Shown here: piece by piece, positions 1 to 64,000 of the stretch | How positions within the stretch are numbered: position 1 is the first letter of the stretch | Layout of the letters: the number at the start of each line of letters is the position of its first letter | The notes under the pieces: model-generated | Seen by the model: the letters and a program-made list of their open reading frames with translations, nothing else | What the model was told of the DNA's origin: nothing | The model's database searches: none | Assembly: GCA_028285105.1 (NCBI GenBank) | Contig: JANQQE010000029.1 | Location: forward strand, 40,256 to 104,255 | Direction of reading: 5' to 3' | Origin: Alphaproteobacteria bacterium | GTDB lineage: Bacteria > Planctomycetota > Phycisphaerae > UBA1845 | Length of the DNA stretch: 64,000 nucleotides | Made by a program: the position numbers and the translations under genes

Positions 1-2
1 AC

Positions 3-1526
3 AAAGCCGAACCGAACAACTATGGCGGTACCACGTTGGACTTAAAAGGTTCGAGTACGCCGGCTGACATCACTGACGATCTCGAAGTCGTCGACGAAAT
101 CAGCTACGAAGGCGGCCGCGGTTGGGAATACGATCTTGATGACCGGACCGTCGATGTCGGCAGCAGTGACGGGTCGTTCCCGCAGCGAAACGTTCACGCC
201 CTTGACGATCCGAACGGGTTCAACCCCGACGCCTTGACCCGCGTGGATTACCGCACCAAAGGCGACGGTTGGGTTCCGGTAGCTGGCGCGACAGGTGAAA
301 TGATCAATGGCCACAACTGGCAGGACACCGCCACCGAGCAATGGATACGCGGTGAATCCGGTGTGTCGGCAACGATGGGCGTCGTTTTGGGGCCGAACAA
401 TTTCTATACGAACGTCGCAAACCCCGACCCCGACGCGGTTCAACCGTTCGAGGTCAACGTTCCGTTGTGGCTCGATGACGGTTTCGACATCGACTACGAC
501 TTCACGGCAATGATGACCTATCAAATCATGCCCGGTCGCATCAACCCTTTGGCTGTTTCGTTCATCCCGGGCGACGTCGATCGTGACGGTGACTGCGATA
601 CAGACGACATTGCGAAAATCGGGGTTGTATATGGTGACGATGATTGGATCTTCAGCAATTCTTACGACGCCGCGCCCGAGGGCGATGAAGGCGATCCCGC
701 GACGCAGATCCGTCCGTGGGATGTGGACGCGACCGGAACCAACGGCATCGAAGCCAGTGACTTGCAGTGGACGCTGAACTTCCAAGGCAACACCACCGGG
801 CAAATCAACGGTGTGACCTACGACAGCACCACACCTTCAACCACTGGCATCACGTTGAATTCCAACGCTGGTGTAGAAGTGACAATCACGACATCGACCT
901 TTGTACCCAGTGGTCGATCCCTTACCGCGCTGGAATTCGGCGATTTCGTCGAGTTGACCGTCAGCGGTGAAGTCACCAGCGGCGCAAATCTTACAAGCGA
1001 TGAAGAAAACGGAATCATGCAGTACATCCACGATGTCGTCATCGATACCGAAGATGTGCTTCGCGTGGATTCAGTTGATGCATTGAGCGCTTTCAGTAAG
1101 ACGCGGGCGTCCTTGGAATCTACCGTTGGCGCAAATGGCGACCTTGGTATGAACAACGTCAACGGTTTTGCGACAGGCTTCTCCGAAGGGTTGTCCGGTC
1201 CAGCGATGCTCTATCGCGTGACGCTTCGTGCAATTGGAGATGGTTCGACCGACATCAGCATCGCGCCCGCCGACATGGCCAAATTTGCAGCGACCACACC
1301 CGAAGGCATGAAGGTTGGACACACCGACAACAACGGAAACCCGACATCGTCGGTCTATCCGGCTGCGATTTCAGCAACGGTGGTACCTGTTGTTGATGAC
1401 GAATTCATCGACTGCGTGACGGGACCGGGCGGTGGAATCTTCTCGGGCTGCGAACAATTCAATTACGATCAGGACAATGATGTTGACTCGGAAGATTACC
1501 AGTTCTTCCAGACTGCGTTTGACTGA
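3..1526 (+). CDS. Exported protein, 5'-truncated, with an internal dockerin-like Ca-binding pair, a cohesin-like beta domain and a C-terminal dockerin-like tail
   Basis: Frame is open from base 3 (KAGPNNYGGTTL...) upstream of the called start at 36. Ca-binding motifs: GDVDRDGDCDTDD, WDVDATGTNGIEASD, terminal DCVTGP...C..FNYDQDNDVDSEDYQFFQ. Confidence 0.7.
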   Translation, partial: KAEPNNYGGTTLDLKGSSTPADITDDLEVVDEISYEGGRGWEYDLDDRTVDVGSSDGSFPQRNVHALDDPNGFNPDALTRVDYRTKGDGWVPVAGATGEMINGHNWQDTATEQWIRGESGVSATMGVVLGPNNFYTNVANPDPDAVQPFEVNVPLWLDDGFDIDYDFTAMMTYQIMPGRINPLAVSFIPGDVDRDGDCDTDDIAKIGVVYGDDDWIFSNSYDAAPEGDEGDPATQIRPWDVDATGTNGIEASDLQWTLNFQGNTTGQINGVTYDSTTPSTTGITLNSNAGVEVTITTSTFVPSGRSLTALEFGDFVELTVSGEVTSGANLTSDEENGIMQYIHDVVIDTEDVLRVDSVDALSAFSKTRASLESTVGANGDLGMNNVNGFATGFSEGLSGPAMLYRVTLRAIGDGSTDISIAPADMAKFAATTPEGMKVGHTDNNGNPTSSVYPAAISATVVPVVDDEFIDCVTGPGGGIFSGCEQFNYDQDNDVDSEDYQFFQTAFD

Positions 1527-1568
1527 TTATAGTTGCTTAAATCGAAAAGCGACTTGCGAAGCAAAATG

Positions 1569-3440
1569 CTAAACTGACGTTGTGTCTTGCATGTCTACAT
1601 CGGTAATCGAACCGGGCGGTGAGAAGGGGACGAGTACTCGGATGCTCGTCCCCTCGTTGATGGTACTCTTCAACTCAAGTCTTCCGCCCATCTGCTCGAC
1701 AGCATGGCGGACGATGGACAAGCCCAAACCAGTCCCGCGCTTAACGCCGCTGCGGGCGCGCGTCACTTGATAAAAACGCTCAAAAATTCGCGATTGGTCT
1801 TCGTTTGGAATTCCGATACCGGTGTCGGCCACGGTGAAAGCAAACTCGTTTTCCAGGCAAGTGGCATCGGCACTGATCACACCGCCAGCCGGAGTGAATT
1901 TAATGGCGTTGTCCACCAGGTTGTTCAGCACCATGTTGAGGAGTCGCACGTCGATCCGTAATTTCTGATCGCCGGCGTACTTGCAGGACTCCGTACTAAC
2001 GTTCCAGTTGATCTTCTGCGCCGAAAGCCGGTCCGCGAAACGCTCGCCCAGTTCGATCAAAACGTCATTGGGATCGACCGCGACGGGTATGTTGCGGGTG
2101 CTGCCCGATTCCAGCCACGAAAGGTCCAGCAAGTCCGCAACCATCATGCCAAGGCGGTCGCTGTGACGATCGATGATGTCAAGCAGCGGGGTATGTTCGG
2201 GCGACTCCTGATTGGAACTCATCGACATCAACGTTTCGATCGCCGCCCGAATCGCCGAAAGCGGTGTACGCAATTCGTGCGATGCATTGGCAACAAAATC
2301 GGCTTTAATCTGAGTCGCGCGGGTCAATTCGGTCACATCGGTGAGGACGAGAATTCGCCCATCCTTCGTCGTCGCCACATCGCCGGATTGCGTGTAGTGC
2401 GGTAGCGAAATGTTTGAAACGCGGGCAAGTAGAATGGACAGCGACTCACCTTCGCCAATGGTGATGCGTCGTTCGATTCGATGTTTTCCATCCTGGCCGT
2501 TATCCATCATCAGCAGTTTGCGAAGACCTTCGGGCAGGGTATCAATTGTGGGGTGTTCGTCCGAAGGCGTGTGCGGTTCTTCGATTTGCAGCAATTGCCA
2601 GGCGGCTGGGTTGGATAAGATGACGACGCCGTCAGAGTCTGCGACAACGACCCCTTCATCCAATCGGGTCAGTAAATATTGCAGCGTGCGACGTTGCCGG
2701 TCGATCATGTGCAGCTGCGTCGAGAGACTTCGACGCATTCGATTGACCGATCGTGCGAGCATGGCGATTTCGTCGCGCCCTTCGACGTTGATGTCGCTGG
2801 AAAGATCGCCGCGTGAAATCAAACGGGCGGCAGACGTGACCCGCTCGATGCGGCGACTCCAAAGAAGCGTCAAACCCAATGCCAATCCAACGGCGACGAA
2901 CAGGGCGATGCCTGCGATTTGCCAGATCAACGCCTGAGCCAGTTCTAGACGCGCGGCGATGCTGCGCTTGGGAAGGGCGACTCTGACGATTCCGCTCACA
3001 CCATTTTCATTCGCGACCGGAAGGGCGACGTACTTCATGTGCTGCTTGACGGTGTCGGACCAGCGTGTGCTTTCACCGAACCCGGACATGATGGCCTCGA
3101 CGACTTCTTCACGTTTGGCGTGAGACTCCATGGTACGCGGGTCGGCTTGGGAGTCGCCGAGGACCGTTCCATCGGACATGATGAATGTTGCCCGCAATTC
3201 GTGAACGCCATGATCCTTGGCGAGTTGATCGAATTGTTCGACCCGATTAAATCGAAATTCGGTCCCGGCTTGCTCGCGGAGCAAAATTGCGTACCCGCGC
3301 AAGTGTTCGGTCAGTTCAGATTCGTAGAAACGATCGACTTCGCCAATGATGAGCCACACGCATGCAACCAGCGCACCGGCCAGCAGCACAACGTGTCCTA
3401 TGAACAGCTTCCAGAAGAATCGGCTTCGACGTCGTTTCAT
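1569..3440 (-). CDS. phoR: PhoR-like sensor histidine kinase (2 TM, periplasmic domain, HAMP, PAS, HisKA, HATPase)
   Basis: ADFVANASHELRTPLSAI H-box; NLVDNAIKFT; DTGIGIP; RIFERFYQV; GTGLGLSIV. Lies directly downstream of an OmpR-family regulator. Confidence 0.8.
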   Translation of the reverse strand: MKRRRSRFFWKLFIGHVVLLAGALVACVWLIIGEVDRFYESELTEHLRGYAILLREQAGTEFRFNRVEQFDQLAKDHGVHELRATFIMSDGTVLGDSQADPRTMESHAKREEVVEAIMSGFGESTRWSDTVKQHMKYVALPVANENGVSGIVRVALPKRSIAARLELAQALIWQIAGIALFVAVGLALGLTLLWSRRIERVTSAARLISRGDLSSDINVEGRDEIAMLARSVNRMRRSLSTQLHMIDRQRRTLQYLLTRLDEGVVVADSDGVVILSNPAAWQLLQIEEPHTPSDEHPTIDTLPEGLRKLLMMDNGQDGKHRIERRITIGEGESLSILLARVSNISLPHYTQSGDVATTKDGRILVLTDVTELTRATQIKADFVANASHELRTPLSAIRAAIETLMSMSSNQESPEHTPLLDIIDRHSDRLGMMVADLLDLSWLESGSTRNIPVAVDPNDVLIELGERFADRLSAQKINWNVSTESCKYAGDQKLRIDVRLLNMVLNNLVDNAIKFTPAGGVISADATCLENEFAFTVADTGIGIPNEDQSRIFERFYQVTRARSGVKRGTGLGLSIVRHAVEQMGGRLELKSTINEGTSIRVLVPFSPPGSITDVDMQDTTSV

Positions 3441-3533
3441 ATAGAAGACTAGCCGTTAGCGGGTTGCGGATTTTGTATCGATGTTTCCTTAAGACGTATT
3501 GACGTGCCGACATTGTACCATTGATGTCGATAT

Positions 3534-4265
3534 TTACGACGTCGGTTCACGAAAGGTATAGCCCACTCCTCTTACGGTTTGAAGCCACTTTGCGGCATTG
3601 CCCAGCTTCTTACGCAGAGCGGTGATGTGAACGTCAATGGTGCGGTCGGTGACGATGACGTTTTCGCCAAACGCCTGATTGAGAAGTTGGCTGCGGCTGA
3701 AGACGCGCCCTTTTCCGCGAAGCAGTGCGGCGAGGATGCGGAATTCGGTGGCTGTCGGCGAAATCTCTTTGTCGTTGACTGTCACTTCGTAGCGAGTGAC
3801 GTTAATTGACACTGGGCCGACGTTGATGACAGTGTTTTCTTCCGTGCTGTTCTTCGGACGTCGAACGATCGCTGCAACGCGGGCAAGCAGCACCTTCATG
3901 GAAAACGGTTTGGTTACGTAATCGTCTGCGCCAAACGCAAACCCGACGAGTTGATCGTCATCCTCGGCTTTGGCGGTCAACATGATCACCGGAATTTGTG
4001 CAGTCTCAGGTTCGCGCCGAAGGGTAATGATGACGTCGTCTCCGGATAGACCGGGCAGCATGCGATCGAGGAGAATCAGATTGGGGGGATTCTTGCGAAT
4101 GTGTTCGAGGGCGACGTCGCCCGAATTTGCAACGGTACAACCGTACCCGTCGCGCTCGAGATTGAACTGAAGCATCTGGGCGAGATCCGTTTCATCCTCG
4201 ACGACCAGAATGGACGCCTGTTTTCCCAGTGCCGCTGATTTTTGTGAATTTTCGACCGCCACCAT
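3534..4265 (-). CDS. phoB: OmpR/PhoB-family response regulator
   Basis: ILVVEDE, LILLDRMLPG, VIMLTAK, GADDYVTKPFS, C-terminal winged helix RTIDVHITALRKKL...TVRGVGY; GAGG SD upstream. Confidence 0.8.
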   Translation of the reverse strand: MVAVENSQKSAALGKQASILVVEDETDLAQMLQFNLERDGYGCTVANSGDVALEHIRKNPPNLILLDRMLPGLSGDDVIITLRREPETAQIPVIMLTAKAEDDDQLVGFAFGADDYVTKPFSMKVLLARVAAIVRRPKNSTEENTVINVGPVSINVTRYEVTVNDKEISPTATEFRILAALLRGKGRVFSRSQLLNQAFGENVIVTDRTIDVHITALRKKLGNAAKWLQTVRGVGYTFREPTS

Positions 4266-4483
4266 GTCTTTTCGCCTCTCGTTTCAGTCGGACCAGCATC
4301 GAAATCAAGAACGACCTAAGAACCATATGGACAGAGTATATCAGGTGACGGATTGCAAAAAAGAAGATGACGCCCCGCAATTGCGAAGCGTCATTGAAAC
4401 GTCGCAGAGTCTCGAACTTTGAAGTTCATCGTGACACGCGGAATCCATGAAACTGCCTGGGCTTGGATGAAATCACGCATGTG

Positions 4484-4505
4484 ATCTTAGCGCAATCTTA
4501 ACGCT
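4484..4505. promoter_or_regulatory. Possible OmpR-family binding site (11-bp direct repeat)
   Basis: ATCTTAGCGCA-ATCTTAACGCT, with ATCTTA at 4484 and 4495, in the intergenic region upstream of phoB. Confidence 0.3.
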
Positions 4506-4527
4506 TCCATCCGTCGCATGATCGGCA

Positions 4528-7500
4528 TCATGGCGTTCCCAATAACTGCTGCATCACCTGGAAATCGCCCGCGTCAATGTCGCCGTCGGCGTCAAGGTCG
4601 AACTTCTGCAAACACGATGTGGAAGCGACGCCAAGCGGTCCATTCAAACAGTCGGCGAATGCTTCGTAGTCGTCCAGATCGACATCCCCATCGCAATCGC
4701 TATCGCCCGGGGCGCAATCGACCGTCACCGTGACGGTGTTCGTGCCGACCGTGATGGTGTATTGACCAGCCCCAACAACGTCACTGAATGTTCCGGTGAT
4801 ACTGTTTGCGGTGATGACGTCGAAAGTTTGACCGGTTTGCGGCATGAACCCGTCGGTACTCGTGAGCAGCAGCGTCCCATCCAACGTCAGTTCCTGTGTG
4901 ACCGCAAGGACGTCGTGTTCGAGTCCGGGTGCCAGTCCGCCCAACTCGATATCAAGAATACCGGCGGTGTCGTTGACGAACTCGCCATCGATCGTGAGCA
5001 GTCCCGGTGAGTTACCGGGCGACGTTGTGCCTTGATTGATGATCCGATCGCCATTGACGGTTCCCGTTCCTTTGAGTTTTCCCCGTTGGAAGAATTCTCC
5101 CGGGCCGCGGGTAAACGTTCCATCCACGGTGAGTGTTCCGTCGTTGTCGAACACGCCGATACTCAAGGTGCTGTTGGCAGACACCTTCGTCTCGCCATTG
5201 TTTTCGTATTCGCCACTTGTGAAGAATGTCGCGCCGGTCCCGCTGCTGTCGTCTTCGAGACAGAGCGTACCGTCGTTGGCGAAGAGAGCGGTTGTTGACC
5301 CATTGGGTAGATTGGTGAAGCTACCGGTTCCGATCAGCTTGATCACCGCGTCATTTTCGAGGATCGGACTCGACGCACCTCCATCGAGGCTAAGGGTCGC
5401 GCCCGATTCGACGATCCAGGTTCCTTCTTCCAACTGATCGCCGTCAAGCGTATCGCATTCTGTGATTGCCAGACTTCCCGCACTGACTTTGACGATTCCA
5501 CTGCTTTCAAAGATCGGATTCACAAGACTCAAGCCACCACTCTCGGCGGTTTTATGAAGCGTGCCATCGTTGGTGAAGCGCGCTCCCAGGAAATCCAATG
5601 CTGAAATACCGCGACCGAGGTCCTTGATTTGGAACGTTCCCCGATTGATAAAATCAATGTAACCATCCAGCTTGAGGTCCGACGTTCCAACCAGACACGC
5701 CGTTCGTTCTGCGCCCAGGATGAATTGCTGCCGGTCTTCACTTTCCGGACCACTCAAAACAACGCCACCGCCACTGCTGCTGTTGTCGAAAATCAAATCC
5801 GAATCTGCACTAAACGTTCCAACCGCCTGGTCGCGGAACAGATTGTACTTGGTATCTTTGAATGTCACCGTCCCGCCCGCTGTGGTCGCAGCCGCTGCAA
5901 TATCGAGCGTACCAGTCAGTTCAAACAGATTCGCATCAACGCTGGTGACCAGGTTGAATATACCACCGCCGTCTGGCGTTTGGGCGTTGGCAATGCGGGC
6001 GATTCCTTGGCCCGACGCGATCAATGTCGCATCGACTTCTGCATTGGCGTGTTCGACGACGCCGTTGGAATTCTGCAAGTCGTGCGTGATGGTACTCTGC
6101 AATTCGGCGAAGAATGTCCGAATCATGCCTTGAGCGGGTCTGAAGATGCCGCCATTGATGACGGGTTGGCCATCCTGATCTCCGATCGCGCCGTTGATGA
6201 ACAAGTCTCCGATGTCAGTGGTCTCGAACGTACCTCCCGTATTGGTGAATTTGACATTGATGCTGCTGTCAATGGAGCCGTCGTTGGCGATGGTGCCCGT
6301 GTTAGTCATGCAGGCATTGGTGGTTTGGCTTGTTACTTTTTCGATATTCGCGCCATCGCTGAATATGTATTCGCTGTCGGATGAGTTGATGAGTTCCGCG
6401 TTATCGCCGAGTTGCAAACGACCTTCGCCCGTATGCAGAATCTGGTTGCGGTTGTTTATTATTGCATTCGCTGCGAGCAGAACATCGCCGGTCGCGTCGA
6501 TGTCGAGAATACCGGTGACATCGTTGTCAAACTCCGTAGCGATGGTTCCGCCACCCCACGAGAAGATTCCCTCGTTGGTGAATTCATCGTGGACCGTTCC
6601 GCCATCCAATACAAAGTTGCCATCCGTCTGGTTAAAATATTCGCTGACAACATTCCCACCGGTCATCAATACATCGCCCATGTTGAATATACGTTTTCCG
6701 ACTTCGCCGAGCGTGCCGTTGGCTTGGTGAAATTCTGACGGTTCATCGAAGTCGAGGGTGACGGACGTCTCCCGAGGTCGCATGACGCCACCGGTAAGAA
6801 GAAGATCGCCGAGTCCGCTACCTGTAATCGTTCCGTCGATTTCGTGGGGCATTCCCGAAAGCGGTGTGGCGTATTCCGCGATGCCGTCCTGGGCAAACTC
6901 AAATGCGACGTTGATGGTTCGCGAGTCGTCCCCGACTTTGATTCGGGCTCCGTTGCTGTTGACCGATACGGTTCCGCCAAGCAGATCGATGGTATCTCCC
7001 AACAGGCGAATGGTTCCAGAGCGCGAGCGTATGGTGCCGGTGGCATTTTGGCGAAAGTCTGCATTGATCAGCGTCTCACCGTTGCCCGATACTTTCTCGA
7101 CCAAACCATCGTTACTGAACAAACCACCATCGTTGACGCGCGAGACGTCTTGATCGCCGGCGAACAAGACCTCACCGTCAGCTTCGTTCTCCAGGAAACC
7201 GAATGAATCGAGTTGAATGCCATCGAACAGATTCCCCGTCAGCCTGACCGTGCCATTGTTGGTTAAAGTTGCAAGCCCGCCACGCGACACGCGCATCACT
7301 CGGTCCACGTTGATGGTTGCGTCGTTGTCATTGATGACCATTCCGGTTCCGGTGACCGCTCCGAACGACCATTTGATGTGGTCTTTGTTGGTGATCGTTC
7401 CGTCGGCTTGCAGGTTGGCGTTGGCATGATTCATGTGGAGCGGAACGGCTTGATCAAATCGCAGGTTGACATTGGTCGAGTCTTCAGCCAACAGCGTTGC

Positions 7501-9075
7501 GCCGATGTTTTGAGTCTTGCCAACACCACCGCTGACGATTTCCCCGCCGATCTTGTGGATGCCAGTACCGGCCCATTGAAAGATACCGTTGCTCGACACG
7601 GTGATGCTGGCATTTTTAAGCGTGCTTCGACTGAGACTGTCGTTTCCGAGCGTAAACGTAGCACCGCTGCCATTGCCACCGTCAATGGCGATGATGTTTC
7701 CGTCCAGCACCATTTTGTTTTCAATGCGTTGGTTCAGACGCAACTCGCCATTTCTAATCTCGAATATGCCGCTGCTGGTCATCGGACAGGTGATGAACGA
7801 TGTAAAATTGCCCGGTGCATCAAGAACGATAGGAGCGACATGGGTGAACATTCCCGTCAGGTTTCCGCCGACCTGTGTGTTGATACCGGCTGATCCGTTT
7901 CGAAATGTCCATTCTCCACTCACGTGTTCGATCTTCCCATTGTCTCGAAGGCCGATGGTGCGATCGACGAACACGTTTCCGTTGTTTGTCAGCGTGGCAT
8001 CTTCGATGGTTGGCGTTCCGATGCCAGCGAACGCCGTCGATAACGTTGCGCCCGAATCGTTCGTCAACCCGCTTCCAATCACTTTGCCCAAACGCCATTC
8101 ACAAAAGCCCTTGTTGGTTAAGCCGTCAACCGTCGGTCCCTCGATGACGAATGGAAGGAGTTCCACCGACATGTTGATCGATCCGCCGGTGATGCTGCCT
8201 CCATTTTTGGCAATGACCGTAGCGAAATCGCTTCCCGATCCCGTGATTGATCCAAGCGTTAGGGTCGCATTGTCGAATTCGATTTTTCCAAAGTCGGTCG
8301 GCGTGAAATTGAGGGAGGATACTTCGGTCGGTCCACTGAATTGGATCGTCGCAGAATTGGAAGGGGAGACTGTCGAACCCATCAAAGAGGTGTCGTTGAA
8401 TTTGAGTACGCCGCTCGATGCACTGATCGTTCCGCCTGCGTCTTCAAATCGCACAGCGATGTTCGACAGATTGGTTCCGCCGGATTTCGCAAAGTTTCCC
8501 GAGTTTTGAATTTCGGGCGTTCCACCGAAATTGCGAATTTCGCCATCCTTGATCAGTTCAAACATCCCCTGCGATACCAGGGTCGCATTGTCCTGCATGA
8601 TGATTTCGCCATTCGGCGACCCGGTCCCAACGAAGATGTTGTCTGGACTCATCAACCAAGATCCGCCGAGCGAGAGCGATCCAGAAATGTTGACGTCAGC
8701 TGGCGAGAATAAACCGCTTCCCAAAAAGTCGACGTCTTCAGCGAGGGTGGGGCCTTCGACGGTCAGTGTTTGCCCTGAGCCGTTGACGAGAACGCCAGCA
8801 GCACCGCCTTGGTTGAGGTTCATGCTGCTGACCGTGATGTTCGATCCGAGATCGATGCTCGCGACATCGATGATCACGTCGTAACTGTTTTCGTCGTCGT
8901 TGTTCGGGACAACATCGGGATTCCAATTCATGGGGCTGTCCCAAGACTGGTCTCCGACTTGTCCGTTGTCCCAGGTCGCAGTGGTCTGGGCGACAAGGTT
9001 TCGTTCCGCAAGTGCGAGCGTTGCGACGATCGATATCGTCAAGTTCATGCGCTTGGAATTTCCGAATTTTTTCAT
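4528..9075 (-). CDS. Large exported beta-helix/passenger-like repeat protein (1515 aa) with C-terminal dockerin-like tail
   Basis: Signal peptide; N-terminal W..G..W...NW motif; G/N/T-rich beta repeats; SPGNSPGLLTIDG...LDIELGG...HDVLAV motif; C-terminus GDSDCDGDVDLDDY...C...FDLDADGDIDAGDF. Confidence 0.8.
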   Translation of the reverse strand: MKKFGNSKRMNLTISIVATLALAERNLVAQTTATWDNGQVGDQSWDSPMNWNPDVVPNNDDENSYDVIIDVASIDLGSNITVSSMNLNQGGAAGVLVNGSGQTLTVEGPTLAEDVDFLGSGLFSPADVNISGSLSLGGSWLMSPDNIFVGTGSPNGEIIMQDNATLVSQGMFELIKDGEIRNFGGTPEIQNSGNFAKSGGTNLSNIAVRFEDAGGTISASSGVLKFNDTSLMGSTVSPSNSATIQFSGPTEVSSLNFTPTDFGKIEFDNATLTLGSITGSGSDFATVIAKNGGSITGGSINMSVELLPFVIEGPTVDGLTNKGFCEWRLGKVIGSGLTNDSGATLSTAFAGIGTPTIEDATLTNNGNVFVDRTIGLRDNGKIEHVSGEWTFRNGSAGINTQVGGNLTGMFTHVAPIVLDAPGNFTSFITCPMTSSGIFEIRNGELRLNQRIENKMVLDGNIIAIDGGNGSGATFTLGNDSLSRSTLKNASITVSSNGIFQWAGTGIHKIGGEIVSGGVGKTQNIGATLLAEDSTNVNLRFDQAVPLHMNHANANLQADGTITNKDHIKWSFGAVTGTGMVINDNDATINVDRVMRVSRGGLATLTNNGTVRLTGNLFDGIQLDSFGFLENEADGEVLFAGDQDVSRVNDGGLFSNDGLVEKVSGNGETLINADFRQNATGTIRSRSGTIRLLGDTIDLLGGTVSVNSNGARIKVGDDSRTINVAFEFAQDGIAEYATPLSGMPHEIDGTITGSGLGDLLLTGGVMRPRETSVTLDFDEPSEFHQANGTLGEVGKRIFNMGDVLMTGGNVVSEYFNQTDGNFVLDGGTVHDEFTNEGIFSWGGGTIATEFDNDVTGILDIDATGDVLLAANAIINNRNQILHTGEGRLQLGDNAELINSSDSEYIFSDGANIEKVTSQTTNACMTNTGTIANDGSIDSSINVKFTNTGGTFETTDIGDLFINGAIGDQDGQPVINGGIFRPAQGMIRTFFAELQSTITHDLQNSNGVVEHANAEVDATLIASGQGIARIANAQTPDGGGIFNLVTSVDANLFELTGTLDIAAAATTAGGTVTFKDTKYNLFRDQAVGTFSADSDLIFDNSSSGGGVVLSGPESEDRQQFILGAERTACLVGTSDLKLDGYIDFINRGTFQIKDLGRGISALDFLGARFTNDGTLHKTAESGGLSLVNPIFESSGIVKVSAGSLAITECDTLDGDQLEEGTWIVESGATLSLDGGASSPILENDAVIKLIGTGSFTNLPNGSTTALFANDGTLCLEDDSSGTGATFFTSGEYENNGETKVSANSTLSIGVFDNDGTLTVDGTFTRGPGEFFQRGKLKGTGTVNGDRIINQGTTSPGNSPGLLTIDGEFVNDTAGILDIELGGLAPGLEHDVLAVTQELTLDGTLLLTSTDGFMPQTGQTFDVITANSITGTFSDVVGAGQYTITVGTNTVTVTVDCAPGDSDCDGDVDLDDYEAFADCLNGPLGVASTSCLQKFDLDADGDIDAGDFQVMQQLLGTP

Positions 9076-9386
9076 AAGTCTTCAGTCCTGTAGGTTTCGA
9101 ATGTCTTGATGATTTCTGTCGGCTGCATTGGGATTCGCCCGATCGACCTGAACGGATGAACTGAATTCGGTCCACCATCCCGCACCCTCCATCCCCCTCG
9201 ATAAACGCGTAAACGGTTCCGGCGGCGCCGGATTCGAATTCTTGAAAGCGTTTATGGGGATCGCATTCGGGGCTTGGTTGATCAAGATTTCTGGTATGAT
9301 TCAGAATGCAACGTCCAATGCTACAGTGGTTTATGGACCGGACGCGATTGCGTTTTACAGTTAGATGAGGTGGTGCATTTTCTGAA

Positions 9387-9953
9387 ATGGGCGCCGACAA
9401 AGAAGCCATCACGATTCTTCATGACCTTTCGGCCGGCGATCAGCGGGCGGCGGATCATTTGATGCCCCTGGTTTACGATGAGCTGCGAATGCTGGCGGCT
9501 CGGCATCTTCGGCGGGAAGCCGCCAATCACACACTTCAGCCGACCGCCATCGCCAATGAGGCCTACCTGCGGATGGTCGATCAGACAAGAGTCGATTGGA
9601 AAGACCGTGCCCATTTTCTGGCAGTCGCCGCGACGGCTGTTCGGCGAATCCTCATCGATCATGCAAGAAAAAGAAATTCGGCCAAGCGCGGTAACGACTG
9701 GCAACGCGTTACCCTGGGGGACATAGGCGCGAATGAAGATGTGGCCCGTCTTGATCTGTTGGCATTGGAGGATGCCCTGGAATCGCTTGCCAAACTCAGT
9801 GAACGCCAGTGCCGCGTCGTGCAACTTCGTTTCTTCGGCGGATTGACGAACGAGGAAATCGCTCATGTTCTAGGTGTAAGCCGCTCAACGGTGGTGGACG
9901 ACTGGACGATTGCAAAGGCTTGGCTGTCGAGTGAACTTTCGACGGAAGACTAA
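9387..9953 (+). CDS. ECF sigma-70 factor, TIGR02999 (kinase-associated) type
   Basis: LMPLVYDELRMLAARHL, TLQPTAIANEAYLRM, RAHFLAVAATAVRRILIDHAR, LRFFGGLTNEEIAHVLGVS...DDWTIAKAWL. Confidence 0.92.
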   Translation: MGADKEAITILHDLSAGDQRAADHLMPLVYDELRMLAARHLRREAANHTLQPTAIANEAYLRMVDQTRVDWKDRAHFLAVAATAVRRILIDHARKRNSAKRGNDWQRVTLGDIGANEDVARLDLLALEDALESLAKLSERQCRVVQLRFFGGLTNEEIAHVLGVSRSTVVDDWTIAKAWLSSELSTED

Positions 9954-9955
9954 CG

Positions 9956-12757
9956 ATGACACCCGCACAGTATCAACGCATTGGAGAGGTGTTTCTCGCG
10001 GCAACCCAACTAGATGCGAACCAGCGAGATGAATATGTGCGAAGTGCGTGCGGTTCGGATCTGGCGGTGCGCGACAAGGTTGCGGCGATGCTGGCGCAGC
10101 ACGATGCGCCGCAAATCGACCTGGAAACGCCGGCGCTGGAGGCATCCCTGGAGATTGAAGCGCTGTTGTCGAATCTTCCCGTACCGCACGCGGAAGCGAT
10201 ACCGGATCGACTGGGCAGCTATCACATCCTCGAATTACTGGGTCAAGGCGGCATGGGTGTCGTCTACCGCGCCGAGCAGCAGAATCCGAAACGAATCGTT
10301 GCGCTCAAGGCGATTCGACACGGTCTCTATGGCGCCAAGTCACTCCAACGATTCGCGCTCGAGGCTGAAGCATTGGCCCGACTTCAACATCCGGGCATCG
10401 CGCAGATTTTTGAAGCCGGTACCGATGGAGAAGTCGATGGCGCAGCGCAGCCTTACTTTGCAATGGAACTGGTCGAAGGCGAAACGCTTACCGATTTCGC
10501 GGAACATCAACAACTCACGATTCGTCAGCGCGTCAGGATACTGACCGACATTTGCGACGCAGTTCAACACGCGCATACCAAGGGCGTGATTCACCGGGAT
10601 TTGAAACCTGGCAACATCATCATTGATGCGGCAGGTCGTTGCAAAGTGCTTGACTTTGGTGTTGCGCGTATTCTGGACGTCGATGCACCTGCGCTGACTG
10701 GCGATACCGATTCGAGCCAACTCGTCGGAACCCTACAATACATGAGCCCGCAGCAAGTGTCGGGCGACTCGCGAAACGTCGATACAAAATGCGATGTGTA
10801 CGCTTTGGGCGTCATCGGATACGAACTGCTAGCGGGCCAACCCCCATACGACTTGACCGGCAAAAACATTCCACAAGCTTCGAGATTGATCGCCGAGGCG
10901 ATTCCGAAGCGAATGTCGCGAATGGACCGTCGGTTGGCGGGCGATCTGGAAACGATCGTTCAAAAAGCGCTCGAGAAGGACGCTGAACAGCGGTATCAAA
11001 CGGCCGGTGAGTTGGCCGCAGACCTCAGACGCTTCCTTGCGCACGAGCCAATCGTCGCCCGGCCCCAATCGCTTGCCTATCAGGTGCAGAAATTTGCCCA
11101 ACGACATCGCATTGCATTTGTTGCAACCTTGGCAGCTTGTCTTGCAATTGTCGTCGGTGTTGTCGGGGTGATCCACGGTGGCATGGTGGCTGAACAAGAA
11201 CGCATCGAAGCACAGCGACAGTTCAAAATCGCCAGTGCCATCAACGATTTTCTAAACGACGATCTCCTGTCGCTTGCAAACCCACTGGCAGAACCGGATG
11301 GCGATATTACCGTTCAGGAAGCGCTGGATCGCGCGTCGCGTTCGGTTGCGTCGAGATTCCCGAAACGCGATGAAGTCCGAGCCGCTATCGAGTCAACCCT
11401 GGGGCAAACATATATGACACTCGGCGTTTATTCAAAGGCAGAGCTTCATTTGAAAGAAGCGGATTCCATTTGTCAATCGCTCTATCGCGAAGACGATCCT
11501 CGAGCATTTGCTGCAAGCGCCCCCATGGTCGAGTTGCTGCGTCGGACGGGACGCCTCGATGAAGCCGAGTCGTTGGCCGAAAGATCGCTAGACGTCTTAA
11601 AGGTCGCCAAAGGGAGTCAGCATGTCGATACGTTGAATGCGATGGATGCCCTTGCCAGGGTGCAATTGGTGCGCGGCGAAGTCGAAGAAGCTGAATCGTT
11701 GTTACTGCAAGCGCTGGAGTCGATTGAGCAGATCGATCCCGATGGTGAACTCGCAATGCAATTGCGCAGCGGACTTTCCGATGCGTACAAAGAGCAGGGG
11801 CGCAATGACGAAGCCGCGCCACTCAACGAACTGTTGCTGGCTGATGCACGTGAGCGATGGGGCGACAATGACGCCCGCACGGCTATTGCGTTGAACAACC
11901 TGGCGACGCTCTATCTCCGGAAGGGCCTTTTCGATGATGCCCGCCGACTGCTCGAAGAAGCCGCTCAGATTGCCGAACCGATTCTTGGCGAAACGCATCC
12001 CGAAGTGCTGGCGATCAAGGGAAATCTCGGTACGACGTTCATGAACCTGGAGCGCTATTCTGAAGCGGCGGAAGTGCTGGCCATCACGTACGAACAGAAC
12101 AGGCGATTGCTAGGTGATGAGAACATGGATGTCATCATGAGCGGGCAGACGTTGGGAGCAGTGTACCGATACCTGCACAGGTACTCTGAGGCTCGGATCG
12201 TGTTTGAAGAAACGGTCGAAGCGGCTGATGCAACCCTGGGCGAACAACATCCACAATCGCTGTTTGCTCGGTCTTATCTGGGACTGACGCTTGTTGATTT
12301 GGAAGAGTTCGAGTCGGCTGAGGTGCTACTTCGGGCGACACTGAAACGCTATCGAGAGTCCATCGGGATTGGGCATCCCAACACATTGCATGCCGAGAAC
12401 GATTTGGCCAAGCTTTTGATGCTGCTGAAGCGATTCGAAGAAGCCGAAGCAATCTACCAGCGCATCCTCTCCGTGAAAATCGTCGATGCGCCGAACATTC
12501 AAATCCTTCGTGCCATCTTTCAGACCGGATACGGTCGCTGTTTGACTGCGATGGAAAGATACGAAGAATCTGAAGCGCAACTTCTATCCGCAGATGCTTT
12601 CCTGTCTCAAACCCAATGGGCCGAAAGGAAATACGGCCGCGATTCCATCGAAGCCTTGATCGAACTCTATGAAGCGTGGGGGCAATCCGAAAAACTTGGC
12701 GAGTCGCAGGCAAGGTTAAGCGGAATGGCCAACCCGTCCGCAGCGCAAGATCAATAA
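9956..12757 (+). CDS. Hanks-type Ser/Thr protein kinase with TM helix and kinesin-light-chain-type TPR array
   Basis: LGQGGMGVVY, VALKAI, HRDLKPGN, DFGVAR, GTLQYMSPQQ, TM (IAFVATLAACLAIVVGVVGVI), repeated HP..L....NLA TPRs. Starts 2 nt after the ECF stop. Confidence 0.93.
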   Translation: MTPAQYQRIGEVFLAATQLDANQRDEYVRSACGSDLAVRDKVAAMLAQHDAPQIDLETPALEASLEIEALLSNLPVPHAEAIPDRLGSYHILELLGQGGMGVVYRAEQQNPKRIVALKAIRHGLYGAKSLQRFALEAEALARLQHPGIAQIFEAGTDGEVDGAAQPYFAMELVEGETLTDFAEHQQLTIRQRVRILTDICDAVQHAHTKGVIHRDLKPGNIIIDAAGRCKVLDFGVARILDVDAPALTGDTDSSQLVGTLQYMSPQQVSGDSRNVDTKCDVYALGVIGYELLAGQPPYDLTGKNIPQASRLIAEAIPKRMSRMDRRLAGDLETIVQKALEKDAEQRYQTAGELAADLRRFLAHEPIVARPQSLAYQVQKFAQRHRIAFVATLAACLAIVVGVVGVIHGGMVAEQERIEAQRQFKIASAINDFLNDDLLSLANPLAEPDGDITVQEALDRASRSVASRFPKRDEVRAAIESTLGQTYMTLGVYSKAELHLKEADSICQSLYREDDPRAFAASAPMVELLRRTGRLDEAESLAERSLDVLKVAKGSQHVDTLNAMDALARVQLVRGEVEEAESLLLQALESIEQIDPDGELAMQLRSGLSDAYKEQGRNDEAAPLNELLLADARERWGDNDARTAIALNNLATLYLRKGLFDDARRLLEEAAQIAEPILGETHPEVLAIKGNLGTTFMNLERYSEAAEVLAITYEQNRRLLGDENMDVIMSGQTLGAVYRYLHRYSEARIVFEETVEAADATLGEQHPQSLFARSYLGLTLVDLEEFESAEVLLRATLKRYRESIGIGHPNTLHAENDLAKLLMLLKRFEEAEAIYQRILSVKIVDAPNIQILRAIFQTGYGRCLTAMERYEESEAQLLSADAFLSQTQWAERKYGRDSIEALIELYEAWGQSEKLGESQARLSGMANPSAAQDQ

Positions 12758-13025
12758 GGTGACAAGAGACAACTCGATTCGAGCGTTCGTAGGGTTGATT
12801 GTTTCGATCTGCGTCAAGATCGACAACAAAATTCGATGCGAATAGTCTGATTTTTTGAGAAGAATGCGTTGTGGGTGCGTCCACAGATTGCAAAACATTG
12901 GGATCTGAACCATTCCGTCCCGCATTGGCATGGCAGCCATCGGTTCTCTTGAGCGATGGGGATGTACCGATTACGATGCTGTCTGTCCAGGACCGGATAC
13001 CAAAGCACAACCAAGGGAGTATCGC

Positions 13026-15317
13026 ATGTCTGCCAAATCGATGGGCCAATTCTCGTTGATCGTTGCCGTTGTTTTTCAATTCGCCGTTTCGATTGTCTCG
13101 GCGCAGGAGAGTGTCGATCTTTCCCCGAAGTTCGAGGCTGACAGGACTGCCTACGTGGAACAGGATGCGGAGGTGATCGCCGAAAGCAAATCGCCGATGG
13201 GCCAGTTTGATATGACGCTCAATTTCAAGAGCGGCATTTTGAAGCATGTGAAGGCAGGCACCAAGGGCGCCAACGTCGATTTGACCATTGATCGGGCTGC
13301 AATGACCTTCGACAGCAGCATGGGTCCGTCATTTTTTGACTCGGACATTCCGGACGAGGAGCAATCGGCACAATGGGGACAGATCCTCGGACCGCAGGTC
13401 GGTTCGACGCTGGGGTTAGAAGTCGACGGAAGCAACAAGGTTGTGAAATGCACGGGCATGGAGGCGCTGGTTAAGAAAATCGACGCGGAAGCCACCGAAA
13501 ATATGTTCTGGCAAATGGAGCGAAAGAAATACGACGCCGCAGCCTATGCAGCGCAGTGGCAGAATCTGGCATTGAGCATCTTCCCTGAAAAAGAAGTCAA
13601 AGTCGGGGACACTTGGACCAAGCGATACATCGAAGACATGGCCGAGTTGAAAGACTTCGGTTTCGATTGCACCTACAAACTCGAATCGATTTCAAAGAAT
13701 AATGGCGAGACACTCGCTGAGATATCGTTTCAAGGAAAAGTCGCCGACAAGCAGGGCGATTACGAAGCCGACAGTTGGATGCCTGTCTCCGGTATCGAGG
13801 TTCAGAAAGCAACACTATCCGGAACCGCGACCATCAACGTCGATCGCGGAGAACTCGTCCGCCGCGAAGATCACGCGGAGATTGCTTACAGCGGAAGCAT
13901 GGGGCAGGGCGGCGACGAACCCAACATGAGTACGTCACGCAAGATCACCCGAAATTATGTGGTCAAATCAGTGGACGAACGACGCGCCGAGAAAGAAAAA
14001 AACACGCAGATTGCAGCAGCGAAAAAGCGAAAGGCGGAAGAAGCGCAAGCAGAACGCCGCCGTCGATTCGCAGACGCCAAGAAAGTTGACGTTTCTACTG
14101 CGTCGCGCGAAAACCCGATCGGTGTCGCCGAGTCCTGGCCGCAGTGGGGCGGACCGCACGGAGATTTCAAAGCCAACTCTGCTGGACTGGCGGACAAGTG
14201 GCCGGAAGGCGGACCCAAGATGCTTTGGAGTCGCGAATTGGGCGACGGGTATTCGTCGATCGTCTCTGACGGCAAATGGTTGTACACCATGTATCGCCCG
14301 GTTGACGAAGCGAAAAACAAGACCGACGAGATCGTTGTCGCCCTCGATCCAAAGACCGGCGAGACGATCTGGGAATTCAAATATGAGGCGCCTTATGTAG
14401 AAGGCACAGATGCAAGTTTTGGTCGTGGCCCGCATTCAACCCCGCTGATCGTCGGCGATCGGTTGTTCACGGTGGGGTCGATGGTCGATTTGTATTGCCT
14501 CGATAAAAACACGGGCAAAGTCATCTGGCACCACAATCTGATTAAGGAGATGGGCGCTTCGCACATGATGTACGGATACGGTGCGAGTCCGCTTGCACAC
14601 GATGGAAAAATCATTCTTCCTGTCGGCGGGGAAGGGAAAGCCGTCGTTGCCTTCAACCAAGACGACGGAAAAGTCGCATGGAAATACGCTGACTTCGGTG
14701 CGACGCATGCATCTGTGTTCGTGATCAAGCAGGAAGGCAAGGAACAACTCGTATTGTTTGCTGCCAGCGAAATTGCTGGAATCGACCCTTCTGACGGCAG
14801 CACCATGTGGCGTGTCGAACACCCGACACAATGGGGCGCCAACATCTCAACGCCGGTTTGGGGACACGACGGTTGGATGTTCGTTTCGTCGGCATATGGC
14901 ATGGGAAGTCGCGGAATCCGCCTGTCGGCTGACGGGGGCAAACCGGTCGCAAAAGAGATGTGGCACAACAACAAAATGAAAATTCACCACGGTAACGCGG
15001 TTCGTGTTGGCAATTTCGTGTACGGCGCAAGTGGTGATTTTGGTCCCGTGTTCTATGCGGCTGTCGATATCGAGACCGGCGAATTGGCGTGGCGAAATCG
15101 CGAAGTCGGTAAGGGTTCGAGCATCTTTGCCGATGGAAAGATGCTCATCCTTAATGAGAGCGGTACGTTGTTTCTTGCGAAGGTATCGCCCACTGAATTG
15201 AAGATCAAATCGCAAGTGCAGGTTTCAGACGGCCGAACCTGGACTGTGCCGACCTTGATTGGCAAGCGACTCTACTTGCGCGACCGCAAGGGAATCATGG
15301 CGCTGGACCTGGGATAG
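13026..15317 (+). CDS. Exported protein: N-terminal beta-rich domain (DUF6263-like), charged linker, PQQ-like beta-propeller
   Basis: Start reassigned to ATG 13026 (GGGAG SD; signal peptide MSAKSMGQFSLIVAVVFQFAVSIVSAQE). WPQWGGPHGD followed by repeated LD..TG...W propeller blades. Confidence 0.8.
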   Translation: MSAKSMGQFSLIVAVVFQFAVSIVSAQESVDLSPKFEADRTAYVEQDAEVIAESKSPMGQFDMTLNFKSGILKHVKAGTKGANVDLTIDRAAMTFDSSMGPSFFDSDIPDEEQSAQWGQILGPQVGSTLGLEVDGSNKVVKCTGMEALVKKIDAEATENMFWQMERKKYDAAAYAAQWQNLALSIFPEKEVKVGDTWTKRYIEDMAELKDFGFDCTYKLESISKNNGETLAEISFQGKVADKQGDYEADSWMPVSGIEVQKATLSGTATINVDRGELVRREDHAEIAYSGSMGQGGDEPNMSTSRKITRNYVVKSVDERRAEKEKNTQIAAAKKRKAEEAQAERRRRFADAKKVDVSTASRENPIGVAESWPQWGGPHGDFKANSAGLADKWPEGGPKMLWSRELGDGYSSIVSDGKWLYTMYRPVDEAKNKTDEIVVALDPKTGETIWEFKYEAPYVEGTDASFGRGPHSTPLIVGDRLFTVGSMVDLYCLDKNTGKVIWHHNLIKEMGASHMMYGYGASPLAHDGKIILPVGGEGKAVVAFNQDDGKVAWKYADFGATHASVFVIKQEGKEQLVLFAASEIAGIDPSDGSTMWRVEHPTQWGANISTPVWGHDGWMFVSSAYGMGSRGIRLSADGGKPVAKEMWHNNKMKIHHGNAVRVGNFVYGASGDFGPVFYAAVDIETGELAWRNREVGKGSSIFADGKMLILNESGTLFLAKVSPTELKIKSQVQVSDGRTWTVPTLIGKRLYLRDRKGIMALDLG

Positions 15318-15605
15318 CATGGCAGGTCCAGGTGAATTTGAGCGTCTGCTACTGGTGTTCCGGTGGATGGGGATCGCCAGCATCTGGGTGACAAGGATTG
15401 AGAAGGCGATCGACCGATCAGGAATTGCCGCGAGGACTTCTTTCTTGAACTCGATGTCGGACCGTTTGTACATGTGTAACTCAGTCAAATCACCCGAACC
15501 GAATCGTCACAAGTTCGCACTGCCCTAAAGCGTGTACAGGAAATCCTGTCTTACCAAGATTTGAAATTCTTGCGCCATTCAACGTGGAGTAGTGAACGAA
15601 TTCGG

Positions 15606-16469
15606 TTAGCTGGCCGACATTGGGTTTGTTAGAGTACCGTGCGAAAGATTGATATGACGTTGCAATTCGTTCTTGAGTTCCTCAAAGTCCATTGGCTTGG
15701 ATAGGAACGCAACCGCACCAAGGCTGATGAGCTCGCGTTCCAACGCGAAGTCTTTCTGATTTCCTATGCATTGGCCCGTGAGCACGATGACCGGAATGTT
15801 ACGGGTCATCGAGTGACTTCGCAGTTTACCAAGCAAGAAGTTGCCGTAACCATCCGGCATTCTAAAATCCATAACGATGACATCCGGCTGACACTTTAGT
15901 GCCGTCCAATACCCTTGCATTCCACTGAATGCCCGATCAACTTCGACTCCGTATTTGCGCAATCGAATCTTGATTGCTTTGGAAATGTCGGGAGCGTCGT
16001 CTACGACCAGAACTCTGGGCGCCTTCGTCGATTTCAACTCAGGTTCGACGGGATCGGAAATGGTCGCCTGTTGCTTTGTTTCTGAACTGCCAGTCTCGTC
16101 GAGGTCCAGCAACTGCCGTATAAGCGGTTTCAGATCGCCCCAGGTATCCAGTCCCTTCCAAACGTAATGCACGCCCAACTCTTTGCAACGGGCGGTGGTT
16201 TCGTCGTCGGACAGCCCGGTCAATAGAATGGCCGGAATGGGTTCGAGCGTTGAGTCCTTCGCAAGGTGTTCATGGAGGAACAGACCATCGCCACCCGGCA
16301 TGTTCATGTCGAGAATAAGAAGATCTGGCCGGTACTTGGCGATGGACTGACTGGCTTCCAACCCATCGGAACACGGAATGACCTCAAGCCCCAAACTCTT
16401 ACACCGCAGCGACAATGCAGCCACCAAAGTTTGATCGTCATCCGCCAAAAGGACTTTCTTCGCAACCAT
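15606..16469 (-). CDS. Tandem two-receiver response regulator without output domain
   Basis: VLLADDD...LILDMNMPGGDG and VLVVDDA...VIVMDFRMPDGYG...FLSKP; AGGAG SD. Confidence 0.9.
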   Translation of the reverse strand: MVAKKVLLADDDQTLVAALSLRCKSLGLEVIPCSDGLEASQSIAKYRPDLLILDMNMPGGDGLFLHEHLAKDSTLEPIPAILLTGLSDDETTARCKELGVHYVWKGLDTWGDLKPLIRQLLDLDETGSSETKQQATISDPVEPELKSTKAPRVLVVDDAPDISKAIKIRLRKYGVEVDRAFSGMQGYWTALKCQPDVIVMDFRMPDGYGNFLLGKLRSHSMTRNIPVIVLTGQCIGNQKDFALERELISLGAVAFLSKPMDFEELKNELQRHINLSHGTLTNPMSAS

Positions 16470-16625
16470 CCCTCACTCCTGTAGACCCATGCATCATCGA
16501 CGCAGTAAATTCATCAATCGCCGACGCAAACAGCGCTTGTTGTTGTAGCGATGCCTGAAGTTCGAATCCATGTTCAGGCACTGAACCTTACAATTCGTTG
16601 GGTGCAGTTTGCTCTGTCGATGCGG

Positions 16626-18374
16626 TTATCGGTACGAATGTGCTTCGGTGAGTTCACTCTCGTCGGTCGAATTCTTCTCGGCGGAACGCAAAGTGAACTT
16701 GAATGACGTGCCTTGCGACATGTTCGACTCTGCCCATATTTTTCCACCGTGGCGCTCCACAACCTTGCGGCAAATCGCCAGGCCAATTCCGCTGCCTTCG
16801 TATTCGGACCGGCCATGCAACCGCTTGAAGGGCGAGAATATCTGGTCCAGGTACTGATCTTCGATTCCAATGCCGTTATCGCTTACTGTGATCGTATGAC
16901 CGTCGTTCGTTGCCTCCGCCGTGACCTCTACAAAAGCATTTCGATCCGGGCTCTTGTACTTGATGCCATTGCCAATCAGATTCTGGAACAGTTGCGTGAG
17001 CAATCGGGCGTCTCCGAGTACTCTGGGCAGGTTTGAATGTGTGATCGTTGATTCAGATTCCTCGATACGCAGCGACAGTATATTCATCGCATCGGCGAGA
17101 CACGTTTGAAGTTCGATTGGTTCCAGTCGGGTCTCGCCCCGGCTTGAGCGCGACAACTCAAGCAGATCGTCAACCAGATTTTCCATGCGGTTTGCGGCGT
17201 CAGTGATGAATTTCAAGTCCGTGGCCGCATCTTCGGGCAGGTCTCCCCCCAGATCCATGGGCAGGAGTTTGCTGAATGATTGCAGTTTGCGCAATGGTTC
17301 CTGAAGGTCATGGCTGGCGATGTAGGTGAATTCATCCAGTTCCTTGTTGCGGGTGACCAGCGTTTCGTTTGCGCGATCCAATCGTTGCGCAAACTCTTCG
17401 GCATCTTGTTTGGCTTGCTCTGCGTCTTCCATCATGCTTAGCAGCGCTCGTCTCTGTCTGTAGAGTTCTTGGGTCTGCTTCAATTGCAGTCCGTTGACTT
17501 GCAACAGGTGACTTTCCACAACCGTTCGTTTCTCGATTTCGTTGCTGAGACGAGCGTTTGCTGTGTTCAATTCGGCGATGTTGGACCATGCATTGTCGAA
17601 TATCCTTCGCATGTCGGTCACCAGACCGACGAACAGGCAACCATAGCTCAATATCTTCAGCACATGGGCTGAATCGAACATGATGTCGTTCAGGGATCGT
17701 GACCTGGACATAAACAGGACTTGTGTGATGAAGCCCAAGATGAGCGAGATGACCAACCAATGTTCGAACGGGTCGTGTTTCCAGTGCCCCTTGCGATAGA
17801 ATCCAACCAATGCAATTAGGAAGGCAATAGCTGGTAAGAACTCCTGCGGTCTGGAAAAATATAGCTCTGGATACTGAGCACGCGGAAGCGGAACGAGCGA
17901 AAAAAACAACATTGTGGCGACAGTAACGATCCCAACAAATACGAACGCCCTGACCTCGCTGATGGACGTTTTCGTTCCAGACGTATTTCGCCTCCATACA
18001 AGCCAACTTGCCACCATCAACAGACTGAGAAAGCATCGGGGAGCATACCAACTCCACGGCAAAAGTGACGGCGGTGCGGATGGAATGAATGGATCGAATA
18101 AGGAACTGGTCAATGCGCAATGAATGCCATCTAGAAACGTCGTTCCAAGAAATCCGGCTCCCAACAGCAAGATTGCACTGTCTTTCTTGGAATAGTAGCG
18201 TACCAATGCGATCACGCCGATGATAAGAGATAGCAGCGTCGCCATCAGTTCCAGGCGCGTGTGGATTTCATCGGATCCAACCCAATCGTTCTTGCTGATC
18301 AGTACGCACCCGCATATTAGTGCTACGATCACGCACAAATACGTGACTTGCCGATTTCGCGCGGTTCTATCCAC
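16626..18374 (-). CDS. MASE3 membrane-sensor histidine kinase (Cph1-like DLQEPLR class)
   Basis: Multi-TM N-terminus (HTRLELMATLLS...FLGTTFLDGIH...HVLKILSY); ASHDLQEPLRK H-box; QNLIGNGIKY, DNGIGI, GSGIGLAIC. Confidence 0.9.
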   Translation of the reverse strand: MDRTARNRQVTYLCVIVALICGCVLISKNDWVGSDEIHTRLELMATLLSLIIGVIALVRYYSKKDSAILLLGAGFLGTTFLDGIHCALTSSLFDPFIPSAPPSLLPWSWYAPRCFLSLLMVASWLVWRRNTSGTKTSISEVRAFVFVGIVTVATMLFFSLVPLPRAQYPELYFSRPQEFLPAIAFLIALVGFYRKGHWKHDPFEHWLVISLILGFITQVLFMSRSRSLNDIMFDSAHVLKILSYGCLFVGLVTDMRRIFDNAWSNIAELNTANARLSNEIEKRTVVESHLLQVNGLQLKQTQELYRQRRALLSMMEDAEQAKQDAEEFAQRLDRANETLVTRNKELDEFTYIASHDLQEPLRKLQSFSKLLPMDLGGDLPEDAATDLKFITDAANRMENLVDDLLELSRSSRGETRLEPIELQTCLADAMNILSLRIEESESTITHSNLPRVLGDARLLTQLFQNLIGNGIKYKSPDRNAFVEVTAEATNDGHTITVSDNGIGIEDQYLDQIFSPFKRLHGRSEYEGSGIGLAICRKVVERHGGKIWAESNMSQGTSFKFTLRSAEKNSTDESELTEAHSYR

Positions 18375-19788
18375 CCACCGATCCTTGTTTGAATTGAGTT
18401 TCTACATCATCGTAATTGCCTTGAAACTCAGGTGGCCGATTCGTGTTTTCGAGCATCTCGTTGAGTCGCAGTTTGAGTTCGATGATTCGTTCCTCACGAC
18501 TTAACGCCAATTGATTAAAACGTTCGAGGTCAGAATTTGCCGACTCCAGTTCTAATGCGCGGTTTTGCAGTTCTGCGTACATCGCCACCCGTTCGCTGAT
18601 GTCCCGAATAACGCCGGTAAAGACCCTGCCTTCCGCAAGCTCGACTTCGCTGACGCCAAGTTCAATCGGAATGGTCGCACCATCTGAGCGCCTGGCATGA
18701 AGTTCGCGCCGCGCGCCGATGATGTGTTTCTCGCCGGTCTTGAGATATCGGCGCAAATACTCGTCGTGCTGGGTTGCATGCGACCCTTCCATCAGGATGT
18801 TAACGTTTTTGCCAATCACATCCTCTGCGCGATAACCAAGGATTTTCTCGGCTGCGGAATTGAACAGTTCGATCGTGCCTTCCTCGGAAATCGTAACGAT
18901 TCCATCGACGACCGTTCCAAGTACAGCTTCCAGCCTTTGCTCGCTGTCCGAAAGCGCACGCGAAACCCGTTGAATTTGTGCCGAACGCATCACAGTCAAA
19001 ACGACGAACCAAAATGCGACGGCATAGGCCATCAATCGAAGTACATGCCAACCCCACCAGGGCAAATCCCACAGCGTCGATTGTTCGAACATGATCGACG
19101 CCGCACCGAACAAAATACAATGAAGGGAAAACATCAGGTCGTCGACGAACCGATCTCGAAAGTAAACGCGAACCAGCGTCACTCCCGCAACCAGAAAGAA
19201 CAAACCACCGAAGATGTTCATCGATTTGGCTGCCGTCGTGAAACCGCCATCCATCGTCATTTTTGGAATTGCGGAGGGATTGGCAATTGACAGGAGTCCG
19301 AACCCCAGCGAAAACAGGGTCACCCCCCAGATCCATCGTGTGTTAAGTTTCGCCAATCGCTTCTTTGGCAAACAAACCAGGCAGAACAACAAGCCGCCGA
19401 ACAGGGTGGCTGCACTGTGAAGCCATACAAATATTTTGCCTGCATGAACTGCTGCGTGCAGCCCGTCCAAAATGCCCATCGCTACGAGCGCACATGCGAT
19501 TGGGATGTTAAAACTTGTTCCCTCATTGCGACGTTCGAGCGACACCAACATCATCGCCACCAGAATGGAAATCACCGAACCGCCGAATTCGGCGCAGGCA
19601 TGCAGCGGATAATGGACTCCCTTCCAACCAGCGAACACCGTATTGCCAGCCACCAACGCCAAAATATGAACAGCCAGGCTGACTGCAATGATGGCCCAGA
19701 TTGCTTTGCGAATCCGGGGCGATGCCGATGAGTCAATGGGTTTTGAGGTAGTGCCTTGCAATGTCGTGTCCCGTTTGGCGTGCTTCAA
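18367..19788 (-). CDS. MASE3 + FixL-like PAS sensor with C-terminal coiled coil and no kinase domain
   Basis: MASE3-type TMs (HACAEFGG, MGILDGLHA, WWGWHVLRL); PAS FNSAAEKILGY...QHDEYLRRYLKTGEKHIIGARREL; ends LERFNQLALSREERIIELK. Confidence 0.85.
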   Translation of the reverse strand: MKHAKRDTTLQGTTSKPIDSSASPRIRKAIWAIIAVSLAVHILALVAGNTVFAGWKGVHYPLHACAEFGGSVISILVAMMLVSLERRNEGTSFNIPIACALVAMGILDGLHAAVHAGKIFVWLHSAATLFGGLLFCLVCLPKKRLAKLNTRWIWGVTLFSLGFGLLSIANPSAIPKMTMDGGFTTAAKSMNIFGGLFFLVAGVTLVRVYFRDRFVDDLMFSLHCILFGAASIMFEQSTLWDLPWWGWHVLRLMAYAVAFWFVVLTVMRSAQIQRVSRALSDSEQRLEAVLGTVVDGIVTISEEGTIELFNSAAEKILGYRAEDVIGKNVNILMEGSHATQHDEYLRRYLKTGEKHIIGARRELHARRSDGATIPIELGVSEVELAEGRVFTGVIRDISERVAMYAELQNRALELESANSDLERFNQLALSREERIIELKLRLNEMLENTNRPPEFQGNYDDVETQFKQGSVGG

Positions 19789-20003
19789 TTGACTGGCTGC
19801 GAGTCAGTGGATGGATGTCTTTCGCAATCTGTGTCCTGCTCTGTGAGTGCGAAGAGTTTGTGGATACTGGATTCACTAAAGCGCCATTGGCCTCCAATCT
19901 TAGCACCGGGCAGTCGGCCTTCTCGTACCTCCCGATAAACAGTCTCTCGACTGACGCGCAAGAGCTTGCTGACTTCATTGATGTCGAGAAATCTGTCTGA
20001 CAT
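19785..20003 (-). CDS. Small HTH_17 (excisionase/MerR-like) DNA-binding protein
   Basis: MSDRFLDINEVSKLLRVSRETVYREVREGRLPGAKIGGQWRFS. Start reassigned to ATG 20003 (AAGGA SD); TTGA overlap with the next gene. Confidence 0.85.
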   Translation of the reverse strand: MSDRFLDINEVSKLLRVSRETVYREVREGRLPGAKIGGQWRFSESSIHKLFALTEQDTDCERHPSTDSQPVN

Positions 20004-20172
20004 TTGTGTCTGTTCCTTCGGACCGGTGACCAAGAGTAGCCAGTGTTGACCAGGTTCATCGGCATGAATGAAGACAAGCTTGATGCTTTCATTTGCCATT
20101 GCGACGGGTCGAATGCTACGCTACGCCTGCGGGAGATGAGGTTGAAATTCGTATCGAAGAGAGGGGAGAAAC

Positions 20173-20556
20173 ATGTCAAGGATTCTGGTTGCCGACGACG
20201 ATTTGATGGTACGGGCAGTTGTTGAAAAACGCCTTGCACACGCCGGACACTCCGTGGTTATCGCACGCGATGGCATCGAAGCGTTGCATCAATTCGAATG
20301 CGAAGATCTGGACTTGGCATTATTGGACGCATCGATGCCATGCATGAGCGGGTTTGACGTGTGTCGGGAGATCAGGACGCTGGACCCATACCGCAACTGC
20401 AAGATCGTTTTTCTTTCCGGAGCAACGATTCCTACCGAAGACTACGTTTCGCGATGCGTAGACGCCTGTGAAGCCGACGCCTACGTGCGCAAACCGTATG
20501 AGGCCACCGAGTTGCTTGGCGTCATTGAAAAGGTTCTTGAAGGGGAACCGTGTTAG
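20173..20556 (+). CDS. Single-domain response regulator (receiver)
   Basis: ILVADDD, LALLDASMP, IVFLSG, YVRKPY. Confidence 0.9.
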   Translation: MSRILVADDDLMVRAVVEKRLAHAGHSVVIARDGIEALHQFECEDLDLALLDASMPCMSGFDVCREIRTLDPYRNCKIVFLSGATIPTEDYVSRCVDACEADAYVRKPYEATELLGVIEKVLEGEPC

Positions 20557-20948
20557 GCGCTGGAACTGCCTGGAGACAATGCCAATAACGATTTGATCTT
20601 TGAAATCACCTTTGATCCGTCAAACGGCTTTTCAATAAAGCAGCGCGATCCGAGCGCTAAGGCCTCAACCCGCGATTTCTCGACAACGTTCGCCGAAAGC
20701 GTGATCACTGGCGTATCGTGCGTCGCGTCAAACTCCTTCAGCATTCTTAGAACATCAAAACCGTCCATGCCGGGCATACGCAAATCCAGCAAGATGAGAT
20801 CGGGCGACTCACTCTTGGCCAACGCTATTCCGGAATCGCCATTGTCTGCGCTGATCACATCGAATCCATTGGAACGAAGCCGAATGGAAAGACTCTGAAC
20901 AATACCCGGTTCGTCGTCTACAATGAGAATTCTGGGGGAGTTATGCAT
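20553..20948 (-). CDS. Single-domain response regulator (receiver)
   Basis: ILIVDDE, LILLDLRMPGMDG, FIEKPF. Confidence 0.9.
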   Translation of the reverse strand: MHNSPRILIVDDEPGIVQSLSIRLRSNGFDVISADNGDSGIALAKSESPDLILLDLRMPGMDGFDVLRMLKEFDATHDTPVITLSANVVEKSRVEALALGSRCFIEKPFDGSKVISKIKSLLALSPGSSSA

Positions 20949-22518
20949 GGACGGATTCCATCGCAGAGACGCATTCGTTGAACTGCTTCATGAATTCCTT
21001 GGTTCCAAAGCCTGCGTCCCATGTTCCAAGCTCTTCTATTAAGGGCTCTTGATTTGTATTGAGTTCAAGATGCGAATGCTCTCTGCTGAACTGTTTCTTC
21101 AAGCGATTGACGAGTGGGCTGTATTCCTTCGCATTTCCTGCCGCGACCAATAACCACTGGCCAGGACAATTCTTGATCAAAAGGTCGCTGCGACGAATCG
21201 AATGTGATAAGCGTCGCCCTATTGCCAGTTCATCCTCTTCATCGAGTTCGTTTTCGTACCGTATCTCAATAATTGAAAGGGTGAAAATGTCGTTGCGGAA
21301 GTGACCCACTCGCCTCAAGTATCGATTGATCAATGCCCTGCGGTTTGCGAACGGTAGTGTAAATGAAAACGTACTACCATGATTGAGTTCGCTGTGCGCT
21401 GAGATGTCGCCGAGATTCAGGTGAACGAGATCGCGGGCGATACTCAGTCCAAGCCCAAAACCCTTGTACCCACTCTTGGCCCCCTCTTCCAGTTGTTTGA
21501 AACGTTGAAAAAGCAACTCTAAGTCTTTTTGCGGAATGCCGCGACCATTGTCTTCTATAGAAATGCATATCTCACTCAGTTCATGGTTGGGCGAGACAAC
21601 CAGTTTGACGTGTCCGGGATTTCCGCAGAATTTCAATGCGTTAATGATGAGGTTTGTGATAACCCGCCCTGCTTTTTCACCGTCGCAGTAAACGGCTGGA
21701 ACGTTGTCCGGAATCTCAAATTCAAGAGTAGAACCGTTGGCTGCCGCCTTTTGGAGGAGCGGTTTTTCAAGCCGACCGATGATATCGCCAATCTCCAAAT
21801 CCTGGCGGTTGAATCCGAGGAGTCCGGCTTCCAGCTTGCTGGTGTCGAGCATATCGTCTACCAACACGCAGAGATCCTCGACACGATTTATGATGATGCC
21901 CAGATATTCGCACTGTTCTTCGCTCGGTTCTCCAGCCAACCCATCCCGCATGATCGAGGCAAATTCTTTAATCACCGTCAACGGCGTACGGAATTCATGA
22001 GACACATGATCCACAAACTCATGCGCTGTATTGCACAGATCGGCCAATCTGCGGTTCTTAACTGCCAGCACGTCATTCTGTTGACGCAAGTCGTTGGCAA
22101 GTTGCTTGTTGAGCGACTCAAGTCGTCTTTGATGAAACCGACTTCGCGCCTGTTCGATCGACCTTCGGAGCAAATCTGGAGTCAACTCGCGTTTAGTCAG
22201 GTAGTCATCGGCACCTTTTTTCATGAGCTCGCGGACGACGAATTCATCGCCGCGTCCCGTCAAGGCAATAATTGGAAGCAACTCTCCGGATCGCCTGAAT
22301 TGCTCAATAACTTTCACGCCATTTTCGGAACCGAGCATGTGATCCACGAAGATCAGATCGAAGCTGCGAGCCCTGAGAAGATCGCGCGCCATTTCTGAAT
22401 TCGGTACGTGCGCAAACTCGATCTGAAACATCGAAATCCCAACAAGGGCGCGGCGCAGCAAATCGGCATCACCATCATCGTCATCGATTGCAAGTATGGA
22501 AAGTTGTTCGGTTATCAT
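20941..22518 (-). CDS. Receiver-HisKA-HATPase hybrid kinase with extra C-terminal domain
   Basis: ILAIDDD...IFVDHML...LTK; VSHEFRTPLT; NLIINALKF; DNGRGI; GFGLGLSIA. Start reassigned to ATG 22518 (GGAGTAGGT SD). Confidence 0.88.
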   Translation of the reverse strand: MITEQLSILAIDDDDGDADLLRRALVGISMFQIEFAHVPNSEMARDLLRARSFDLIFVDHMLGSENGVKVIEQFRRSGELLPIIALTGRGDEFVVRELMKKGADDYLTKRELTPDLLRRSIEQARSRFHQRRLESLNKQLANDLRQQNDVLAVKNRRLADLCNTAHEFVDHVSHEFRTPLTVIKEFASIMRDGLAGEPSEEQCEYLGIIINRVEDLCVLVDDMLDTSKLEAGLLGFNRQDLEIGDIIGRLEKPLLQKAAANGSTLEFEIPDNVPAVYCDGEKAGRVITNLIINALKFCGNPGHVKLVVSPNHELSEICISIEDNGRGIPQKDLELLFQRFKQLEEGAKSGYKGFGLGLSIARDLVHLNLGDISAHSELNHGSTFSFTLPFANRRALINRYLRRVGHFRNDIFTLSIIEIRYENELDEEDELAIGRRLSHSIRRSDLLIKNCPGQWLLVAAGNAKEYSPLVNRLKKQFSREHSHLELNTNQEPLIEELGTWDAGFGTKEFMKQFNECVSAMESVHA

Positions 22519-22522
22519 GTAC

Positions 22523-23500
22523 CTACTCCACAACTGTGCCATGTTCCTGGAATAGATTGCAACATCGGTTTCGCCCGCAGTTCTTGGCTTCGTAAAGTGC
22601 CCGGTCCGCTTCCTCCTGGATAAGACTCAAATCGGAGGGAGATCCAATGGCGCATCCGATGCTGATGGTGACACGACCGAACGGATCGTTTCCGGCGTGC
22701 TCTTCTTCAAGTTCCCAGACGGCTGATCGAAGCCGTTCACCAAGCGCTTCCAGTTCAGCTTCTGACGAAATGCACGTGATCAAAACGAACTCCTCACCAC
22801 CGTATCGACCAAGGACGTCGTTACCGCGCACGCTTTCGCGAAGGGCGCTTGCTACAGTTTTCAGACAGATGTCGCCAGCCGAGTGTCCGTACATGTCGTT
22901 GAATCTTTTGAAATGATCGACGTCAATCATGAAAATTGCGATCGGTCTGCTCAATCCGCACGCCGCAGCGCATATTTGTTCAGCAGACTCTTCCCAGGCT
23001 CGTCGGTTGAACAATTCTGTCAATGGATCAACGCGGCTCGATTGTGCCAGTTGAAGATTGGCCTCAGCCAACTGCATATACGCAGCTTCTGAATTGGCTT
23101 CGGCAAGGCGTTGATCGGCTCTCATGCGAGCGACTCTGATGGAGGCTTCAAGCGTTTCATGGGTGATATCGGATTTGATGATGTAGTCATCCACTCCTGC
23201 GCGGACCAACTCGGCGGCGACGTACTCATTGCCTGCACCTGTCACGACAATGACTGGACGACGATCGCCTCTATTGCGCATTTCCATGAGGAGTTGGAGG
23301 CCTGTAGATGCACCAAGACAATAATCGAGGATCAGCAAGTCGAAGTCCTGCCAATCTGGTAATCGTTGCGCGTCAGAAGCACTTAGCGTATGGTGCAATT
23401 CTGCAGCGAAGTTGTTACATTGCGCCAGCGCGCGACGCAGCAGTTCTGCATCGCCCGGATCGTCGTCAATCAACAGGATTTTTACTGCTTCCCGACTCAT
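22523..23500 (-). CDS. Receiver-GGDEF diguanylate cyclase
   Basis: ILLIDDD...LILDYCL; DPLTELFNRR, DVDHFKRFNDMYGHSAGD, RGNDVLGRYGGEEF (RxxD I-site and GGEEF intact). Confidence 0.93.
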   Translation of the reverse strand: MSREAVKILLIDDDPGDAELLRRALAQCNNFAAELHHTLSASDAQRLPDWQDFDLLILDYCLGASTGLQLLMEMRNRGDRRPVIVVTGAGNEYVAAELVRAGVDDYIIKSDITHETLEASIRVARMRADQRLAEANSEAAYMQLAEANLQLAQSSRVDPLTELFNRRAWEESAEQICAAACGLSRPIAIFMIDVDHFKRFNDMYGHSAGDICLKTVASALRESVRGNDVLGRYGGEEFVLITCISSEAELEALGERLRSAVWELEEEHAGNDPFGRVTISIGCAIGSPSDLSLIQEEADRALYEAKNCGRNRCCNLFQEHGTVVE

Positions 23501-23955
23501 ATTTTTGCCCCAACCGGTAAAGTCACAAGTTCAAACCAATAGTGGCCTATCTCCGCGATGGCCGATACGAATTCGGTGGGATCGACGGGTTTCGTAATAA
23601 ACGAATTGCATCCCAATTCGTAGCTGGTACTGACATCAAGTTCGTGTTTGGAAGTTGTCAGCACGATCACCGGGATGCGCTTGAGTTGTTCGTCGGACCG
23701 CATGCGTTGCAATACCTGCCGCCCGTCCACCTTTGGCATATTGAGATCGAGCATGACCAGATCGGGCGTTGGTGCCGATTCATGTGTATACGCACCCTCC
23801 TGTTTCAGGTAATCGAGCGCTACGACTCCGTCCGAAACGATGGTAAGATTTGTATCAATTGCACCTTTGCGAAGCGCGCGACTTACCAATTCCTGATCGC
23901 CCGGATCGTCTTCGACTAATAGCACATTTGCCGATCTTGTGCGTTTTTGTTCCAT
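23497..23955 (-). CDS. Rcp1-like single-domain response regulator
   Basis: VLLVEDDPGDQEL, PDLVMLDLNMPKVDG, IPVIVLTTS, SFITKPV, YWFELVTLP. Start reassigned to ATG 23955. Confidence 0.9.
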   Translation of the reverse strand: MEQKRTRSANVLLVEDDPGDQELVSRALRKGAIDTNLTIVSDGVVALDYLKQEGAYTHESAPTPDLVMLDLNMPKVDGRQVLQRMRSDEQLKRIPVIVLTTSKHELDVSTSYELGCNSFITKPVDPTEFVSAIAEIGHYWFELVTLPVGAKI

Positions 23956-25832
23956 GACTTTGTCTCTTCTGAACAAGCAAGCGTAAACCTGAATTCCGAC
24001 CACTGGCCTGGTTTCGATTCGGCCCAGATTCTTCCTCCGTGCCGCTCGACAACCTTCCGACAAATTGCCAATCCGATACCGCTGCCTTCGTACTCCGCGC
24101 GTCCATGTAACCGCTTAAAGGGCGAGAATATCTGCTCCAAGTATTGTTGCTCCATCCCAATGCCGTTATCCCTCACGATAACCATACATTCTTCTGCCGT
24201 GCCTTGAGCCGAAATCTCAATGATGGGTCTGCGATTCTCTGCACGGTATTTGAGTGCGTTGCCAATAAGGTTCTGAAACAACTGTGTCAGGAGTCGCGAA
24301 TCGCCATAAACGGTCTTCATATCGCAGCAGTTTATGGTTGCTTGTGTCTCTTCAATTCGCATGGACATCGTCGTCAAAGCCTCATCGATGCATGACTGAA
24401 GGCAGACAGGTTCCATGTGCGTTTCTCCACGACCGGACCGCGACAGTTCAAGGAGGTCATCGACAAGGTGTTCCATGCGATTTGCAGCGTCCGTGATGAA
24501 TTTCAGATCCTTGGCGGCGTCTTCCGGAAGATCTCCTCCCAGGTCCATGGGGAGAAGTTTGCTGAAGGCCTGAAGTTTGCGCAGCGGTTCTTGCAGGTCG
24601 TGGCTTGCGACATAGGTGAATTCATCCAACTCTGCATTTCGCCGTCTCAAAATTTCTTCATGCGCGCGTAGTTCCTCTTCGGACTTTCGAGTTTGTTCGA
24701 GTAGCTTCTCGATCTGCTCGCTGCGCTGCCGAAAGACCTGGGCAGCCGCCGCAAGTTCCCCGATTTCATCACGCCGATTAAGAAATGGGATGCGATCTGT
24801 AGTGCTTCCGTCGGCAAGTCGTTTGAGCGTATTCGTGATGGCTTTGAGCGGAGGCGCGATGGTTCGACTGATCCAAATGCCAGAAATGATTCCCAGGAGA
24901 ATCGTTGTCACCGCAATGGTTCCGCTGATCTGAGCGAAGCGCTGCATGGAGGCGTCCATATCACGCGAAAGCGATTCGCTCGATTCGGCGATGAGCTTGT
25001 TGAACTGATTGGAGTGCCGTAGAAATTCTGCCGCCTCTCCGGCCATTGCTACATTGACCAGGTATAAGTATGTGCGTGTCGCCTGAACGATATCGATCAA
25101 GGATTTTTCGTAATTCTGAAGTGAGATATCCAATTTTTTGCTGACGCTGCTCGTAGCGGGCAGTCGATCGAATCCAAGTCGTTCAGTAGCCAGATCGATA
25201 TCACGAATTCGCGATTTCGCAATATCAACTTGATTTGCATCCGGAAGACGCAGATAGCTGAGCGTGGCAACCTGCGCTTCTTGAGCCAGCGTTTCGCAGC
25301 GCGCCAGATCGATAGCATCGTTGTTAGATACGTGTGGTGTTAATGTTGCAATGATCTGTAGAATGCGTTGATAGGCCGGTACAAGTGATTCGTCGTAGAT
25401 TTGATCGCGACGTCCTCGTTCCCTTTCAACAGAATCGAACAATTCGCGATGTTGCCCAAGATGCCCATGCATCTTTTGAACGTATTCTTCACGATCGAGG
25501 TCGGATACATTCTCCTCCAATGCGTCAAGCTGATGCTCAACGGTGTTGTGAAGGTCCGCGATTCGAACAACCGTTGATCTGTTTCCGGTCAAGACGAATG
25601 AGAGAACGCTTCGTTGCAACTCTTCGACGGATGTGTCCAACCTTGAGCTGTCCAGCATGACCTGTCGCAACAAGCGGTGTGTTTGCAGATCGTCCTCAGC
25701 TCGTTTCTGACCGATATGGGCAAAGACGGCAATACAGATGTGCAAGAGCAAAACAAGCGTGAAACCAAGCGTAATACGTGCGCTAACGCTCATGCTCGAA
25801 CCCGGCTCGGTTGGATTATTCGATGATGACAT
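23916..25832 (-). CDS. Sensor histidine kinase with helical periplasmic domain, HAMP and Cph1-like core
   Basis: TM1 ITLGFTLVLLLHICIAVF; TM2 + HAMP (IAPPLKAI...RRDEIGELA); ASHDLQEPLRK; GSGIGLAICRKVVERHGG. Confidence 0.9.
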   Translation of the reverse strand: MSSSNNPTEPGSSMSVSARITLGFTLVLLLHICIAVFAHIGQKRAEDDLQTHRLLRQVMLDSSRLDTSVEELQRSVLSFVLTGNRSTVVRIADLHNTVEHQLDALEENVSDLDREEYVQKMHGHLGQHRELFDSVERERGRRDQIYDESLVPAYQRILQIIATLTPHVSNNDAIDLARCETLAQEAQVATLSYLRLPDANQVDIAKSRIRDIDLATERLGFDRLPATSSVSKKLDISLQNYEKSLIDIVQATRTYLYLVNVAMAGEAAEFLRHSNQFNKLIAESSESLSRDMDASMQRFAQISGTIAVTTILLGIISGIWISRTIAPPLKAITNTLKRLADGSTTDRIPFLNRRDEIGELAAAAQVFRQRSEQIEKLLEQTRKSEEELRAHEEILRRRNAELDEFTYVASHDLQEPLRKLQAFSKLLPMDLGGDLPEDAAKDLKFITDAANRMEHLVDDLLELSRSGRGETHMEPVCLQSCIDEALTTMSMRIEETQATINCCDMKTVYGDSRLLTQLFQNLIGNALKYRAENRRPIIEISAQGTAEECMVIVRDNGIGMEQQYLEQIFSPFKRLHGRAEYEGSGIGLAICRKVVERHGGRIWAESKPGQWSEFRFTLACSEETKSWNKNAQDRQMCY

Positions 25833-25864
25833 CTTAATTGGGGATGCACCTTAATTAGACAAAA

Positions 25865-27115
25865 CTAGTGTGAGACGAGTTCGTACCACCGAACCAAACT
25901 GTATTCGTAAGTATTCATCACCGTGTTCCAAACAGCGATGTTACTCAGCCGCTTTGTGTACGAACCGCCACTTCTTTCCTCGCCGACTCTTGCGACGACG
26001 TTTCCGTCAGGACCGCTCAGATCCTTCGACGCAGGCTTCCCTTCGTACCAGAAGTCCCATTCGCTCGGATCGAGAAATTCACGTGATCGATCGGGATTCG
26101 AAATGTAATAGCCTTGTCGCGCAATCAAGGCGCCAGGCCAACCGGACAACCACCAATTCATGTACTCGTACGCAGCGTCTTTCGCGTGCCCCGATGCGGC
26201 TGAAGAGAGGCACATCACGCCATGCCAGGCACGGAATCCTTCACGCGGGGCTGCATATTGACACGGAATCCCCTGACCGCGCAGCATTGCGACAGCCGGA
26301 GAAAACATACTTTCAAGAACGACGCGACCGCTTCGCATGAATTCAGCCGATTGCGGAACGGAATTCCACAAGCCGCTGAAATGTCCTCGGGATTTAAATT
26401 TCAGAAGGATTTCAAAGAGCTCATCAACTTCGGATTTGGTCATGTTTCCGATGTCTTGAAACGTCATCAATCCTTTGGCCTGCACCGCCAGGGCGGCATC
26501 GAATAATCCAATGGTCGGTTCGTTGGCCAGCGCGACTTTGCCTCTCCAGGCGTCGTCGAGCAACCATCCCCAGCTTTCGGTCTTGTACGGTACGCCGCGC
26601 TCGACAACCGCGGAGTTGTAACCAAAGGAGTCGACGTTATGCACATAGGGCAGGAAGCTGATCAGATCGGATTGACTCGACGATAGCCGATCGTCGGATT
26701 GCACATACAACAACTTGTATGGAGCATCGCCAGCCCCCAACGGTGCGGACTCGGTAATCCTGCCCGTCTTGGTCAATCCGTTGATTTCATCCCAATGATC
26801 GATGCGGTTGCGTTCGATCGGTTGAATCGCGTTGGCCTGCCAAAGCACGTTGATGCTGTTAGACCATTGCTCATAAAGATCGAAGGATTCTGGGCGTGTC
26901 GAGGCCTTGTGGAGCAAGGCGGCATCGCCTTTGGGCTCAAAAACAATCTCAATTCCCAGATCGCGTTCGGCCCGTTCACGGATCGCTTCCTGAAGCGTGA
27001 CGTGCGTTCCAAGCACGCGCAGGCGACGGCGAGGGGATGCATGCACTGCGGGCGCCCCGATCATGCAGCACGCAGTTGCCGCACCAGCGGTTTTCAGAAA
27101 CTTCCTGCGATTCAT
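25865..27115 (-). CDS. Tat-exported solute-binding protein (PotD/PotF-like, ABC-type), orphan
   Basis: Twin-arginine signal MNRRKFLKTAGAATA (ATG 27115); VHNVDSFGYN, SWGWLLD..WRGKVAL, PREGFRAWHG, AAYEYMNWWL. Confidence 0.8.
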   Translation of the reverse strand: MNRRKFLKTAGAATACCMIGAPAVHASPRRRLRVLGTHVTLQEAIRERAERDLGIEIVFEPKGDAALLHKASTRPESFDLYEQWSNSINVLWQANAIQPIERNRIDHWDEINGLTKTGRITESAPLGAGDAPYKLLYVQSDDRLSSSQSDLISFLPYVHNVDSFGYNSAVVERGVPYKTESWGWLLDDAWRGKVALANEPTIGLFDAALAVQAKGLMTFQDIGNMTKSEVDELFEILLKFKSRGHFSGLWNSVPQSAEFMRSGRVVLESMFSPAVAMLRGQGIPCQYAAPREGFRAWHGVMCLSSAASGHAKDAAYEYMNWWLSGWPGALIARQGYYISNPDRSREFLDPSEWDFWYEGKPASKDLSGPDGNVVARVGEERSGGSYTKRLSNIAVWNTVMNTYEYSLVRWYELVSH

Positions 27116-27548
27116 CGAAAATCCTTGGTAATGATGGATTCCCCAATCGATCCACAAAACGTTGCGACTCAAAATAGGTGTGTCGAGTTGGCATAGACAA
27201 ACACGCTACGTCCAATTCTCGTCGATCAATGCATCGACGCATGTGGATAGGGCCTTTAAGGGCAATCCGTGTCACAACGATCGCGATTTACCAGCCCTGC
27301 ACATAGGACCGATAAACGGTCCCTTTTCATTCGCCATCGAGTTTGTATCAAGCCCGATCGTATTGAAGGATTGCATTCCCGATGCCGTTATGGAAGTTAA
27401 ACTGAAATAGCATGACATCTGATCTGTGCGCGCAAGTCGTTGGCATCAGGGGATCAATTGGAACGGAGAAAGGACTGGAGATGTTCGGTCTAAGCGGCAA
27501 CAGACATTGGGCTGAATCGTCGTTCTATCGCTACAAAGGGAGTAAATC

Positions 27549-27974
27549 GTGTCCGTGAATTCATCGAGAGCGACGATAATGGTCATCGATGACGATGAGG
27601 CGTTGCTTGAAGTCTTGCGGCTGCGGCTTGGTGAAGCGGGATTCGAGGTCATAGCGATCAATCATCCGACTGAAGCAATGTCGCGCGTGCTGACTGAACG
27701 GCCCGACCTGATTATCCTTGACATCGAGATGCCATATTTCAACGGCTTGGACTTTCAGGAATGCCTGTATTCAACGGAACGCGGCCAGCAAATCCCGATC
27801 ATCTACCTGAGCGGCGCGGACAATTTCCCAAACTTTGAGGACTCGATGAAATTGGGGGCTGAGGCTTTTATATCCAAACCTTACGATCTTGCAGAACTTC
27901 TCGAGACGATCGACCAGGTACTCGCGCGCCGCGGTGTACGCCGACCGGCCAATTCGAAGTTGGCAAGTGGGTAG
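27549..27974 (+). CDS. Single-domain response regulator (receiver)
   Basis: IMVIDDD, LIILDIEMP, IIYLSG, FISKPY. Confidence 0.9.
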   Translation: MSVNSSRATIMVIDDDEALLEVLRLRLGEAGFEVIAINHPTEAMSRVLTERPDLIILDIEMPYFNGLDFQECLYSTERGQQIPIIYLSGADNFPNFEDSMKLGAEAFISKPYDLAELLETIDQVLARRGVRRPANSKLASG

Positions 27975-28022
27975 ACGGCGTTGAGCATATCGCGCCATTG
28001 CGTTTTGCCTTGTCGTGTATCG

Positions 28023-30509
28023 TCATTCTCCAGCAGGCTGGCACTGCGCAAGGTCTTCAACAAACGCACTGGGAAACGGGTCTGTCGCGCCATTCAGATG
28101 GCTGAAATAAGACTCTGACTTGCGCAGAGCGGCACATCCTTCTGCATTCCAGACGGGTTGATCGGACTCGAGGCTTGCCTGACGCATCAGAATTCTTCCA
28201 TGGAGCCAATGTGCGTCTGCAAGGATTCGCTGCAAGCCTGGGAGCATGGATTCCATAGACACGCCCGCTTCATAATCTCGATAAAGTATCTCAAGTTCTT
28301 TCAGGGCTTTGTCCGGGCGACCCACATCGAAGAGCGATTGGGCGATCAAGCCGGTCAGTTGTGCGACACCCAGATGGGCGGTCAGATTGCTGGGGTCGTC
28401 GTCGGATAATTTGCCAATGATCTTCCGCGACGACTCGAAAGCGGCCAGCGCTTCCATGGGCTTTCCATGTGTTGTCAACGTTTCCCCGAGCTTGAGATAA
28501 CCGACCGTCGCATCCATCCGAGCTTGGCTGTTGTCGGGCTGTTGCTTCAACCGCTTAAGCCGCCTGTCAAGCGACAGTTCATAATGGACCAGTGCCTCAT
28601 CTATACGATCGAGCGCAACTAGGACGTCGGCGAATCGGCTTATACCGACGGTGTAGGCGCGTTGGATAGAATCGTTGTCCGGCGAGGCGTCGGCTAACTG
28701 CTTGCGAATTTCGAGACTGTTGGAATACATCTCATATGCGTCGTCTTGTCGATCGATCTGGATGAACACGTCGCCAAGTTTGCTGTAGCTGTAGGATAAA
28801 TTGCGTTGACCGGTCACATCCTCGTCGGCGATTTTCAGTTTGAGTTTGTGACTGCGTTGATACCACGACAGTGCCTCGTCGAAATCGCGATGGGAAAGAT
28901 GAATGTTTCCAACCCGTTCGCAGGCAATTGCCAATTCCCGTTTGAATCCAGGGTTGTTCGGATCGCGTCTGACGACGTCTTCGTTGATGGCGACGGACTT
29001 TTGGTAGTTTTCCAGTGCAGCGTCGGCGTCGCCAAGGTTCGAACCGAAAGGGCGACCTTGCACGTCGCCGATGGCGGTGTACGCCTTGGCAAGGTCGGCA
29101 AGCACGCGAAGATTCAGACCCTTGGTGTCACGGGCCATCTCGTCGAGGTATTCCTGGGCCATCGTACTTAAGTACTCGCGGGCTTTGGTTTCCCCCTTGG
29201 CTCGTTGCATGTTTTGATAATCGACGATGACCTTCTGCGCGAAATTGCGAAGATCCTCGAAGCGTCCTTCGGCGATCGAACGCTGTTGATCTGCGCGATA
29301 GGCATAAATCGAAGTCGAAACCAAACCAGCCACCAGCGCAACGACGAGCCCACAAAGTGCAGTCGCCAATCCGCGATTGCGCGCCGCGAACTTCTTGAGT
29401 TGATACAACGTCGTTTGCGGCCTCGCAACGATCGGTTCGTTTCGCAGATACCGCCTGATGTCGCTCGCCAGGTCAGCCGCCGACTGATAGCGACGCTCCT
29501 TCTCTTTCTCCAGGGCTTTTGCGACGATGGTTTCGACATCGGCAGGCATTGCCGAATCGATGTGTCTTAGCCGCGAAGGTTCATTGTCTTGAATCATCCG
29601 CGCCGCTTCCGGGATCGATCGATCGCGCACGATCAATGGCAACCGCTGGCTCAACAATTCAAAACAGATCACACCCAGCGCATACACATCCGATCGCGTA
29701 TCAATGTCAGCCGACACACCCGTCACCTGCTCCGGACTCATGTATGCGATGGTGCCGATGATCTGGCCGACATTGGTTTGCATCGTCATCAACTGTGTGT
29801 CGGAGTTGGTCGCGCGGGCGACACCGAAGTCGAGGATTTTCGGCTGGCCCGTTTCGTCAACGAGAATGTTGCCCGGTTTGAGATCGCGATGAATCACGCC
29901 TTTTTGATGGGCGTATTGCACGGCGTCGCAGATGCGGGCCATCAATTCCAAACGTTGATTCGTCGAGAGGTTTTGTTCGCGAACATATTGAGCGAGCGGT
30001 GGTCCTTCGACGAACTCCATCGCGAAGTATGATTGCCCGGCTGAATCGGTACCCGCCGTTGAGGCTTCATAAACATGGGCGATGCCGGGATGATGAAGCT
30101 GACCGAGTACCTGAGCCTCGAATTCGAATCGTCGCAACAATTCCCGCGAAAGCAGTCCCGGCCGAATCAGTTTGATCGCGACCGACCGGCGCGGTTGATC
30201 CTGCTCTGCAAGGTAGACGACGCCCATACCACCGGTACCGAGCTTGCGAATGATGCGATAGCTTCCGATTGATTCCGGAATCGTTTCGACTGGATCGCCC
30301 GCACTTTCGATACCAGCTCGCAGATTGACCGCCGCTTGCTCCATGAATGCGTCGCCATCGACATCGCTTCGCAGCATCGCCTCGATTCTTGCGCGTTGGG
30401 TCGCATCGTTCGCGCAGGCCTTGTCGAGAAATGCGGTGCGATCGTGCCCGTCGCGCTGACAGGCTCCGGCGAAAATCTCGGCGACCTTTTGATACTCCTC
30501 GGGCGTCAA
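28023..30509 (-). CDS. Hanks-type Ser/Thr protein kinase with TM helix and TPR array
   Basis: LGTGGMGVVY, VAIKLI, HRDLKPGN, DFGVAR, GTIAYMSPEQ, TM, TPRs (RNLSYSYSKLGD). Start reassigned to TTG 30509 (MTPEEYQKVAEIF, parallel to the other kinase; GGAG SD; TTGA overlap with the ECF). Confidence 0.92.
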   Translation of the reverse strand: MTPEEYQKVAEIFAGACQRDGHDRTAFLDKACANDATQRARIEAMLRSDVDGDAFMEQAAVNLRAGIESAGDPVETIPESIGSYRIIRKLGTGGMGVVYLAEQDQPRRSVAIKLIRPGLLSRELLRRFEFEAQVLGQLHHPGIAHVYEASTAGTDSAGQSYFAMEFVEGPPLAQYVREQNLSTNQRLELMARICDAVQYAHQKGVIHRDLKPGNILVDETGQPKILDFGVARATNSDTQLMTMQTNVGQIIGTIAYMSPEQVTGVSADIDTRSDVYALGVICFELLSQRLPLIVRDRSIPEAARMIQDNEPSRLRHIDSAMPADVETIVAKALEKEKERRYQSAADLASDIRRYLRNEPIVARPQTTLYQLKKFAARNRGLATALCGLVVALVAGLVSTSIYAYRADQQRSIAEGRFEDLRNFAQKVIVDYQNMQRAKGETKAREYLSTMAQEYLDEMARDTKGLNLRVLADLAKAYTAIGDVQGRPFGSNLGDADAALENYQKSVAINEDVVRRDPNNPGFKRELAIACERVGNIHLSHRDFDEALSWYQRSHKLKLKIADEDVTGQRNLSYSYSKLGDVFIQIDRQDDAYEMYSNSLEIRKQLADASPDNDSIQRAYTVGISRFADVLVALDRIDEALVHYELSLDRRLKRLKQQPDNSQARMDATVGYLKLGETLTTHGKPMEALAAFESSRKIIGKLSDDDPSNLTAHLGVAQLTGLIAQSLFDVGRPDKALKELEILYRDYEAGVSMESMLPGLQRILADAHWLHGRILMRQASLESDQPVWNAEGCAALRKSESYFSHLNGATDPFPSAFVEDLAQCQPAGE

Positions 30510-31096
30510 GGGATCTCTCCATCCACCAACGTCGTGCGCAACCATGCCCGCGCGGTCCGCCAGTCCATCTCGATGGTACGCGGCGACACTTGAAGCACCT
30601 CGGCAACCTCGTCGTTCTTAAGCTCTGCAAAGAATCGCAGCTCAACAACCTTGGCTTGACGCTCGTGCAATTGCGCGAGTTTGTTCAGTGCATCGTCCAG
30701 ATCAAGCACGTCGATTTCCTGCTCCGGGTTTTCTACCGGCGCTTGCGAGAGCGTGATTCGTCCCCAACCGCCACCGCGTTTTGCCGCATTGCGCCGGCGG
30801 GCGTGTTGAATCAAAATCTGGCGCATCGCGGTGGCTGCGACAGCAAAAAAATGTGAGCGATTCTTCCAATCGACTTGCGTTTGATCGACCAGATGCAGGA
30901 ATGCTTCGTGGACGAGGGCGGTCGGCTGAAGCGTTTGATCGGACGACGGACGGGTGAACCACTTTGACGCAATCCCCCGAAGTTCGTCGTAGACAATCGG
31001 AAAAAGTTGGCCCGCCGCCTGCTTGTCGCCATCGCTGAGTTGCGTCAGGCATTGCGTGAAATGTCGCGTGTCGTCCGAATGCAATTCAAACCTCAT
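30506..31096 (-). CDS. ECF sigma-70 factor, TIGR02999 (kinase-associated) type
   Basis: LFPIVYDELRGIA, TLQPTALVHEAFLHL, RSHFFAVAATAMRQILIQHAR, VELRFFAELKNDEVAEVL...MDWRTARAWL. Start uncertain (31084-31144). Confidence 0.92.
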   Translation of the reverse strand: MRFELHSDDTRHFTQCLTQLSDGDKQAAGQLFPIVYDELRGIASKWFTRPSSDQTLQPTALVHEAFLHLVDQTQVDWKNRSHFFAVAATAMRQILIQHARRRNAAKRGGGWGRITLSQAPVENPEQEIDVLDLDDALNKLAQLHERQAKVVELRFFAELKNDEVAEVLQVSPRTIEMDWRTARAWLRTTLVDGEIP

Positions 31097-31376
31097 CTGC
31101 CAGATATGATTGACTGGTTCGTCCCTCAATAGCATACCAACCAACCACCGCCGTCGAGGTATTCAACGCCCGTTTCGATACAGAAATCAACTATTTCGCA
31201 GTTTTTCAGCGAATTCTTTGCGCCTCGATCACGCAGTTTGCATTTCTCTCTTTAGAGGATGGTCCGATCGGATCGTTGCTGCGTAAGCAAGCCGCCGGGC
31301 CATTCTCCCGTTAGTCGATCGCCGGGGCGATATCCGCTTCATCGGCGATCAGCGTTTCGTATCTGGAGAACCTGCG

Positions 31377-34277
31377 ATGACAATCCGCCGAACTGCCAAC
31401 TTAGCATGGGTCTGGATAACTTGCGTTTGCTTTTCATTGGCATGCGTGCCTGACACCATGGAAACCGACGGCGGCGAGCAACCCGATGACTCGATGCAGC
31501 AGCCCGACACGCCGCAGCCAAACGAGCCACCGGCACCACCGGCAGATTTAATCGCACTGGCTTGGCCGGCAGTTGAATCGCTCTGCGAAATTGACGAAGA
31601 CTGCGCCAACGGTCTGTTCTGCGACTCGCTCGATCAGGAAACCATCGACGCGTTTCTTGCAACGGTCAACATCGAAGACCTTCCGGCGAACACACCGCTA
31701 ACCGTCGATGAAAACGTTTGTCAATTCGGTTGCCGCATTGATAGCGAATTTGTACCCGCAGGTGAAACCGATCCAGATGCCAACGGTTGTCGATCATGTC
31801 GGCCGGAAATCAGCGCAACAAATTGGTCTCCCGTCGCGGCGGGAACGTCGTGTGAAGATGGATTGTTCTGCACATCAGCAAGCGGTGCGGCTGGTGATGC
31901 CGATGCATGTGACGGCACAGGTGCGTGTGCGGGCCAAGCCGTCCAATGCGACGACGGATTATTCTGCACGGGCGTAGAATCCTGTGATGAAGGCGCGAAC
32001 GCTTGCGTATCTTCCGGCGATCCATGTCCGGCAACCGAGTGCAACACGTGCCAGGAAGATACCGACAGTTGTTTCGATCCTGCCGGTTCGGCATGCGGCA
32101 GCGACAAGGACACGACCTGTGATAATCCCGATACTTGCGATGGTGCGGGAACCTGCGAATCCAACATCGAGTCGCCAGGGTTTGTGTGTCGCGAAGCTAC
32201 CGGACCCTGCGACGTGCCCGAAACGTGCAGTTCCGAAGGCAAGTGTCATTCCGACGTCTTCCGGCAGGCGGGCTTCGTTTGCAACGCGGGCTCGGGCGAT
32301 GCTTGCGACCCTGACGAAGTGTGCTCTGGCACGTCGGCAGAATGCCCGGAAGATACATTTGAGCCAGGCAGCACCGTATGCAATGCCGGAACGGGTGACG
32401 TCTGCGACCCCGATGAATTCTGCCCCGGCGTTCCGGACCAGGGTTGCCCAGTGGATCGCGTCGAATTCACGTCAACGGTTTGTCGAGCTGCCGTCGGCGA
32501 TTGCGACGAAGCAGAAATGTGCCCAGGTGTGGCTGACATTGGATGCCCGGCCGACGAGAAGAAATCCGCAAGCGTCGAATGTCGCCCGATAGTGGGGGTC
32601 TGCGATGTAGCCGAGTCCTGCGACGGGATCAACAACGATTGCCCACCGGACGCGAAGCAACTGAGCAACTTCGAATGTAATGCAGCCGAGTATGCATGCG
32701 ATGAACCTGAAACTTGCGATGGAGTCACCAACGATTGTCCAGTCGTCCCCCCGACAATCTGCACCAATGGTGCACCGTGTACCGCAGATGAACAGTGTCA
32801 GTCGGGTGCATGTATCGGGGAGGCGTGTTCTCCGATTGCGCTATTAAGCGAAGGATGCGACTCGGATGGCGACTGCGATCCCGCGCTGGTTTGCGACGCC
32901 GGTTCCTGCAAGTCGGACCGGGACGGATTCTGCATTGAAACAGAAAACTGTGCGGAAGGATTGGTCTGCGATCCGTTCGAGAGCGGTCGTTGCAAGCTGG
33001 ATGTCGGGGCGGCTTGCAGCACGATTGACGACTGCGGTCCCGGTCTGGGGTGCGACGCCAGCGGGGTATGCAAACCGTCGATCAACAGTGGGTGCTTTCA
33101 GGATGACGACTGTGCCGGCGACTTGGTTTGCGGATGCCAGTCGATCGTTTGCGTGGAATTCGACGGACCGACCTGCATCAAGGAGGCGTGCGATCCGATT
33201 GGGATTTGCAAGGTGCGGATACTCGGCGATTGTACCGCCGACGAAGAATGTTTTCCCGGTTTTCATTGTCCCACAGGCACCTGCGTTCCGGACTTGATCG
33301 CCCTTGGCGATGTATGTGAAGTTGATCCACCGGGTGGTCCACCCGCACCCGTCATCGGCGATTCGCCCAACGATTCGCGCTGCGCCACTGGGCATTGCTT
33401 CCGGCCCTACGGAGGTACGGGTGGTCCGTTGAATCCGCCAGATTATGTATGTTGCAAAGACGTTGGGGAGTCCTGCCGTGATGATCTGGACTGTTGTAGC
33501 GCCTTTTTGATGCGGGCCCGTGGTTGCAGTTCAGACGACACGTGTCAACCGCTGTCTATCGCGGGTGAGGCATGTACGACCGACGCAGACTGCCTTCGCG
33601 GTGGGATTCTAAGTTGTGTTGCGGGCACCTGTGAGGCGCCCGTTGTCACCCCTGTGTTGGGTATCGGTCGTGAGTGCGACCCTGCCAATTCGAACGGGTA
33701 CTGCGACACCGGTCTTCAATGTCTGGATTGCAGTCCTGAAGGGCGAGGCTACCGATGTGTGGACGCAGCGAACCCATGCTGCAACAGCGGTAGGGGTGAT
33801 CGTTTCTGGTGCGGGGACACGGACGTTCCGATACCGGGAATCAGCGGGGCTACCCGTAGCGAAGACAACCTTTGTTGCGGTTACACCTGTTACGACTTTG
33901 ACGATCCCGAACATTGCGGGAGTTGCGACAGAAATTGCAACGAACAAGAGAGTCCCTGTTTCGATCATACACAAACGGAATGCGTACCCGTCGACATCTA
34001 CGACATGGAGTGCGTATTCGAGGACATCTCCGGGTGCGACCTGTTGACCGATCCGGATGACGAAACCGTATGCTTTGAGTGTGTAGCCACTTCGGATACG
34101 GAGTTCACTTGCGACCCGTTCTTCGGGTTTGGGAAACAAGTCTTCAACAATAGTTGCCAGAACGGGGACCAGTGCAGTTCCGACTCGCAGTGCGAAGGAG
34201 ACGCGTACTGCGAATTCGACGACTGCCTGTTCCCATTGGCCTGTGACACCACGGGCAAGTGCAGGGGCTGCAATTAA
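31377..34277 (+). CDS. Cys-rich lipoprotein with tandem disintegrin-like and Dickkopf/EGF-like repeats (966 aa)
   Basis: GGAG SD; signal ending in SLA-C lipobox; Pro/Gln linker; more than 100 Cys; repeats such as CRAAVGDCDEAEMCPG and CSTIDDCGPGLGC; DDPEHCGSCDRNC motif. Confidence 0.82.
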   Translation: MTIRRTANLAWVWITCVCFSLACVPDTMETDGGEQPDDSMQQPDTPQPNEPPAPPADLIALAWPAVESLCEIDEDCANGLFCDSLDQETIDAFLATVNIEDLPANTPLTVDENVCQFGCRIDSEFVPAGETDPDANGCRSCRPEISATNWSPVAAGTSCEDGLFCTSASGAAGDADACDGTGACAGQAVQCDDGLFCTGVESCDEGANACVSSGDPCPATECNTCQEDTDSCFDPAGSACGSDKDTTCDNPDTCDGAGTCESNIESPGFVCREATGPCDVPETCSSEGKCHSDVFRQAGFVCNAGSGDACDPDEVCSGTSAECPEDTFEPGSTVCNAGTGDVCDPDEFCPGVPDQGCPVDRVEFTSTVCRAAVGDCDEAEMCPGVADIGCPADEKKSASVECRPIVGVCDVAESCDGINNDCPPDAKQLSNFECNAAEYACDEPETCDGVTNDCPVVPPTICTNGAPCTADEQCQSGACIGEACSPIALLSEGCDSDGDCDPALVCDAGSCKSDRDGFCIETENCAEGLVCDPFESGRCKLDVGAACSTIDDCGPGLGCDASGVCKPSINSGCFQDDDCAGDLVCGCQSIVCVEFDGPTCIKEACDPIGICKVRILGDCTADEECFPGFHCPTGTCVPDLIALGDVCEVDPPGGPPAPVIGDSPNDSRCATGHCFRPYGGTGGPLNPPDYVCCKDVGESCRDDLDCCSAFLMRARGCSSDDTCQPLSIAGEACTTDADCLRGGILSCVAGTCEAPVVTPVLGIGRECDPANSNGYCDTGLQCLDCSPEGRGYRCVDAANPCCNSGRGDRFWCGDTDVPIPGISGATRSEDNLCCGYTCYDFDDPEHCGSCDRNCNEQESPCFDHTQTECVPVDIYDMECVFEDISGCDLLTDPDDETVCFECVATSDTEFTCDPFFGFGKQVFNNSCQNGDQCSSDSQCEGDAYCEFDDCLFPLACDTTGKCRGCN

Positions 34278-34283
34278 CGACTC

Positions 34284-34943
34284 GTGACCGCAGGCAGTAA
34301 CGCGCCTTTAATATCAATTGGGCGTTGCGATTTCTGCGGCGCGTACCGCATCTCCAATCCATCTCGATGCGATGCCTCAGAATTCGTCGTAGACGACTGG
34401 GAAGAGCCGGTCAGCACCGTATGCAATGCAGGCACCGGTGACCTGACAGTTGGCCTCGCGATCGGCTGCGACAATGGCGACAATCCGTTGTGCTGCGATG
34501 ATCGATGTACGGACGCATCGTTCGATCCGGAGAATTGTGGCGAATGCGGTACGGATTGTTTGGCGATCGCCAACGCCAACGTCTGCCTTGAGTTCGTCAG
34601 TTGTGGTGGGGGAACAACGCCCGGCGAATGCCAATTCACGTTACCATGTCCCGCCCCGGCGGCTGGCAATTATGCTGTGTGTACCAATTCGCGCTTTTTG
34701 TGCAGCGAAATCTACTTTCCAGGTACACCTGAATATGACGACTGCCTCGCCGAGCCCGCAGTCGCGGTTTGCGAAGAATTCGAAAGACAGTCTGACACCC
34801 TCTGCGTGGAGGGCTGCAATACCAACGCCGACTGCGAACTGGACGAAATATGCCGATCCAGGTGCGGAGGTGCACCTTACGCAGATGTTCTGGGCTGCAT
34901 CGATGGCACCTACTGCGCCGAAACGGCAGGCCAATGCGATTGA
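34284..34943 (+). pseudogene. In-frame Cys-rich continuation or relic of the upstream gene
   Basis: Same frame as 31377-34277, separated by one TAA; no SD or signal peptide; contains STVCNAGTGD (a copy of an upstream repeat) and DPENCGECGTDC. Confidence 0.5.
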
Positions 34944-35481
34944 GCATTCGGGTGACAATCGCTATCCAATGGATAGCGTAACTTGTTGTATCAAATACAT
35001 TTAAGCGAACATGCAAATCGCAAGCGCGGAAGCAAACGTGGGATGCCGCAAAAGTTGTAACGCACCGTTGCTACCGGTTCGACTCAGAAACGTGGTTTTG
35101 AGTGAAATTCATTCATGGCTCGTCCCATATGGGGATCAAACAGGCGTGCAGGCAAGCGGCGACTACGATGGTTTTGGCTGTTCCTGCGCGTCTTTTCGGC
35201 AAAGCCAATCTCAGATTTCGAAGGCATTCGATTTGAGCAGTTCTTGCCCTGCAACCCAAACACATCGCATCATCCATCCGTCAATTATACTTGCTCCTGC
35301 ATTTCCCTTGAGGCAAGATGACTGCACCGAGGAAGCTGAAGGGTAGGCTGCACACACGACTGCAGGTTTGCTTGCGTCGTCCAAGCCTTCACCTGATCCC
35401 CAACTGCTTGCTTGTACTGACTGTCGACAGCCATCGCGTGGTTGTGGACGATACCCACCTTGAATTCAAAGGAGAAATCGA

Positions 35482-36051
35482 ATGGTCTCAGTAGCGGAGC
35501 TTTGGATGCCGATTCTGGTCTCGGCAGTCGCTGTGTTCATCGCCAGTTCGATCTTTCACATCTGCATTCCCATCCACAAGTCAGACTACACGCGGTCTCC
35601 GGGCGAGGACAAACTATGCGAACTTCTTCGTGGCGAGAACATCCAACCCGGCAGTTACATGTTTCCGCATTGCGACGACATGAAGCAACTCCAATCGGAA
35701 GAGATGATGCGCAAGTTCACTCAAGGGCCGGTTGGCTTCATGACGATTCTCCCCAGCGGACCGCCGGGCATGGGCAAAAATCTGATGCTCTGGTTCCTGC
35801 AATCGGTGCTCATAAGTGTCTTGGTCGCGTACATCGCGGGGATCGGGCTTGGGCCTGGAACCGAGTACATGAAAGTGTTTCGGTTGACTGCCACCGCTGG
35901 AATCATGGCGTACACGATGGGCGCACTGACCGACTACATCTGGAAGGGACAACAGTTAAGCGTGGTGTTCAAGTTCATCTTCGACGGTGTTGTCTACGGA
36001 TTGTTGACTGCGGGCGTTTTCGGGTGGCTATGGCCCAACGCGATGTCGTAA
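35482..36051 (+). CDS. Conserved hypothetical integral membrane protein (about 4 TM)
   Basis: AAGGAG SD; hydrophobic helices LWMPILVSAVAVFIASSIFH, LWFLQSVLISVLVAYIA, FDGVVYGLLTAGVFGWLWP. Confidence 0.75.
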   Translation: MVSVAELWMPILVSAVAVFIASSIFHICIPIHKSDYTRSPGEDKLCELLRGENIQPGSYMFPHCDDMKQLQSEEMMRKFTQGPVGFMTILPSGPPGMGKNLMLWFLQSVLISVLVAYIAGIGLGPGTEYMKVFRLTATAGIMAYTMGALTDYIWKGQQLSVVFKFIFDGVVYGLLTAGVFGWLWPNAMS

Positions 36052-36308
36052 ACGATTAATCAGACGCCAACAAGGCTGCATCCAACAACCAAGCCTCCGT
36101 GAATTTCAATATGCAGTTCTACTCCAAAGCTTTGAATCTGTGTGCGGTTTGCGGGCGAATATCAATGAGACAGGAGGGTGCCAGCCGCGCCGTTTCGCTG
36201 ACAAGTCGATCCACTTGGACGCATGAGGCGGACTTGTCGAAGATTTAGCCCCGACGTCGCCAAACGCTTCGTTGAAAAGTTCGTTATCGATAACATCTTG
36301 GAAGATAA

Positions 36309-37262
36309 ATGGTTACGACTCTTCGATTCATTGCCAGCCTACTCGGTCCGTCGCCTGTTGTGGATTCGGTCCCAGAAAAACGTGCCCAGCAGACGCGCCT
36401 GTCCTGTTGGTTTCCGTATCTCTTTCTTCATGTCGGCTGTCTTGGCGTGATCTGGGTGGGGTGGAGTTGGATTGCTGTGGCAGTGGCTGTGGCGCTCTAT
36501 TTTGTCCGGATGTTTGCGGTCACCGCGTTTTATCACCGTTATTTTTCCCACCGCACGTTTAAGACTTCGAGGTTTACCCAGTTTGTTTTTGCCGTCTGGG
36601 CGAATTCAGCCGCTCAACGCGGACCGATCTGGTGGGCTTGCCAGCACCGTCACCACCACCAACATTCCGACGATGAATGCGATGCCCATTCGCCCGATCA
36701 GCATGGCTTCTACTGGAGTCATATCGGTTGGCTTACGGCGCCGGACAACCTTGTGATTCATGCGCGACGTGTCCCGGACCTGCTTAGATTTCCTGAATTG
36801 CGATTTCTGGATCGATTCAGCGTGCTTGTGCCGTTGATCCTCGCAACTGTTCTGTATGGACTGGGCGCAGCGCTTGCGCACTTCACACCGAGTTTGGGCA
36901 CCAATGGTTGGCAGATGGTCGTGTGGGGATTCTTCATTTCGACGGTGGTCCTTTTTCACGGAACCTGCACGATCAATTCGCTCGCACATTTGCTGGGTTC
37001 GCGAAGATTTCGTACGACGGACAGCAGTCGAAACAGTCTATTGCTCGCAATGCTGACGCTGGGTGAAGGCTGGCATAACAATCATCATCGATATCCTGGA
37101 ACCGTCAAACAGGGTTTCTATTGGTGGGAGATCGATCCCACCTATGTCGGTTTGCGGTTCTTCGAGTGGATCGGTTTGATCTGGGAACTCAATCCCGTGC
37201 CCGAAAAGATTCTTGCCGAAGGTCAAGCCCAAGTGCATCGACCGTTGTCGGAGAGCAACTGA
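36309..37262 (+). CDS. Acyl-CoA/acyl-lipid delta-9-type fatty acid desaturase
   Basis: Three His boxes HRYFSH, HRHHH, HNNHH; TINSLAH; WEIDPTY. Confidence 0.93.
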   Translation: MVTTLRFIASLLGPSPVVDSVPEKRAQQTRLSCWFPYLFLHVGCLGVIWVGWSWIAVAVAVALYFVRMFAVTAFYHRYFSHRTFKTSRFTQFVFAVWANSAAQRGPIWWACQHRHHHQHSDDECDAHSPDQHGFYWSHIGWLTAPDNLVIHARRVPDLLRFPELRFLDRFSVLVPLILATVLYGLGAALAHFTPSLGTNGWQMVVWGFFISTVVLFHGTCTINSLAHLLGSRRFRTTDSSRNSLLLAMLTLGEGWHNNHHRYPGTVKQGFYWWEIDPTYVGLRFFEWIGLIWELNPVPEKILAEGQAQVHRPLSESN

Positions 37263-38506
37263 TGCAAATCGCTGTAATCGGCACGGGAATCTCCGGTTTG
37301 GTCGCGTCATACCTGCTTTCGGATCAATACGATCTGACCGTATTCGAGGCAAACGATTACGTGGGCGGTCACACCCATACGATTACTGTCGATGATCCAA
37401 CGGGCCCGACCAACGTTGACACCGGTTTCATCGTTTACAACGAATCGACCTACCCGAACTTCTGCAAACTGCTTGATCGCCTTGGTGTCGAAACCCAGCC
37501 GAGCAGCATGAGTTTCAGCGTTCGCGATGACGCTGCCGACATCGAATACAAGGGCGACAATCTCAATACCCTGTTCGCCCAGCGGAGCAACCTGCTTCGG
37601 TGGGGTCATTACCGAATGCTTTACGAAATCCTGCGGTTCTACCGGCAGTCGCGGCATCTTCTGAATGCACCGGCAGAACGATTGACCATGGGCCGCTACC
37701 TGCGGGAGCAGCGTTACTCGACGGAATTCATCGAGCGTCATCTGATACCGATGGGTGCAGCGATCTGGTCGGCAGATCCCGAGCAGTTCTATGACTTTCC
37801 TGCCGGGTATTTCGTCCGCTTTTGTTACAACCACGGAATGCTCAACATCCTCAAGCGCCCGCAGTGGCGGGTGATTCGCGGCGGGTCGAAGCAATATGTA
37901 CGCAAGATGATCGCGCCGTTTCGCGATCGCATTCGATTGAGCACACCCGTATCGGAGATCAAACGGCATGAAGATGGCGTGGAAGTTGTGTCGAAATCGT
38001 ATGGCGCGGAGCGATTTGATCAGGTGATCATTGCGGCGCACAGCGATCAGGCGCTGCGCATGCTCGCCAATCCGACGACAGCCGAGTCCGAAATTCTTCG
38101 GACGATGCGATATCAAGAAAACGATGTCGCCCTGCACCACGACACATCACGTCTGCCCCGACGTCAAAAAGCGTGGTCAAGTTGGAATTACCACATCCCC
38201 GAAAGACGGCAGTCCTCTGCGGTCGTCACGTACAACATGAACGAACTTCAGTCGCTGCGCACCGAAAGAACGTTTTGTGTGACGTTGAATTCGACGAATG
38301 ACATCGATCAAAAGAAATGCATTCGCCAACTCCGCTACGACCATCCCGTCTACACGACCGAAAGCGTTCTGTCGCAGAAGCGGCACGGAGAAATAAGCGG
38401 CAAAAACCGCACGCATTATTGCGGGGCATACTGGGGATACGGTTTTCATGAAGATGGGGTCAACAGCGCGCTGACGGTTTGCAAGGAATTCGGCAAGGAA
38501 CTTTGA
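37262..38506 (+). CDS. FAD-dependent oxidoreductase, UfaD/RSP_1091-like
   Basis: ATG 37262 overlaps the desaturase stop; IAVIGTGISGL dinucleotide fold; GGHTHT; VDTGFIVYN; CGAYWGYGFHEDG. Confidence 0.88.
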   Translation: MQIAVIGTGISGLVASYLLSDQYDLTVFEANDYVGGHTHTITVDDPTGPTNVDTGFIVYNESTYPNFCKLLDRLGVETQPSSMSFSVRDDAADIEYKGDNLNTLFAQRSNLLRWGHYRMLYEILRFYRQSRHLLNAPAERLTMGRYLREQRYSTEFIERHLIPMGAAIWSADPEQFYDFPAGYFVRFCYNHGMLNILKRPQWRVIRGGSKQYVRKMIAPFRDRIRLSTPVSEIKRHEDGVEVVSKSYGAERFDQVIIAAHSDQALRMLANPTTAESEILRTMRYQENDVALHHDTSRLPRRQKAWSSWNYHIPERRQSSAVVTYNMNELQSLRTERTFCVTLNSTNDIDQKKCIRQLRYDHPVYTTESVLSQKRHGEISGKNRTHYCGAYWGYGFHEDGVNSALTVCKEFGKEL

Positions 38507-38508
38507 CC

Positions 38509-39300
38509 ATGCACAGCGCGATTTACAAAGGTCGGGTTCGCCATCAGCGCTTTACACCCGTTCATCATGAATTCGATTATGCGTTGTTCATGATGTACCT
38601 CGATCTCGATGAACTACCCAATCTCTTTGATAACACGCGGTTGTGGTCGAATGGCGGCTGGGGCCTTGCGCGTTTCCGACGACGCGACCATCTCAAAGAC
38701 CACGCTCCGCCCACTCAGGACTTGCGCCAAGCCGTCCGCGATCTGGTCAGAGCGCGAACCGGTTCGACACCGTCCGGTCCCATTCGATTGCTAACGCATC
38801 TTGAATACTTCGGGCATCGATTCAATCCTGTGAGCCTTTTTTTCTGTTTTGACGATCGCAGCGAACACCTTGAAGCGATCGTTGTCGAAATCAACAACAC
38901 ACCCTGGGGCGAGCAACACTGCTACGTCCATCCTACCCATGACCGATCCAGACGCGGAAAAGCACTTTGTTTTGAGTTCGAGAAGGAATTCCACATCTCT
39001 CCATTTATGGCGATGAACATGCAGTACATCTGGACCTTCTCAAAACCTGCCGAACATTTTGCCGTTGTCATGGATACCATGAACAATGGCGAGAAGCACC
39101 TCAACGCTACGATGCAAATGCAACGCACAGAGTTGACCGCTGCCTCACTGAATCGCGCTCTTTTTCGCTACCCACTGATGACCACCCGGGTCCTTGCCGC
39201 CATCTACTGGCAGGCGCTGCGCCTGAGGCTGAAGGGTTGCCCGCGCTACACGCACCCCGCAACGCTCGCCCGAAAAAATCGAGGGGCCAAGACATGCTGA
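38509..39300 (+). CDS. DUF1365 protein, UfaO/RSP_1090-like
   Basis: IYKGRVRHQRFTPVHHEF, FNPVSLFFC, EINNTPWGEQHCY, KEFHISPFM, IYWQALRL. Confidence 0.9.
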   Translation: MHSAIYKGRVRHQRFTPVHHEFDYALFMMYLDLDELPNLFDNTRLWSNGGWGLARFRRRDHLKDHAPPTQDLRQAVRDLVRARTGSTPSGPIRLLTHLEYFGHRFNPVSLFFCFDDRSEHLEAIVVEINNTPWGEQHCYVHPTHDRSRRGKALCFEFEKEFHISPFMAMNMQYIWTFSKPAEHFAVVMDTMNNGEKHLNATMQMQRTELTAASLNRALFRYPLMTTRVLAAIYWQALRLRLKGCPRYTHPATLARKNRGAKTC

Positions 39301-40571
39301 GTAAAACGATCGTTCCGGTCTCGCAGCCTGCACCGCACGCGAGCCAGCCGGGCCTCTTGGATCGGATTGCCCGAAGGATGGTGGTTGCAGGTTTGCAACG
39401 CATTACCGCGGGCCGCTTGACTCTGACGGAAGGCGATGCACAGTCTCATTACGGCATTCAGAATACAGGTGAATCGACGGTACATATCCAAATCCATGAC
39501 CCGCGATTTTATCGATCCGTCGCATGGGGCGGAACACTGGGAGCCGGGCAGGCGTACATCAACGGGTGGTGGACATGCGACGATCTGACTCGCCTGATCC
39601 AGCTGGTCCTGCAAAATCAAGAATCGTTCGCCCAACTCAATGGGGGGCGAACGCGTTTTTCTGGAGCGCTATTGCGAGGGTGGAATCTGCTTCGGCGCAA
39701 CACGCTGAATGGAAGCCGGCAAAATATCGCAGCACACTATGACCTGAGCAACGAGTTCTACGAATTGTTCCTCGATGAATCCATGACCTATTCATGCGGT
39801 ATTTTCGAGTCAGAAAACGCGACGTTATACCAGGCGTCCGTCGCAAAACTCGATCGGATTTGCCGGAAACTCGAACTCAAGCCCGAAGATCATGTGATCG
39901 AAATCGGTACCGGGTGGGGCAGTTTTGCCATCCATGCAGCCAGGAACTACGGCTGTCGTATAACAACGACCACCATCTCGCAGCAGCAGTTCGATCTGGC
40001 AACCAAACGCTCTAAGGATGCAGGCCTGTCAGACCGAATCACGTTGCTGCAAACGGACTATCGTCAACTGACGGGCCAATACGACAAACTCGTGTCAATC
40101 GAAATGATCGAGGCCATCGGCTGGCAGCAATATCCCCAGTATTTCAGAATGTGCGGTGAACTGCTCAAACCGGAAGGCGTCGCTTGCATCCAGGCTATCA
40201 CGAAAGCCGACCGATTCTACGAAGACTCGAAACGGGCGGTCGATTTTATCAAACGATTCGTTTTTCCCGGAAGCTGTATACCATCCATCGGCGCGATGTC
40301 CGGCGCTGTCGCTCGCTCGTCGGATCTAACCATCGCGCATCTGGAAGACATCACACCGCACTACGCGACTACCCTTAGATGCTGGCGCGATCGGTTTAAC
40401 AGGCAGTTGCAAAACGTCCGCGCCCTCGGTTTCTCAGACGCATTCATCCGAATGTGGGAGTACTACCTTTGCTACTGCGAAGCCGGATTCCGCCAGCGGG
40501 TCATCGGAGACGTGCAGATGGTTTTGACCAAGCCTGGTTTCAGAGGGCAACTGCCATTGGGAACCCTATGA
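39294..40571 (+). CDS. cfa: SAM-dependent fatty-acyl-phospholipid methyltransferase (Cfa/UfaM family)
   Basis: NIAAHYDLSNEFYELFLDESMTYS, VIEIGTGWG, SIEMIEAIG, DFIKRFVFPG, HYATTL, MWEYYLCYCEAGF. Confidence 0.9.
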   Translation: MLSKTIVPVSQPAPHASQPGLLDRIARRMVVAGLQRITAGRLTLTEGDAQSHYGIQNTGESTVHIQIHDPRFYRSVAWGGTLGAGQAYINGWWTCDDLTRLIQLVLQNQESFAQLNGGRTRFSGALLRGWNLLRRNTLNGSRQNIAAHYDLSNEFYELFLDESMTYSCGIFESENATLYQASVAKLDRICRKLELKPEDHVIEIGTGWGSFAIHAARNYGCRITTTTISQQQFDLATKRSKDAGLSDRITLLQTDYRQLTGQYDKLVSIEMIEAIGWQQYPQYFRMCGELLKPEGVACIQAITKADRFYEDSKRAVDFIKRFVFPGSCIPSIGAMSGAVARSSDLTIAHLEDITPHYATTLRCWRDRFNRQLQNVRALGFSDAFIRMWEYYLCYCEAGFRQRVIGDVQMVLTKPGFRGQLPLGTL

Positions 40572-41149
40572 ACGAACCACCGAACATGTGGAGAATTGCA
40601 CTCGAAGTTGCCGGGTATCAGGTGGCTTGGTGGAGTTGCGTGCTGTCGGTTCGCGCCGAAGCGATATGGGTTGGCTTAACTGTGACAGTGGTCGTGTTCG
40701 CCATTCATCTTTCCTACTCGCCGAACGTTCAGGGCGAGCTTTGGGCCGTTCCCGTCGCTGCGGGAATGGGCTTCCTGACTGACATCGTGGCGACGTGGCT
40801 TGGCGCATTGAAGTTTGAATCGGCGACGCTGCCGCTGCTACCGGCACCGCTTTGGATCGCAGCCATGTGGTTGGCGTTTGCAATGCTGATCGTTCCATGT
40901 TTTGCCTGGCTGGCCGACCGCCCTTTGGCGGCTGCGTTGATGGGGGCGACGAGTGGACCCACCGCCTACGGTGCCGGTGTCGCACTTGGAATCGTGGAGA
41001 TGCCGCACCTTTGGTGGAGCGTTCTTACGCTCGCCGTCTTGTGGGCGATCGTTGTGCCGATTGCGATCAAGTTTGTTGTCGCATGTACGCTGGAATCGAT
41101 GACGGGCGAAGCATGTGTCGCAGCTCAACCGGAGACGCTTTGTGAATGA
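40568..41149 (+). CDS. DUF2878-like membrane protein
   Basis: ATGA coupling to cfa; YQVAWWSCV, APLWIAAMWLAFA, SGPTAYGAG; position typical of cfa clusters. Confidence 0.75.
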   Translation: MNEPPNMWRIALEVAGYQVAWWSCVLSVRAEAIWVGLTVTVVVFAIHLSYSPNVQGELWAVPVAAGMGFLTDIVATWLGALKFESATLPLLPAPLWIAAMWLAFAMLIVPCFAWLADRPLAAALMGATSGPTAYGAGVALGIVEMPHLWWSVLTLAVLWAIVVPIAIKFVVACTLESMTGEACVAAQPETLCE

Positions 41150-41933
41150 TTGGCTTCAACATCTCGGTTGGGGTTTGGGCGGTGCGGCCATCATGATGTT
41201 TGCCCTTTGGCTGATGCAGCGACGCACGAAGAATGCGGGGATTGTCGATGTGGGGTGGACTTTCGGAATCGGCGCGCTGACGCTTGGGCTTGCGGTATTT
41301 TCAAGCGGTGCGCTTTTTCGACGGGTGTTGGTTGCAACCATGACGATCGTCTGGTCGATGCGATTGGGTTACCACTTGGTGCGTCGCGTTTTCAGCGAAC
41401 CGGAGGACGGCCGCTACCGCAATCTCCGCGAATGGGCTGGCGATCGGCAGCAAATCGTGTTGCTCATATTCTTTTTGCTACAAGCCAGCTGGGTCGTTCT
41501 GTTCGCGATGCCTCAGTACATCGCCATGCAGAACGCGCGTCCGTTCGCCTGGTTCGACGCCGCGGCCATCGGCATATTCGCCGTTTCATTGATCGGCGAA
41601 TCGATCGCGGATCGACAGCTGGCCGCGTTTCGCGAATCCTCCGACAACCAAGGCAAGGTTTGCAAAATCGGATTGTGGCGTTACTCGAGGCATCCAAACT
41701 ACTTCTTCGAATGGCTGCATTGGTTCGCTTATCCGCTGTTGGCCGTCGGTATGGGCTGGCTCGCGTGGGTGACTTTGGTCGGTCCCGCATTGATGTTGCT
41801 GTTTCTGCTCAAGATTACCGGTATCCCTCCAACCGAGAAGCGTGCCCTTCAAAGTCGCGGCGAAAGATACCGAGAGTACCAACGCACCACCAGTGCATTT
41901 GTTCCCTGGTTTCCAAGGGAGAGTACGACATGA
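41142..41933 (+). CDS. DUF1295 (steroid 5-alpha-reductase-like) membrane protein
   Basis: NAGIVDVGW, EDGRY, ESIADRQL, GLWRYSRHPNYFFEWLHW, YREYQRTTSAFVPW; GTG 41142 with GGAG SD. Confidence 0.88.
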   Translation: MNDWLQHLGWGLGGAAIMMFALWLMQRRTKNAGIVDVGWTFGIGALTLGLAVFSSGALFRRVLVATMTIVWSMRLGYHLVRRVFSEPEDGRYRNLREWAGDRQQIVLLIFFLLQASWVVLFAMPQYIAMQNARPFAWFDAAAIGIFAVSLIGESIADRQLAAFRESSDNQGKVCKIGLWRYSRHPNYFFEWLHWFAYPLLAVGMGWLAWVTLVGPALMLLFLLKITGIPPTEKRALQSRGERYREYQRTTSAFVPWFPRESTT

Positions 41934-43054
41934 AAAGCGATTACAAATCATATGGACCGACTGCCCTGGCAGAACGTGGCTGGATACCGGAATTTTTGAT
42001 TCGCTGGGGCATTCGACGTCTGCTCAGCGCCCGCTTGCAAAAGGAATTGGGCGCCGATTGTGAGGAGCGCCACGAATCACAGCAGCGATTTCTTGAATCC
42101 ATGCATGACAGTCCGGTCGCAATCGTTCCGGAAAAAGCCAATGAGCAGCACTATGAAATCCCCGCAGCGTTTTTCGAGTTGGTACTCGGTCGCCATCGAA
42201 AATACAGTTGTTGCCAATGGACGGACCAAACGCATTCGCTTGACGACGCGGAGGCTGCGATGCTTTCCCTGACCTGCGAGCGTGCTGAACTCAAGGACGG
42301 CCAATCGATTTTGGAACTGGGATGTGGCTGGGGATCGCTCACGCTGTGGATGGCCAGACAGTATCCAAACGCCCGCATCACCGCGATCTCCAACTCGGCG
42401 AGTCAGGGGAGTTTTATTCGAAACCAGTGCGAGCAATCGGGTTTCAACAATGTCCGAGTGATGACGGCGGACATGAATGCATTCAAGCCGGACGGCGTGT
42501 TCGATCGGGTGATTTCCGTCGAGATGTTCGAGCACATGCGGAATCTAAGCGCACTGCTTCGCCGAATCGATGGTTGGCTGACCGAGGAAGGCAAGCTGTT
42601 CGTACATATTTTCACCCATCAATCGTGTTCCTACCCGTTCGAAACGACGGGAAAGGACGATTGGATGGGGCGATACTTTTTTTCAGGTGGCATGATGCCT
42701 TCCGACCACTTGCTGCTGTACTTGCAGGATACCTTGAAACTCGATCGCCACTGGTGCGTCAACGGTAAACACTATGAAAAAACGGCAAACGCATGGCTCA
42801 ACAATATGAATTCCCGTCGTTCGGAGATTCTGCCTGTCTTGCAACAGACGTATGGAGTAGCCGATGCCGAACGATGGTACCACCGCTGGCGAATGTTCTT
42901 CATGGCATGCGCCGAACTTTGGGGGTATCGCGATGGTAATGAATGGCGCGTTGGGCATTATTTGATGAGCCGTCGGGTGTCCACGGACTTGAAGTCGACG
43001 GGGGGCGATTCATTGGATTTTGTCAAAAGAGATACGCTATGCACTTCCGTTTGA
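41930..43054 (+). CDS. Second Cfa-like SAM-dependent methyltransferase
   Basis: ATGA coupling (ATG 41930); KANEQHYEIP, ILELGCGWG, SVEMFEHMRN, WMGRYFFSGG, WRMFFMACAELWG. Confidence 0.9.
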   Translation: MKSDYKSYGPTALAERGWIPEFLIRWGIRRLLSARLQKELGADCEERHESQQRFLESMHDSPVAIVPEKANEQHYEIPAAFFELVLGRHRKYSCCQWTDQTHSLDDAEAAMLSLTCERAELKDGQSILELGCGWGSLTLWMARQYPNARITAISNSASQGSFIRNQCEQSGFNNVRVMTADMNAFKPDGVFDRVISVEMFEHMRNLSALLRRIDGWLTEEGKLFVHIFTHQSCSYPFETTGKDDWMGRYFFSGGMMPSDHLLLYLQDTLKLDRHWCVNGKHYEKTANAWLNNMNSRRSEILPVLQQTYGVADAERWYHRWRMFFMACAELWGYRDGNEWRVGHYLMSRRVSTDLKSTGGDSLDFVKRDTLCTSV

Positions 43055-43668
43055 ATATTGCACTGGGCATGCTGGCGATGCTCTCCGGTTGCGAACGCCA
43101 ATCCGCGACTCCCGTTTCGACAGTGGATACGAATTCGGTTACACCGTCATCAAAGTTGGTGTCGGGTGATTCACTAAGAAGTCGCAGCAACAAAGCACTC
43201 AAGACCGTTGACGAAGTTGACCTCGATCGCTACCTCGGCAAATGGTATGAGTACGCCCGGTATCCGAACGCATTTCAGAAGAACATCGTAGGCGTCATTG
43301 CGGAGTATCGACGGCGCGACGACGGTCGTCTCGATGTCATCAACATGGGCAAGGTTCGGAAACTCGATGGCAAAGATGATCGATCCGAATCGATCGGATG
43401 GGTGGTTGAAGGGACCAAAAATACCCGCTGGCGGGTTCAGTTTATTTGGCCGTTCAGTGTTCCCTATTGGATCATCGATCTGGATGACGACTACCAATGG
43501 GCCGTCGTCGGTCAACCGTCCCGAAAATACCTGTGGGTCTTGAGTCGAACGCCACAACTCGATGACGAAATTTTCAGCGCAATCTGCGATCGATTGAAAG
43601 AGCAGGGCTACGATCCAGCGCGACTCAAGAAAACGCCCCAGCCTCAAGGAGACTCAAAGCCGAAATGA
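43039..43668 (+). CDS. blc: Lipocalin lipoprotein (Blc family)
   Basis: Lipobox LSG-C; VDLDRYLGKWYEYAR; QFIWPF; YWIIDLDDDYQWAVVG; YLWVLSRTP. Confidence 0.88.
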   Translation: MHFRLNIALGMLAMLSGCERQSATPVSTVDTNSVTPSSKLVSGDSLRSRSNKALKTVDEVDLDRYLGKWYEYARYPNAFQKNIVGVIAEYRRRDDGRLDVINMGKVRKLDGKDDRSESIGWVVEGTKNTRWRVQFIWPFSVPYWIIDLDDDYQWAVVGQPSRKYLWVLSRTPQLDDEIFSAICDRLKEQGYDPARLKKTPQPQGDSKPK

Positions 43669-43799
43669 AAGTTCCCTCCGGATGAGGAAATTCGTTGTAC
43701 TGAAGCGCTGCAATGCCGACAGCCGTTCGACAACCTTGTCTGTCGATGAACCCTGCGTTTTCACGCCAAGAATTCGCAGGAAGTGCAAGGCTTGGTTTA

Positions 43800-44642
43800 T
43801 CACCCGGTAGAGCAACTGGCATCATCGAAAAATGTTCCCGTTGCTTGCCAGAGCGATTCCAGGCGATCGATACGCTCCCGAGCATCATCACCCAGCAAAA
43901 CAGCGGCGCGGGCGACGATGAGTTCGGCTGCTACGACTGCGGGCACGGAACTGTCGAACGGTCCGACTGCCGGAATCTTCAGGTGCCCCCATGCATGCGA
44001 GATTTGCGCAATCGGGGAAAGTGGTCCGTCGGTAATCGCGAGGATCTTGACGCCTTCATCGGCCAATGCCCTGGCTGCCGTAATCGAGTGACGCCGGTAG
44101 CGACTGAAATCGAACACGACCGCAGCTTCGCCGGCGCGGGCCCCGGCCAAATCCCTGCCCATTTCGTACTCGGTGACCAGTCGAACATCCGACCTGAGCA
44201 TCGACAATCCCGCATACAACGTGTGTGCCCCCGCCAACGAAGTCTCGCCGGAAAGGATCCAGACATGAGCCGCTTCGACCATCGGTTGAACCAGTGCGTC
44301 AAGTCGCCGATCGGTGAGCGACTCGAACACGTCGTAGACGGCTTCGAGCACCGATCGACGAAGCGGACCGGCTTCCTGCTGTTGCCGAATGCGATGGCTC
44401 GGTCTTGAGAGTTGATCTGAAACTTGGTCTCGTTCTTGCGCCTGGAGGTCCGAATACCCTTCGAATCCCAACTTCATCGCGAACCGCACGATGGAAGGCC
44501 GACTGGTGCCAACACGGTCGGCCAACTCCGAGACCGTCCCAAACGCGAGCAACGTCGGATTTTCCATTACTGCTTCGGCGATTCGACGTTCGGTCGGGGT
44601 GAGGCGGTCGCCCGCAGTCGCGATGAGATCCTGGATGGACAA
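43800..44642 (-). CDS. MurR/RpiR-family transcriptional regulator (HTH + SIS)
   Basis: LTPTERRIAE...TVSELADRVGTSRPSIVRFAMKLGFEGYSDLQ; SIS motifs VFDFSRY, ILAITDGPLSPIA. Confidence 0.92.
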   Translation of the reverse strand: MSIQDLIATAGDRLTPTERRIAEAVMENPTLLAFGTVSELADRVGTSRPSIVRFAMKLGFEGYSDLQAQERDQVSDQLSRPSHRIRQQQEAGPLRRSVLEAVYDVFESLTDRRLDALVQPMVEAAHVWILSGETSLAGAHTLYAGLSMLRSDVRLVTEYEMGRDLAGARAGEAAVVFDFSRYRRHSITAARALADEGVKILAITDGPLSPIAQISHAWGHLKIPAVGPFDSSVPAVVAAELIVARAAVLLGDDARERIDRLESLWQATGTFFDDASCSTG

Positions 44643-44665
44643 TCAAAGCCCCTTTGGTCATTTTG

Positions 44666-44703
44666 TTGCATAAACTTATTCAAAGTGTACACTATGTTAC
44701 ACT
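44666..44703 (+). promoter_or_regulatory. Sigma70-type promoter overlapped by a palindromic operator
   Basis: TTGCAT(44666)-N16-TACACT(44688); perfect inverted repeat AGTGTA-N8-TACACT (44684-44703) in the 101-bp gap between the RpiR gene and the operon. Confidence 0.6.
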
Positions 44704-44743
44704 GAGGTCCACAAGAATTTGGTATCGACCCGGAGTTCTTCTC

Positions 44744-46210
44744 ATGATCCAGAAGCTGAAACACATCCCGACGGCGCGCGAACAGGCTTTTCTCGACACC
44801 GTCGAGGATACGCAATACCAGCGCGACATCATCAACGGACTCTCACCATTTTTCGATGAAAAAGCGCCTGCGGACATGCTTCAATTCTATTCCAAAGGCG
44901 AAGTCGCCTCGCTCCGCGTTCTCAAGGGGACCGACCGCGATGTCGAAGATCGCATGCCGGTCAAGATTACACGTCACTATTACGAGTTGGCGAAGAACTC
45001 AGAACCGATCAGCCGAATCGTCAAAGCCAGCCCGGACGAAACGGACAACCTTCAGGGTTCTGAAGACCCCGGTTTTCAAATGGACTATGCGCCGGTCGAA
45101 GGGCTGCTCCACAAATACGAAATGGGCTTGATGTACGTCATCTCGACATGCTCTGCACACTGTCGATTTTGTTACCGCGAAGAACTCATCGCCCGAAAAG
45201 ATATTGAACGGCAGGACGGGACCGTTGCCAAGAAGGGTCTGGCACAGATTCCCGAGATCATCGCATACATCAAAGAACACAATGACGCGGTGGAAGCCAA
45301 CGGTGGTCGTCACCCCGAAAGCGGACGCGAGAAACTCCGAGAGATTCTCCTGTCGGGTGGTGACGCCATGGTCCTTGGCAATTCCAAACTTGCCGCATGG
45401 TTCGGTGCGCTTGCCGAAGCCGGGATCGAATCCATCCGCGTCGGAACCAAGGAGATGGCGTTCTACCCCCAGCGCTTCGACCGCACGCTGCTTGAAATGC
45501 TCGACCGATTCCATGAAACGTACCCGCAGGTCGGGATGCACTTCATGCTTCACTTTCAGCACCCCGACGAAATTCTTGCCAAGGATGCTGACGGAAACTA
45601 CATCGAGGATGAAAAGGGCTTCAAGCAGTGGATTCCGGAAACCGGCGAAGCAATGCGCGGGCTGGTCTCGCGCGGGTGGCTGACTGTTGAAAATCAGGCA
45701 CCGATCATCAAAGGCATCAACGACGATGCCGATGCACTTCGCATTCTCCAGCGAGAATTCAAACGCGCTGGCGGAGAGAACCACTACTTTTTCTGTGGCC
45801 GCGATATCGTCGCATACAAAGCGTTTAACATTCCCATCGAAGAGGCGTGGAGTATTCTCAACACGTCCCAGAGGGGTTTATCCGGTGTAGAATGCCACGC
45901 CAAACTTTCGATCACGCACTACAAAGGCAAGACCGAAGTGGCGGCAGTGACCAACGAACCGATTCCGGGCCTTGCCGGTTCCGAAAACGGTGTCGTGATT
46001 TTCAAGATCCTGCGTAATGCCGGTAGCGCGCCAGACAAAGGAAAGGTCTGCATCGTCGGCCGCAACCCCAATGCCGTCTGGTTCGACGATTACGAAGACC
46101 GTGTCCTCTTCGATGAAGCCGGTTTGTATAATTACGACCGAGTGAAGAAATCGGGTGAAGCGCCGAGTAGTTGTTCGGCTTCCGCCGGCAAACCAGGGTG
46201 TGCGGGATGA
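44744..46210 (+). CDS. KamA-family radical-SAM/PLP amino acid 2,3-aminomutase, probably non-lysine substrate
   Basis: EGLLHKY, CSAHCRFCYR (CxxxCxxC plus Arg), LLSGGDA, HFQHPDEI, NQAPIIKGIND, GKTEV (PLP Lys); ATG 44744 with GGAG SD. Confidence 0.85.
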   Translation: MIQKLKHIPTAREQAFLDTVEDTQYQRDIINGLSPFFDEKAPADMLQFYSKGEVASLRVLKGTDRDVEDRMPVKITRHYYELAKNSEPISRIVKASPDETDNLQGSEDPGFQMDYAPVEGLLHKYEMGLMYVISTCSAHCRFCYREELIARKDIERQDGTVAKKGLAQIPEIIAYIKEHNDAVEANGGRHPESGREKLREILLSGGDAMVLGNSKLAAWFGALAEAGIESIRVGTKEMAFYPQRFDRTLLEMLDRFHETYPQVGMHFMLHFQHPDEILAKDADGNYIEDEKGFKQWIPETGEAMRGLVSRGWLTVENQAPIIKGINDDADALRILQREFKRAGGENHYFFCGRDIVAYKAFNIPIEEAWSILNTSQRGLSGVECHAKLSITHYKGKTEVAAVTNEPIPGLAGSENGVVIFKILRNAGSAPDKGKVCIVGRNPNAVWFDDYEDRVLFDEAGLYNYDRVKKSGEAPSSCSASAGKPGCAG

Positions 46211-46917
46211 TCGACAAGCGTGTGAACACGCCGCATGAAGTGGTCGCCGACATCTTCGACGGTGCGACCATCATGATTGGCGGGTTTGGGGAAGCGGGCA
46301 GTCCGGTCGAGTTGCTCCATGCGATCATCGATCAAGGTGCATCCGACCTGACGATCATAAGCAACAACACCGGTTCGGGCGAAGTCGGTCTCGCGGCGCT
46401 CATCAAAGTCGGGCGGGTTTCAAAAGCGATCTGCTCCTATCCGCGCACTGCCAACTCGACTGTTTTTGCAGAACTCTATCGAAGCGGTCGCATCGAACTC
46501 GAACTTGTTCCGCAGGGTACGTTGGCTGAACGCATTCGTTGCGGTGGTGCGGGGGTGCCGGCGTTTTATACCGCAACGGCCGTCGGTACCCCGCTGGCTG
46601 AGGGTAAGGAACTGCGCGAGTTTGAAGGCAAGCAATACGTACTAGAGCGGGGCCTTCGAGCAGACTTTACGATCATCAAGGCCCGCACTGCCGACGTTCA
46701 CGGTAACCTTTTATACAACAAGACGGCCCGCAATTTCGCGCCGATCATGGCGACGGCATCGAACTGTACGATCGTGCAGGCGCAGGATGTCGTTGAGGCA
46801 GGCGACATCGATCCGGAAACCGTTGTGACGCCCGGTTTGTTCGTAGATCGTGTTGTTCAAGTCGCAGAACCAGCCCACGAATCCGAACTTGTCGCCGCCG
46901 GAGCTTCCTACCCATGA
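46207..46917 (+). CDS. pcaI: 3-oxoadipate CoA-transferase subunit A-like
   Basis: IMIGGFGEAGSP, SNNTGSGEVGLAAL, CSYPRTANSTVFAELYRSGRIELELVPQGTLAERIR, ARNFAPIMA; ATGA coupled. Confidence 0.85.
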   Translation: MIDKRVNTPHEVVADIFDGATIMIGGFGEAGSPVELLHAIIDQGASDLTIISNNTGSGEVGLAALIKVGRVSKAICSYPRTANSTVFAELYRSGRIELELVPQGTLAERIRCGGAGVPAFYTATAVGTPLAEGKELREFEGKQYVLERGLRADFTIIKARTADVHGNLLYNKTARNFAPIMATASNCTIVQAQDVVEAGDIDPETVVTPGLFVDRVVQVAEPAHESELVAAGASYP

Positions 46918-47597
46918 CCAGCAAAGATTCGAAAGCGGGTTGGTCGCGCGAGGAGATGGCTGCCCGTCTTGCTCAAGACATTCCCAACGGGTCGTATGTG
47001 AACCTTGGCATCGGTATTCCTGAACTCGTTGCCAGATTCGTACCCGAAGACAAGACGCTCATCTACCACACCGAGAATGGCTTGATTGGAATGGGCCCTT
47101 CACCGGAAGCGGGACAAGGCGATCCTGAACTGATCAATGCAGGCAAGCGTCAAGTCACGGCGATGCCCGGTGCGGCATACTTTCATCACGCCGACAGTTT
47201 CGTCATGATTCGTGGTGGACACATCGATCTGTGTGTCCTCGGTGCGCTTCAGGTCGCGCAAAATGGCGACCTCGCAAATTGGTCCACCGGTCAGCCCGAC
47301 GCAATACCGGCGGTCGGTGGTGCGATGGACCTCGTCGCAGGGGTCAAGTCCATCTACGTCATCACCCAGCACACAACCAAGCATGGCGATCCAAAACTCG
47401 TCGAATCCTGTACGTATCCACTGACCGGGCTTGGCGTGGTCGATCGCATTTACACGAACCTCGCCGTCATCGAAGTGACGCCGGATGGGTTTGGCGTCAG
47501 CGAACTCAGTCCGGGTATCGATTTCCAAGACGTGCAAAACCAAACCGGCGCTCCACTCAGCGATATCCGCGAAAGCGCGACGGCAAACAACCCATGA
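46914..47597 (+). CDS. pcaJ: 3-oxoadipate CoA-transferase subunit B-like
   Basis: YVNLGIGIP, HTENG (catalytic Glu), LINAGK, YFHHADSF.MIRGGH, IPAVGGAMDL, CTYPLTG; ATGA coupled. Confidence 0.85.
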   Translation: MTSKDSKAGWSREEMAARLAQDIPNGSYVNLGIGIPELVARFVPEDKTLIYHTENGLIGMGPSPEAGQGDPELINAGKRQVTAMPGAAYFHHADSFVMIRGGHIDLCVLGALQVAQNGDLANWSTGQPDAIPAVGGAMDLVAGVKSIYVITQHTTKHGDPKLVESCTYPLTGLGVVDRIYTNLAVIEVTPDGFGVSELSPGIDFQDVQNQTGAPLSDIRESATANNP

Positions 47598-48916
47598 ACA
47601 CACGAACCGATCTCTCGCGTTGCGCCGATCTTTTTGCTCGGGCGCAGAAAGTTCTACCGGGTGGCGTTTCACGTAACACAGTCTTACGTTCACCCTATCC
47701 CGCGTATGCAGACTACGGAAAAGGTTGCCACGTCACCGATCTTGACGGGGTCACACGCATCGACTTCTCCAATAACATGGCCTCCCTCATCCACGGGCAC
47801 GCCCATCCCGAAATTGTCCGGGTCGTCAACGAGCAGATGGCCCGCGGCTCGGCATTCATGCTGGCGACTGAGGTTGAAGTGCAGTATGCGGAACACCTGT
47901 GTTCACGCTCGCCTTCGTTCGACATGCTGCGATTTGTAAACTCCGGGACCGAAGCCATCATGGTCGCGATCAAAGCCAGTCGTGCATTTACAGGTAAATT
48001 TAAAGTCGCAAAGGTGGAAGGTGCCTACCACGGAGGGTACGACTACGCGGAAGTCTCGCAAGCGCCGACACCGGAGACATGGGGCAGCCACGACAAACCG
48101 CACTCAGTGCCTCTGGTGCATGGCACGCCAGAGTCTTCGCTGCGCGACGTCGTGATCATTCCCTTTAACGACACCGACCGGGCCATCAAGATCTTAAACG
48201 AACACGCCCACGAGGTTGCCTGCGTTCTGCTCGATCTCATGCCGCACCGAGTCGGATTGAATCTCGTCAAGCCGGAATACATCGAAGCAATACAGAAGTG
48301 GGTTGCCGATCACGACGCCCTCCTGGTACTCGACGAAGTTATTACCTTTCGTTCTGAGTACGGCGGACTGCAAACTCGCTATGGCATCAAGTCTGACCTC
48401 ACTGCTCTTGGCAAGATGATCGGCGGCGGTTTTCCAGTCGGCGCCGTCGCGGGCCGGGCCGATGTCATGGACGTCCTTAATCCCAAATCGCACCGGTTCC
48501 TGTTCCCTCACTCCGGCACGTTTTCGGCCAACCCGATTTCGATGTCGGCGGGTTTGATGGCGATGGCGTTATTCGACCAGAAGGAGGTCGCGAGACTGAA
48601 CGCCCTGACCGATCGTGCGATTGACGGTATCAGAAAAGCCATCGACACCACGGGAGCCTGCGCGTGCGTCACGGGCGGTGGATCGATGTTGCGCGTTCAT
48701 ATGAAAGAAGAACCACCGCACAATTTTCGCGAAGCATTCAATACGGACGCCGAGAAAATGCGATTGGCCACGCTGCTCGATCACCTGTTCTCCGAGGGCT
48801 TTATCATGATCAACACCTGCTCGGCGACGCTTTCAACGCCCATGACGGAAATCGAAATCGATGCGCTCGTTGCGGCCATGGAATCAGGACTCGCAAAGAT
48901 CGCGTCAATGCCTTAG
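47594..48916 (+). CDS. Class III PLP aminotransferase (HemL-like fold, not HemL)
   Basis: ATG 47594 with ATGA coupling; LPGGVSRN, RFVNSGTEA, GAYHGGYD, LDEVITFR, DLTALGKMIGGGFPVGA, HSGTFSANP. Confidence 0.9.
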   Translation: MNTRTDLSRCADLFARAQKVLPGGVSRNTVLRSPYPAYADYGKGCHVTDLDGVTRIDFSNNMASLIHGHAHPEIVRVVNEQMARGSAFMLATEVEVQYAEHLCSRSPSFDMLRFVNSGTEAIMVAIKASRAFTGKFKVAKVEGAYHGGYDYAEVSQAPTPETWGSHDKPHSVPLVHGTPESSLRDVVIIPFNDTDRAIKILNEHAHEVACVLLDLMPHRVGLNLVKPEYIEAIQKWVADHDALLVLDEVITFRSEYGGLQTRYGIKSDLTALGKMIGGGFPVGAVAGRADVMDVLNPKSHRFLFPHSGTFSANPISMSAGLMAMALFDQKEVARLNALTDRAIDGIRKAIDTTGACACVTGGGSMLRVHMKEEPPHNFREAFNTDAEKMRLATLLDHLFSEGFIMINTCSATLSTPMTEIEIDALVAAMESGLAKIASMP

Positions 48917-50118
48917 GCCTTCGAGAAAATCGTGGCAAGACCTTGCCCAACGCCAACACACAATGAAGCGATTCCTCGTTCAACGCCTCGTCGACTCATC
49001 TCGTGGATCAGCGTTGTCGCGATCCGTGTACCGCTGCATCCGAGCGGGTGTCCAATTGCAATTGCGCCACCGTTTACATTGAGTTTGTCGTCAGTGATCT
49101 TGAGGTCGCGCTGACAAGCGATCGACTGCGCGGCAAAGGCTTCGTTGATTTCAACAAGTCCGACATCGTCAAGTGTAAGCCCCGCCCGATCCAATGCCTT
49201 GCGGATCGCCGGTACCGGTCCAAGTCCCATGTAAGCCGGGTCAACGCCGGCTGACGCACTGCAACCGACGAATGCGATGGGTTTCAAACCCAGCGCCGCT
49301 GCTTTTGATTCTTCGACGATCAGCAAGGCGGCTGCCCCATCGTTCACGCCCGAAGAATTCCCAGCCGTCACAGTTCCTTTGTCATCCTTTGCAAACACGG
49401 GGCGGAGTTTGGCCAACTGCTCCATGGTCACGTCGGGCCGGGGATGCTCATCTGTATCCACGACCAGCGCCGGTCCTTTTCGCTGAGAAATTTCAACCGG
49501 CACGATCTCATCGTTAAATGCGCCTTGCTTCTGCGCTTTTGCCCACTTCTGTTGGCTCGACAACGCAAATCGATCCTGCGATTCTCGATCGATTCCGTAT
49601 TTGCGTGCCACATTCTCCGCTGTCTCACCCATCGGAAACGGGTGATGCTTCTCAGCCAACTTTGGATTTACAAAGCGCCACCCGATGGACGTGTCGTAGA
49701 TTTGTTGTGTCCGACCATATGCATTCTCGGACTTGCTCAGCACGTATGGGGCACGGCTCATCGACTCGACTCCGCCAGCCACAAACACATCGCCGTGATT
49801 CGCCTCAATCATGCGGGCTGCGATGTTGATGGCTTCAAGCCCCGAAGCACACAGACGATTGACCGTTGACCCCGGAATCGTCTCGGGGAGTCCGGCGAGC
49901 AATGCGGCCATCCGCGCGACATTGCGGTTGTCTTCACCAGCCTGGTTGGCGGCACCGAAGTAGACATCGTCGATCAGCGAAGACTCGATGCCTGATCGCT
50001 GGATGACAGCGCGAATGACGGTGGCAGCAAGATCATCGGGCCGAACCGTAGCAAGCCTTCCACCAAATCGTCCGACCGGCGTGCGGACAGCAGCAATAAC
50101 AGCAGCTCGACGTTTCAT
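48913..50118 (-). CDS. pcaF: Beta-ketoadipyl-CoA thiolase-like (PcaF/PaaJ family)
   Basis: VRPDDLAA, ANQAGEDNRNVARMA, TVNRLCASG (Cys), TSIGWRFVNP, NEAFA, GGAIAIGHPLG, SLCVGVGQG. Confidence 0.85.
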   Translation of the reverse strand: MKRRAAVIAAVRTPVGRFGGRLATVRPDDLAATVIRAVIQRSGIESSLIDDVYFGAANQAGEDNRNVARMAALLAGLPETIPGSTVNRLCASGLEAINIAARMIEANHGDVFVAGGVESMSRAPYVLSKSENAYGRTQQIYDTSIGWRFVNPKLAEKHHPFPMGETAENVARKYGIDRESQDRFALSSQQKWAKAQKQGAFNDEIVPVEISQRKGPALVVDTDEHPRPDVTMEQLAKLRPVFAKDDKGTVTAGNSSGVNDGAAALLIVEESKAAALGLKPIAFVGCSASAGVDPAYMGLGPVPAIRKALDRAGLTLDDVGLVEINEAFAAQSIACQRDLKITDDKLNVNGGAIAIGHPLGCSGTRIATTLIHEMSRRGVERGIASLCVGVGQGLATIFSKA

Positions 50119-50700
50119 TCAAAATCCGGCACGCTTTCGCTGCCAGCCTCGTTTATTCGGTATGTCAGAACAGCCGTCACAAGTTACGCAGTTCGATGCG
50201 CAATCTTGAGTAGCATCATGATCGGGCTAACCGGAAGCCTTGATTTGATGATCGTATGTTTGAAAGCACATATACACTAAGTCGTTCATTTCTTGCAACT
50301 CGCCCGAGTATCGACCGCCCCAACGTAGCATGCGCATATGAACCAATCGCTACAACGAACAATCGCCAGTTAAGGCAGTATTGTTACACAAGCATCCTCA
50401 GCTAAACGTGTACCTCCAAGCCAAATGAATCGGGACGGTGACGGTACACAAAAATTCGCGATTGATTGTAGTCGATTCGCCCACGCGATTCGACTTTATC
50501 TGATAGACTGCGTCGCGTATTCGGAAAGCGTTCGCTGATGTTGACTGCAAAGGTGCAACGATCGGCCGATCAACCGATTCTGGTTTCTGGTGCTGGAGAA
50601 TGTGTTGAAGAATCGAGCCAAATCCATTGACATCGTGGCAGTGACATTGGCGGTTTGGTTGGCTGTCGTTGCAACCGGTTGAGGCGAACTGGCGCTGACC

Positions 50701-51600
50701 ATGGAAGATGTCGTTTATCTTCCTGGTGAGCAGTCCATTTTTGTGGCCCAGCTTGAAAAGGATTTGCCGGTAGGTCTTCCCGATGCGCTGGAGGGCACGA
50801 CAGTTACATTCTGGAACGGAAGTCAGCATATCGGATCGGCGACGACCGACGATGAAGGCCGCGCTCAGATGGTTGCGGATATTGGCGGGGCTGTCCCCAA
50901 ATACGTGAAAGCCAGGGCGCGAAGCGGCTTGCAGCGCGTTGAGGTCGAGCAGCCCGTACGGCGCTGGGAACGCAGCCGTGTCATCATCGCCGTCGATGTC
51001 GATCACACGATCGCCGAAACCGACTACGAAGGTGTACTGATCGATGACATTGACACAAAGTCGAAGCCTATCCCGGGTTCGATTGAAGTACTCAATGCGA
51101 TGAGTCGGAAGTACCATCTGATGTACGTGACGGCTCGGCCGATTTTTCTGTTCGACGAGACGCGGCAGTGGTTGAAAATGCACGGGTATCCGCAGGCTCC
51201 GCTCGTCATGGGTCCGAGTGCGTCGGCACTGGTGGATCAAGCCGAGTTGAAAGAAAACCTGCTGAGTTGGCGACGCGACCATTTGCCGAATTTACTGATC
51301 GGAATCGGCGACAAGGAAACCGATGCGGAAGCGTATGCTGCGGTCGGCATGTTGAGTCTGATCCTTGCGCCGGTCGAAGATGAGTCGGACGTGAACCAAG
51401 TTTTTATCGTGAAGGATTGGGTTGGAATCGAGTCATTCTTCAACTCGAATGCGGGTGTGTTGAGTGATGCGGGCCGCCTTGAAAATGTTATTCGGCGCGG
51501 AGCGATCGATGAGTTGGAAGCATCTGAAGATCGGCAGCGTTTCCGGTTGCGCGCAGTCGATGTGGACGATGACAAAGACGATCATAAAGACGACGATTAG
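50701..51600 (+). CDS. HAD-superfamily (LNS2-like) phosphatase; lipoprotein signal upstream is interrupted by TGA
   Basis: AVDVDHTIAETD (DxDxT), YVTARP, IGIGDKETDAEAY. The in-frame signal peptide from TTG 50605 ends ATG-[TGA 50680]. Confidence 0.75.
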   Translation: MEDVVYLPGEQSIFVAQLEKDLPVGLPDALEGTTVTFWNGSQHIGSATTDDEGRAQMVADIGGAVPKYVKARARSGLQRVEVEQPVRRWERSRVIIAVDVDHTIAETDYEGVLIDDIDTKSKPIPGSIEVLNAMSRKYHLMYVTARPIFLFDETRQWLKMHGYPQAPLVMGPSASALVDQAELKENLLSWRRDHLPNLLIGIGDKETDAEAYAAVGMLSLILAPVEDESDVNQVFIVKDWVGIESFFNSNAGVLSDAGRLENVIRRGAIDELEASEDRQRFRLRAVDVDDDKDDHKDDD

Positions 51601-51641
51601 CAGTTGCGGGATCAGAAGACTTCGCCGCGGCTATTGTGAAT

Positions 51642-52157
51642 TCATCGTGCCGCGTGGCAGATCAACTCAAGCGTGTTGCCTTCAGGATCATTGAAGAAAA
51701 TCGCCTTGGCGTTCATCGCGGGAAATCTTGAATAAGTCGGATTGAACCCGCGTTCGATGAGTCGCTGCTTGTGAGCATCGTAACTTTCGGGCGGAATCTC
51801 GAAGGCGAGGTGGTTCAATGTCGAGCGGCGTACGTCGTGCCCGTCGAATCGCGGTCTCGCAAACACATGGCGACGATGATCGATCAGTGCAAGCAGTTGT
51901 GGATGACCATTTCGACCCAAGGGAGTTTCGATGTCGCGAATGGTCAAAAAGCTGATCGTCGGTTCACCGCCCTCGGTTGGTCCGGATTCTGATTCGTAGC
52001 ACCCTTCACTGAACAACTCGAACCCAAGCACCGAGCGATAAAACCCGCGCATAAGCGGCAGATCGCGTACGCTCAAGACGATCTCTGCAACGCCCGAAAT
52101 GGGAGGAGCATGACGTACATCTGCCGGTCGAGCATTCGGGTTGTATTCTGAATTCAT
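51642..52157 (-). CDS. VOC/glyoxalase-family protein
   Basis: VAEIVLSVRDL..MRGFYRSVLGF, LNHLAFEI, AIFFNDPEGNTLELI. Confidence 0.88.
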   Translation of the reverse strand: MNSEYNPNARPADVRHAPPISGVAEIVLSVRDLPLMRGFYRSVLGFELFSEGCYESESGPTEGGEPTISFLTIRDIETPLGRNGHPQLLALIDHRRHVFARPRFDGHDVRRSTLNHLAFEIPPESYDAHKQRLIERGFNPTYSRFPAMNAKAIFFNDPEGNTLELICHAAR

Positions 52158-52396
52158 TTGCAAAGCATTCCTTCTCGCGGACGACCAGAAAATTAACGAC
52201 GCATAAATCCTACAGCGAATCAAGCGGTCGCAGGTCCGGGTAGCCATTCAACGCATTGTTTTAGTAAGTCTGGCACGACTCGAATCTTGTGTCCTCATAC
52301 GTTGCGTGCCATCGTATGTCGCCGAGTTTGACCGGTCATCAGTTGCAAGGGTTTGTCGAAAAACAAAACTTCGGAAACACTCGCGACACATCGCGT

Positions 52397-52456
52397 TGCT
52401 ATAATTCAATTTTGCGTCAAGTCAAATCTTGCGTCAGGTCAATTTGCGGTGGTCAA
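52397..52456 (+). promoter_or_regulatory. Extended -10 promoter followed by three direct repeats
   Basis: TGcTATAAT at 52397-52405; TTGCG-N3/4-GTCAA at 52412, 52429 and 52444. Confidence 0.55.
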
Positions 52457-52505
52457 GAGATATCAACCATGCGCATTTATCAGCGAATGATCGGGAAGGG
52501 TGAAG

Positions 52506-55500
52506 ATGCATAAGAAGCAATGCGGTGATCGTTTTGTCGTTGGATTTTCGGTATTGGTTATGTTGGCGGCTGGCGGATTGGCAAACGGGCAATCGGTAGG
52601 GCTGCAGTCTGCGGATTCGGTTTGGACAACGGCGCTGCGCGCGGCGGTTGAGGGTGAACTGGCACAGGCGTGGGTGCGTCCGCAGCAGTATCAAGCCGTC
52701 ACATTTGACGAACGACAAATGAGTCTGCTTATCAAAGGCGCTCCGCTTGAAGATGAGATATCGGTTCGCGACACGTCGTCTGTCATCGAACTTCCAATGC
52801 CCGACGGCTCGTTCTCACGGTTTCGATTTGTAGAAGCTCCGGTGATGGCCCCGGAACTGGCCGCCCGTTTTCCAGAGATTCGAACGTTTTATGGGCAGGG
52901 CATCGACGATCCGCATGCACAAGTGCGGTTCGACAAGACTCCGGCAGGCTTCCACGCTCAAATCTTGAGCCCCAACGGAGCCGTCTACATTGACCCGATC
53001 AACAGAGGCGATACGCTGAATTATGCCAGCTATTACAAGCGCGACTTGGCCCAGCCAAACGAACTGCCCAAGTGTCAACTCTTCCCGAATCCCGATGCCG
53101 GACATGCCGGCAATTCAACTGACAATGCGCGCGGGGCGGAACGCGTTGCCGAAACGCTCCGAACGTATCGTTTGGCTGTCGCAACAACGGCAGAGTACAC
53201 ACAGTTTCACGGTGGAACGGTTCCTTTGGGGATGGCCGCTGTCGTAACGGCAGTTAATCGTGTGACCGGTGTGTACGAATCAGAGGTCGCAGTTCGCTTT
53301 GAGCTCATCGCTAACAACGATTTGCTGATCTACACATCCAACCCCGACCCGTACTCAAACGGCGACGGAATTGCCATGCTGGGGCAGAATCAAAGCAACA
53401 TCGACAGCGAGATCGGAAGTGGGAACTACGACGTCGGACATGTTTTCAGCACTGGTGGCGGTGGTGTTGCAAGTCTGGGAGTGATCTGTTCAGGATCGAA
53501 AGCGCGGGGAGTGACTGGACAGGGCAGCCCCATCGGCGATCCGTTCTACATCGACTATGTTGCTCACGAATTGGGGCATCAATTCGGCTCCAACCACAGC
53601 TTTAATGGTGTTGGCGGCAATTGCGCCGGTGGTAATCGAAACGGTTCAACCGCCTACGAACCTGGCAGCGGTTCGACAATCATGGCTTACGCTGGAATTT
53701 GCAGCAGCGACAATCTGCAATCCAACAGCGATCCGTATTTTCACCACGACAGCTTCCGCGAGATTCGCAATCACATAACCGGCGGATCGGGTAACAATTG
53801 CCCGGTCACAACCGCGACGGGAAACAACGATCCGGCTGTGAACGCCGGCGCGAACCACACAATTCCGCAGGGCACGCCTTTTGAATTGACGGCAAGCGGT
53901 TCAGATCCAGACCTCGATCCGCTTACCTATTGCTGGGAAGAACGCGACCTGGGTCCGGCACAATCGATCGCGTCTTCCGACAATGGCAGCAGCCCGCTGT
54001 TTCGATCGTACAACCCGACGGTCAGCCCGACACGTACGTTTCCGCGTTTGCAGGATTTGATCAACAACACGACCGCGCCGGGCGAGCAGTTGCCATCAAC
54101 GAACCGCGCAATGAATTTCCGCTGTACAGCCCGCGACAACCAAGCCGGTGGCGGCGGAGTCGATTTCGATGATATGGTCGTCACGGTCACGACGAGTTCA
54201 GGTCCGTTCATCGTTACCTCACCCAACGGCGGGGAAACGTGGTCCGGAGTCGCAACCGTTAATTGGAACGTCGCAGGCACGGACAGCGCCCCAGTGTCGG
54301 CTGCGACAGTTGACCTGCTTCTTTCGACGGATGGCGGTTTGACCTATCCGATTGTATTGGCAAGCGGAACGCCCAATGACGGAAGCGAGTCGGTGATCGT
54401 GCCCAATGCGCCAACAAGCACTGCCCGCGTCAAGGTCAAGGGCAGTGGCAATGTATTCTTCGACATTTCAAATGCGGACTTCACAGTAGACCAACCCGGC
54501 GCTTTGGCCATCGTGCTTCCTTCGGGGCCTCCGAGTGAAGTGCCGCCAAGTGTCACTACCAATATCGACGTTCAAGTGATTCCCATTGGTGAGAACATCG
54601 TGCCCTCGTCGCCAACGCTGCATTATCGCCCGAATATCTTCGTGTCGTTCCAGACGATCGCATTAAATCCTGTAGGTGGCGATCTCTACGAAGCACCGTT
54701 GCCCGGTTTCACCTGTTCGGATGCTGCCCAGTTCTACTTCAGTGCTCAGGGTGACGGTGGTACAACCGTGACGACGCCTGTCGATGCGCCTTCCTCATTC
54801 TTTATTGCCAATGTCGGACAGAACGAGCAGGTCTTTGCAGATAGTTTTGAAACCGATTTGGGATGGACAGCGACCGGTAACGCATCGGAAGGTCAATGGG
54901 AGTTGGGCATTCCGGTGGACTTCGATCGCGGCGACCCAACCGCTGACTTTGACGGATCGGGTCAGTGTTACCTCACCGAGAACGATCCTGGTGACAGCAA
55001 CTCGGACGTCGACGATGGTACGGCTACGCTGACGTCGCCAGTATTCGATCTATCCAATGGCGGCACGATCAACTATGCCTACTGGTTAAATGACATTCCA
55101 ACAGGTCCTCTGGGGTCAGAGGATTCGATGGAAGTCGAGTACGCCACCAATGTGGCTGGCACGAATTGGCAGACGATTCGCACTTACACGTCAGCATCGG
55201 GCAGTTGGCGAAACGACAGCATCGAAGTCGGTTCCGAGACGGCGTCAAGTTCAACATTTCGAATTCGTTTTTCGGTCAGCGATCTGTCGCCAGGCGATGT
55301 TGTCGAAGGCGGTCTCGATGCGTTCGAGATTACTGCTTTCACCTGCACGGACATTGGCAACGGCGATTTCGACCTGGATGGCGATGTGGACCTGGCCGAC
55401 TTCGCCGAAATGCAGGCGTGCTGGGGAGCGACGAGTCCACTGGGTGTTTGCGCGCCTGGCGATTTGGACGGCAGCGCATCGATTGGTATCAATGACTTGC

Positions 55501-55538
55501 CAGTGTTTGTTTCTCTGTTGACAGACCCGACGCCGTAG
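52506..55538 (+). CDS. Secreted reprolysin-like (M12B) zinc metallopeptidase with Ig-like/beta-sandwich domains and dockerin-like tail
   Basis: Signal peptide and propeptide; RTYRLAVATTAEY; VAHELGHQFGSNH (HExxHxxGxxH); EPGSGSTIMAYAG Met-turn; GDFDLDGDVDLADF tail. Confidence 0.92.
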   Translation: MHKKQCGDRFVVGFSVLVMLAAGGLANGQSVGLQSADSVWTTALRAAVEGELAQAWVRPQQYQAVTFDERQMSLLIKGAPLEDEISVRDTSSVIELPMPDGSFSRFRFVEAPVMAPELAARFPEIRTFYGQGIDDPHAQVRFDKTPAGFHAQILSPNGAVYIDPINRGDTLNYASYYKRDLAQPNELPKCQLFPNPDAGHAGNSTDNARGAERVAETLRTYRLAVATTAEYTQFHGGTVPLGMAAVVTAVNRVTGVYESEVAVRFELIANNDLLIYTSNPDPYSNGDGIAMLGQNQSNIDSEIGSGNYDVGHVFSTGGGGVASLGVICSGSKARGVTGQGSPIGDPFYIDYVAHELGHQFGSNHSFNGVGGNCAGGNRNGSTAYEPGSGSTIMAYAGICSSDNLQSNSDPYFHHDSFREIRNHITGGSGNNCPVTTATGNNDPAVNAGANHTIPQGTPFELTASGSDPDLDPLTYCWEERDLGPAQSIASSDNGSSPLFRSYNPTVSPTRTFPRLQDLINNTTAPGEQLPSTNRAMNFRCTARDNQAGGGGVDFDDMVVTVTTSSGPFIVTSPNGGETWSGVATVNWNVAGTDSAPVSAATVDLLLSTDGGLTYPIVLASGTPNDGSESVIVPNAPTSTARVKVKGSGNVFFDISNADFTVDQPGALAIVLPSGPPSEVPPSVTTNIDVQVIPIGENIVPSSPTLHYRPNIFVSFQTIALNPVGGDLYEAPLPGFTCSDAAQFYFSAQGDGGTTVTTPVDAPSSFFIANVGQNEQVFADSFETDLGWTATGNASEGQWELGIPVDFDRGDPTADFDGSGQCYLTENDPGDSNSDVDDGTATLTSPVFDLSNGGTINYAYWLNDIPTGPLGSEDSMEVEYATNVAGTNWQTIRTYTSASGSWRNDSIEVGSETASSSTFRIRFSVSDLSPGDVVEGGLDAFEITAFTCTDIGNGDFDLDGDVDLADFAEMQACWGATSPLGVCAPGDLDGSASIGINDLPVFVSLLTDPTP

Positions 55539-55562
55539 TAGTTTCGTTCAATAGGATGGTAC

Positions 55563-58256
55563 ATGATTGAGAAGTTCACCAAAGCGAGCGGATTAATGAT
55601 GACCTCGGCTGACCGTTTCTTTCGGCGAAATATCAGCGCTATCGCTGAGTTACCGCTTCTGGCAGTAGTGGTTGTGACATGCGTGGCGGCGGTCCCTTGC
55701 GGTTTGCGCGGCGCAGTCGTTTCAATCGGCGCTGTCAAAGACAACACCATCTTTGGCGAATCCAACTCGTTGAGTAATGGTGTTGGGGATCACTTTTTTT
55801 CGGGCACCACAAGTGTCGGAAATGTTCGCCGCGGACTGGTGGCATTCGACATCGCGGGAAACATTCCCGCCGGTTCAATCATCAACTCTGTGACCCTGAC
55901 TCTCAATATGTCGCGGAGTACCGGTTCACCGGAATTTGTGTCCCTTCATAGGGTGCTTACGGATTGGGGCGAGGGAGCCTCTGACGCAAGCGGAAACGAG
56001 GGCGGCGGGGCGTTTCTTGCGAACAATGATGCGACTTGGCTATACGCTCGATACAACAGTTCGAGTCCTGTTTCCTCTGACTTTTGGGTAACGCAAGGAG
56101 GTGACTTTGAACCATTTCCGAGTGAAACGCAGACGATTATTGGAAATGCGTTTTACACCTGGGGCAGTTCCAAAGGTATGGTCGCAGATGTGCAAGGGTG
56201 GCTCGACAATCCTTCCGTAAATTTTGGTTGGATTCTGATTGGCAACGAGAAAATCGGCACGTCGTCGAAACGCTTCGATACCAAGGACAATCCGAACCCA
56301 AGCGTTCGACCGGACTTGGCCATCGACTTTACACCGCCATCGGCGCAAGGCGCGTGTTGCGACGGTGTCGGATCGTGCTACACGACAAGCATGACTGGCT
56401 GCAACAATGCAGGCGACTCATATGAAGGCGATGGAACGACGTGTTCGCCGAATCCATGCAGCACTGCAACGGGGGCATGCTGCGACGATAATGGATCTTG
56501 CACACTGGAAAGTGAAAGCAATTGCACGACTTCGGGTGGAACGTATCAAGGTGATTTCACTATCTGCACAAATGGATTGTGCCCCGTCGTCTTAGCGCCA
56601 TTTCTCGATCCACTACCCATTCCTCCAATCGCAACGCCCACGACAGGCACTGCTGGTCAAGCGGCAACGTACGACATCGAAATCGTGCAGGTCGAGCAGC
56701 AACTTCACAGGCATCTGCCGCCGACAACTCTGTGGACCTATGACGGTGTTTTTCCGGGGCCGACGATTCTCGCCACGCGCGACCAACCGGTAACGGTCAA
56801 TTGGATCAACAATCTTCAAAACGCAAACGGCACACCGCGAACCGATCACTATCTCGATGTCAATCTCTGCCCACATGGCGCAGAGGACGTCCCAAAGACA
56901 GTGGTTCATCTTCATGGCGGTCATGTCCCGGCCGATGTCGATGGTTATCCGGAGGATGCTTATCTGCCTGGGGCCATGTTGAGTTACCAATACCCAAACA
57001 AGCAACTTCCGGGCCTGCTTTGGTACCACGATCATGCGCTGGGTATCACGCGCCTTAATGTATACATGGGTCTTGCAGGTGCCTACATCATTTCCGATGC
57101 ATTTGAAGAAGCATTGAATTTGCCTTCAGGTGAATTCGAAGTGCCGCTGATTTTGCAGGATCGAAGTTTCCATCCCGACGGCTCGCTTAAATATCCTTCT
57201 GGTCTACCGGATCATTTTTTCGGCGATACGATGTTGGCCAACGGAATGGTCACGCCATTCATGGAAGTCAAGAAGGGCAAGTATCGATTCAGAGTGCTCA
57301 ATGGTTGCAATTCGCGCACATTGACTTTGTCGCTTTCAACCGGGCAGAGCTTTCAACAGATCGGTACAGATGGAGGACTGTTGCCTGCACCAGTGACGCT
57401 TTCAGAAGTGACGTTGGGACCGGCGGAACGTGCTGACCTCATTCTCGACTTCGCCGAGAACCTGGCCGGTGAAGAAATCATACTTGAGAATTCGGCGCCA
57501 GCACCGTTTCCTGGAACGCCTGGCCTGGGTGTTTTACCGAACGTGCTGAAGTTCGTTGTCACCAATGTTGCTGACTCAACCGATCCGTTACCGGCAACGT
57601 TAAGACCTATGGCAGAACTCGACCCAGACGATGCCGTGATCAACCGCGACTTTGTCTTGCAGAAGATACCGCACCCATGTTCAGGGACAGCATGGAAGAT
57701 CAACGATTTGCACTGGGGCGACATCGTCGAATTCCCGCGTTTGGGTACGACCGAAACGTGGACGTTCATCAATCGATCCGGAATCTCTCACCCGATGCAC
57801 GTTCACCTCGATTTTTTTCAGGTGTTGTATTCGCAGGACTTCATTGTTGTGGGCGAGAACATCACCACGAACGGTCCTAGAATTCCGCCTGCCCCCAATG
57901 AATCCGGTTGGAAAGACACCGTCATGGTTCCCCCGTTCAAACTCGTCAAAGTGGTGACGCGATTCGAAGACTACTCGGGACTGTTTCCATACCACTGTCA
58001 CATTCTCGAACACGAAGATCACGACATGATGCGTCAATTTCGGGCAGTTCGCTTCGGCGATGCAGATGTTGATGGTGACATCGATCTTGCCGACTATGGC
58101 GTCATGTTTGAATGTCTCAACGGACCGGATCTCGCACCCAGCCCCAATTCTCCGCCTCCGACGTCAGCCGATTGTCTAGAGGCGTTCGATGCTGATCAGG
58201 ACGGCGATGTCGATCTCGATGACTTCAAAAACATGCAGTTGAATTTCACCATGTGA
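55563..58256 (+). CDS. Secreted multicopper oxidase (CotA/bilirubin oxidase-like) fused to DNRLRE-like, GACC Cys-repeat and dockerin-like domains
   Basis: VHLHGGH, WYHDH, HPMHVH, YHCHILEHEDHDMM; N-terminal VKDNTI...RRGLVAFD; two GACC repeats; GDADVDGDIDLADY tail. Confidence 0.92.
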   Translation: MIEKFTKASGLMMTSADRFFRRNISAIAELPLLAVVVVTCVAAVPCGLRGAVVSIGAVKDNTIFGESNSLSNGVGDHFFSGTTSVGNVRRGLVAFDIAGNIPAGSIINSVTLTLNMSRSTGSPEFVSLHRVLTDWGEGASDASGNEGGGAFLANNDATWLYARYNSSSPVSSDFWVTQGGDFEPFPSETQTIIGNAFYTWGSSKGMVADVQGWLDNPSVNFGWILIGNEKIGTSSKRFDTKDNPNPSVRPDLAIDFTPPSAQGACCDGVGSCYTTSMTGCNNAGDSYEGDGTTCSPNPCSTATGACCDDNGSCTLESESNCTTSGGTYQGDFTICTNGLCPVVLAPFLDPLPIPPIATPTTGTAGQAATYDIEIVQVEQQLHRHLPPTTLWTYDGVFPGPTILATRDQPVTVNWINNLQNANGTPRTDHYLDVNLCPHGAEDVPKTVVHLHGGHVPADVDGYPEDAYLPGAMLSYQYPNKQLPGLLWYHDHALGITRLNVYMGLAGAYIISDAFEEALNLPSGEFEVPLILQDRSFHPDGSLKYPSGLPDHFFGDTMLANGMVTPFMEVKKGKYRFRVLNGCNSRTLTLSLSTGQSFQQIGTDGGLLPAPVTLSEVTLGPAERADLILDFAENLAGEEIILENSAPAPFPGTPGLGVLPNVLKFVVTNVADSTDPLPATLRPMAELDPDDAVINRDFVLQKIPHPCSGTAWKINDLHWGDIVEFPRLGTTETWTFINRSGISHPMHVHLDFFQVLYSQDFIVVGENITTNGPRIPPAPNESGWKDTVMVPPFKLVKVVTRFEDYSGLFPYHCHILEHEDHDMMRQFRAVRFGDADVDGDIDLADYGVMFECLNGPDLAPSPNSPPPTSADCLEAFDADQDGDVDLDDFKNMQLNFTM

Positions 58257-58615
58257 CCCTCTCAGGGGTGATCTTCGATAGATGAATCGAGAAATCGGGG
58301 GCTCTTCACTGCAAATTGGTTTCGAAGAATGCTGCACGAAGGGACCCAAGACATGCCGATCAAGTCAGAAATTGCGGGTTATGGCGGTTTCAACGTTTAT
58401 CGAGCTGGCGTGTGGCGCAGGAAGTATCGAAAATGAGTCCAAAAATAGGACCATTGACGCCGGCTGGCCGATTTCGATATGCTCCAATCTAGGTGTAATA
58501 GTTTCATACGAATTCGCCCTTTGGATAATCCGCAGGGTGTTGAAGAATTCTGCGCCACTCTCTCAAATTTCTCGATTTCGTGGCGGCTCTTGCTCTCTTT
58601 AAGGAGGTACAATTC

Positions 58616-59389
58616 ATGAAGAAAGTTCTCGCGTTGTCTGCGTTGGTGGGGATGCTGACTGTCCCAGCAATGGCAGACTTGATTCCCAACAGCACGGAAA
58701 TGCAAGTCAGCACGGAATTGTATTCCGGCGACGTTAGTCGTTTGCTTGAGAACCGTGTTCCTGTCGGTTCAAACCGTGCGCTAACCGGCAACGCCTACGA
58801 TGCCCGTTATCTCGGGCAATCGACTGGTGGCGGAGCCGGATTCCTGGAAAACGGTTCCGGAGCTGGCTCAATCTTTTATGACGGTAACCTGGCAACTGTA
58901 GGAACCAGCCTTCTTCCTCCAGGGACCGATACCTTGTCTGTTCAGGAATTCGAGGTAGTGAATCCCGCTTCGCAACCCTTGGCTGCATTGCAGATTCAAA
59001 TTCAGCTTTCGACTGACGGTGCTGATATCTTGCCAAGCGGCTTTCAGTTCGGCCCAACCCAGCCGATCGATCTGGTGCGCTTCGACTCGGGCGGTTTCGC
59101 TGCGGGCACAACTGCCATCGACCCTGCCAACGGCACCTTCGATGTCATCGACGCCTTCGCGGTCGGTCTGGACTCGGGTGGAACCGTCGTTTCCGGTCCG
59201 TTCAACATGGTCAATGGTGTGGTCGCCGGAACAACTGGCGTAAATACTCTTTTTGACGCTTCGATTTTCCCGGGCGATGGTCTTGGCATCACCAGCATCG
59301 TTCAGGTCTGGAACATTACGCCAGAACCCGCTTCCATTGCTTTGTTGGCATTGGGCGGCTTGGCGATTATTCGTCGTCGTCGGGGTTAA
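58616..59389 (+). CDS. PEP-CTERM sorting-domain protein
   Basis: AAGGAGG SD; signal MKKVLALSALVGMLTVPAMA; C-terminus ITPEPASIALLALGGLAIIRRRRG. Confidence 0.92.
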   Translation: MKKVLALSALVGMLTVPAMADLIPNSTEMQVSTELYSGDVSRLLENRVPVGSNRALTGNAYDARYLGQSTGGGAGFLENGSGAGSIFYDGNLATVGTSLLPPGTDTLSVQEFEVVNPASQPLAALQIQIQLSTDGADILPSGFQFGPTQPIDLVRFDSGGFAAGTTAIDPANGTFDVIDAFAVGLDSGGTVVSGPFNMVNGVVAGTTGVNTLFDASIFPGDGLGITSIVQVWNITPEPASIALLALGGLAIIRRRRG

Positions 59390-59432
59390 TCGCTTATAGG
59401 CGATGAACTCTTTGTAAAGAGTCCAAATACAC

Positions 59433-59471
59433 AAGGCGGGTGTCGGGTTTTCCGACATCCGCCTTTTGTTT
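59433..59471 (+). terminator. Rho-independent terminator, possibly bidirectional
   Basis: 14-bp stem AAGGCGGGTGTCGG / CCGACATCCGCCTT (one G:U pair), loop GTTTT, T-rich tail; lies between convergent genes. Confidence 0.85.
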
Positions 59472-59566
59472 GTCTAACATATCCGTTCGATGGACAATCG
59501 AATCACGGCAGCCTTCGCCAATCTTGATACAAATGAAGGGCATGCACGATTTGTCTTGAATGCCAG

Positions 59567-60043
59567 CTACATTTCGCTGGCTAGCACGACGAATATCAAC
59601 GTTGCGATTGCAGCCGCCAGCAGGATCATCGAGCGTTCTGCCCCTTCGCTAAATGCGTAGGTTCGTTCAAGTCGGGCGTGACGGTGTTGGCGTCGTCTGG
59701 TGCGTCGTCTTGCGTGAACCTTCCCAACGACCGGACCAATTGCCACCGGGACGCGACAATGCGTGCAGGCAGCCGAATGGCCGGCCAGCGTATGACCGTA
59801 ATCGCTTTCCGCACCGCATGCCTCGCACGTTGCCTGTATCGTTGCGGGCAGCGTCATCCGGCGAAAACAGCACGGACAGATCATTCGCACCGAGTCGGTC
59901 GCCACATCGTGGGCATTGGTCGCGTTGCATGCCCCGCAGCGCACGTGGTAGACCTTGGTGTGTGGCAGCGACGATTTGATCGACGTGCGCAGCGGTTCGA
60001 TGGCATCGACGATGGACGCGTCAGTCTTGGTTGTCGTTTTCAT
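59567..60043 (-). CDS. Zinc-ribbon protein with C-terminal membrane anchor
   Basis: Four CxxC pairs (CGAC, CPCC, CEAC, CTHC), Arg-rich stretch, terminal TM ILLAAAIATLIFVVLA. Confidence 0.75.
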   Translation of the reverse strand: MKTTTKTDASIVDAIEPLRTSIKSSLPHTKVYHVRCGACNATNAHDVATDSVRMICPCCFRRMTLPATIQATCEACGAESDYGHTLAGHSAACTHCRVPVAIGPVVGKVHARRRTRRRQHRHARLERTYAFSEGAERSMILLAAAIATLIFVVLASEM

Positions 60044-60097
60044 GTCTGATTTCCAATTTGGCGATCTCTGAATTTAACGATCTCTGAAATCGTCCCC

Positions 60098-61465
60098 TCA
60101 AACGCTTCCGACCATATCGAACAAGCCCGCAGCTTCTGAAACCACGTGGCGGTATTTTCCCGAACCGGCGACCGCAATGTCTTTGACTGACCGCACGTTG
60201 ACAGGCAGTGGACCAAGTCGCCGTCGCAGGTGGCTGACGATCCGTTCGCAATTCATCCGATGGCCCATCCCATCGTCGACAACTTGCACATCGATCGAAC
60301 GGTCGCAGTTTTGATGTATCTGAAATTGCTTAACGCCGTCCAATTCGCGCATCACGTAAATCGCTGCCAAGGGATGCGTCAACGTTCCATCCGCGCCGAC
60401 CAGATGATCGCCGCGACGGCCGTCGATAGGTCCGATCAAACTCAGCCCCCGTCCGCATTCGCATCGCCCGGTTGTTTGGGTGGCCATGTCGCCGGTGCGG
60501 TATCGAATCAGTGGAAGGGCAAAAGCATCGAGATGGGTGAGAACGATCTCACCGCTTTTTCCTTGGGCGACGGCGTATCCGGTTTCATCGAGAATCTCGA
60601 CGATGACGTTTTGATCCATCACGTGCATTGAACCCGCCGGGCACTCGTGGGCAATGAATCCACCGTCTCGGCTGCCATATCCGTTGACGATGGGAACGCC
60701 AAAGTAATCGCTAAGGGTACGTCGCTGTCGAACGTCTACGACCTCACCGGTGACAAAGACGGCTCTAAGATTGCGGGCGTGGTATGGCTTGTTCGACTGT
60801 ATGCAGAATTCTGCGAAACGAGTCAGGCTGGACGGGTATCCGAATATGCTCGCCGGGTCGAATGCATCGATCTGTCGATGGTAATGCGACATTGTTTCGG
60901 GATTCAGCCGAAATGCGGCCAGCAACAACTCGTTCGTCATCCGATCGCGCATTCGTTTGCAACGATCCTGCCCGCGAATCTCGAGCGGTGAGCCCCAGAG
61001 GTAGACTTCCCGATCGCCGTGCTGCACACCGAACCAGGCGTGGGTCATGATTCGGGCGGCTTTGTCGTAGGCGATGCGCCGTCGATCGACCATGAACGAC
61101 AGGGGCTCGCCGGTCGATCCACCAGTGTTAAACGGAATCGGACCGCCATCGACCGATGCGTTGGTCATGTCACGCTGATTGCTGCGAATCGTGTCCTTGT
61201 CGATGCAGGGCAGCGCTTCGAGCATGGCGAACGGATCGTCGCTTGCTGCTTCGAGGCCGAGTTCGGCGAAGAGGTTGCGGTACCAGGGGCAGTTCGATTG
61301 CGCAAGGATTAGAAGCGACCGCAGCTTGCCGCGTTGTAGCGTGCGAAGTTGGCCGGGCGCGTGCCATTGTGCCGCATCGCATTCGCGCGCATATGCAAAC
61401 GTTCGCCTGCGCAGCAAACGTTCGAGCAGCGGTGAAATGAGATGTCGTACGATCCGCGGATGCAC
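60098..61465 (-). CDS. PaaK/CapK-like adenylate-forming ligase family protein
   Basis: NTGGSTGEP P-loop, GYPSSL, VNGYGSRDG, PLIRYRTGD, IDGRRGD, GSGKYRHV; start probably GTG 61465. Confidence 0.85.
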   Translation of the reverse strand: MHPRIVRHLISPLLERLLRRRTFAYARECDAAQWHAPGQLRTLQRGKLRSLLILAQSNCPWYRNLFAELGLEAASDDPFAMLEALPCIDKDTIRSNQRDMTNASVDGGPIPFNTGGSTGEPLSFMVDRRRIAYDKAARIMTHAWFGVQHGDREVYLWGSPLEIRGQDRCKRMRDRMTNELLLAAFRLNPETMSHYHRQIDAFDPASIFGYPSSLTRFAEFCIQSNKPYHARNLRAVFVTGEVVDVRQRRTLSDYFGVPIVNGYGSRDGGFIAHECPAGSMHVMDQNVIVEILDETGYAVAQGKSGEIVLTHLDAFALPLIRYRTGDMATQTTGRCECGRGLSLIGPIDGRRGDHLVGADGTLTHPLAAIYVMRELDGVKQFQIHQNCDRSIDVQVVDDGMGHRMNCERIVSHLRRRLGPLPVNVRSVKDIAVAGSGKYRHVVSEAAGLFDMVGSV

Positions 61466-61925
61466 GTTAGACCCTTTATGTTCGGATGACGAATGCGCAA
61501 TTTGCGCGCAGCTTCTCTCATACAATCGTCTGTTTACTCAATCGACGGTTTCAGACCGCCCCTTGCGATCCGACGCCCGAAAATAATGCTGTCGATGACA
61601 CTGCAAACCGACGTGCGTATCGTGCGACTGCCAAAAACGACGGGCGAACCGCAGACAAACACTGCAAATCGCCCAAATGTTCAATCCGGTTGAACGACGT
61701 TCAATGATGCGGCGATCAGTGCAGAAGTCGACAAATCAACCCTCGGCAGATACGTTTCAATCGATGTAAAATGTCTGGCTTGCAATTGAGTCGAGTTGGA
61801 ACTCGATCGGATTCGCGTGTCATCGATGACACACGATGGCTAGTTCGATGAAGCGGGCCCATGGGCTCTTAATCGCAATCCGGTTTTTGTTCGGACGTCT
61901 GTCGCCAAATCGAGGAGCGACCCCT

Positions 61926-63602
61926 TTGGATCTCTGGATCATACTCCGCGACATCGTTGTTCTCCTGGGAGCATCGCTTCTGGTTGGAGGCGTATTCTCT
62001 CGGTTCGGTCAGAGTCCAATTGTTGGGTATCTCGTCGCAGGGATGGCGTTGGGTGGCCCTGGAAGTCTTCAAGCGGTTCAATCGGAACACGAAATCGAAG
62101 CCATCGCTGAACTGGGCGTGGCGCTGCTTCTGTTCAGCCTTGGGTTGGAGTTTTCAATCCAGCGATTGAAGGAATTGGGCACCAAACCGCTGCTCGGTGG
62201 CGTTGCCCAAATCGTACTCACCATCCTTCTGGCATTCATTGGTGCGAAGTTATTCGGTTTGCAAACAAGGGCGGCGATCGCATTCGGTGCGATGGTCGCG
62301 CTGAGCAGTACGGCTGTCGTGCTTCGCATCCTGGGCGAACGCGGTGATATTGAAATGCCGCACGGTCGCAACAGCTTGGGTGTTCTGCTCACGCAAGACA
62401 TGGCCGTCGTCCCGTTGGCCTTGTTGATGACCATCTTAGGTGGTGACGGAAACCCCGGTGAAGTCGCGTGGAACGTTGCGAAATTGTTGATGATGGCCAG
62501 CGGGTTGATCGTCGGATTGTATCTCATCAATAAAGTTGCGACGTTGGCATTGGGGACGTTGACCCTTTATCGCAATCGTGAATTGACCGTGATCTTCGCG
62601 GTCGTGATGGGGTTGGGGGCGGCATGGGCGGCACATGCGGCGGGCATCTCGCCGGCGCTTGGGGCGTTTGTAGCTGGAATGCTTCTGGGCAGTTCGGCGT
62701 TCGCGACGCAAATTCGCGCAGACGTGTCCCCACTTCAAGTCGTTCTACTCACATTGTTCTTCGGAGCGGCAGGAATGGTTGCCGACCCGATCTGGATTCT
62801 CAAAAACTGGCACATCGTCGGCGCGGTGGTGGTTGCGCTGACGATCGGAAAGTTGATCGTCATCTGGGTGATATTCCGGGCATTCGGGCAGGTGACGCGG
62901 GTGGCGGCTGCGACTGGATTGTGCCTCGCCCAAGTTGGCGAATTCGCTTTCGTGCTGGGCTCGATCGGCCGTAAAAGTGGTGTTGTTTCGGAGGATACCT
63001 ATGCCCTTGTCGTCTCTGCCGCCATTGTCTCGTTTTTTCTAAGCGCGTTTCTTGTACCGCTCGCGCCTAGGTTTGGCGATTGGATGGCGAGGCTGTTGGG
63101 TTCTGAACCTTCGTCGGCAGACGATTCGACAAGGGCGAGCGAACCGCCGGATGTGGTCATCATCGGCTTTGGGCCAGCCGGTCAAATCGTCGCACGTGCT
63201 TTGGTAGACAAGTCCATTCGCGTGACGGTTTTGGAGCTAAACCAGGCAGGCGTTAAGAAGGCTCAGCAGTTGGGTTTTCGTGGTGAACTTGGCGACGCAA
63301 CGCAGCGTGAAGTGCTGGCCCACGCTCAATTGAATCAGTGCAAGGTCGTGGTCATCACCGTACCGCATCACCAATCCGGCTTGACGATACTCGAGCATGT
63401 CCGAGATCATGCGCCGCATGTGAAAGTGATTGTAAGGTCTCGCTATGAACGCCATGTAGAAAGTATGTACGCGGCAGGGGCGCACGTCGTCGCCGGAGAC
63501 GAGCAGCAAGTCGGCGAATCGTTGGCCAATCATCTGTGCAATTGGCTCGAAGCCCAGATGAATTCGACATCTTCTATCCGGCCTGAACCTACGAAGATGT
63601 AG
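61926..63602 (+). CDS. CPA2 cation:proton antiporter with TrkA-N (RCK) domain (KefC/YbaL-like)
   Basis: AELGVALLLFSLGLEFS, ALSSTAVV, GVLLTQD, LAQVGEFAFVL, VIIGFGPAG; TTG 61926 with GAGGAG SD. Confidence 0.92.
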   Translation: MDLWIILRDIVVLLGASLLVGGVFSRFGQSPIVGYLVAGMALGGPGSLQAVQSEHEIEAIAELGVALLLFSLGLEFSIQRLKELGTKPLLGGVAQIVLTILLAFIGAKLFGLQTRAAIAFGAMVALSSTAVVLRILGERGDIEMPHGRNSLGVLLTQDMAVVPLALLMTILGGDGNPGEVAWNVAKLLMMASGLIVGLYLINKVATLALGTLTLYRNRELTVIFAVVMGLGAAWAAHAAGISPALGAFVAGMLLGSSAFATQIRADVSPLQVVLLTLFFGAAGMVADPIWILKNWHIVGAVVVALTIGKLIVIWVIFRAFGQVTRVAAATGLCLAQVGEFAFVLGSIGRKSGVVSEDTYALVVSAAIVSFFLSAFLVPLAPRFGDWMARLLGSEPSSADDSTRASEPPDVVIIGFGPAGQIVARALVDKSIRVTVLELNQAGVKKAQQLGFRGELGDATQREVLAHAQLNQCKVVVITVPHHQSGLTILEHVRDHAPHVKVIVRSRYERHVESMYAAGAHVVAGDEQQVGESLANHLCNWLEAQMNSTSSIRPEPTKM

Positions 63603-63637
63603 CTTTCCTGCAACCGAAACTGAGGTAGCCTTTGGGA

Positions 63638-64000
63638 TCATGGAGACGGAGAGATGGCCATCATCTCCAAAAGCTTCGCTCTGACGTCGGGCCAGTCTTT
63701 ATCGATAATGCTGTAATAGACCGAATCGCGGAAGTGCCCGTCGGGCATGATCATGTGCTGGCGGTGGAGTCCTTCGCGGGTAGCTCCGATGCGTTCGAGG
63801 GCCCGCTGCGAACGGAGGTTGCGGTTGTCGGTCTTGAACTCGACGCGGATCGCCCCGAGCGTGTCGAACGCATGCGACAGCAGCAACCATTTGCAGTGCG
63901 TGTTAATCGGCGTCCGCCGAGCTGCAGCCCCCAGCCAAGTGTAGCCAATCTCCAAAGAGCGATGCGGCCGGCGAATGTTTAAGAACCGAGTCGAACCGAC
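63638..64000 (-). CDS. RimJ/RimL-family GNAT acetyltransferase, 5'-truncated
   Basis: Frame open to the window end (VGSTRFLNI...LEIGYTW); RVEFKTDNRNLRSQRALERIGA..EG; RDSVYYSII..DWP. Confidence 0.9.
   Translation of the reverse strand, partial: VGSTRFLNIRRPHRSLEIGYTWLGAAARRTPINTHCKWLLLSHAFDTLGAIRVEFKTDNRNLRSQRALERIGATREGLHRQHMIMPDGHFRDSVYYSIIDKDWPDVRAKLLEMMAISPSP

Follow-up and report, generated by a model that had tools for sequence, protein, structure and literature searches.

We propose that a six-gene cluster in a genome of the Phycisphaerae most likely enables its host to break down lysine-derived 2-aminoadipate to succinyl-CoA and acetyl-CoA. The cluster lies in a 64,000-nucleotide stretch of contig JANQQE010000029.1 (hereafter the window), and we consider it probable, though well short of assured, that it serves, under RpiR control, the catabolism of L-2-aminoadipate, the compound to which the first stage of lysine breakdown leads. 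First, a KamA-like radical-SAM/PLP enzyme would shift the amino group from C2 to C3, yielding 3-aminoadipate, with the distal carboxylate held by Arg353 in place of the lysine-amine-binding Asp of lysine 2,3-aminomutase (LAM). Second, a HemL-like class III aminotransferase would take off the β-amino group to give 3-oxoadipate. Third, a PcaIJ-type CoA-transferase would form 3-oxoadipyl-CoA with succinyl-CoA as donor, and fourth, a PcaF/PaaJ-like thiolase would cleave this ester to acetyl-CoA and succinyl-CoA. Because thiolysis yields succinyl-CoA, the CoA donor would be regenerated, and the net reaction would convert 2-aminoadipate, an amino acceptor, and CoA to succinate, acetyl-CoA, and an amino acid. 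In the absence of biochemical or expression data, all substrates and products, the sequence of the second and third steps, and the CoA donor are inferred. If the proposal is true, 2-aminoadipate is degraded without oxidative decarboxylation; a literature search found no paper describing the 2-aminoadipate route.

Organization and conservation of the locus

The features of the locus are as follows.

43800..44642, minus strand: RpiR/MurR-family regulator (HTH_6 + SIS, from Pfam matches), divergent from the operon
44663..44704, plus strand: conserved region, putative promoter/operator, with TTGTTGCA at 44663-44670, then AGTGTACACT-AT-GTTACACTG at 44684-44704
44744..46210, plus strand: KamA-like radical-SAM/PLP aminomutase, 488 aa, predicted 2-aminoadipate 2,3-aminomutase (KamA family, 2A5H alignment, fold)
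46207..46917, plus strand: 3-oxoacid CoA-transferase subunit A, PcaI/ScoA type (TIGR02429, 336 bits; cut-off 128.5)
46914..47597, plus strand: 3-oxoacid CoA-transferase subunit B, PcaJ/ScoB type (TIGR02428, 293 bits; cut-off 243.55)
47594..48916, plus strand: HemL-like class III aminotransferase, predicted 3-aminoadipate (β-amino acid) transaminase (Aminotran_3, 178 bits)
48913..50118, minus strand: PcaF/PaaJ-like 3-oxoacyl-CoA thiolase, convergent (3-oxoadipyl-CoA thiolase models)

Gene content and translational coupling are directly observed. A first-pass annotation had placed six genes at 43800-50118, and we confirm both their coordinates and, by profile matches, the families it named (KamA-like, PcaI, PcaJ, class III aminotransferase, divergent RpiR, and PcaF-type thiolase). 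The ATGA start/stop overlaps that it described at 46207, 46914, and 47594 are exact and tie the four core genes together. It also had the thiolase abutting the aminotransferase; the two are indeed adjacent, but rather than merely abutting, the convergent genes overlap by 4 nt at their stops (TTAG, 48913-48916). Sequence conservation points to ATG 44744 (488 aa), rather than the upstream TTG 44654, as the most likely start of the aminomutase, as this ATG and a GGAG ∼8 nt upstream are both kept in orthologs.

The order KamA-like aminomutase, CoA-transferase A, CoA-transferase B, aminotransferase is observed in 80 of 80 fetched loci from Phycisphaerae and Verrucomicrobiota, where loci clipped by a contig end were counted as keeping whatever part they reach. 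Since all 80 share this core order as far as their contigs extend, the arrangement is far beyond chance. The same four-gene order is found in seven more loci that belong to other families and classes of Planctomycetota, and two loci of unrelated lineages (L111 and L112) carry a co-directional five-gene form of the module behind RpiR. As an accessory trait, the module is patchily distributed, being present in 11 of 401 genomes of the phylum and 10 of 251 of the class.

The divergent RpiR gene (HTH_6, 52.6 bits; SIS, 33.5 bits) is retained in the Phycisphaerae loci, in other Planctomycetota classes, in L111 and L112, and on the P0123 contig. An alignment of the RpiR/aminomutase intergenic region (n = 29) gives the consensus TTGTTGCA-N~13-(A)GTGTACAcT-N2-GTTACAG between variable flanks. 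We infer from this alignment that the element may be the RpiR operator; the ligand of the regulator is likewise inferred. A consensus sigma-70 scan over the element gave no promoter match. The usual ligands of RpiR/SIS regulators are sugar phosphates, and such a regulator is unexpected for an amino-acid pathway.

Linkage to enzymes that form 2-aminoadipate

Gene context provides the strongest support for 2-aminoadipate as the substrate. L-lysine 6-transaminase and piperideine-6-carboxylate dehydrogenase are the pair that produces 2-aminoadipate, and in Chthoniobacterales, orthologous modules (∼80% identical to that of the window) lie directly behind this pair or face it. In two loci (L041 and L007), transaminase, dehydrogenase, KamA-like aminomutase, CoA-transferase A, CoA-transferase B, and aminotransferase are all co-directional, and in L058 the pair lies ∼2 kb upstream of the module. 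The module of L148-L151 and L153 is oriented toward a run of genes for lysine 6-transaminase, piperideine-6-carboxylate dehydrogenase, and a PcaF-like thiolase; this run also occurs in L152, on a contig from a different genome that carries the module. Scored against curated models in L041 and L148, the transaminase reaches 565 and 581 bits (cut-off 520.8) and the dehydrogenase 789 and 779 bits (cut-off 730). Furthermore, the dehydrogenase (736 bits, cut-off 730) is the convergent neighbor of the module in a planctomycete (L104).

Among Planctomycetota, the dehydrogenase is encoded in 15 of 17 module-positive versus 23 of 40 module-negative genomes (Fisher p = 0.03); of the two module-positive exceptions, one has an in-frame stop in the aminomutase and the other is an 84%-complete MAG. 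In a further set of 50 genomes with the module, 47 encode the dehydrogenase. Together with the Chthoniobacterales linkage, its presence in nearly all module-bearing genomes lends independent support to 2-aminoadipate, which the first-pass annotation had only guessed as the substrate. Saccharopine-dehydrogenase-like genes are not enriched (5 of 10 module-bearing Planctomycetota vs. 9 of 20). The host's own dehydrogenase (809 bits) is on a different contig from the module, without lysine-catabolic neighbors, and in the host genome no lysine 6-transaminase reached the cut-off, nor did any BKACE/Kce, the cleavage enzyme of lysine fermentation, score above its own.

It could be argued that the module works in the synthetic direction, from succinyl-CoA and acetyl-CoA through 3-oxoadipate and 3-aminoadipate to 2-aminoadipate, or that its substrate is a different amino acid (2-aminobutyrate, 2-aminopimelate, or diaminopimelate, for example). 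In principle, each of the four reaction types is reversible, and the identity of the substrate rests on context alone. Even taken jointly, we give these possibilities very little credence: the module is patchy and accessory, comes with its own divergent regulator, and shows linkage to the catabolic transaminase/dehydrogenase pair. In addition, lysA is above cut-off in the host, so lysine is made via the diaminopimelate route and an aminoadipate route to it is not needed.

The aminomutase and its specificity

The aminomutase has no match in Pfam and matches only the KamA family profile (86 bits vs. a cut-off of 199); it falls under every curated cut-off, and far under those of all lysine 2,3-aminomutase and EpmB models. 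Profile alignment matched LAM (PDB 2A5H) at E 1.5e-96. An AF2 model (pLDDT 84.5, pTM 0.85) shows a predicted LAM-like fold, with 2A5H again the top PDB match (target-normalized TM-score 0.63-0.67, E 1e-15) and the next radical-SAM folds at E values of at least 2e-5. The catalytic motifs are directly evident: the Fe-S motif C136-x3-C140-x2-C143 is intact, and residue mapping equates Arg145 with the carboxylate-binding Arg134 of LAM and Lys396 with its PLP-Lys337. In LAM, Asp293 and Asp330 bind the ε-ammonium of lysine, whereas the aminomutase has neither and carries Arg353 and Ser389 at these positions. The CxxxCxxC motif, Arg145, Arg353, Ser389, and Lys396 are invariant across 81 orthologs. 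From these residues and the modeled fold, the protein appears to be a functional PLP/SAM aminomutase with a substrate other than lysine.

These replacements bear on the possibility that an ordinary lysine 2,3-aminomutase acts first, converting lysine to β-lysine, whose ε end the 6-transaminase and aldehyde dehydrogenase would then oxidize to give 3-aminoadipate. An identical enzyme set would suffice, the end of the pathway would be unchanged, and JGI annotations label the orthologs as lysine 2,3-aminomutase. Given the loss of both ε-ammonium-binding Asp residues and the scores far under the lysine 2,3-aminomutase and EpmB cut-offs, we find this scarcely credible. At least one genome without the module (L129) also encodes the transaminase/dehydrogenase pair, as fits the canonical role of these two enzymes.

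The role of Arg353 itself calls for caution. Arg at the LAM Asp293 position is also common to many remoter KamA-like proteins in unrelated, housekeeping-like contexts; therefore, Arg353 is not module-specific, and it may not contact the substrate. Glutamate 2,3-aminomutase reportedly has Lys at this position, and by analogy a long basic residue there could be equally suited to glutamate.

Downstream enzymes and the order of steps

CoA-transferase A is 60% identical to PcaI of a Rhizobium pcaR-pcaIJF operon and 44% to Escherichia coli AtoD, and CoA-transferase B is 54% identical to PcaJ of that operon and 41% to E. coli AtoA. The translation of the B subunit contains TENG (within ...HTENGLIG...), a type of motif that we take to hold the catalytic Glu in this family. 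The 3-oxoadipyl-CoA thiolase models rank highest for the thiolase (564 and 559 bits, slightly under cut-offs of 605 and 597), with AtoB- and BktB-type models at least 100 bits lower and the generic C-acyltransferase model at 491 bits. The thiolase is 53% identical to E. coli PaaJ (427 bits vs. 346 bits for AtoB) and shares with it the segment GWRFVNP; named β-ketoadipyl-CoA thiolases (6PCA series) occupy the third to fifth places among solved structures that match it. Both thiolase and aminomutase score under curated equivalog cut-offs. The L111 thiolase is non-orthologous, with only 50% identity to that of the window, and is likewise PcaF-like, which suggests two separate recruitments of a PcaF/PaaJ-type thiolase. 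Given these PcaI/PcaJ identities and the character of both thiolases, the downstream enzymes are, judged by sequence, of the 3-oxoadipate type.

The first-pass annotation had itself named findings that would refute it, including a failure of the genes to co-occur in other genomes, an aminomutase confined to lysine, and PcaIJF belonging to an aromatic pathway. The core genes co-occur across two phyla and beyond, and the missing Asp residues speak against a lysine-only enzyme, albeit without biochemical data. The PcaIJF-like genes do not belong to an aromatic pathway, judging from two observations: no 3-oxoadipate enol-lactonase (pcaD) was found above cut-off anywhere in the host genome, and the CoA-transferase always accompanies the aminomutase. 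Each such test that could be run here favored that interpretation, which is supported overall with nothing shown biochemically.

The character of these enzymes also bears on L-glutamate as the substrate, which would pass through β-glutamate to 3-oxoglutarate. Either 3-oxoglutaryl-CoA would then yield acetyl-CoA and malonyl-CoA, or 3-oxoglutarate would be decarboxylated to acetoacetate and proceed via acetoacetyl-CoA to two acetyl-CoA; if 2-oxoglutarate accepted the amino group, the overall result would be 2-oxoglutarate cleavage. Arg353 is basic like the Lys mentioned above, RpiR regulators, which often govern central carbon metabolism, would suit this substrate, and the Phycisphaerae modules have neither a transporter nor an upstream enzyme as a conserved neighbor, as expected of a central metabolite. 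We nonetheless consider glutamate quite improbable. That the module is repeatedly fused or adjacent to lysine 6-transaminase and piperideine-6-carboxylate dehydrogenase suggests a C6 substrate, the apparent double recruitment of PcaF/PaaJ-type thiolases also speaks against glutamate, the score with the glutamate 2,3-aminomutase model is a mere 77 bits (cut-off 650), and succinyl-CoA would not be regenerated.

For the aminotransferase, the best NCBIfam model is hemL (321 bits), under the cut-off of 527; the true hemL of the genome sits elsewhere (606 bits). Its translation contains the GSAM-type PLP-Lys motif LGKMIGGG, and the nearest solved structures are 6K8H, ForI, GSAM, and β-phenylalanine/β-transaminases. 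6K8H is described merely as a class-III aminotransferase.

We favor transamination of free 3-aminoadipate before CoA transfer in the proposed 2-aminoadipate module. PcaIJ, to which the CoA-transferase is 54-60% identical, acts on a free 3-oxoacid, and besides GSAMs, the named structural neighbors of the aminotransferase are β-transaminases, which work on free β-amino acids. Should the CoA-transferase act first, 3-aminoadipate would become 3-aminoadipyl-CoA, the HemL-like enzyme would transaminate the ester, and thiolysis would follow. We judge this order unlikely, yet it agrees with the gene sequence of aminomutase, CoA-transferase A/B, and aminotransferase. It also has a precedent in Kat, the 3-aminobutyryl-CoA aminotransferase of a variant lysine fermentation, which is a HemL-like class III enzyme adjoining a thiolase and is restricted to CoA thioesters, so that no labile free β-keto acid arises (PMC3149608).

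Gene cluster and the predicted activities of its enzymes

The first-pass annotation had claimed a cluster of six genes at 43800-50118 of the window, and all six are present:

43800-44642, minus strand: RpiR-family regulator, divergent from the operon
44744-46210, plus strand: KamA-like radical-SAM protein of 488 aa (best start ATG at 44744)
46207-46917, plus strand: 3-oxoacid CoA-transferase subunit A (TIGR02429)
46914-47597, plus strand: 3-oxoacid CoA-transferase subunit B (TIGR02428)
47594-48916, plus strand: class III aminotransferase (nearest curated model HemL)
48913-50118, minus strand: thiolase, convergent (nearest curated models 3-oxoadipyl-CoA thiolases)

The three ATGA overlaps reported between the four core genes, which we refer to as the module, are likewise exact in position. 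The aminotransferase and the thiolase converge in a 4-nt overlap at 48913-48916, both stop codons lying within TTAG, so that no space is left for a terminator between them. In three close relatives (L001-L003), tblastn matches place these two genes ~15-140 nt apart.

From its sequence, the aminomutase is a member of a divergent, unnamed KamA subfamily. It scores 86.2 bits against the KamA family model TIGR00238 (cut-off 199.2) and 69-81 bits against the Lys, Glu, Arg, and EpmB equivalog models (cut-offs 369-650), reaching none of these thresholds, and a Pfam search returned no match for it. When the family profile was compared with solved structures, lysine 2,3-aminomutase (LAM; PDB 2A5H) was the sole match (E 1.5e-96). 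The same structure is the best PDB fold match of the AlphaFold (AF2) model (pLDDT 84.5, pTM 0.85; Foldseek E 1e-15, target-normalised TM-score 0.63-0.67), ahead of the next match by ten orders of magnitude. The family is tightly conserved, with 52% of alignment columns at least 98% identical across 81 sequences. The CxxxCxxC [4Fe-4S]/SAM motif (C136-SAH-C140-RF-C143) is invariant in 29 relatives and 81 orthologs, and the SGGD motif is retained. In the profile alignment as well as the MAFFT alignment, Lys396 and Arg145 fall on LAM Lys337 and Arg134, which bind PLP and the substrate alpha-carboxylate, respectively; both residues are fully conserved in the 81 orthologs, and among the 29 relatives Lys396 varies hardly at all. 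The residues of LAM that bind the epsilon-ammonium group of lysine, Asp293 and Asp330, are replaced by Arg353 and Ser389, both invariant in the orthologs. Given this replacement, lysine is disfavored and a substrate with a distal anionic group is favored. Arg353 alone cannot fix the substrate, however, because many more KamA-like proteins, functionally unknown and located in unrelated contexts, also have an Arg at the Asp293 position. The contexts of distant KamA-like relatives (36-48% identical, together with a 68% identical standalone copy in Acidimicrobiaceae) offered no clue to a substrate; these genes adjoin sucCD, pdxJ/acpS, rnc/era, or serS/PNPOx. Conversion of L-2-aminoadipate to 3-aminoadipate by the aminomutase is a predicted activity, inferred with support from gene context only.

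Two of these distant forms deserve description. In loci L083 and L084, the succinyl-CoA synthetase genes sucC-sucD are immediately followed by a relative that is 45-48% identical to the aminomutase and likewise has Arg where LAM has Asp293. In two Acidimicrobiaceae loci (L109 and L110) and in L092, the 68%-identical aminomutase is solitary, with serS/PNPOx on one side and an oxidoreductase gene on the other. Cytochrome oxidase genes are found in these loci, and neither a CoA-transferase nor an aminotransferase is encoded at a distance of less than ~10 kb. The partner genes may lie elsewhere in these genomes, or the beta-amino acid may be used otherwise.

Curated models confidently identify the two proteins encoded between the aminomutase and the aminotransferase as 3-oxoacid CoA-transferase subunits A (336 bits against the TIGR02429 cut-off of 128.5) and B (293 bits against the TIGR02428 cut-off of 243.55). 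By pairwise identity, without a tree including characterised ScoAB, subunit A matches PcaI (60%) and subunit B matches PcaJ (54%) of a Rhizobium pcaR-pcaIJF operon, and their identity to E. coli AtoDA is only 41-44%. The aminotransferase is, as far as can be judged from homology, a HemL paralog. That it is HemL itself can be ruled out, since it scores 321 bits against the hemL equivalog cut-off of 527 and the genome encodes a separate true hemL (606 bits) on another contig, C24. Apart from GSAMs, the solved structures nearest to it comprise 6K8H (annotated simply as a class-III aminotransferase), ForI, and beta-phenylalanine/beta-transaminases.

The thiolase falls just below the cut-offs of both TIGR02430 (559 vs. 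597 bits) and NF006551 (564 vs. 605 bits), which are still its best models, at least 70 bits above all others and at least 100 bits above the AtoB- and BktB-type models. Furthermore, E. coli PaaJ matches it better (427 bits) than AtoB does (346 bits), and its highest-ranking structural relatives include solved beta-ketoadipyl-CoA thiolases. The Thiolase_N (297 bits) and Thiolase_C (160 bits) domains are both present, as are the motifs NRLCASGL, NEAFA, and GHPLGCSG, which we assume to be the sites of the catalytic Cys, His, and Cys. In L111, which carries a more distant form of the module, the thiolase is only 50% identical to that of the window and yet is PcaF-like too, which suggests that the same type of thiolase may have been recruited independently.

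Linkage to lysine enzymes and the proposed route

The strongest evidence for the substrate is the gene context in relatives. Piperideine-6-carboxylate dehydrogenase produces 2-aminoadipate, and L-lysine 6-transaminase is the preceding step from lysine. In two Chthoniobacterales loci (L041 and L007), L-lysine 6-transaminase, piperideine-6-carboxylate dehydrogenase, the aminomutase, CoA-transferase subunits A and B, and the aminotransferase are encoded in this order and direction, and in L058 the transaminase/dehydrogenase pair lies ~2 kb upstream of the module. In five further loci (L148-L151 and L153) the module is oriented toward a run of genes for lysine 6-transaminase, dehydrogenase, and PcaF-like thiolase; L152 has the same run on a contig of another module-bearing genome. 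Thus, the linkage in Chthoniobacterales places the module directly after the pair of enzymes that classically convert lysine to 2-aminoadipate, with the thiolase strung together with them. The linked lysine enzymes were scored in L041, L148, and L104 only, and all exceed their cut-offs: the transaminase with 565 (L041) and 581 bits (L148) against 520.8, and the dehydrogenase with 789 (L041) and 779 bits (L148) against 730. In L104, from a planctomycete of another family, the convergent neighbor of the module is an aldehyde dehydrogenase that passes the same L-piperideine-6-carboxylate dehydrogenase equivalog cut-off with 736 bits.

The dehydrogenase is also found in 15 of 17 module-bearing Planctomycetota as compared with 23 of 40 module-free ones (Fisher p = 0.03, uncorrected for phylogeny), and in 47 of 50 further module-bearing genomes. 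One of the two carriers that lack it has an in-frame stop in the aminomutase, and the other is an 84%-complete MAG; families found without the dehydrogenase have no intact copy of the module.

The lysine-enzyme/module cluster is bordered in L148 (11292-12473) and L041 (2737-6727) by genes for acyl-CoA dehydrogenase and FadB-like (hydratase/3-hydroxyacyl-CoA dehydrogenase) proteins, and these might represent a parallel branch of the glutaryl-CoA type. The closest plasmid homolog of the CoA-transferase (65%) is encoded on Tistrella mobilis pTM2 (L091, 338788-345218), near a homolog of piperideine-6-carboxylate dehydrogenase (55% to the L104 enzyme), an aminotransferase, and a DUF1338 protein, presumably of the HglS family. 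This looks like another 2-aminoadipate context, without an aminomutase.

In the window's own genome the dehydrogenase (809 bits) is encoded on another contig without lysine-catabolic neighbors, and no lysine 6-transaminase scores above the cut-off. A saccharopine-dehydrogenase-like gene (PF16653) stands alone beside ispD; such genes are not enriched among module carriers (5/10 module-bearing vs. 9/20 module-free Planctomycetota). For the window's module, the putative assignment of 2-aminoadipate relies on two points: the module is orthologous (~80% identity) to those fused with lysine enzymes, and the genome encodes the dehydrogenase. Contig C13 of this genome (L125, 15387-18312) encodes the alpha and beta subunits of a 2-oxoacid:ferredoxin oxidoreductase. 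This is a hint that the organism may live as a facultative anaerobe, a lifestyle that would be favorable to an oxygen-sensitive radical-SAM step.

The linkage to lysine enzymes, the charge-reversed pocket, and the PcaIJF-like downstream enzymes together support the route proposed in the first-pass annotation, as does conserved synteny. In this route the radical-SAM/PLP aminomutase would shift the amino group of 2-aminoadipate from C2 to C3, the class III aminotransferase would convert the resulting 3-aminoadipate to 3-oxoadipate, the CoA-transferase would form 3-oxoadipyl-CoA at the expense of succinyl-CoA, and the thiolase would yield succinyl-CoA and acetyl-CoA. The scheme is stoichiometrically closed, since thiolysis regenerates the succinyl-CoA of the transferase. 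All of its substrates are inferred, and we consider the full scheme probable. Transamination could instead take place at the level of the CoA ester and not on free 3-aminoadipate; this remains a live alternative, as Kat, the acyl-CoA beta-transaminase (3-aminobutyryl-CoA aminotransferase) of a variant lysine fermentation, is HemL-like too (PMC3149608). A 2-aminoadipate scheme broad enough to include this variant has, in our judgment, a high likelihood.

Three other readings were rejected. Classical lysine fermentation does not fit because no match to its cleavage enzyme Kce (BKACE) was found in the window's own genome, which is 97.8% complete, and because the aminomutase lacks the lysine-binding Asp pair. 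The aromatic beta-ketoadipate pathway, for which the first-pass annotation had already seen no ring-cleavage genes in the window, is rejected on the grounds that the best match in this genome to 3-oxoadipate enol-lactonase (pcaD) scores 156 bits against a cut-off of 255.85 and that the CoA-transferase always accompanies the aminomutase. A biosynthetic role, with the reactions reversed to make lysine, is at odds with the presence of lysA and with the module being a rare accessory trait.

A full-text literature search for this enzyme combination, for 3-aminoadipate, and for routes through beta-glutamate or 3-oxoglutarate found no such pathway described, and no mention of '3-aminoadipic acid' in the literature searched concerned a pathway. 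The specificity of the aminomutase, the 3-aminoadipate intermediate, and the pathway as a whole appear to be undescribed; the enzyme families are known, and the logic echoes lysine fermentation.

Distribution, proposed horizontal transfer, and regulation

Our search for relatives of the aminomutase, in one genome per prokaryote species, found 407 stretches. The best 80 of these 407 (76-92% identity) belong to Phycisphaerae/Phycisphaerales and Verrucomicrobiota, the latter mostly Chthoniobacterales. The first-pass annotation had called for a check of synteny, and the order aminomutase, CoA-transferase A, CoA-transferase B, aminotransferase is kept in all 80 as far as each contig extends. The divergent RpiR gene and the convergent thiolase are usually retained as well in the Phycisphaerae loci, whereas in the Verrucomicrobial loci an orthologous thiolase lies 3-7 kb downstream of the module. 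The RpiR gene and four-gene core are also kept in other families and classes of Planctomycetota, and in the more distant form represented by L111 and L112 the RpiR gene is followed by all five enzymes in one direction.

The module is found in only 11 of 401 sampled Planctomycetota genomes and in 10 of 251 genomes of the class, and within its family it is confined to the window's own genus. As this distribution is patchy and yet the module proteins are ~75-80% identical between Planctomycetota and Verrucomicrobiota, the data fit an accessory module that has moved by horizontal transfer.

Verrucomicrobial operons are repeatedly split by small genes between CoA-transferase A/B and the aminotransferase (L007, L009, L012, L014, L019, and others). 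The inserted genes encode a 23S rRNA intervening-sequence (23S-IVS) protein, a PDDEXK_3 nuclease, an NYN domain, or an M78 peptidase with a 'Beta protein'; the insertion points vary among MAGs, and the flanking operon genes stay intact. These genes are of selfish or defense type and are not pathway enzymes. On a plasmid of the cultured rhizobium Mesorhizobium sp. 113-3-3 (L126; NZ_AP023244.1, 335214-341137), an aminomutase (65% identical), the ferredoxin FdxA, and an aminotransferase (54% identical) are encoded consecutively, followed by the two subunit genes of another, unclassified CoA-transferase-like protein and by one for a GbdR-like regulator, with a BREX defense system adjacent. In an aerobe, the FdxA encoded between the two enzymes could plausibly supply a radical-SAM enzyme with electrons.

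The association with RpiR is found again in distant lineages; for an amino-acid pathway, a regulator of the RpiR/SIS type is unusual. The region between the RpiR and aminomutase genes (44663-44704) contains a TTGTTGCA box and an (A)GTGTACACT-N2-GTTACAG box, the core of which can also be written AGTGTACACT-N2-GTTACA; both are conserved in about 28 Phycisphaerae loci, the spacers of which are otherwise divergent. These boxes are plausibly a promoter and an RpiR operator. A promoter/terminator consensus scan and an Rfam scan found nothing.

Taking these findings together, we lean toward the hypothesis that a new radical-SAM/PLP L-2-aminoadipate 2,3-aminomutase and a dedicated 3-aminoadipate transaminase form an undescribed, oxygen-independent branch of lysine catabolism that proceeds via 3-oxoadipate to succinyl-CoA and acetyl-CoA, bypasses 2-oxoadipate and glutaryl-CoA, and has spread horizontally among Planctomycetota, Verrucomicrobiota, and probably Acidimicrobiia, reaching even a plasmid of a rhizobium. 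If this is true, the substrates of radical-SAM aminomutases would extend to a new class, with a C6 dicarboxylic amino acid, and 3-aminoadipate would have its first metabolic role. Lysine degradation would be finished in a new way by the two terminal beta-ketoadipate enzymes, without an oxidative decarboxylation or acyl-CoA dehydrogenase step, and the widespread labels 'lysine 2,3-aminomutase', 'glutamate-1-semialdehyde aminomutase', and 'hypothetical' would be corrected. The enzymes could serve in the biocatalysis of beta-amino diacids and adipate-family chemicals, and carriers that are cultured or have complete genomes, such as Phycisphaerales bacterium ac7 (CP159477) and the Mesorhizobium strain, make the idea testable.

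Comparison with known systems

The module aminomutase shares the CxxxCxxC and SGGD motifs, the carboxylate-binding Arg, the PLP Lys, and the fold with LAM of Clostridium subterminale (KamA; 2A5H) and with AblA, EpmB, and the Glu and Arg 2,3-aminomutases, and the predicted chemistry, a 2,3 shift of the alpha-amino group, is that of the KamA family. It differs in its low identity (~21-28%, below every curated cut-off) and, with respect to LAM, in a loop before the PLP Lys with one residue fewer and, in the MAFFT alignment, no GGGG run, in an insertion after the cluster motif, in its C-terminal domain, and in its predicted substrate, a C6 dicarboxylic amino acid. The aminotransferase belongs to the same class III subgroup as the GSAM-like beta-transaminases (Mesorhizobium/Variovorax, 2YKU and 4AO9; 6K8H; ForI), which include its closest solved structures, but its predicted substrate is an aliphatic dicarboxylic beta-amino acid and its gene shares a catabolic operon with that of an aminomutase.

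The lower beta-ketoadipate pathway (PcaIJ and PcaF) uses the same two enzyme types for the same predicted reactions, likewise regenerating succinyl-CoA, and the identities of the module's CoA-transferase and the window thiolase to Rhizobium PcaI, PcaJ, and PcaF are 52-60% overall. Here, however, 3-oxoadipate would derive from an amino acid and not from aromatic ring cleavage, and the regulator is of the RpiR family, whereas an IclR-family regulator lies beside the Rhizobium pcaIJF operon. Canonical catabolism of 2-aminoadipate proceeds either by a transaminase to 2-oxoadipate and glutaryl-CoA or by HglS/DUF1338 to 2-hydroxyglutarate. The entry metabolite is the same, and the same upstream enzymes are linked to the module in Chthoniobacterales, but the proposed route would deaminate at C3 after the amino shift and would need no oxidative decarboxylation, glutaryl-CoA dehydrogenase step, or oxygenase.

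Lysine fermentation and its Kat variant employ KamA, KamDE, Kdd, Kce, Kal or Kat, AtoAD, and a thiolase (PMC3149608). The likeness lies in a radical-SAM 2,3-aminomutase, a HemL-like beta-transaminase, a two-subunit CoA-transferase, and a thiolase that together convert a lysine-derived skeleton to acetyl-CoA units (PMC3149608). In the loci examined, KamDE- and Kdd-like genes were not among the recurrent neighbors of the module, and the module aminomutase is predicted not to be a lysine enzyme. Whereas lysine fermentation ends in butyrate and acetate, the skeleton in the proposed route is predicted to remain C6-dicarboxylic and to end as succinyl-CoA and acetyl-CoA.

Follow-up and report, generated by a model that had tools for sequence, protein, structure and literature searches.

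The gene at 44744..46210 (+ strand) of the window, the whole 64,000-nucleotide stretch of DNA analysed here, encodes a 488-aa homologue of the KamA-family radical SAM/PLP 2,3-aminomutases and falls in a long-form clade of that family. To our knowledge, only three amino acids, lysine, glutamate, and arginine, are established substrates of radical SAM 2,3-aminomutases, and the question raised by this locus is which amino acid its product rearranges. The initial annotation had proposed, from a charge reversal at the substrate-binding positions, an acidic substrate such as aminoadipate. Results of our analysis suggest that the operon headed by this gene probably breaks down an acidic amino acid, 2-aminoadipate being the best guess, by a route that has not been described and that ends in acetyl-CoA and succinyl-CoA. 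The start codon of the gene is backed by 488-aa homologues with 100% coverage, and a genome search showed it to be the sole KamA-family gene of this genome.

Among PDB sequences, the aminomutase matched only the lysine 2,3-aminomutase (LAM) of Clostridium subterminale (2A5H; E = 1.4e-13 pairwise and 6.6e-36 with a family profile). An AlphaFold2 model (pLDDT 85.7) also had 2A5H as its best Foldseek match (E = 4e-17, TM 0.57/0.67), followed by generic radical SAM enzymes at E values of 1e-5 or worse. A Pfam search returned nothing at an E value of 0.001 or better, and the protein scored 69-86 bits on all of the NCBIfam KamA subfamily models, passing none of their cut-offs (199-650 bits). Specifically, it reached 86.2 bits versus a cut-off of 199.2 on the KamA family model (TIGR00238), 68.9 versus an equivalog cut-off of 525.4 on LAM/AblA (TIGR03820), 73.3 versus an equivalog cut-off of 369.3 on EpmB (TIGR03821), 77 versus 650 on glutamate 2,3-aminomutase (TIGR04368), and 80.8 versus 600 on arginine 2,3-aminomutase (TIGR04468); the longest alignment (residues 73-381) was to the glutamate 2,3-aminomutase model. 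In a KamA-family tree that included LAM as its sole characterised member, the aminomutase family was parted from the Asp-bearing LAM clade by a branch with 100/100 support and a length of 1.35. The LAM clade consisted of LAM and two uncharacterised proteins that keep Asp293, P0270 (LAM-like) and P0264 (EpmB-like), both scoring below the equivalog cut-offs, and these Asp-bearing enzymes formed one clade nested among uncharacterised KamA-like proteins. The possibility, raised in the initial annotation, that the protein might cluster inside the lysine aminomutases was checked in this tree, and the family lay outside the LAM/EpmB-like clade. None of the 20 nearest cluster representatives tested reached any equivalog cut-off, and a literature search found no published characterisation of the family. 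Since both of LAM's substrate-binding Asp residues are gone (see below), NCBIfam scores are low, and the family is positioned outside the LAM/EpmB-like clade, these results support the view that the protein would be a non-lysine enzyme.

To compare active sites, we aligned the protein to residues 10-341 of C. subterminale LAM (2A5H), whose landmarks are C125/C129/C132, R134, D293 (in YYIYQCD), D330 (in FVVDAPGGGGK), and K337; the LAM sequence and numbering used in the initial annotation agreed with this structure at D293, D330, and K337. The [4Fe-4S] motif C136-x3-C140-x2-C143, followed by Tyr144-Arg145 (45149..45178, + strand), corresponded in a MAFFT alignment to LAM C125/C129/C132 and R134. 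Among the 121 close homologues examined, from more than 2000 database hits overall, 120 carried CSAHCRFCYR and one carried CSSHCRFCYR, so that the cysteines and Arg145 are invariant and the carboxylate-binding Arg after CxxxCxxC is kept, as had been claimed. Since this Arg is retained, the enzyme probably acts on a free amino acid. S204-G-G-D207, which aligns with the SAM motif of LAM (S169-D172), was also invariant, and SGGD, CGRD, and Arg353 were each kept in 121/121 close homologues. Arg353 (codon CGC, 45800..45802, + strand) was placed at the Asp293 position of LAM, where it had been put by eye, in three independent alignments: pairwise phmmer, within a weak 1.7-bit stretch; MAFFT L-INS-i with 29 relatives; and a comparison of 2A5H with a family profile built from 16 sequences (116 bits), with high posterior. 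The adjacent Asp354 (of GRD), which had been named as the alternative equivalent of Asp293, was ruled out by the three alignments and by the poor conservation of its column, which holds Asn in P0122 (68% identical) and Leu, Glu, Pro, Thr, or Gln in remoter relatives, Arg being kept there. The loop K-L-S-I-T-H-Y-K-G-K396 (45905..45931, + strand) corresponds to the D330-K337 loop of LAM but is one residue shorter and has no Asp; the Asp330 position falls on the one-residue deletion (KLS-ITHYKGK), and an acidic residue is absent there from the family. This loop read SITHY[KR]GK in all 121 close homologues (117 SITHYKGK and 4 SITHYRGK). The putative PLP lysine, Lys396 (AAG, 45929-45931), aligned to K337, an assignment made by MAFFT only, as the profile-to-2A5H alignment ends at LAM residue 320. 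The two statements that Asp is lacking at position 330 and that the PLP Lys is retained therefore both stand. G395, K396, and R353 were invariant in the MAFFT alignment, and H123/Y125, N317/Q318, N326/D327, and an HxxHPxE motif are also conserved, so that the catalytic framework is intact. Because the residue pattern holds throughout the 121 close homologues, chance does not account for it.

In the AlphaFold2 model, Arg353 lies on a barrel strand, at its C-terminal end, which is the place of the substrate-binding Asp in LAM. The combination of Arg and a neutral residue had been taken as a signature different from those of known enzymes; this did not hold, as uncharacterised KamA-like proteins (340-720 aa; from bacteria, archaea, and rotifers) usually have Q-C-R at 293 and, where LAM has D330, [MIL]-S-[HT]..GK. 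Nearly all of these proteins carry the Arg. Some relatives retain Arg353 and have Gln at the R134 position in the MAFFT alignment. Since Arg is usual in KamA-like proteins and the Asp clade is nested among them, Arg353 would signal "not lysine" more firmly than "acidic", and by itself appears to be weak evidence for an acidic substrate. The genomic context is better evidence on this point.

The aminomutase is predicted to be translationally coupled to CoA-transferase and aminotransferase genes, the four genes being joined by ATGA start/stop overlaps at 46207-46210, 46914-46917, and 47594-47597. The first two partners are subunit A (46207..46917, + strand; PcaI/ScoA family, 336 bits on TIGR02429, cut-off 128.5) and subunit B (46914..47597, + strand; PcaJ/ScoB family, 293 bits on TIGR02428, cut-off 243.6) of a 3-oxoacid CoA-transferase, which by these matches may be of either the PcaIJ (3-oxoadipate) or the ScoAB (acetoacetate) type; the best PDB match of subunit A was 3CDK, the succinyl-CoA:3-ketoacid CoA-transferase of B. 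subtilis. The third partner (47594..48916, + strand; Pfam Aminotran_3) is a class-III, HemL-like aminotransferase, putatively a beta-amino-acid or beta-aminoacyl-CoA transaminase. Its best PDB match (368 bits) was 6K8H, the beta/gamma-amino-acid transaminase of Sphaerobacter thermophilus (PMC10589169). An identity as HemL itself was ruled out, as the protein scored 321 bits on TIGR00713 versus a cut-off of 527 and the true hemL of the genome (606 bits) is located elsewhere, on contig C24. Across 80 related loci, CoA-transferase A was found downstream of the aminomutase in 76, CoA-transferase B in 72, and the aminotransferase in 63; this order was thus observed to be kept in 63-76 of the 80, in Phycisphaerae and Verrucomicrobiota, at 67-80% identity across two phyla. 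Upstream and divergent lies an RpiR-family regulator (43800..44642, - strand; Pfam HTH_6, 4.6e-14, and SIS, 4.2e-8), an orthologue of which occupied the same position in 31/80 loci, all from Phycisphaerae or other Planctomycetota and none from Verrucomicrobiota. A sugar-phosphate-type RpiR/SIS regulator is an odd neighbour for an amino-acid pathway and counts against the explanation that we favour.

Convergent with the operon is a thiolase gene (48913..50118, - strand) whose product is of the beta-ketoadipyl-CoA (PcaF/PaaJ) type. The protein scored 559 bits on the pcaF model TIGR02430 (cut-off 597) and 564 bits on NF006551 (cut-off 605), compared with ~411 bits on acetoacetyl-CoA thiolase models, ~150 bits below its PcaF scores. 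Its best PDB matches were 1ULQ, 8GQH, and 6PCA, the last being the beta-ketoadipyl-CoA thiolase of P. putida, and the beta-ketoadipyl-CoA thiolases 6PCA to 6PCD were among the top matches. For another thiolase, Tfu_0875, contacts to the succinyl carboxylate have been derived by docking (PMC11061225). No other PcaF-like gene occurs in the genome. Co-inheritance with the operon was observed, as an orthologue (at least 60% identity) occurred in 15/17 carrier genomes versus 0/18 non-carriers; the co-occurrence held within one genus and also where the genes are unlinked, ~1 Mb apart in one genome (G252).

Since a succinyl-CoA-type CoA-transferase and a co-inherited beta-ketoadipyl-CoA-type thiolase accompany the aminomutase, an acidic, dicarboxylic substrate would fit. 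The acidic substrate of the initial annotation thus holds up in part: it agrees with the CoA-transferase and thiolase partners, and the Arg from which it had been drawn says mainly "not lysine". The explanation that we favour, tentatively and at slightly below even confidence, is that the protein opens a catabolic module of five proteins, does not act on lysine, and has a dicarboxylic substrate, with L-2-aminoadipate as the best guess; included in that joint estimate is that it is a functional radical SAM, PLP-dependent amino-acid 2,3-aminomutase, from a long-form branch that lies deep in the KamA family and is uncharacterised. The aminomutase would take a free L-amino acid and move its alpha-amino group to C3, the HemL-like transaminase would convert the resulting beta-amino acid to a 3-oxoacid, the PcaIJ/ScoAB-type transferase would activate this with succinyl-CoA, and the PcaF-type thiolase would split the 3-oxoacyl-CoA, releasing acetyl-CoA and a shortened acyl-CoA. 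Reactions of just the types proposed are known from the partner families: 6K8H is a beta/gamma-amino-acid transaminase, 3CDK, TIGR02429, and TIGR02428 represent succinyl-CoA:3-oxoacid transferases, and 6PCA is a beta-ketoadipyl-CoA thiolase. For L-2-aminoadipate, the sequence would be 3-aminoadipate, 3-oxoadipate, 3-oxoadipyl-CoA, and finally succinyl-CoA plus acetyl-CoA, by which the CoA donor would be regenerated. We infer all of the catalytic activities, the order of the second and third steps, and the identity of the substrate in this scheme. A dicarboxylic amino acid is the most likely substrate, and Arg353 would be the candidate residue for binding its distal carboxylate, a putative contact. 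In favour of 2-aminoadipate, both halves of human AASS have homologues in this genome, which amounts to a saccharopine route towards 2-aminoadipate semialdehyde; these genes do not cluster with anything relevant. Of 29 other carrier genomes, 28 lacked lysine-ketoglutarate reductase and saccharopine dehydrogenase and one had them, a result that counts against 2-aminoadipate. Since these genes are missing from so many carriers, supply of 2-aminoadipate from lysine is not general, and saccharopine-linked lysine breakdown was rejected as a general source. A search of this genome for L-lysine 6-transaminase yielded no protein above the cut-off, which also speaks against the favoured explanation.

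2-Aminoadipate is a guess, and glutamate is its main rival. The aminomutase would then be a second type of glutamate 2,3-aminomutase, forming beta-glutamate that is converted to 3-oxoglutarate, from which either 3-oxoglutaryl-CoA would yield malonyl-CoA and acetyl-CoA, or decarboxylation to acetoacetate would lead to two acetyl-CoA via a ScoAB-type transferase and thiolase. In the glutamate 2,3-aminomutase of Clostridioides difficile, Ruzicka and Frey reportedly described, in 2007, a Lys at the position of LAM residue 293 and an Asn at that of residue 330, and Arg353 would be analogous to this Lys, with a similar reach. Indeed, the longer reach of Arg relative to Asp would favour a substrate shorter than lysine (glutamate) over lysine-length 2-aminoadipate. 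The long alignment to the glutamate model and the acetoacetate-type SCOT as best PDB match of the transferase point the same way, as do the occurrence of the operon in small genomes without saccharopine genes and the lack of any substrate-supplying gene travelling with the module, which fits a ubiquitous substrate. However, the score on TIGR04368 is far under its cut-off, the co-inherited thiolase is of the beta-ketoadipyl-CoA type, and succinyl-CoA would not be regenerated; we also know of no natural thiolysis to malonyl-CoA, which counts against that branch. We regard glutamate as rather unlikely. Our literature search covered 3-aminoadipate metabolism and a natural route from beta-glutamate to 3-oxoglutarate, and found no paper on them. 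Arg at 293 is widespread in KamA-like proteins from unrelated genomic contexts, and the relatives that pair Arg353 with Gln at the R134 position suggest that this Arg does not go with a single class of substrate; it could be an inherited structural or PLP/SAM-site residue, and the substrate a neutral or otherwise non-acidic one, e.g., leucine, methionine, 2-aminobutyrate, or an N-acylated or amide amino acid. A beta-leucine/beta-keto route of comparable shape was reportedly proposed by Poston decades ago. Such a substrate is unlikely in our view, as dicarboxylic intermediates are what a PcaF-type thiolase and a succinyl-CoA-type transferase would lead one to expect and as Arg353 is invariant and modelled at the strand end at which LAM has its substrate-binding Asp.

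The reactions may also run in a different order, one compatible with either 2-aminoadipate or glutamate: the CoA-transferase would act first to make a beta-aminoacyl-CoA, and the HemL-like enzyme would be a Kat-like acyl-CoA beta-transaminase. Kat, a 3-aminobutyryl-CoA transaminase, is also HemL-like and its gene adjoins a thiolase (PMC3149608), and the gene order of aminomutase, transferase, and aminotransferase parallels such a reaction order; on the other hand, 6K8H, the closest solved relative, acts on free beta/gamma-amino acids (PMC10589169), and 3-oxoacids are the defining substrates of the TIGR02429/TIGR02428 transferases, and we consider this order possible but doubtful. All of the steps are reversible in principle, and the genome encodes enzymes of the saccharopine pathway, by which fungi make lysine, so a biosynthetic direction is conceivable, yielding a beta-amino acid, or 2-aminoadipate from succinyl-CoA and acetyl-CoA, as an osmolyte or a precursor of lysine or a natural product. 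This is very improbable, given that no acetyltransferase, ATP-grasp enzyme, NRPS, or PKS was found downstream in 80 loci, that saccharopine genes fail to track the operon, and that its architecture mirrors catabolic lower pathways.

Compared with known systems, the aminomutase shares with LAM (2A5H), AblA, and EpmB the fold, the CxxxCxxC cluster, SGGD, the PLP lysine, the carboxylate-binding Arg, and many barrel residues, and presumably the radical 1,2-amino shift. It differs from LAM, to which it is ~19-20% identical, in the replacement of Asp293 by Arg and the deletion or replacement of Asp330, in insertions of ~16 aa after LAM T160 and ~19 aa after E239, in a different C-terminal domain, in lacking a Cys at the position of C268 (which we take to be a zinc ligand in LAM), in its separate, 100/100-supported branch, and in the setting of its operon, which appears catabolic and is without kamDE. 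The glutamate 2,3-aminomutase of C. difficile (Eam) is a possible functional analogue, with a basic residue for Asp293 and a neutral one for Asp330; however, the residue at 293 is reportedly Lys in Eam and is Arg here, where position 330 is deleted. We know of no linkage of Eam to a module of transaminase, CoA-transferase, and thiolase. The lower beta-ketoadipate pathway (PcaIJ plus PcaF) resembles the downstream half of the module, the transferase passing the PcaI/ScoA and PcaJ/ScoB cut-offs and the thiolase matching PcaF models and structures best, albeit at scores just under the pcaF cut-offs; unlike that pathway, the module lacks aromatic ring-cleavage genes and is fed by two amino-group-handling enzymes. 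The Kat variant of lysine fermentation has the same cast (KamA, an A/B CoA-transferase, a HemL-like beta-transaminase, and a thiolase) and the same logic, in which a beta-amino compound becomes a beta-keto thioester that undergoes thiolysis (Perret et al. 2011, PMC3149608). The operon differs from it in having a succinyl-CoA-type transferase and a thiolase of the beta-ketoadipyl-CoA rather than the acetoacetyl-CoA type, and in the loss from its aminomutase of the Asp residues that bind the lysine epsilon-amine. What the aminotransferase is known to share with Kat itself is the HemL-like character. Lysine 5,6-aminomutase (KamD, PF09043) was found in 0/30 carrier genomes, in a search that gave no match in control genomes either. 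Classical or Kat-type lysine fermentation was ruled out, the lysine-binding Asp being lost and KamD being absent from the 30 carriers (with no positive control).

A more specific and bolder claim, that this is the first 2-aminoadipate 2,3-aminomutase and acts with a beta-aminoadipate transaminase in an undescribed, horizontally mobile route to succinyl-CoA and acetyl-CoA, is in our judgment possible though less probable than its contrary. If true, a lysine-derived amino acid would enter the beta-ketoadipate pathway directly at its last two steps, bypassing 2-oxoadipate dehydrogenase and glutaryl-CoA, and 3-aminoadipate would be a new natural metabolite. Either a fourth specificity or a second, independent glutamate type would broaden 2,3-aminomutase enzymology, and the pathway logic, an amino shift followed by treatment as a beta-keto acid, would be new in bacterial amino-acid catabolism; the enzymes would also serve as parts for producing beta-amino diacids. 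Since the module is conserved at 70-90% identity, occurs in 407 of 185,579 species genomes, and is scattered patchily across phyla (Phycisphaerae, other Planctomycetota, and soil Verrucomicrobiota), it would be an environmentally widespread, transferable trait without an assigned function. Current source labels for the module proteins, "lysine 2,3-aminomutase", "glutamate-1-semialdehyde aminomutase", and "acetyl-CoA acetyltransferase", are probably misleading, each of these names probably being wrong. As for distant relatives, the neighbours of eight (P0130, P0135, P0137, P0143, P0185, P0220, P0236, and P0282) included nothing informative, and the small genes downstream of three showed no homology to one another. 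P0126 adjoins sucCD, and the P0134 branch contains the only distant relatives that again lie beside CoA-transferase genes.

The substrate-site residues considered here lie entirely within a gene at 44744-46210 (+ strand), whose 488-aa product is a putative aminomutase of the lysine 2,3-aminomutase (LAM) type; its ATG start at 44744 is backed by homologues of 477-492 aa that align over 95-100% of the protein. The aminomutase had zero Pfam matches, and on six NCBIfam KamA-type models it scored 69-86 bits against cut-offs of 199-650 bits. Its sole sequence match among solved structures was Clostridium subterminale LAM (PDB 2A5H), which was also by far the top match (E 4e-17; runner-up 7e-6) when an AlphaFold2 model of the protein (mean pLDDT 85.7, pTM 0.85) was compared with PDB chains. 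The protein would work like a LAM-type aminomutase and has the catalytic apparatus and fold of the KamA family. It does not show the features that define the lysine, glutamate and arginine enzymes, and its score falls under even the general family cut-off. It represents a new KamA-family branch, probably of new specificity, placed in a pathway of novel layout.

The initial annotation had claimed a charge reversal at the positions that bind the lysine epsilon-amine. Residues 10-341 of 2A5H, recovered from a printed alignment and used to check LAM numbering, showed its LAM motifs and positions to be correct (C125/C129/C132, R134, D293 in YYIYQCD, D330 and K337 in FVVDAPGGGGK). Arg353 (CGC, 45800-45802) was placed on Asp293 by three alignments: a weak stretch (1.7 bits) of a pairwise phmmer match, a MAFFT L-INS-i alignment with 29 relatives, and a 16-member family profile against 2A5H (116 bits) in which the column's posterior probability was high. 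The adjacent Asp354 of the GRD motif is invariant in the closest family only, is Asn in the 68%-identical homologue P0122 and varies farther out. Since the Arg353 column stays conserved where Asp354 varies, the Asp of GRD does not align with D293. At D330 there is a one-residue deletion (KLS-ITHYKGK) and no acidic residue in the family. Lys396 (45929-45931), which aligns with the PLP lysine, is invariant, and the carboxylate-binding Arg is kept (Arg145 = LAM R134). The residue observation was thus confirmed. Also conserved are the cluster cysteines, SGGD, and the barrel residues H123, Y125, N317/Q318, N326/D327 and HxxHPxE; all 121 close homologues carry CS[AS]HCRFCYR (CSSHCRFCYR in one), SGGD, CGRD and SITHY[KR]GK (SITHYRGK in four).

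Arg353 proved less distinctive than the new signature it had been taken for, as nearly all aligned KamA-like proteins outside the lysine enzymes have Q-C-R at this position and [M/I/L]-S-[H/T]..G-K instead of the D330 loop. None of the 20 relatives scanned reached any equivalog cut-off; all 20 are therefore uncharacterised. In an IQ-TREE phylogeny, LAM and two uncharacterised relatives that keep Asp293 (LAM-like and EpmB-like) formed a clade nested among short Arg-bearing proteins, and the window protein fell outside that clade, in a separate long-form one (100/100 support) marked by two insertions (~16 aa after LAM T160 and ~19 aa after E239). Because most KamA-like proteins have Arg and the LAM clade is nested among them, Arg is the prevalent state, with Asp apparently the lysine specialisation. 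On these sequence grounds, Arg353 argues strongly against lysine but, being widespread, only weakly for the acidic substrate that the charge reversal had been thought to indicate.

In several long-form relatives of 31-39% identity (P0133, P0137, P0141, P0143, P0144 and P0163), Arg353 and the PLP lysine are retained, but Gln or Val replaces the carboxylate-binding Arg (LAM R134); a free alpha-carboxylate may not be what these proteins act on. The long-form relatives P0160, P0170, P0179, P0180 and P0181, of 600-720 aa, are extended at the N-terminus and end in a Cys-rich domain that is 2Fe-2S ferredoxin-like by eye. The Arg (YACREI) and MSTE.GK motifs are conserved in them and in the P0169 cluster (491-661 aa), which is annotated from the bdelloid rotifer Rotaria sordida; these proteins may be eukaryotic, perhaps horizontally acquired, aminomutases with a built-in electron donor. 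In the P0134 branch (loci L106/L107, 47% identity), a 630-aa relative that is ~150 aa longer at its N-terminus likewise adjoins two CoA_trans genes, here in convergent arrangement; on this scaffold the aminomutase unit is tandemly duplicated, possibly an assembly artefact.

ATGA start/stop overlaps link the aminomutase gene to three downstream genes on the + strand, encoding CoA-transferase subunits A (PcaI/ScoA family, 46207-46917) and B (PcaJ/ScoB family, 46914-47597) and a class-III aminotransferase (47594-48916). A thiolase gene (48913-50118, - strand) is convergent with this operon and an RpiR/SIS regulator gene (43800-44642, - strand) is divergent from it. The CoA-transferase scored above the cut-offs of the succinyl-CoA:3-oxoacid family (best PDB match 3CDK, B. 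subtilis ScoA). The aminotransferase is not HemL (321 bits vs. a cut-off of 527; the true hemL, 606 bits, is on another contig); its nearest solved relative is 6K8H (368 bits), an enzyme of Sphaerobacter thermophilus that has been used to transaminate beta- and gamma-amino acids (PMC10589169), and it also matches the beta-phenylalanine transaminases 4AO9 and 2YKU. Kat, the only known acyl-CoA beta-transaminase, is HemL-like too (PMC3149608). The thiolase scored 559-564 bits on two 3-oxoadipyl-CoA thiolase models, slightly below their cut-offs, against ~411 bits on models of acetoacetyl-CoA thiolase. Pseudomonas putida beta-ketoadipyl-CoA thiolase is among its top structures, and the source genome has no other PcaF-like gene.

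Across 185,579 species genomes scanned, 407 loci were found; the 80 best, at 76-92% identity, belonged to Phycisphaerae, other Planctomycetota and Verrucomicrobiota (mostly Chthoniobacterales). Of these 80, 76 have subunit A downstream of the aminomutase, 72 have subunit B and 63 have the aminotransferase; the PcaF-like thiolase adjoins in 30 loci and the RpiR gene in 31. The operon is uncommon in its phylum (6/251 genomes) and unevenly distributed, with some members of a single genus having it and others not. This distribution, together with 70-80% identity across phyla, indicates horizontal spread. In Verrucomicrobial loci, unrelated sequence (a ParE toxin gene, for example) often separates the operon genes. 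The A and B genes overlap in the window, but in Chthoniobacterales (L014 10898-13911 and similar loci) 1-4 kb of unrelated ORFs, among them a ParE toxin, often lies between them; mobile insertions evidently interrupt the operon, which is nonetheless retained. The position divergent upstream of the aminomutase, held by the RpiR regulator in Phycisphaerae, is taken in 26 Verrucomicrobial loci by a second thiolase, of SCP2 type (Thiolase_N + Thiolase_C_1, 411 aa; L014 6462-7700, - strand).

An orthologue of the PcaF-like thiolase (at least 60% identity) was present in 15 of 17 genomes carrying the operon, including all 12 Verrucomicrobia tested, even when operon and thiolase were ~1 Mb apart, as in G252. 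The 18 non-carriers, two of them from the same genus as two carriers, yielded no match above 50% identity. This co-inheritance favours the module and is the strongest evidence for a pathway ending in PcaF-type thiolysis. In such a pathway, the aminomutase would convert a free L-amino acid to a beta-amino acid (radical SAM/PLP 1,2-shift), the aminotransferase would yield the 3-oxoacid, succinyl-CoA-dependent transfer the 3-oxoacyl-CoA, and thiolysis acetyl-CoA and a shortened acyl-CoA; transamination or CoA transfer could come first. Each proposed step is a known reaction type for its protein family, and no description of the combination was found in the literature searched. The protein families of the operon are similar to those of the Kat variant of lysine fermentation, and its final two steps to those of the lower beta-ketoadipate pathway; it is distinct from both. 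A role in classical lysine fermentation is unlikely: a search for the KamD family, run without a positive control, found it in 0/30 carriers.

The substrate is probably an acidic dicarboxylic amino acid. In favour of 2-aminoadipate, the candidate proposed initially and still the leading, though tentative, one, the module finishes with the enzymes of the lower beta-ketoadipate pathway, and the cycle would restore its own succinyl-CoA. The source genome also encodes both halves of the saccharopine route as stand-alone homologues outside the window, lysine-ketoglutarate reductase (contig C35, 184772-186058, - strand) and saccharopine dehydrogenase (contig C13, 121100-122485, + strand), each at ~225 bits to the LKR or SDH half of human AASS. 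However, these genes are linked neither to each other nor to the operon, are rare in the phylum (2/25 genomes sampled) and occur in just 1 of 29 other carriers, a pattern that counsels caution over the substrate guess. Lysine 6-transaminase was not found in the source genome, no supplying enzyme or transporter accompanies the module, and Arg is longer in reach than Asp, so that simple geometry favours a shorter side chain. These points make glutamate a serious rival, albeit an improbable one taken singly; some other substrate, including a non-acidic one, is rather unlikely.

Elsewhere in the window, a co-oriented run (36309-43668, + strand) encodes a fatty-acid desaturase, an FAD amine-oxidase-like protein, DUF1365, a Cfa-type methyltransferase, DUF2878, a second Cfa-like methyltransferase and a lipocalin, and resembles a lipid-modification operon (furan or cyclopropane fatty acid). 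Two large neighbours (52500-58256, + strand) encode a 1012-aa reprolysin/M12B-like metallopeptidase and an 897-aa multicopper oxidase.

Follow-up and report, generated by a model that had tools for sequence, protein, structure and literature searches.

A PcaIJ-type CoA-transferase linked to amino-acid enzymes in a Phycisphaerae genome probably serves a route from 2-aminoadipate

Annotations of 3-oxoadipate CoA-transferase are commonly taken as markers of aromatic degradation, and the locus described here raises the question of what such an enzyme does when its two genes lie within an operon of amino-acid enzymes. The window we analysed is a 64,000-nucleotide stretch of a Phycisphaerae MAG (36 contigs, 97.8% complete), in which the two subunit genes, A and B, both have intact reading frames (Table 1). 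A sequence-only reading had proposed that the pair is of the PcaIJ rather than the SCOT type, is detached from aromatic degradation, was recruited for amino-acid catabolism and possibly came from a proteobacterial-type donor.

Table 1 Features of the operon and its flanks (window coordinates).
Feature	Coordinates	Strand	Basis
RpiR-family regulator, start codon uncertain	43800..44642	-	PF01418 + PF01380
KamA-like radical-SAM 2,3-aminomutase, uncharacterised branch, 488 aa; proposed 2-aminoadipate 2,3-aminomutase	44744..46210	+	TIGR00238 below cut-off
CoA-transferase subunit A, PcaI-type (OXCT1-like family I), 236 aa	46207..46917	+	TIGR02429, PF01144, trees
CoA-transferase subunit B, PcaJ-type, 227 aa	46914..47597	+	TIGR02428, motif positions
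Class III GSAM-like aminotransferase, 440 aa; proposed 3-aminoadipate transaminase	47594..48916	+	HemL models below cut-off
PcaF-like thiolase, 401 aa; proposed 3-oxoadipyl-CoA thiolase	48913..50118	-	Best models are 3-oxoadipyl-CoA thiolases

Gene arrangement and signature motifs

ATGA stop/start overlaps join the aminomutase to A (46207-46210), A to B (46914-46917) and B to the aminotransferase (47594-47597). The pair had been described as sandwiched between two PLP enzymes; the overlaps on both sides bear out the sandwich, whilst PLP use by the first of these enzymes is predicted from its membership of the KamA-like family. No sigma-70 promoter was found by our scan rule, and terminators were at chance level.

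Both subunits exceed the cut-offs of their NCBIfam models (TIGR02429 for A, 336 bits against 128.5; TIGR02428 for B, 293 bits against 243.55), A also matches PF01144, and the HTENG motif of B holds the predicted catalytic Glu54, which aligns with the reference residue E46 of CtfB (PMC12400318), identifying a two-subunit family I CoA-transferase with a catalytic Glu. All of the signatures claimed earlier are present: subunit A carries CSYPR (A76-80) and VFAELYRSGRIELE (A86-99), as well as GGFGEAGSP (A25-33), which together with CSYPR is the acid-binding side, and subunit B carries FHHADSF (B90-96) and IPAVGGAMDL (B131-140). The forms CSFPR, FHH[AG]DSF and PAVGGAMDL occur in 12 of 12 pca/cat-context reference pairs and in none of the SCOT, AtoDA and CtfAB references, which instead have [AS]S[YH]-[VI]G[EST]N and [KSP]G[MP]GG[AG]MDL. 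Close variants are found in the Acinetobacter dca-cluster pair, and because this adipate enzyme, DcaIJ, fits too, the motifs mark C6-dicarboxylate transferases and not 3-oxoadipate alone; their supposed specificity for 3-oxoadipate did not survive this known non-aromatic use of the clade.

Both flanking amino-acid enzymes score under the cut-offs of their named family models. The best model for the aminomutase, TIGR00238, scores 86 bits against a cut-off of 199, and lysine and glutamate aminomutase models fall far below theirs. Its CxxxCxxC motif is present in all 161 loci, and its Arg353, aligned with Asp293 of LAM (2A5H), is an Arg in 154 of them. The best PDB match of the aminotransferase is 6K8H (E 4.6e-109), which outranks any GSAM, and the genome carries a separate HemL-like gene on C24. 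The thiolase gene faces the operon, overlaps it by 4 bases and is linked to it at 33 of the 80 genome loci; its product is just under the PcaF-type cut-off (TIGR02430, 559 against 597). The RpiR regulator is divergent from the operon and linked in 29 of 80.

Phylogenetic placement and origin

TIGR02429 and TIGR02428 each span PcaIJ and ScoAB and are indecisive between them. As neither NCBIfam nor PDB searches can separate PcaIJ from SCOT, we used context-labelled references and trees; the PcaIJ references, labelled by gene context, did not include the assayed enzymes of P. putida and A. baylyi. In two trees, the window pair and all 12 pca/cat-context pairs formed one clade on a 100/100 branch that excluded SCOT, AtoDA and CtfAB, and uniting the window pair with SCOT was rejected (AU test, p = 0.0003). 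Subunit A shares 52–66% identity with PcaI-clade references and 38–55% with SCOT/Ato/Ctf references, and the genome's own ScoA and ScoB are only 50% and 44% identical to the window pair. The trees and the AU test uphold the PcaIJ-type assignment.

Membership of three further groups was considered and rejected. A grouping with ScoAB, represented by Bacillus scoAB-bdh and by the ScoAB of the genome itself, failed the AU test (p = 0.0003), and the SY-VGEN and KG[MP]GG motifs are absent. DcaIJ falls in the other half of the clade, and its dicarboxylate beta-oxidation genes do not occur in the window operon. As for Gct-type PcaIJ/CatIJ, the window pair matched Gct-family structures only weakly, and no Gct-type PcaIJ hit was found in the window genome. 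Pairs from operons of the present kind form a separate subclade, in which the Glu of GGFGE is present in 109 of 118 members; it is absent from the pca-context references in the alignment and could reflect an altered substrate.

The nearest relatives of the window pair are from Planctomycetota and Verrucomicrobiota (72–92% identity), and proteobacterial sequences form only deeper branches of the clade. Codon usage is typical of the host (percentiles 72 for A and 48 for B; GC3 percentiles 53 and 41), and neither subunit gene gives a compositional signal of recent transfer. Lateral spread of the pair is likely, but these placements and the codon usage lend no support to the proteobacterial-type donor suggested earlier.

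Conserved linkage and partner exchange

At all 78 genome loci that were informative, drawn from two phyla and not phylogenetically independent of one another, subunit A lies directly 3' of the aminomutase. In distant copies the pair is replaced, and the replacement adjoins the same aminomutase and transaminase. In L108, L110 and L113 it is a pair nested among alphaproteobacterial pca pairs, accompanied by an over-cut-off PcaF; at a single locus, L093, it is a Gct-type pair with a broken alpha gene, 81–83% identical to one inside a pcaCHG-IJ-F-B cluster. In L116, L136, L172 and L177 it is a BKACE, scoring 460–483 bits against a cut-off of 350 with the 3-oxoadipate model NF053568; L172 has a true SCOT after the BKACE. 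BKACE enzymes act on the free keto acid, and the transaminases of these loci fall within the same family as that of the window.

Genes that make 2-aminoadipate from lysine cluster with the operon in some genomes. Of the 80 distant loci, 11 contain homologues of P6CDH (piperideine-6-carboxylate dehydrogenase), and those that were scanned exceed the cut-off. For example, L177 reads LysDH-like, P6CDH, aminomutase, ferredoxin, transaminase, BKACE, and two close Chthoniobacterales loci (L019 and L053) encode, on one strand, lysine 6-transaminase, P6CDH, aminomutase, A, B and transaminase. The same cassette begins with either of two aminomutase branches that share just 23% identity; in both, Arg takes the place of Asp293 of LAM, as would fit an acidic substrate. 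The second branch occurs in Motiliproteus sp. MSK22-1 (GCA_001968815.1), whose A and B are each 71% identical to those of the window. The linkage, the partner swaps and these co-clustered genes support the proposed recruitment for amino-acid catabolism.

Aromatic and lysine genes in the host genome

No upper branch of the beta-ketoadipate pathway (PcaGH/CatA, PcaB/C/D or CatB/C) was found in locus or genome: searches of the window genome gave no intradiol dioxygenase, PaaA/C, PcaB/C, CatA/C, maleylacetate reductase ortholog or over-cut-off PcaD, and none of the 161 loci contained pca/cat structural genes. These results support the proposed detachment of the pair from aromatic degradation. The genome does encode its separate ScoA/ScoB (SCOT), an over-cut-off P6CDH and a LysDH-like gene, the lysine genes being unlinked to the operon; Lat was not found in it. 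A glutaryl-CoA dehydrogenase-like gene suggests that a standard lysine route may coexist. Within the class, all 7 operon genomes have P6CDH, compared with 51 of the 181 genomes as a whole; this co-occurrence agrees with the route but is weak, since related genomes are not independent samples. Mutual exclusion of the operon with HglS was rejected, HglS being present in two of five operon-bearing genomes.

Proposed route and alternatives

The partner swaps lead us to infer that the pair transfers CoA from succinyl-CoA to 3-oxoadipate, and it is probably a succinyl-CoA:3-oxoadipate CoA-transferase in a route from 2-aminoadipate through 3-aminoadipate and 3-oxoadipate to succinyl-CoA and acetyl-CoA, for which each activity, the substrate and the sequence of the two central steps are predicted. 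Lysine would be oxidised to L-2-aminoadipate by the unlinked LysDH-like (lysine 6-dehydrogenase-like) protein and P6CDH, the aminomutase would move the amino group from C2 to C3, and the transaminase would release free 3-oxoadipate. Subunits A and B would then pass CoA to it via a glutamyl-CoA intermediate on Glu54 of B, and the thiolase would cleave 3-oxoadipyl-CoA into acetyl-CoA and succinyl-CoA, regenerating the donor. From 2-aminoadipate onward no oxygen or redox step would be required; the PcaIJ reaction itself would be the ordinary one, its 3-oxoadipate coming from an amino acid instead of an aromatic ring. We think it rather likely that lysine or 2-aminoadipate is broken down by an undescribed, oxygen-independent route in which the pair catalyses step three, and that this route spans several phyla, draws on two distantly related aminomutase branches and ends in any of four interchangeable modules that consume 3-oxoadipate. 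A literature search for such a route or operon, with most subscription journals outside its coverage, returned nothing relevant. Several points count against this explanation: the motifs also fit DcaIJ, and a pca-operon transferase of Ralstonia CL21 is implicated in the use of adipate and glutarate (10.1101/2025.02.21.639450), so that the clade shows promiscuity towards C5–C6 diacids; the operon pairs carry the Glu of their own subclade; the thiolase is below cut-off; in the window genome the lysine genes are unlinked, Lat was not found and the standard lysine route may coexist; HglS is present in two operon-bearing relatives; and the Gct-type replacement comes from one locus with a broken alpha gene.

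The middle steps could run in the other order, the pair activating 3-aminoadipate to 3-aminoadipyl-CoA, a new CoA-transferase activity, and the aminotransferase converting the thioester to 3-oxoadipyl-CoA. The gene order (aminomutase, A, B, transaminase) agrees, the HemL-like Kat accepts only thioesters and acts on 3-aminobutyryl-CoA (PMC3149608), DcaIJ is a clade member that activates a C6 diacid lacking a 3-oxo group, and the conserved subclade Glu, beside the pocket residues F24/L25 of CtfA, could bind the amine. We nevertheless regard this order as unlikely: L116, L136 and L177, with BKACE only, have no CoA-transferase for a prior thioester, their transaminases are scattered through the same family, the pairs in L108, L110 and L113 are canonical and lack the Glu, and it is missing in a few operon members too. 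A C5 diacid is more doubtful still, whether by conversion of glutamate through 3-aminoglutarate and 3-oxoglutarate to 3-oxoglutaryl-CoA or by glutarate activation in ordinary lysine breakdown. The Arg cannot tell glutamate from aminoadipate, PcaIJ-type enzymes such as that of Ralstonia CL21 are implicated in glutarate use, and some of the Chthoniobacterales copies have a glutaryl-CoA dehydrogenase-like gene nearby. However, the glutamate 2,3-aminomutase model scores 77 against a cut-off of 650, the swapped partners all match 3-oxoadipate enzymes, the linked upstream genes make 2-aminoadipate, and if the pair activated glutarate, the aminomutase and transaminase would have no explained role.

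That the pair is an acetoacetate SCOT in a route resembling lysine fermentation is very improbable. Its best solved-structure matches are SCOTs, but these hits include no molecule named 3-oxoadipate CoA-transferase; the TIGR models are common to both types and a true SCOT occurs in the related L172 operon, yet the tree and the AU test reject the assignment and the genome's own SCOT is distant. We give least credence of all to service in an aromatic pathway encoded elsewhere, with the operon position incidental: a few genes could be missing from the MAG, and among nine relatives with the operon one gave a PF00775 hit, but upper-pathway genes were found neither in the genome nor in the 161 loci, the reading frames overlap, and the linkage is retained across phyla.

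If 3-oxoadipate does arise from 2-aminoadipate here, it represents a new amino-acid entry into this compound, a target of adipic-acid bioproduction, and a widespread subclade, many members of which JGI names 3-oxoadipate CoA-transferase, serves lysine catabolism; in Planctomycetota, Verrucomicrobiota and several marine Gammaproteobacteria, metagenomic inferences of aromatic degradation would then be incorrect. For the two adjoining uncharacterised enzymes, the transferase also gives the best indication of what they act on.

Comparison with known systems

PcaIJ/CatIJ of the Pseudomonas putida/Acinetobacter type (OXCT1-like, EC 2.8.3.6) share with the window pair the two-subunit family I architecture, the catalytic Glu motif, CS[FY]PR, FHH[AG]DSF and PAVGGAMDL, the 100/100 clade and linkage to a PcaF-like thiolase. 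In contrast to them, the window pair has neither pca/cat genes nor an IclR-type PcaR beside it (the regulator is RpiR here, LysR or XRE in relatives), belongs to the GGFGE subclade and has an aminomutase and a transaminase as partners. The pair's own chemistry is probably not new. In the same clade, and with near-identical motifs, DcaIJ from the dca cluster of Acinetobacter activates adipate, which is an established precedent for PcaIJ-type enzymes working outside aromatic degradation (PMC13373117); DcaIJ nests, however, beside Acinetobacter PcaIJ (56% and 53% identity to the window pair), in a context of beta-oxidation (dcaA, E, H, F) as opposed to amino-acid rearrangement. ScoAB/SCOT, AtoDA and CtfAB have the fold family and ping-pong mechanism in common with the window pair at 38–55% identity, but lack its two-residue-longer PR loop and other motifs. 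The lysine fermentation variant with Kat and KamA (PMC3149608) likewise combines a radical-SAM 2,3-shift, beta-transamination, CoA transfer and thiolysis, whereas in the window aminomutase Arg stands where LAM has Asp293 and the protein scores under all named models, KamDE, Kdd and Kal are absent among the identified recurrent neighbours, and the final steps fall to enzymes of the 3-oxoadipate type.

Genes of the operon

The CoA-transferase genes lie in an operon with ATGA overlaps at the aminomutase/A, A/B and B/aminotransferase junctions, and both subunits carry the pcaIJ-type signatures quoted for them in the sequence-only reading. Subunit B has its catalytic glutamate in an HTENG motif (Glu54), which aligns with E46 of CtfB (PMC12400318). 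Subunit A passes TIGR02429 and subunit B TIGR02428, however these models take in PcaIJ and ScoAB alike and the best solved-structure matches of both subunits are SCOTs, so neither type of search settles the assignment.

The aminomutase scores far under every named model (69 against 525 for lysine, 77 against 650 for glutamate), and its CxxxCxxC motif is conserved in all 161 loci. Its Arg353 occupies the position of Asp293 in lysine 2,3-aminomutase (LAM), a residue that binds the side-chain amine of lysine, which makes an acidic substrate likely. The aminotransferase falls under the HemL cut-off and has as its nearest structure PDB 6K8H, an omega-transaminase active on beta-amino acids, whilst the top models for the thiolase are 3-oxoadipyl-CoA thiolases, slightly below cut-off (559 vs 597). 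The closest relatives of the locus are MAGs titled Phycisphaerae.

Features of the window and of related loci in other genomes (L numbers); C7 is a contig of the window's genome
Feature	Position	Remarks
Six-gene unit		RpiR regulator (divergent), KamA-like radical-SAM protein (aminomutase), A, B, class III aminotransferase, thiolase (convergent)
CoA-transferase subunit A	46207-46917	Intact ORF, 236 aa
CoA-transferase subunit B	46914-47597	Intact ORF, 227 aa
Inverted repeat AGTGTA-N8-TACACT	44684-44703	Between RpiR gene and aminomutase start; candidate operator
Run of desaturase-like, FAD oxidoreductase-like, methyltransferase-like and lipocalin-like ORFs	36309-43668	Ends beside RpiR gene; resembles an operon for lipid modification
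ScoA / ScoB	C7:158859-159488 / C7:192687-193265	33 kb apart, not adjacent
Tistrella mobilis transferase pair	L094:1599-9391	Beside HglS, piperideine-6-carboxylate dehydrogenase and class I aminotransferase
Gct-type PcaI gene, Mesorhizobium sp. 113-3-3	L093:12227-13049	Shifts frame near 3' end; unannotated in record
466-aa protein	L210:14360-15760	No Pfam/NCBIfam match; directly 3' of lat and dehydrogenase genes, before thiolase; 89% identical copy in L029
Second KamA-like branch	L211:7315-8913, L212:7243-8841, L213:7383-8984	532-533 aa, below Pfam cut-off

Affiliation of the transferase

Reference pairs were relatives in annotated plasmid records labelled by gene neighbourhood, 12 of them either adjoining pcaF or part of a pca, cat or maleylacetate cluster; the SCOT side comprised Bacillus scoAB beside a 3-hydroxybutyrate dehydrogenase, Clostridium ctfAB, E. 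coli atoDA and the genome's own ScoA and ScoB. In maximum-likelihood trees (A and B) the window pair grouped with all 12 pca-context pairs in a clade of 100/100 support that contained no SCOT, and constrained placement within the SCOT group was rejected (p-AU 0.0003). The clade motifs were present in 12/12 pca-context pairs and in no SCOT, Ato or Ctf pair; among related operons, 94 of 112 A subunits have CS[FY]PR, and of 101 B subunits 87 have FHHADSF and 97 have PAVGGAMDL. By every sequence test the window enzyme belongs to the PcaIJ clade, as had been proposed. Pairs from the operon group together as a separate subclade. Its sister is the Tistrella pair, which has neither aminomutase nor pcaF within the 16.7-kb stretch of its locus.

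The suggested detachment from aromatic degradation also held. In the genome, which is 97.8% complete, we found no intradiol dioxygenase, PaaA/C or above-cut-off PcaD, tblastn returned no match to PcaG, H, B, C, CatA, CatC, PobA, Gct-type PcaIJ or BKACE (enzymes that take the free keto acid), and the sole match to maleylacetate reductase was partial, at 28% identity. PF00775 was unmatched in eight of nine operon-bearing relatives, and pca/cat structural genes occurred in 0 of 161 related loci.

Conservation of the operon

Aminomutase relatives were present in 402 stretches of a species-level genome collection, the best 80 of which (42 Planctomycetota, 38 Verrucomicrobiota) were used for operon counts. 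Among these 80, A directly follows the aminomutase in 78 of the 78 loci with sufficient downstream sequence; contig ends limit the other counts, which are 72 loci for B, 67 for the aminotransferase, 33 for the thiolase and 29 for RpiR.

Inserted DNA of 0.8-4.6 kb splits A from B in 9/28 Verrucomicrobiota loci (L024, L026, L027, L030, L035, L057, L058, L060, L062) vs 0/41 Planctomycetota loci, and small genes (four-helix-bundle, PF05635; PD-(D/E)XK, PF13366) often lie between B and the aminotransferase. Several marine loci (L167-L171, L173-L175) have the aminomutase with a LysR regulator only, and no transferase or transaminase in the downstream sequence covered. An FdxA-type ferredoxin, mostly directly after the aminomutase, is found in 35 of 80 distant loci (many among L093-L177); it is absent from the window operon, and two tandem homologs lie on another contig of the genome (C24).

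Exchange of modules and the likely substrate

The CoA-transfer step is exchanged in more distant operons, whose aminomutases show 60-67% identity. Three loci (L108, L110, L113) carry a transferase pair nested within alphaproteobacterial pca pairs; in the Mesorhizobium locus L093 the pair is of Gct type, shares 81-83% identity with a pair inside a pcaCHG-IJ-F-B cluster, and has an alpha gene broken by a frame change (pseudogene or sequencing error); and L116, L136, L172 and L177 carry a BKACE that scores 460-483 bits against a cut-off of 350 for the 3-oxoadipate:acetyl-CoA acetyltransferase model. L172 has a true SCOT besides, as expected if its BKACE releases acetoacetate. All thiolases scanned (L108, L141, L155, L161, L179) pass the PcaF cut-off. 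The sole compound common to the swapped modules is 3-oxoadipate.

Homologs of piperideine-6-carboxylate dehydrogenase (the dehydrogenase) occur in 11/80 distant loci and a lysine 6-dehydrogenase-like gene in 5/80, and the gene run of L177 reads complete from lysine to BKACE. Among close relatives from the Chthoniobacterales (A 75-76%, B 76-80% identical), L019 and L053 have genes for lysine 6-transaminase (Lat) and the dehydrogenase, both above cut-off, upstream of the aminomutase and on its strand; in L207 and L210 these two genes lie just past the thiolase. Away from the operon, the window genome encodes a lysine 6-dehydrogenase-like protein as well as the dehydrogenase, which scores 809 against a cut-off of 730; Lat was not found in this genome. 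The linked lysine genes are predicted to make 2-aminoadipate, which a 2,3-shift and transamination would convert to 3-oxoadipate. Together with the aminomutase-A linkage and the 3-oxoadipate-module swaps, this co-clustering argues for the proposed recruitment to amino-acid catabolism.

The same cassette (A-B-transaminase-PcaF) is present in Motiliproteus sp. MSK22-1, in a Desulfuromusa MAG and on a 5.8-Mb contig, headed there by a second KamA-like branch that is 23% identical to the window aminomutase and has an Arg at the equivalent position, that of LAM Asp293.

The enzyme probably catalyses succinyl-CoA-dependent CoA transfer onto free 3-oxoadipate: the transaminase would supply the free acid, A and B would pass CoA to it from succinyl-CoA, and the thiolase would yield acetyl-CoA and succinyl-CoA, regenerating the donor. 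We place transamination before CoA transfer because the BKACE loci have no enzyme for making a prior thioester and their transaminases are dispersed through the same family. The opposite order, in which 3-aminoadipyl-CoA is formed first and a Kat-like transaminase (PMC3149608) acts on the thioester, would suit the GGFGE Glu found beside the acid-pocket residues in 109 of 118 operon-subclade members and absent from pca-context references, however the BKACE loci make it unlikely. Preferring transfer onto free 3-oxoadipate, we regard a C5 diacid substrate as less likely again, the swapped modules meeting at 3-oxoadipate. That the enzyme is a SCOT, as the structural matches would allow, is very improbable given the trees, and an aromatic-pathway role is given still less credence after the negative gene screen.

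Origin of the operon

Lateral spread of the operon is likely. The aminomutase occurs in 7/181 genomes of the class and a close subunit A in only 4/36 genomes of the family, one of the four on a separate branch. Identity to Verrucomicrobiota copies is higher for A (75-77%) and B (75-82%) than for HemL (53%) or the dehydrogenase (65%), a comparison qualified by the slower evolution of the operon relative to HemL inside the genus. A direct proteobacterial-type donor, as had been suggested, did not emerge: the nearest transferase relatives are Planctomycetota and Verrucomicrobiota, with Gammaproteobacteria and Desulfuromusa outside, and codon use of A and B is ordinary for the host genome. For the clade as a whole a proteobacterial ancestry is plausible, on references biased towards plasmids.

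Comparison with known systems

No description of the route served by the enzyme was found in the literature open to search. The transferase probably catalyses the reaction already known for the clade, and taken alone it is a variant in a new setting. Non-aromatic use of the clade has precedent: DcaIJ activates adipate (PMC13373117), and the pca-operon transferase of Ralstonia CL21 is implicated in use of adipate and glutarate (10.1101/2025.02.21.639450), therefore the motifs mark C5-C6 dicarboxylate transferases. A pair encoded in Acinetobacter, in a cluster whose genes are arranged as in dca, likewise has close variants of the motifs and nests next to Acinetobacter PcaIJ. The present analysis contributes a phylogenetic test of the transferase, the reservation raised by DcaIJ, a set of four interchangeable modules, and a single cassette headed by either of two aminomutase branches.
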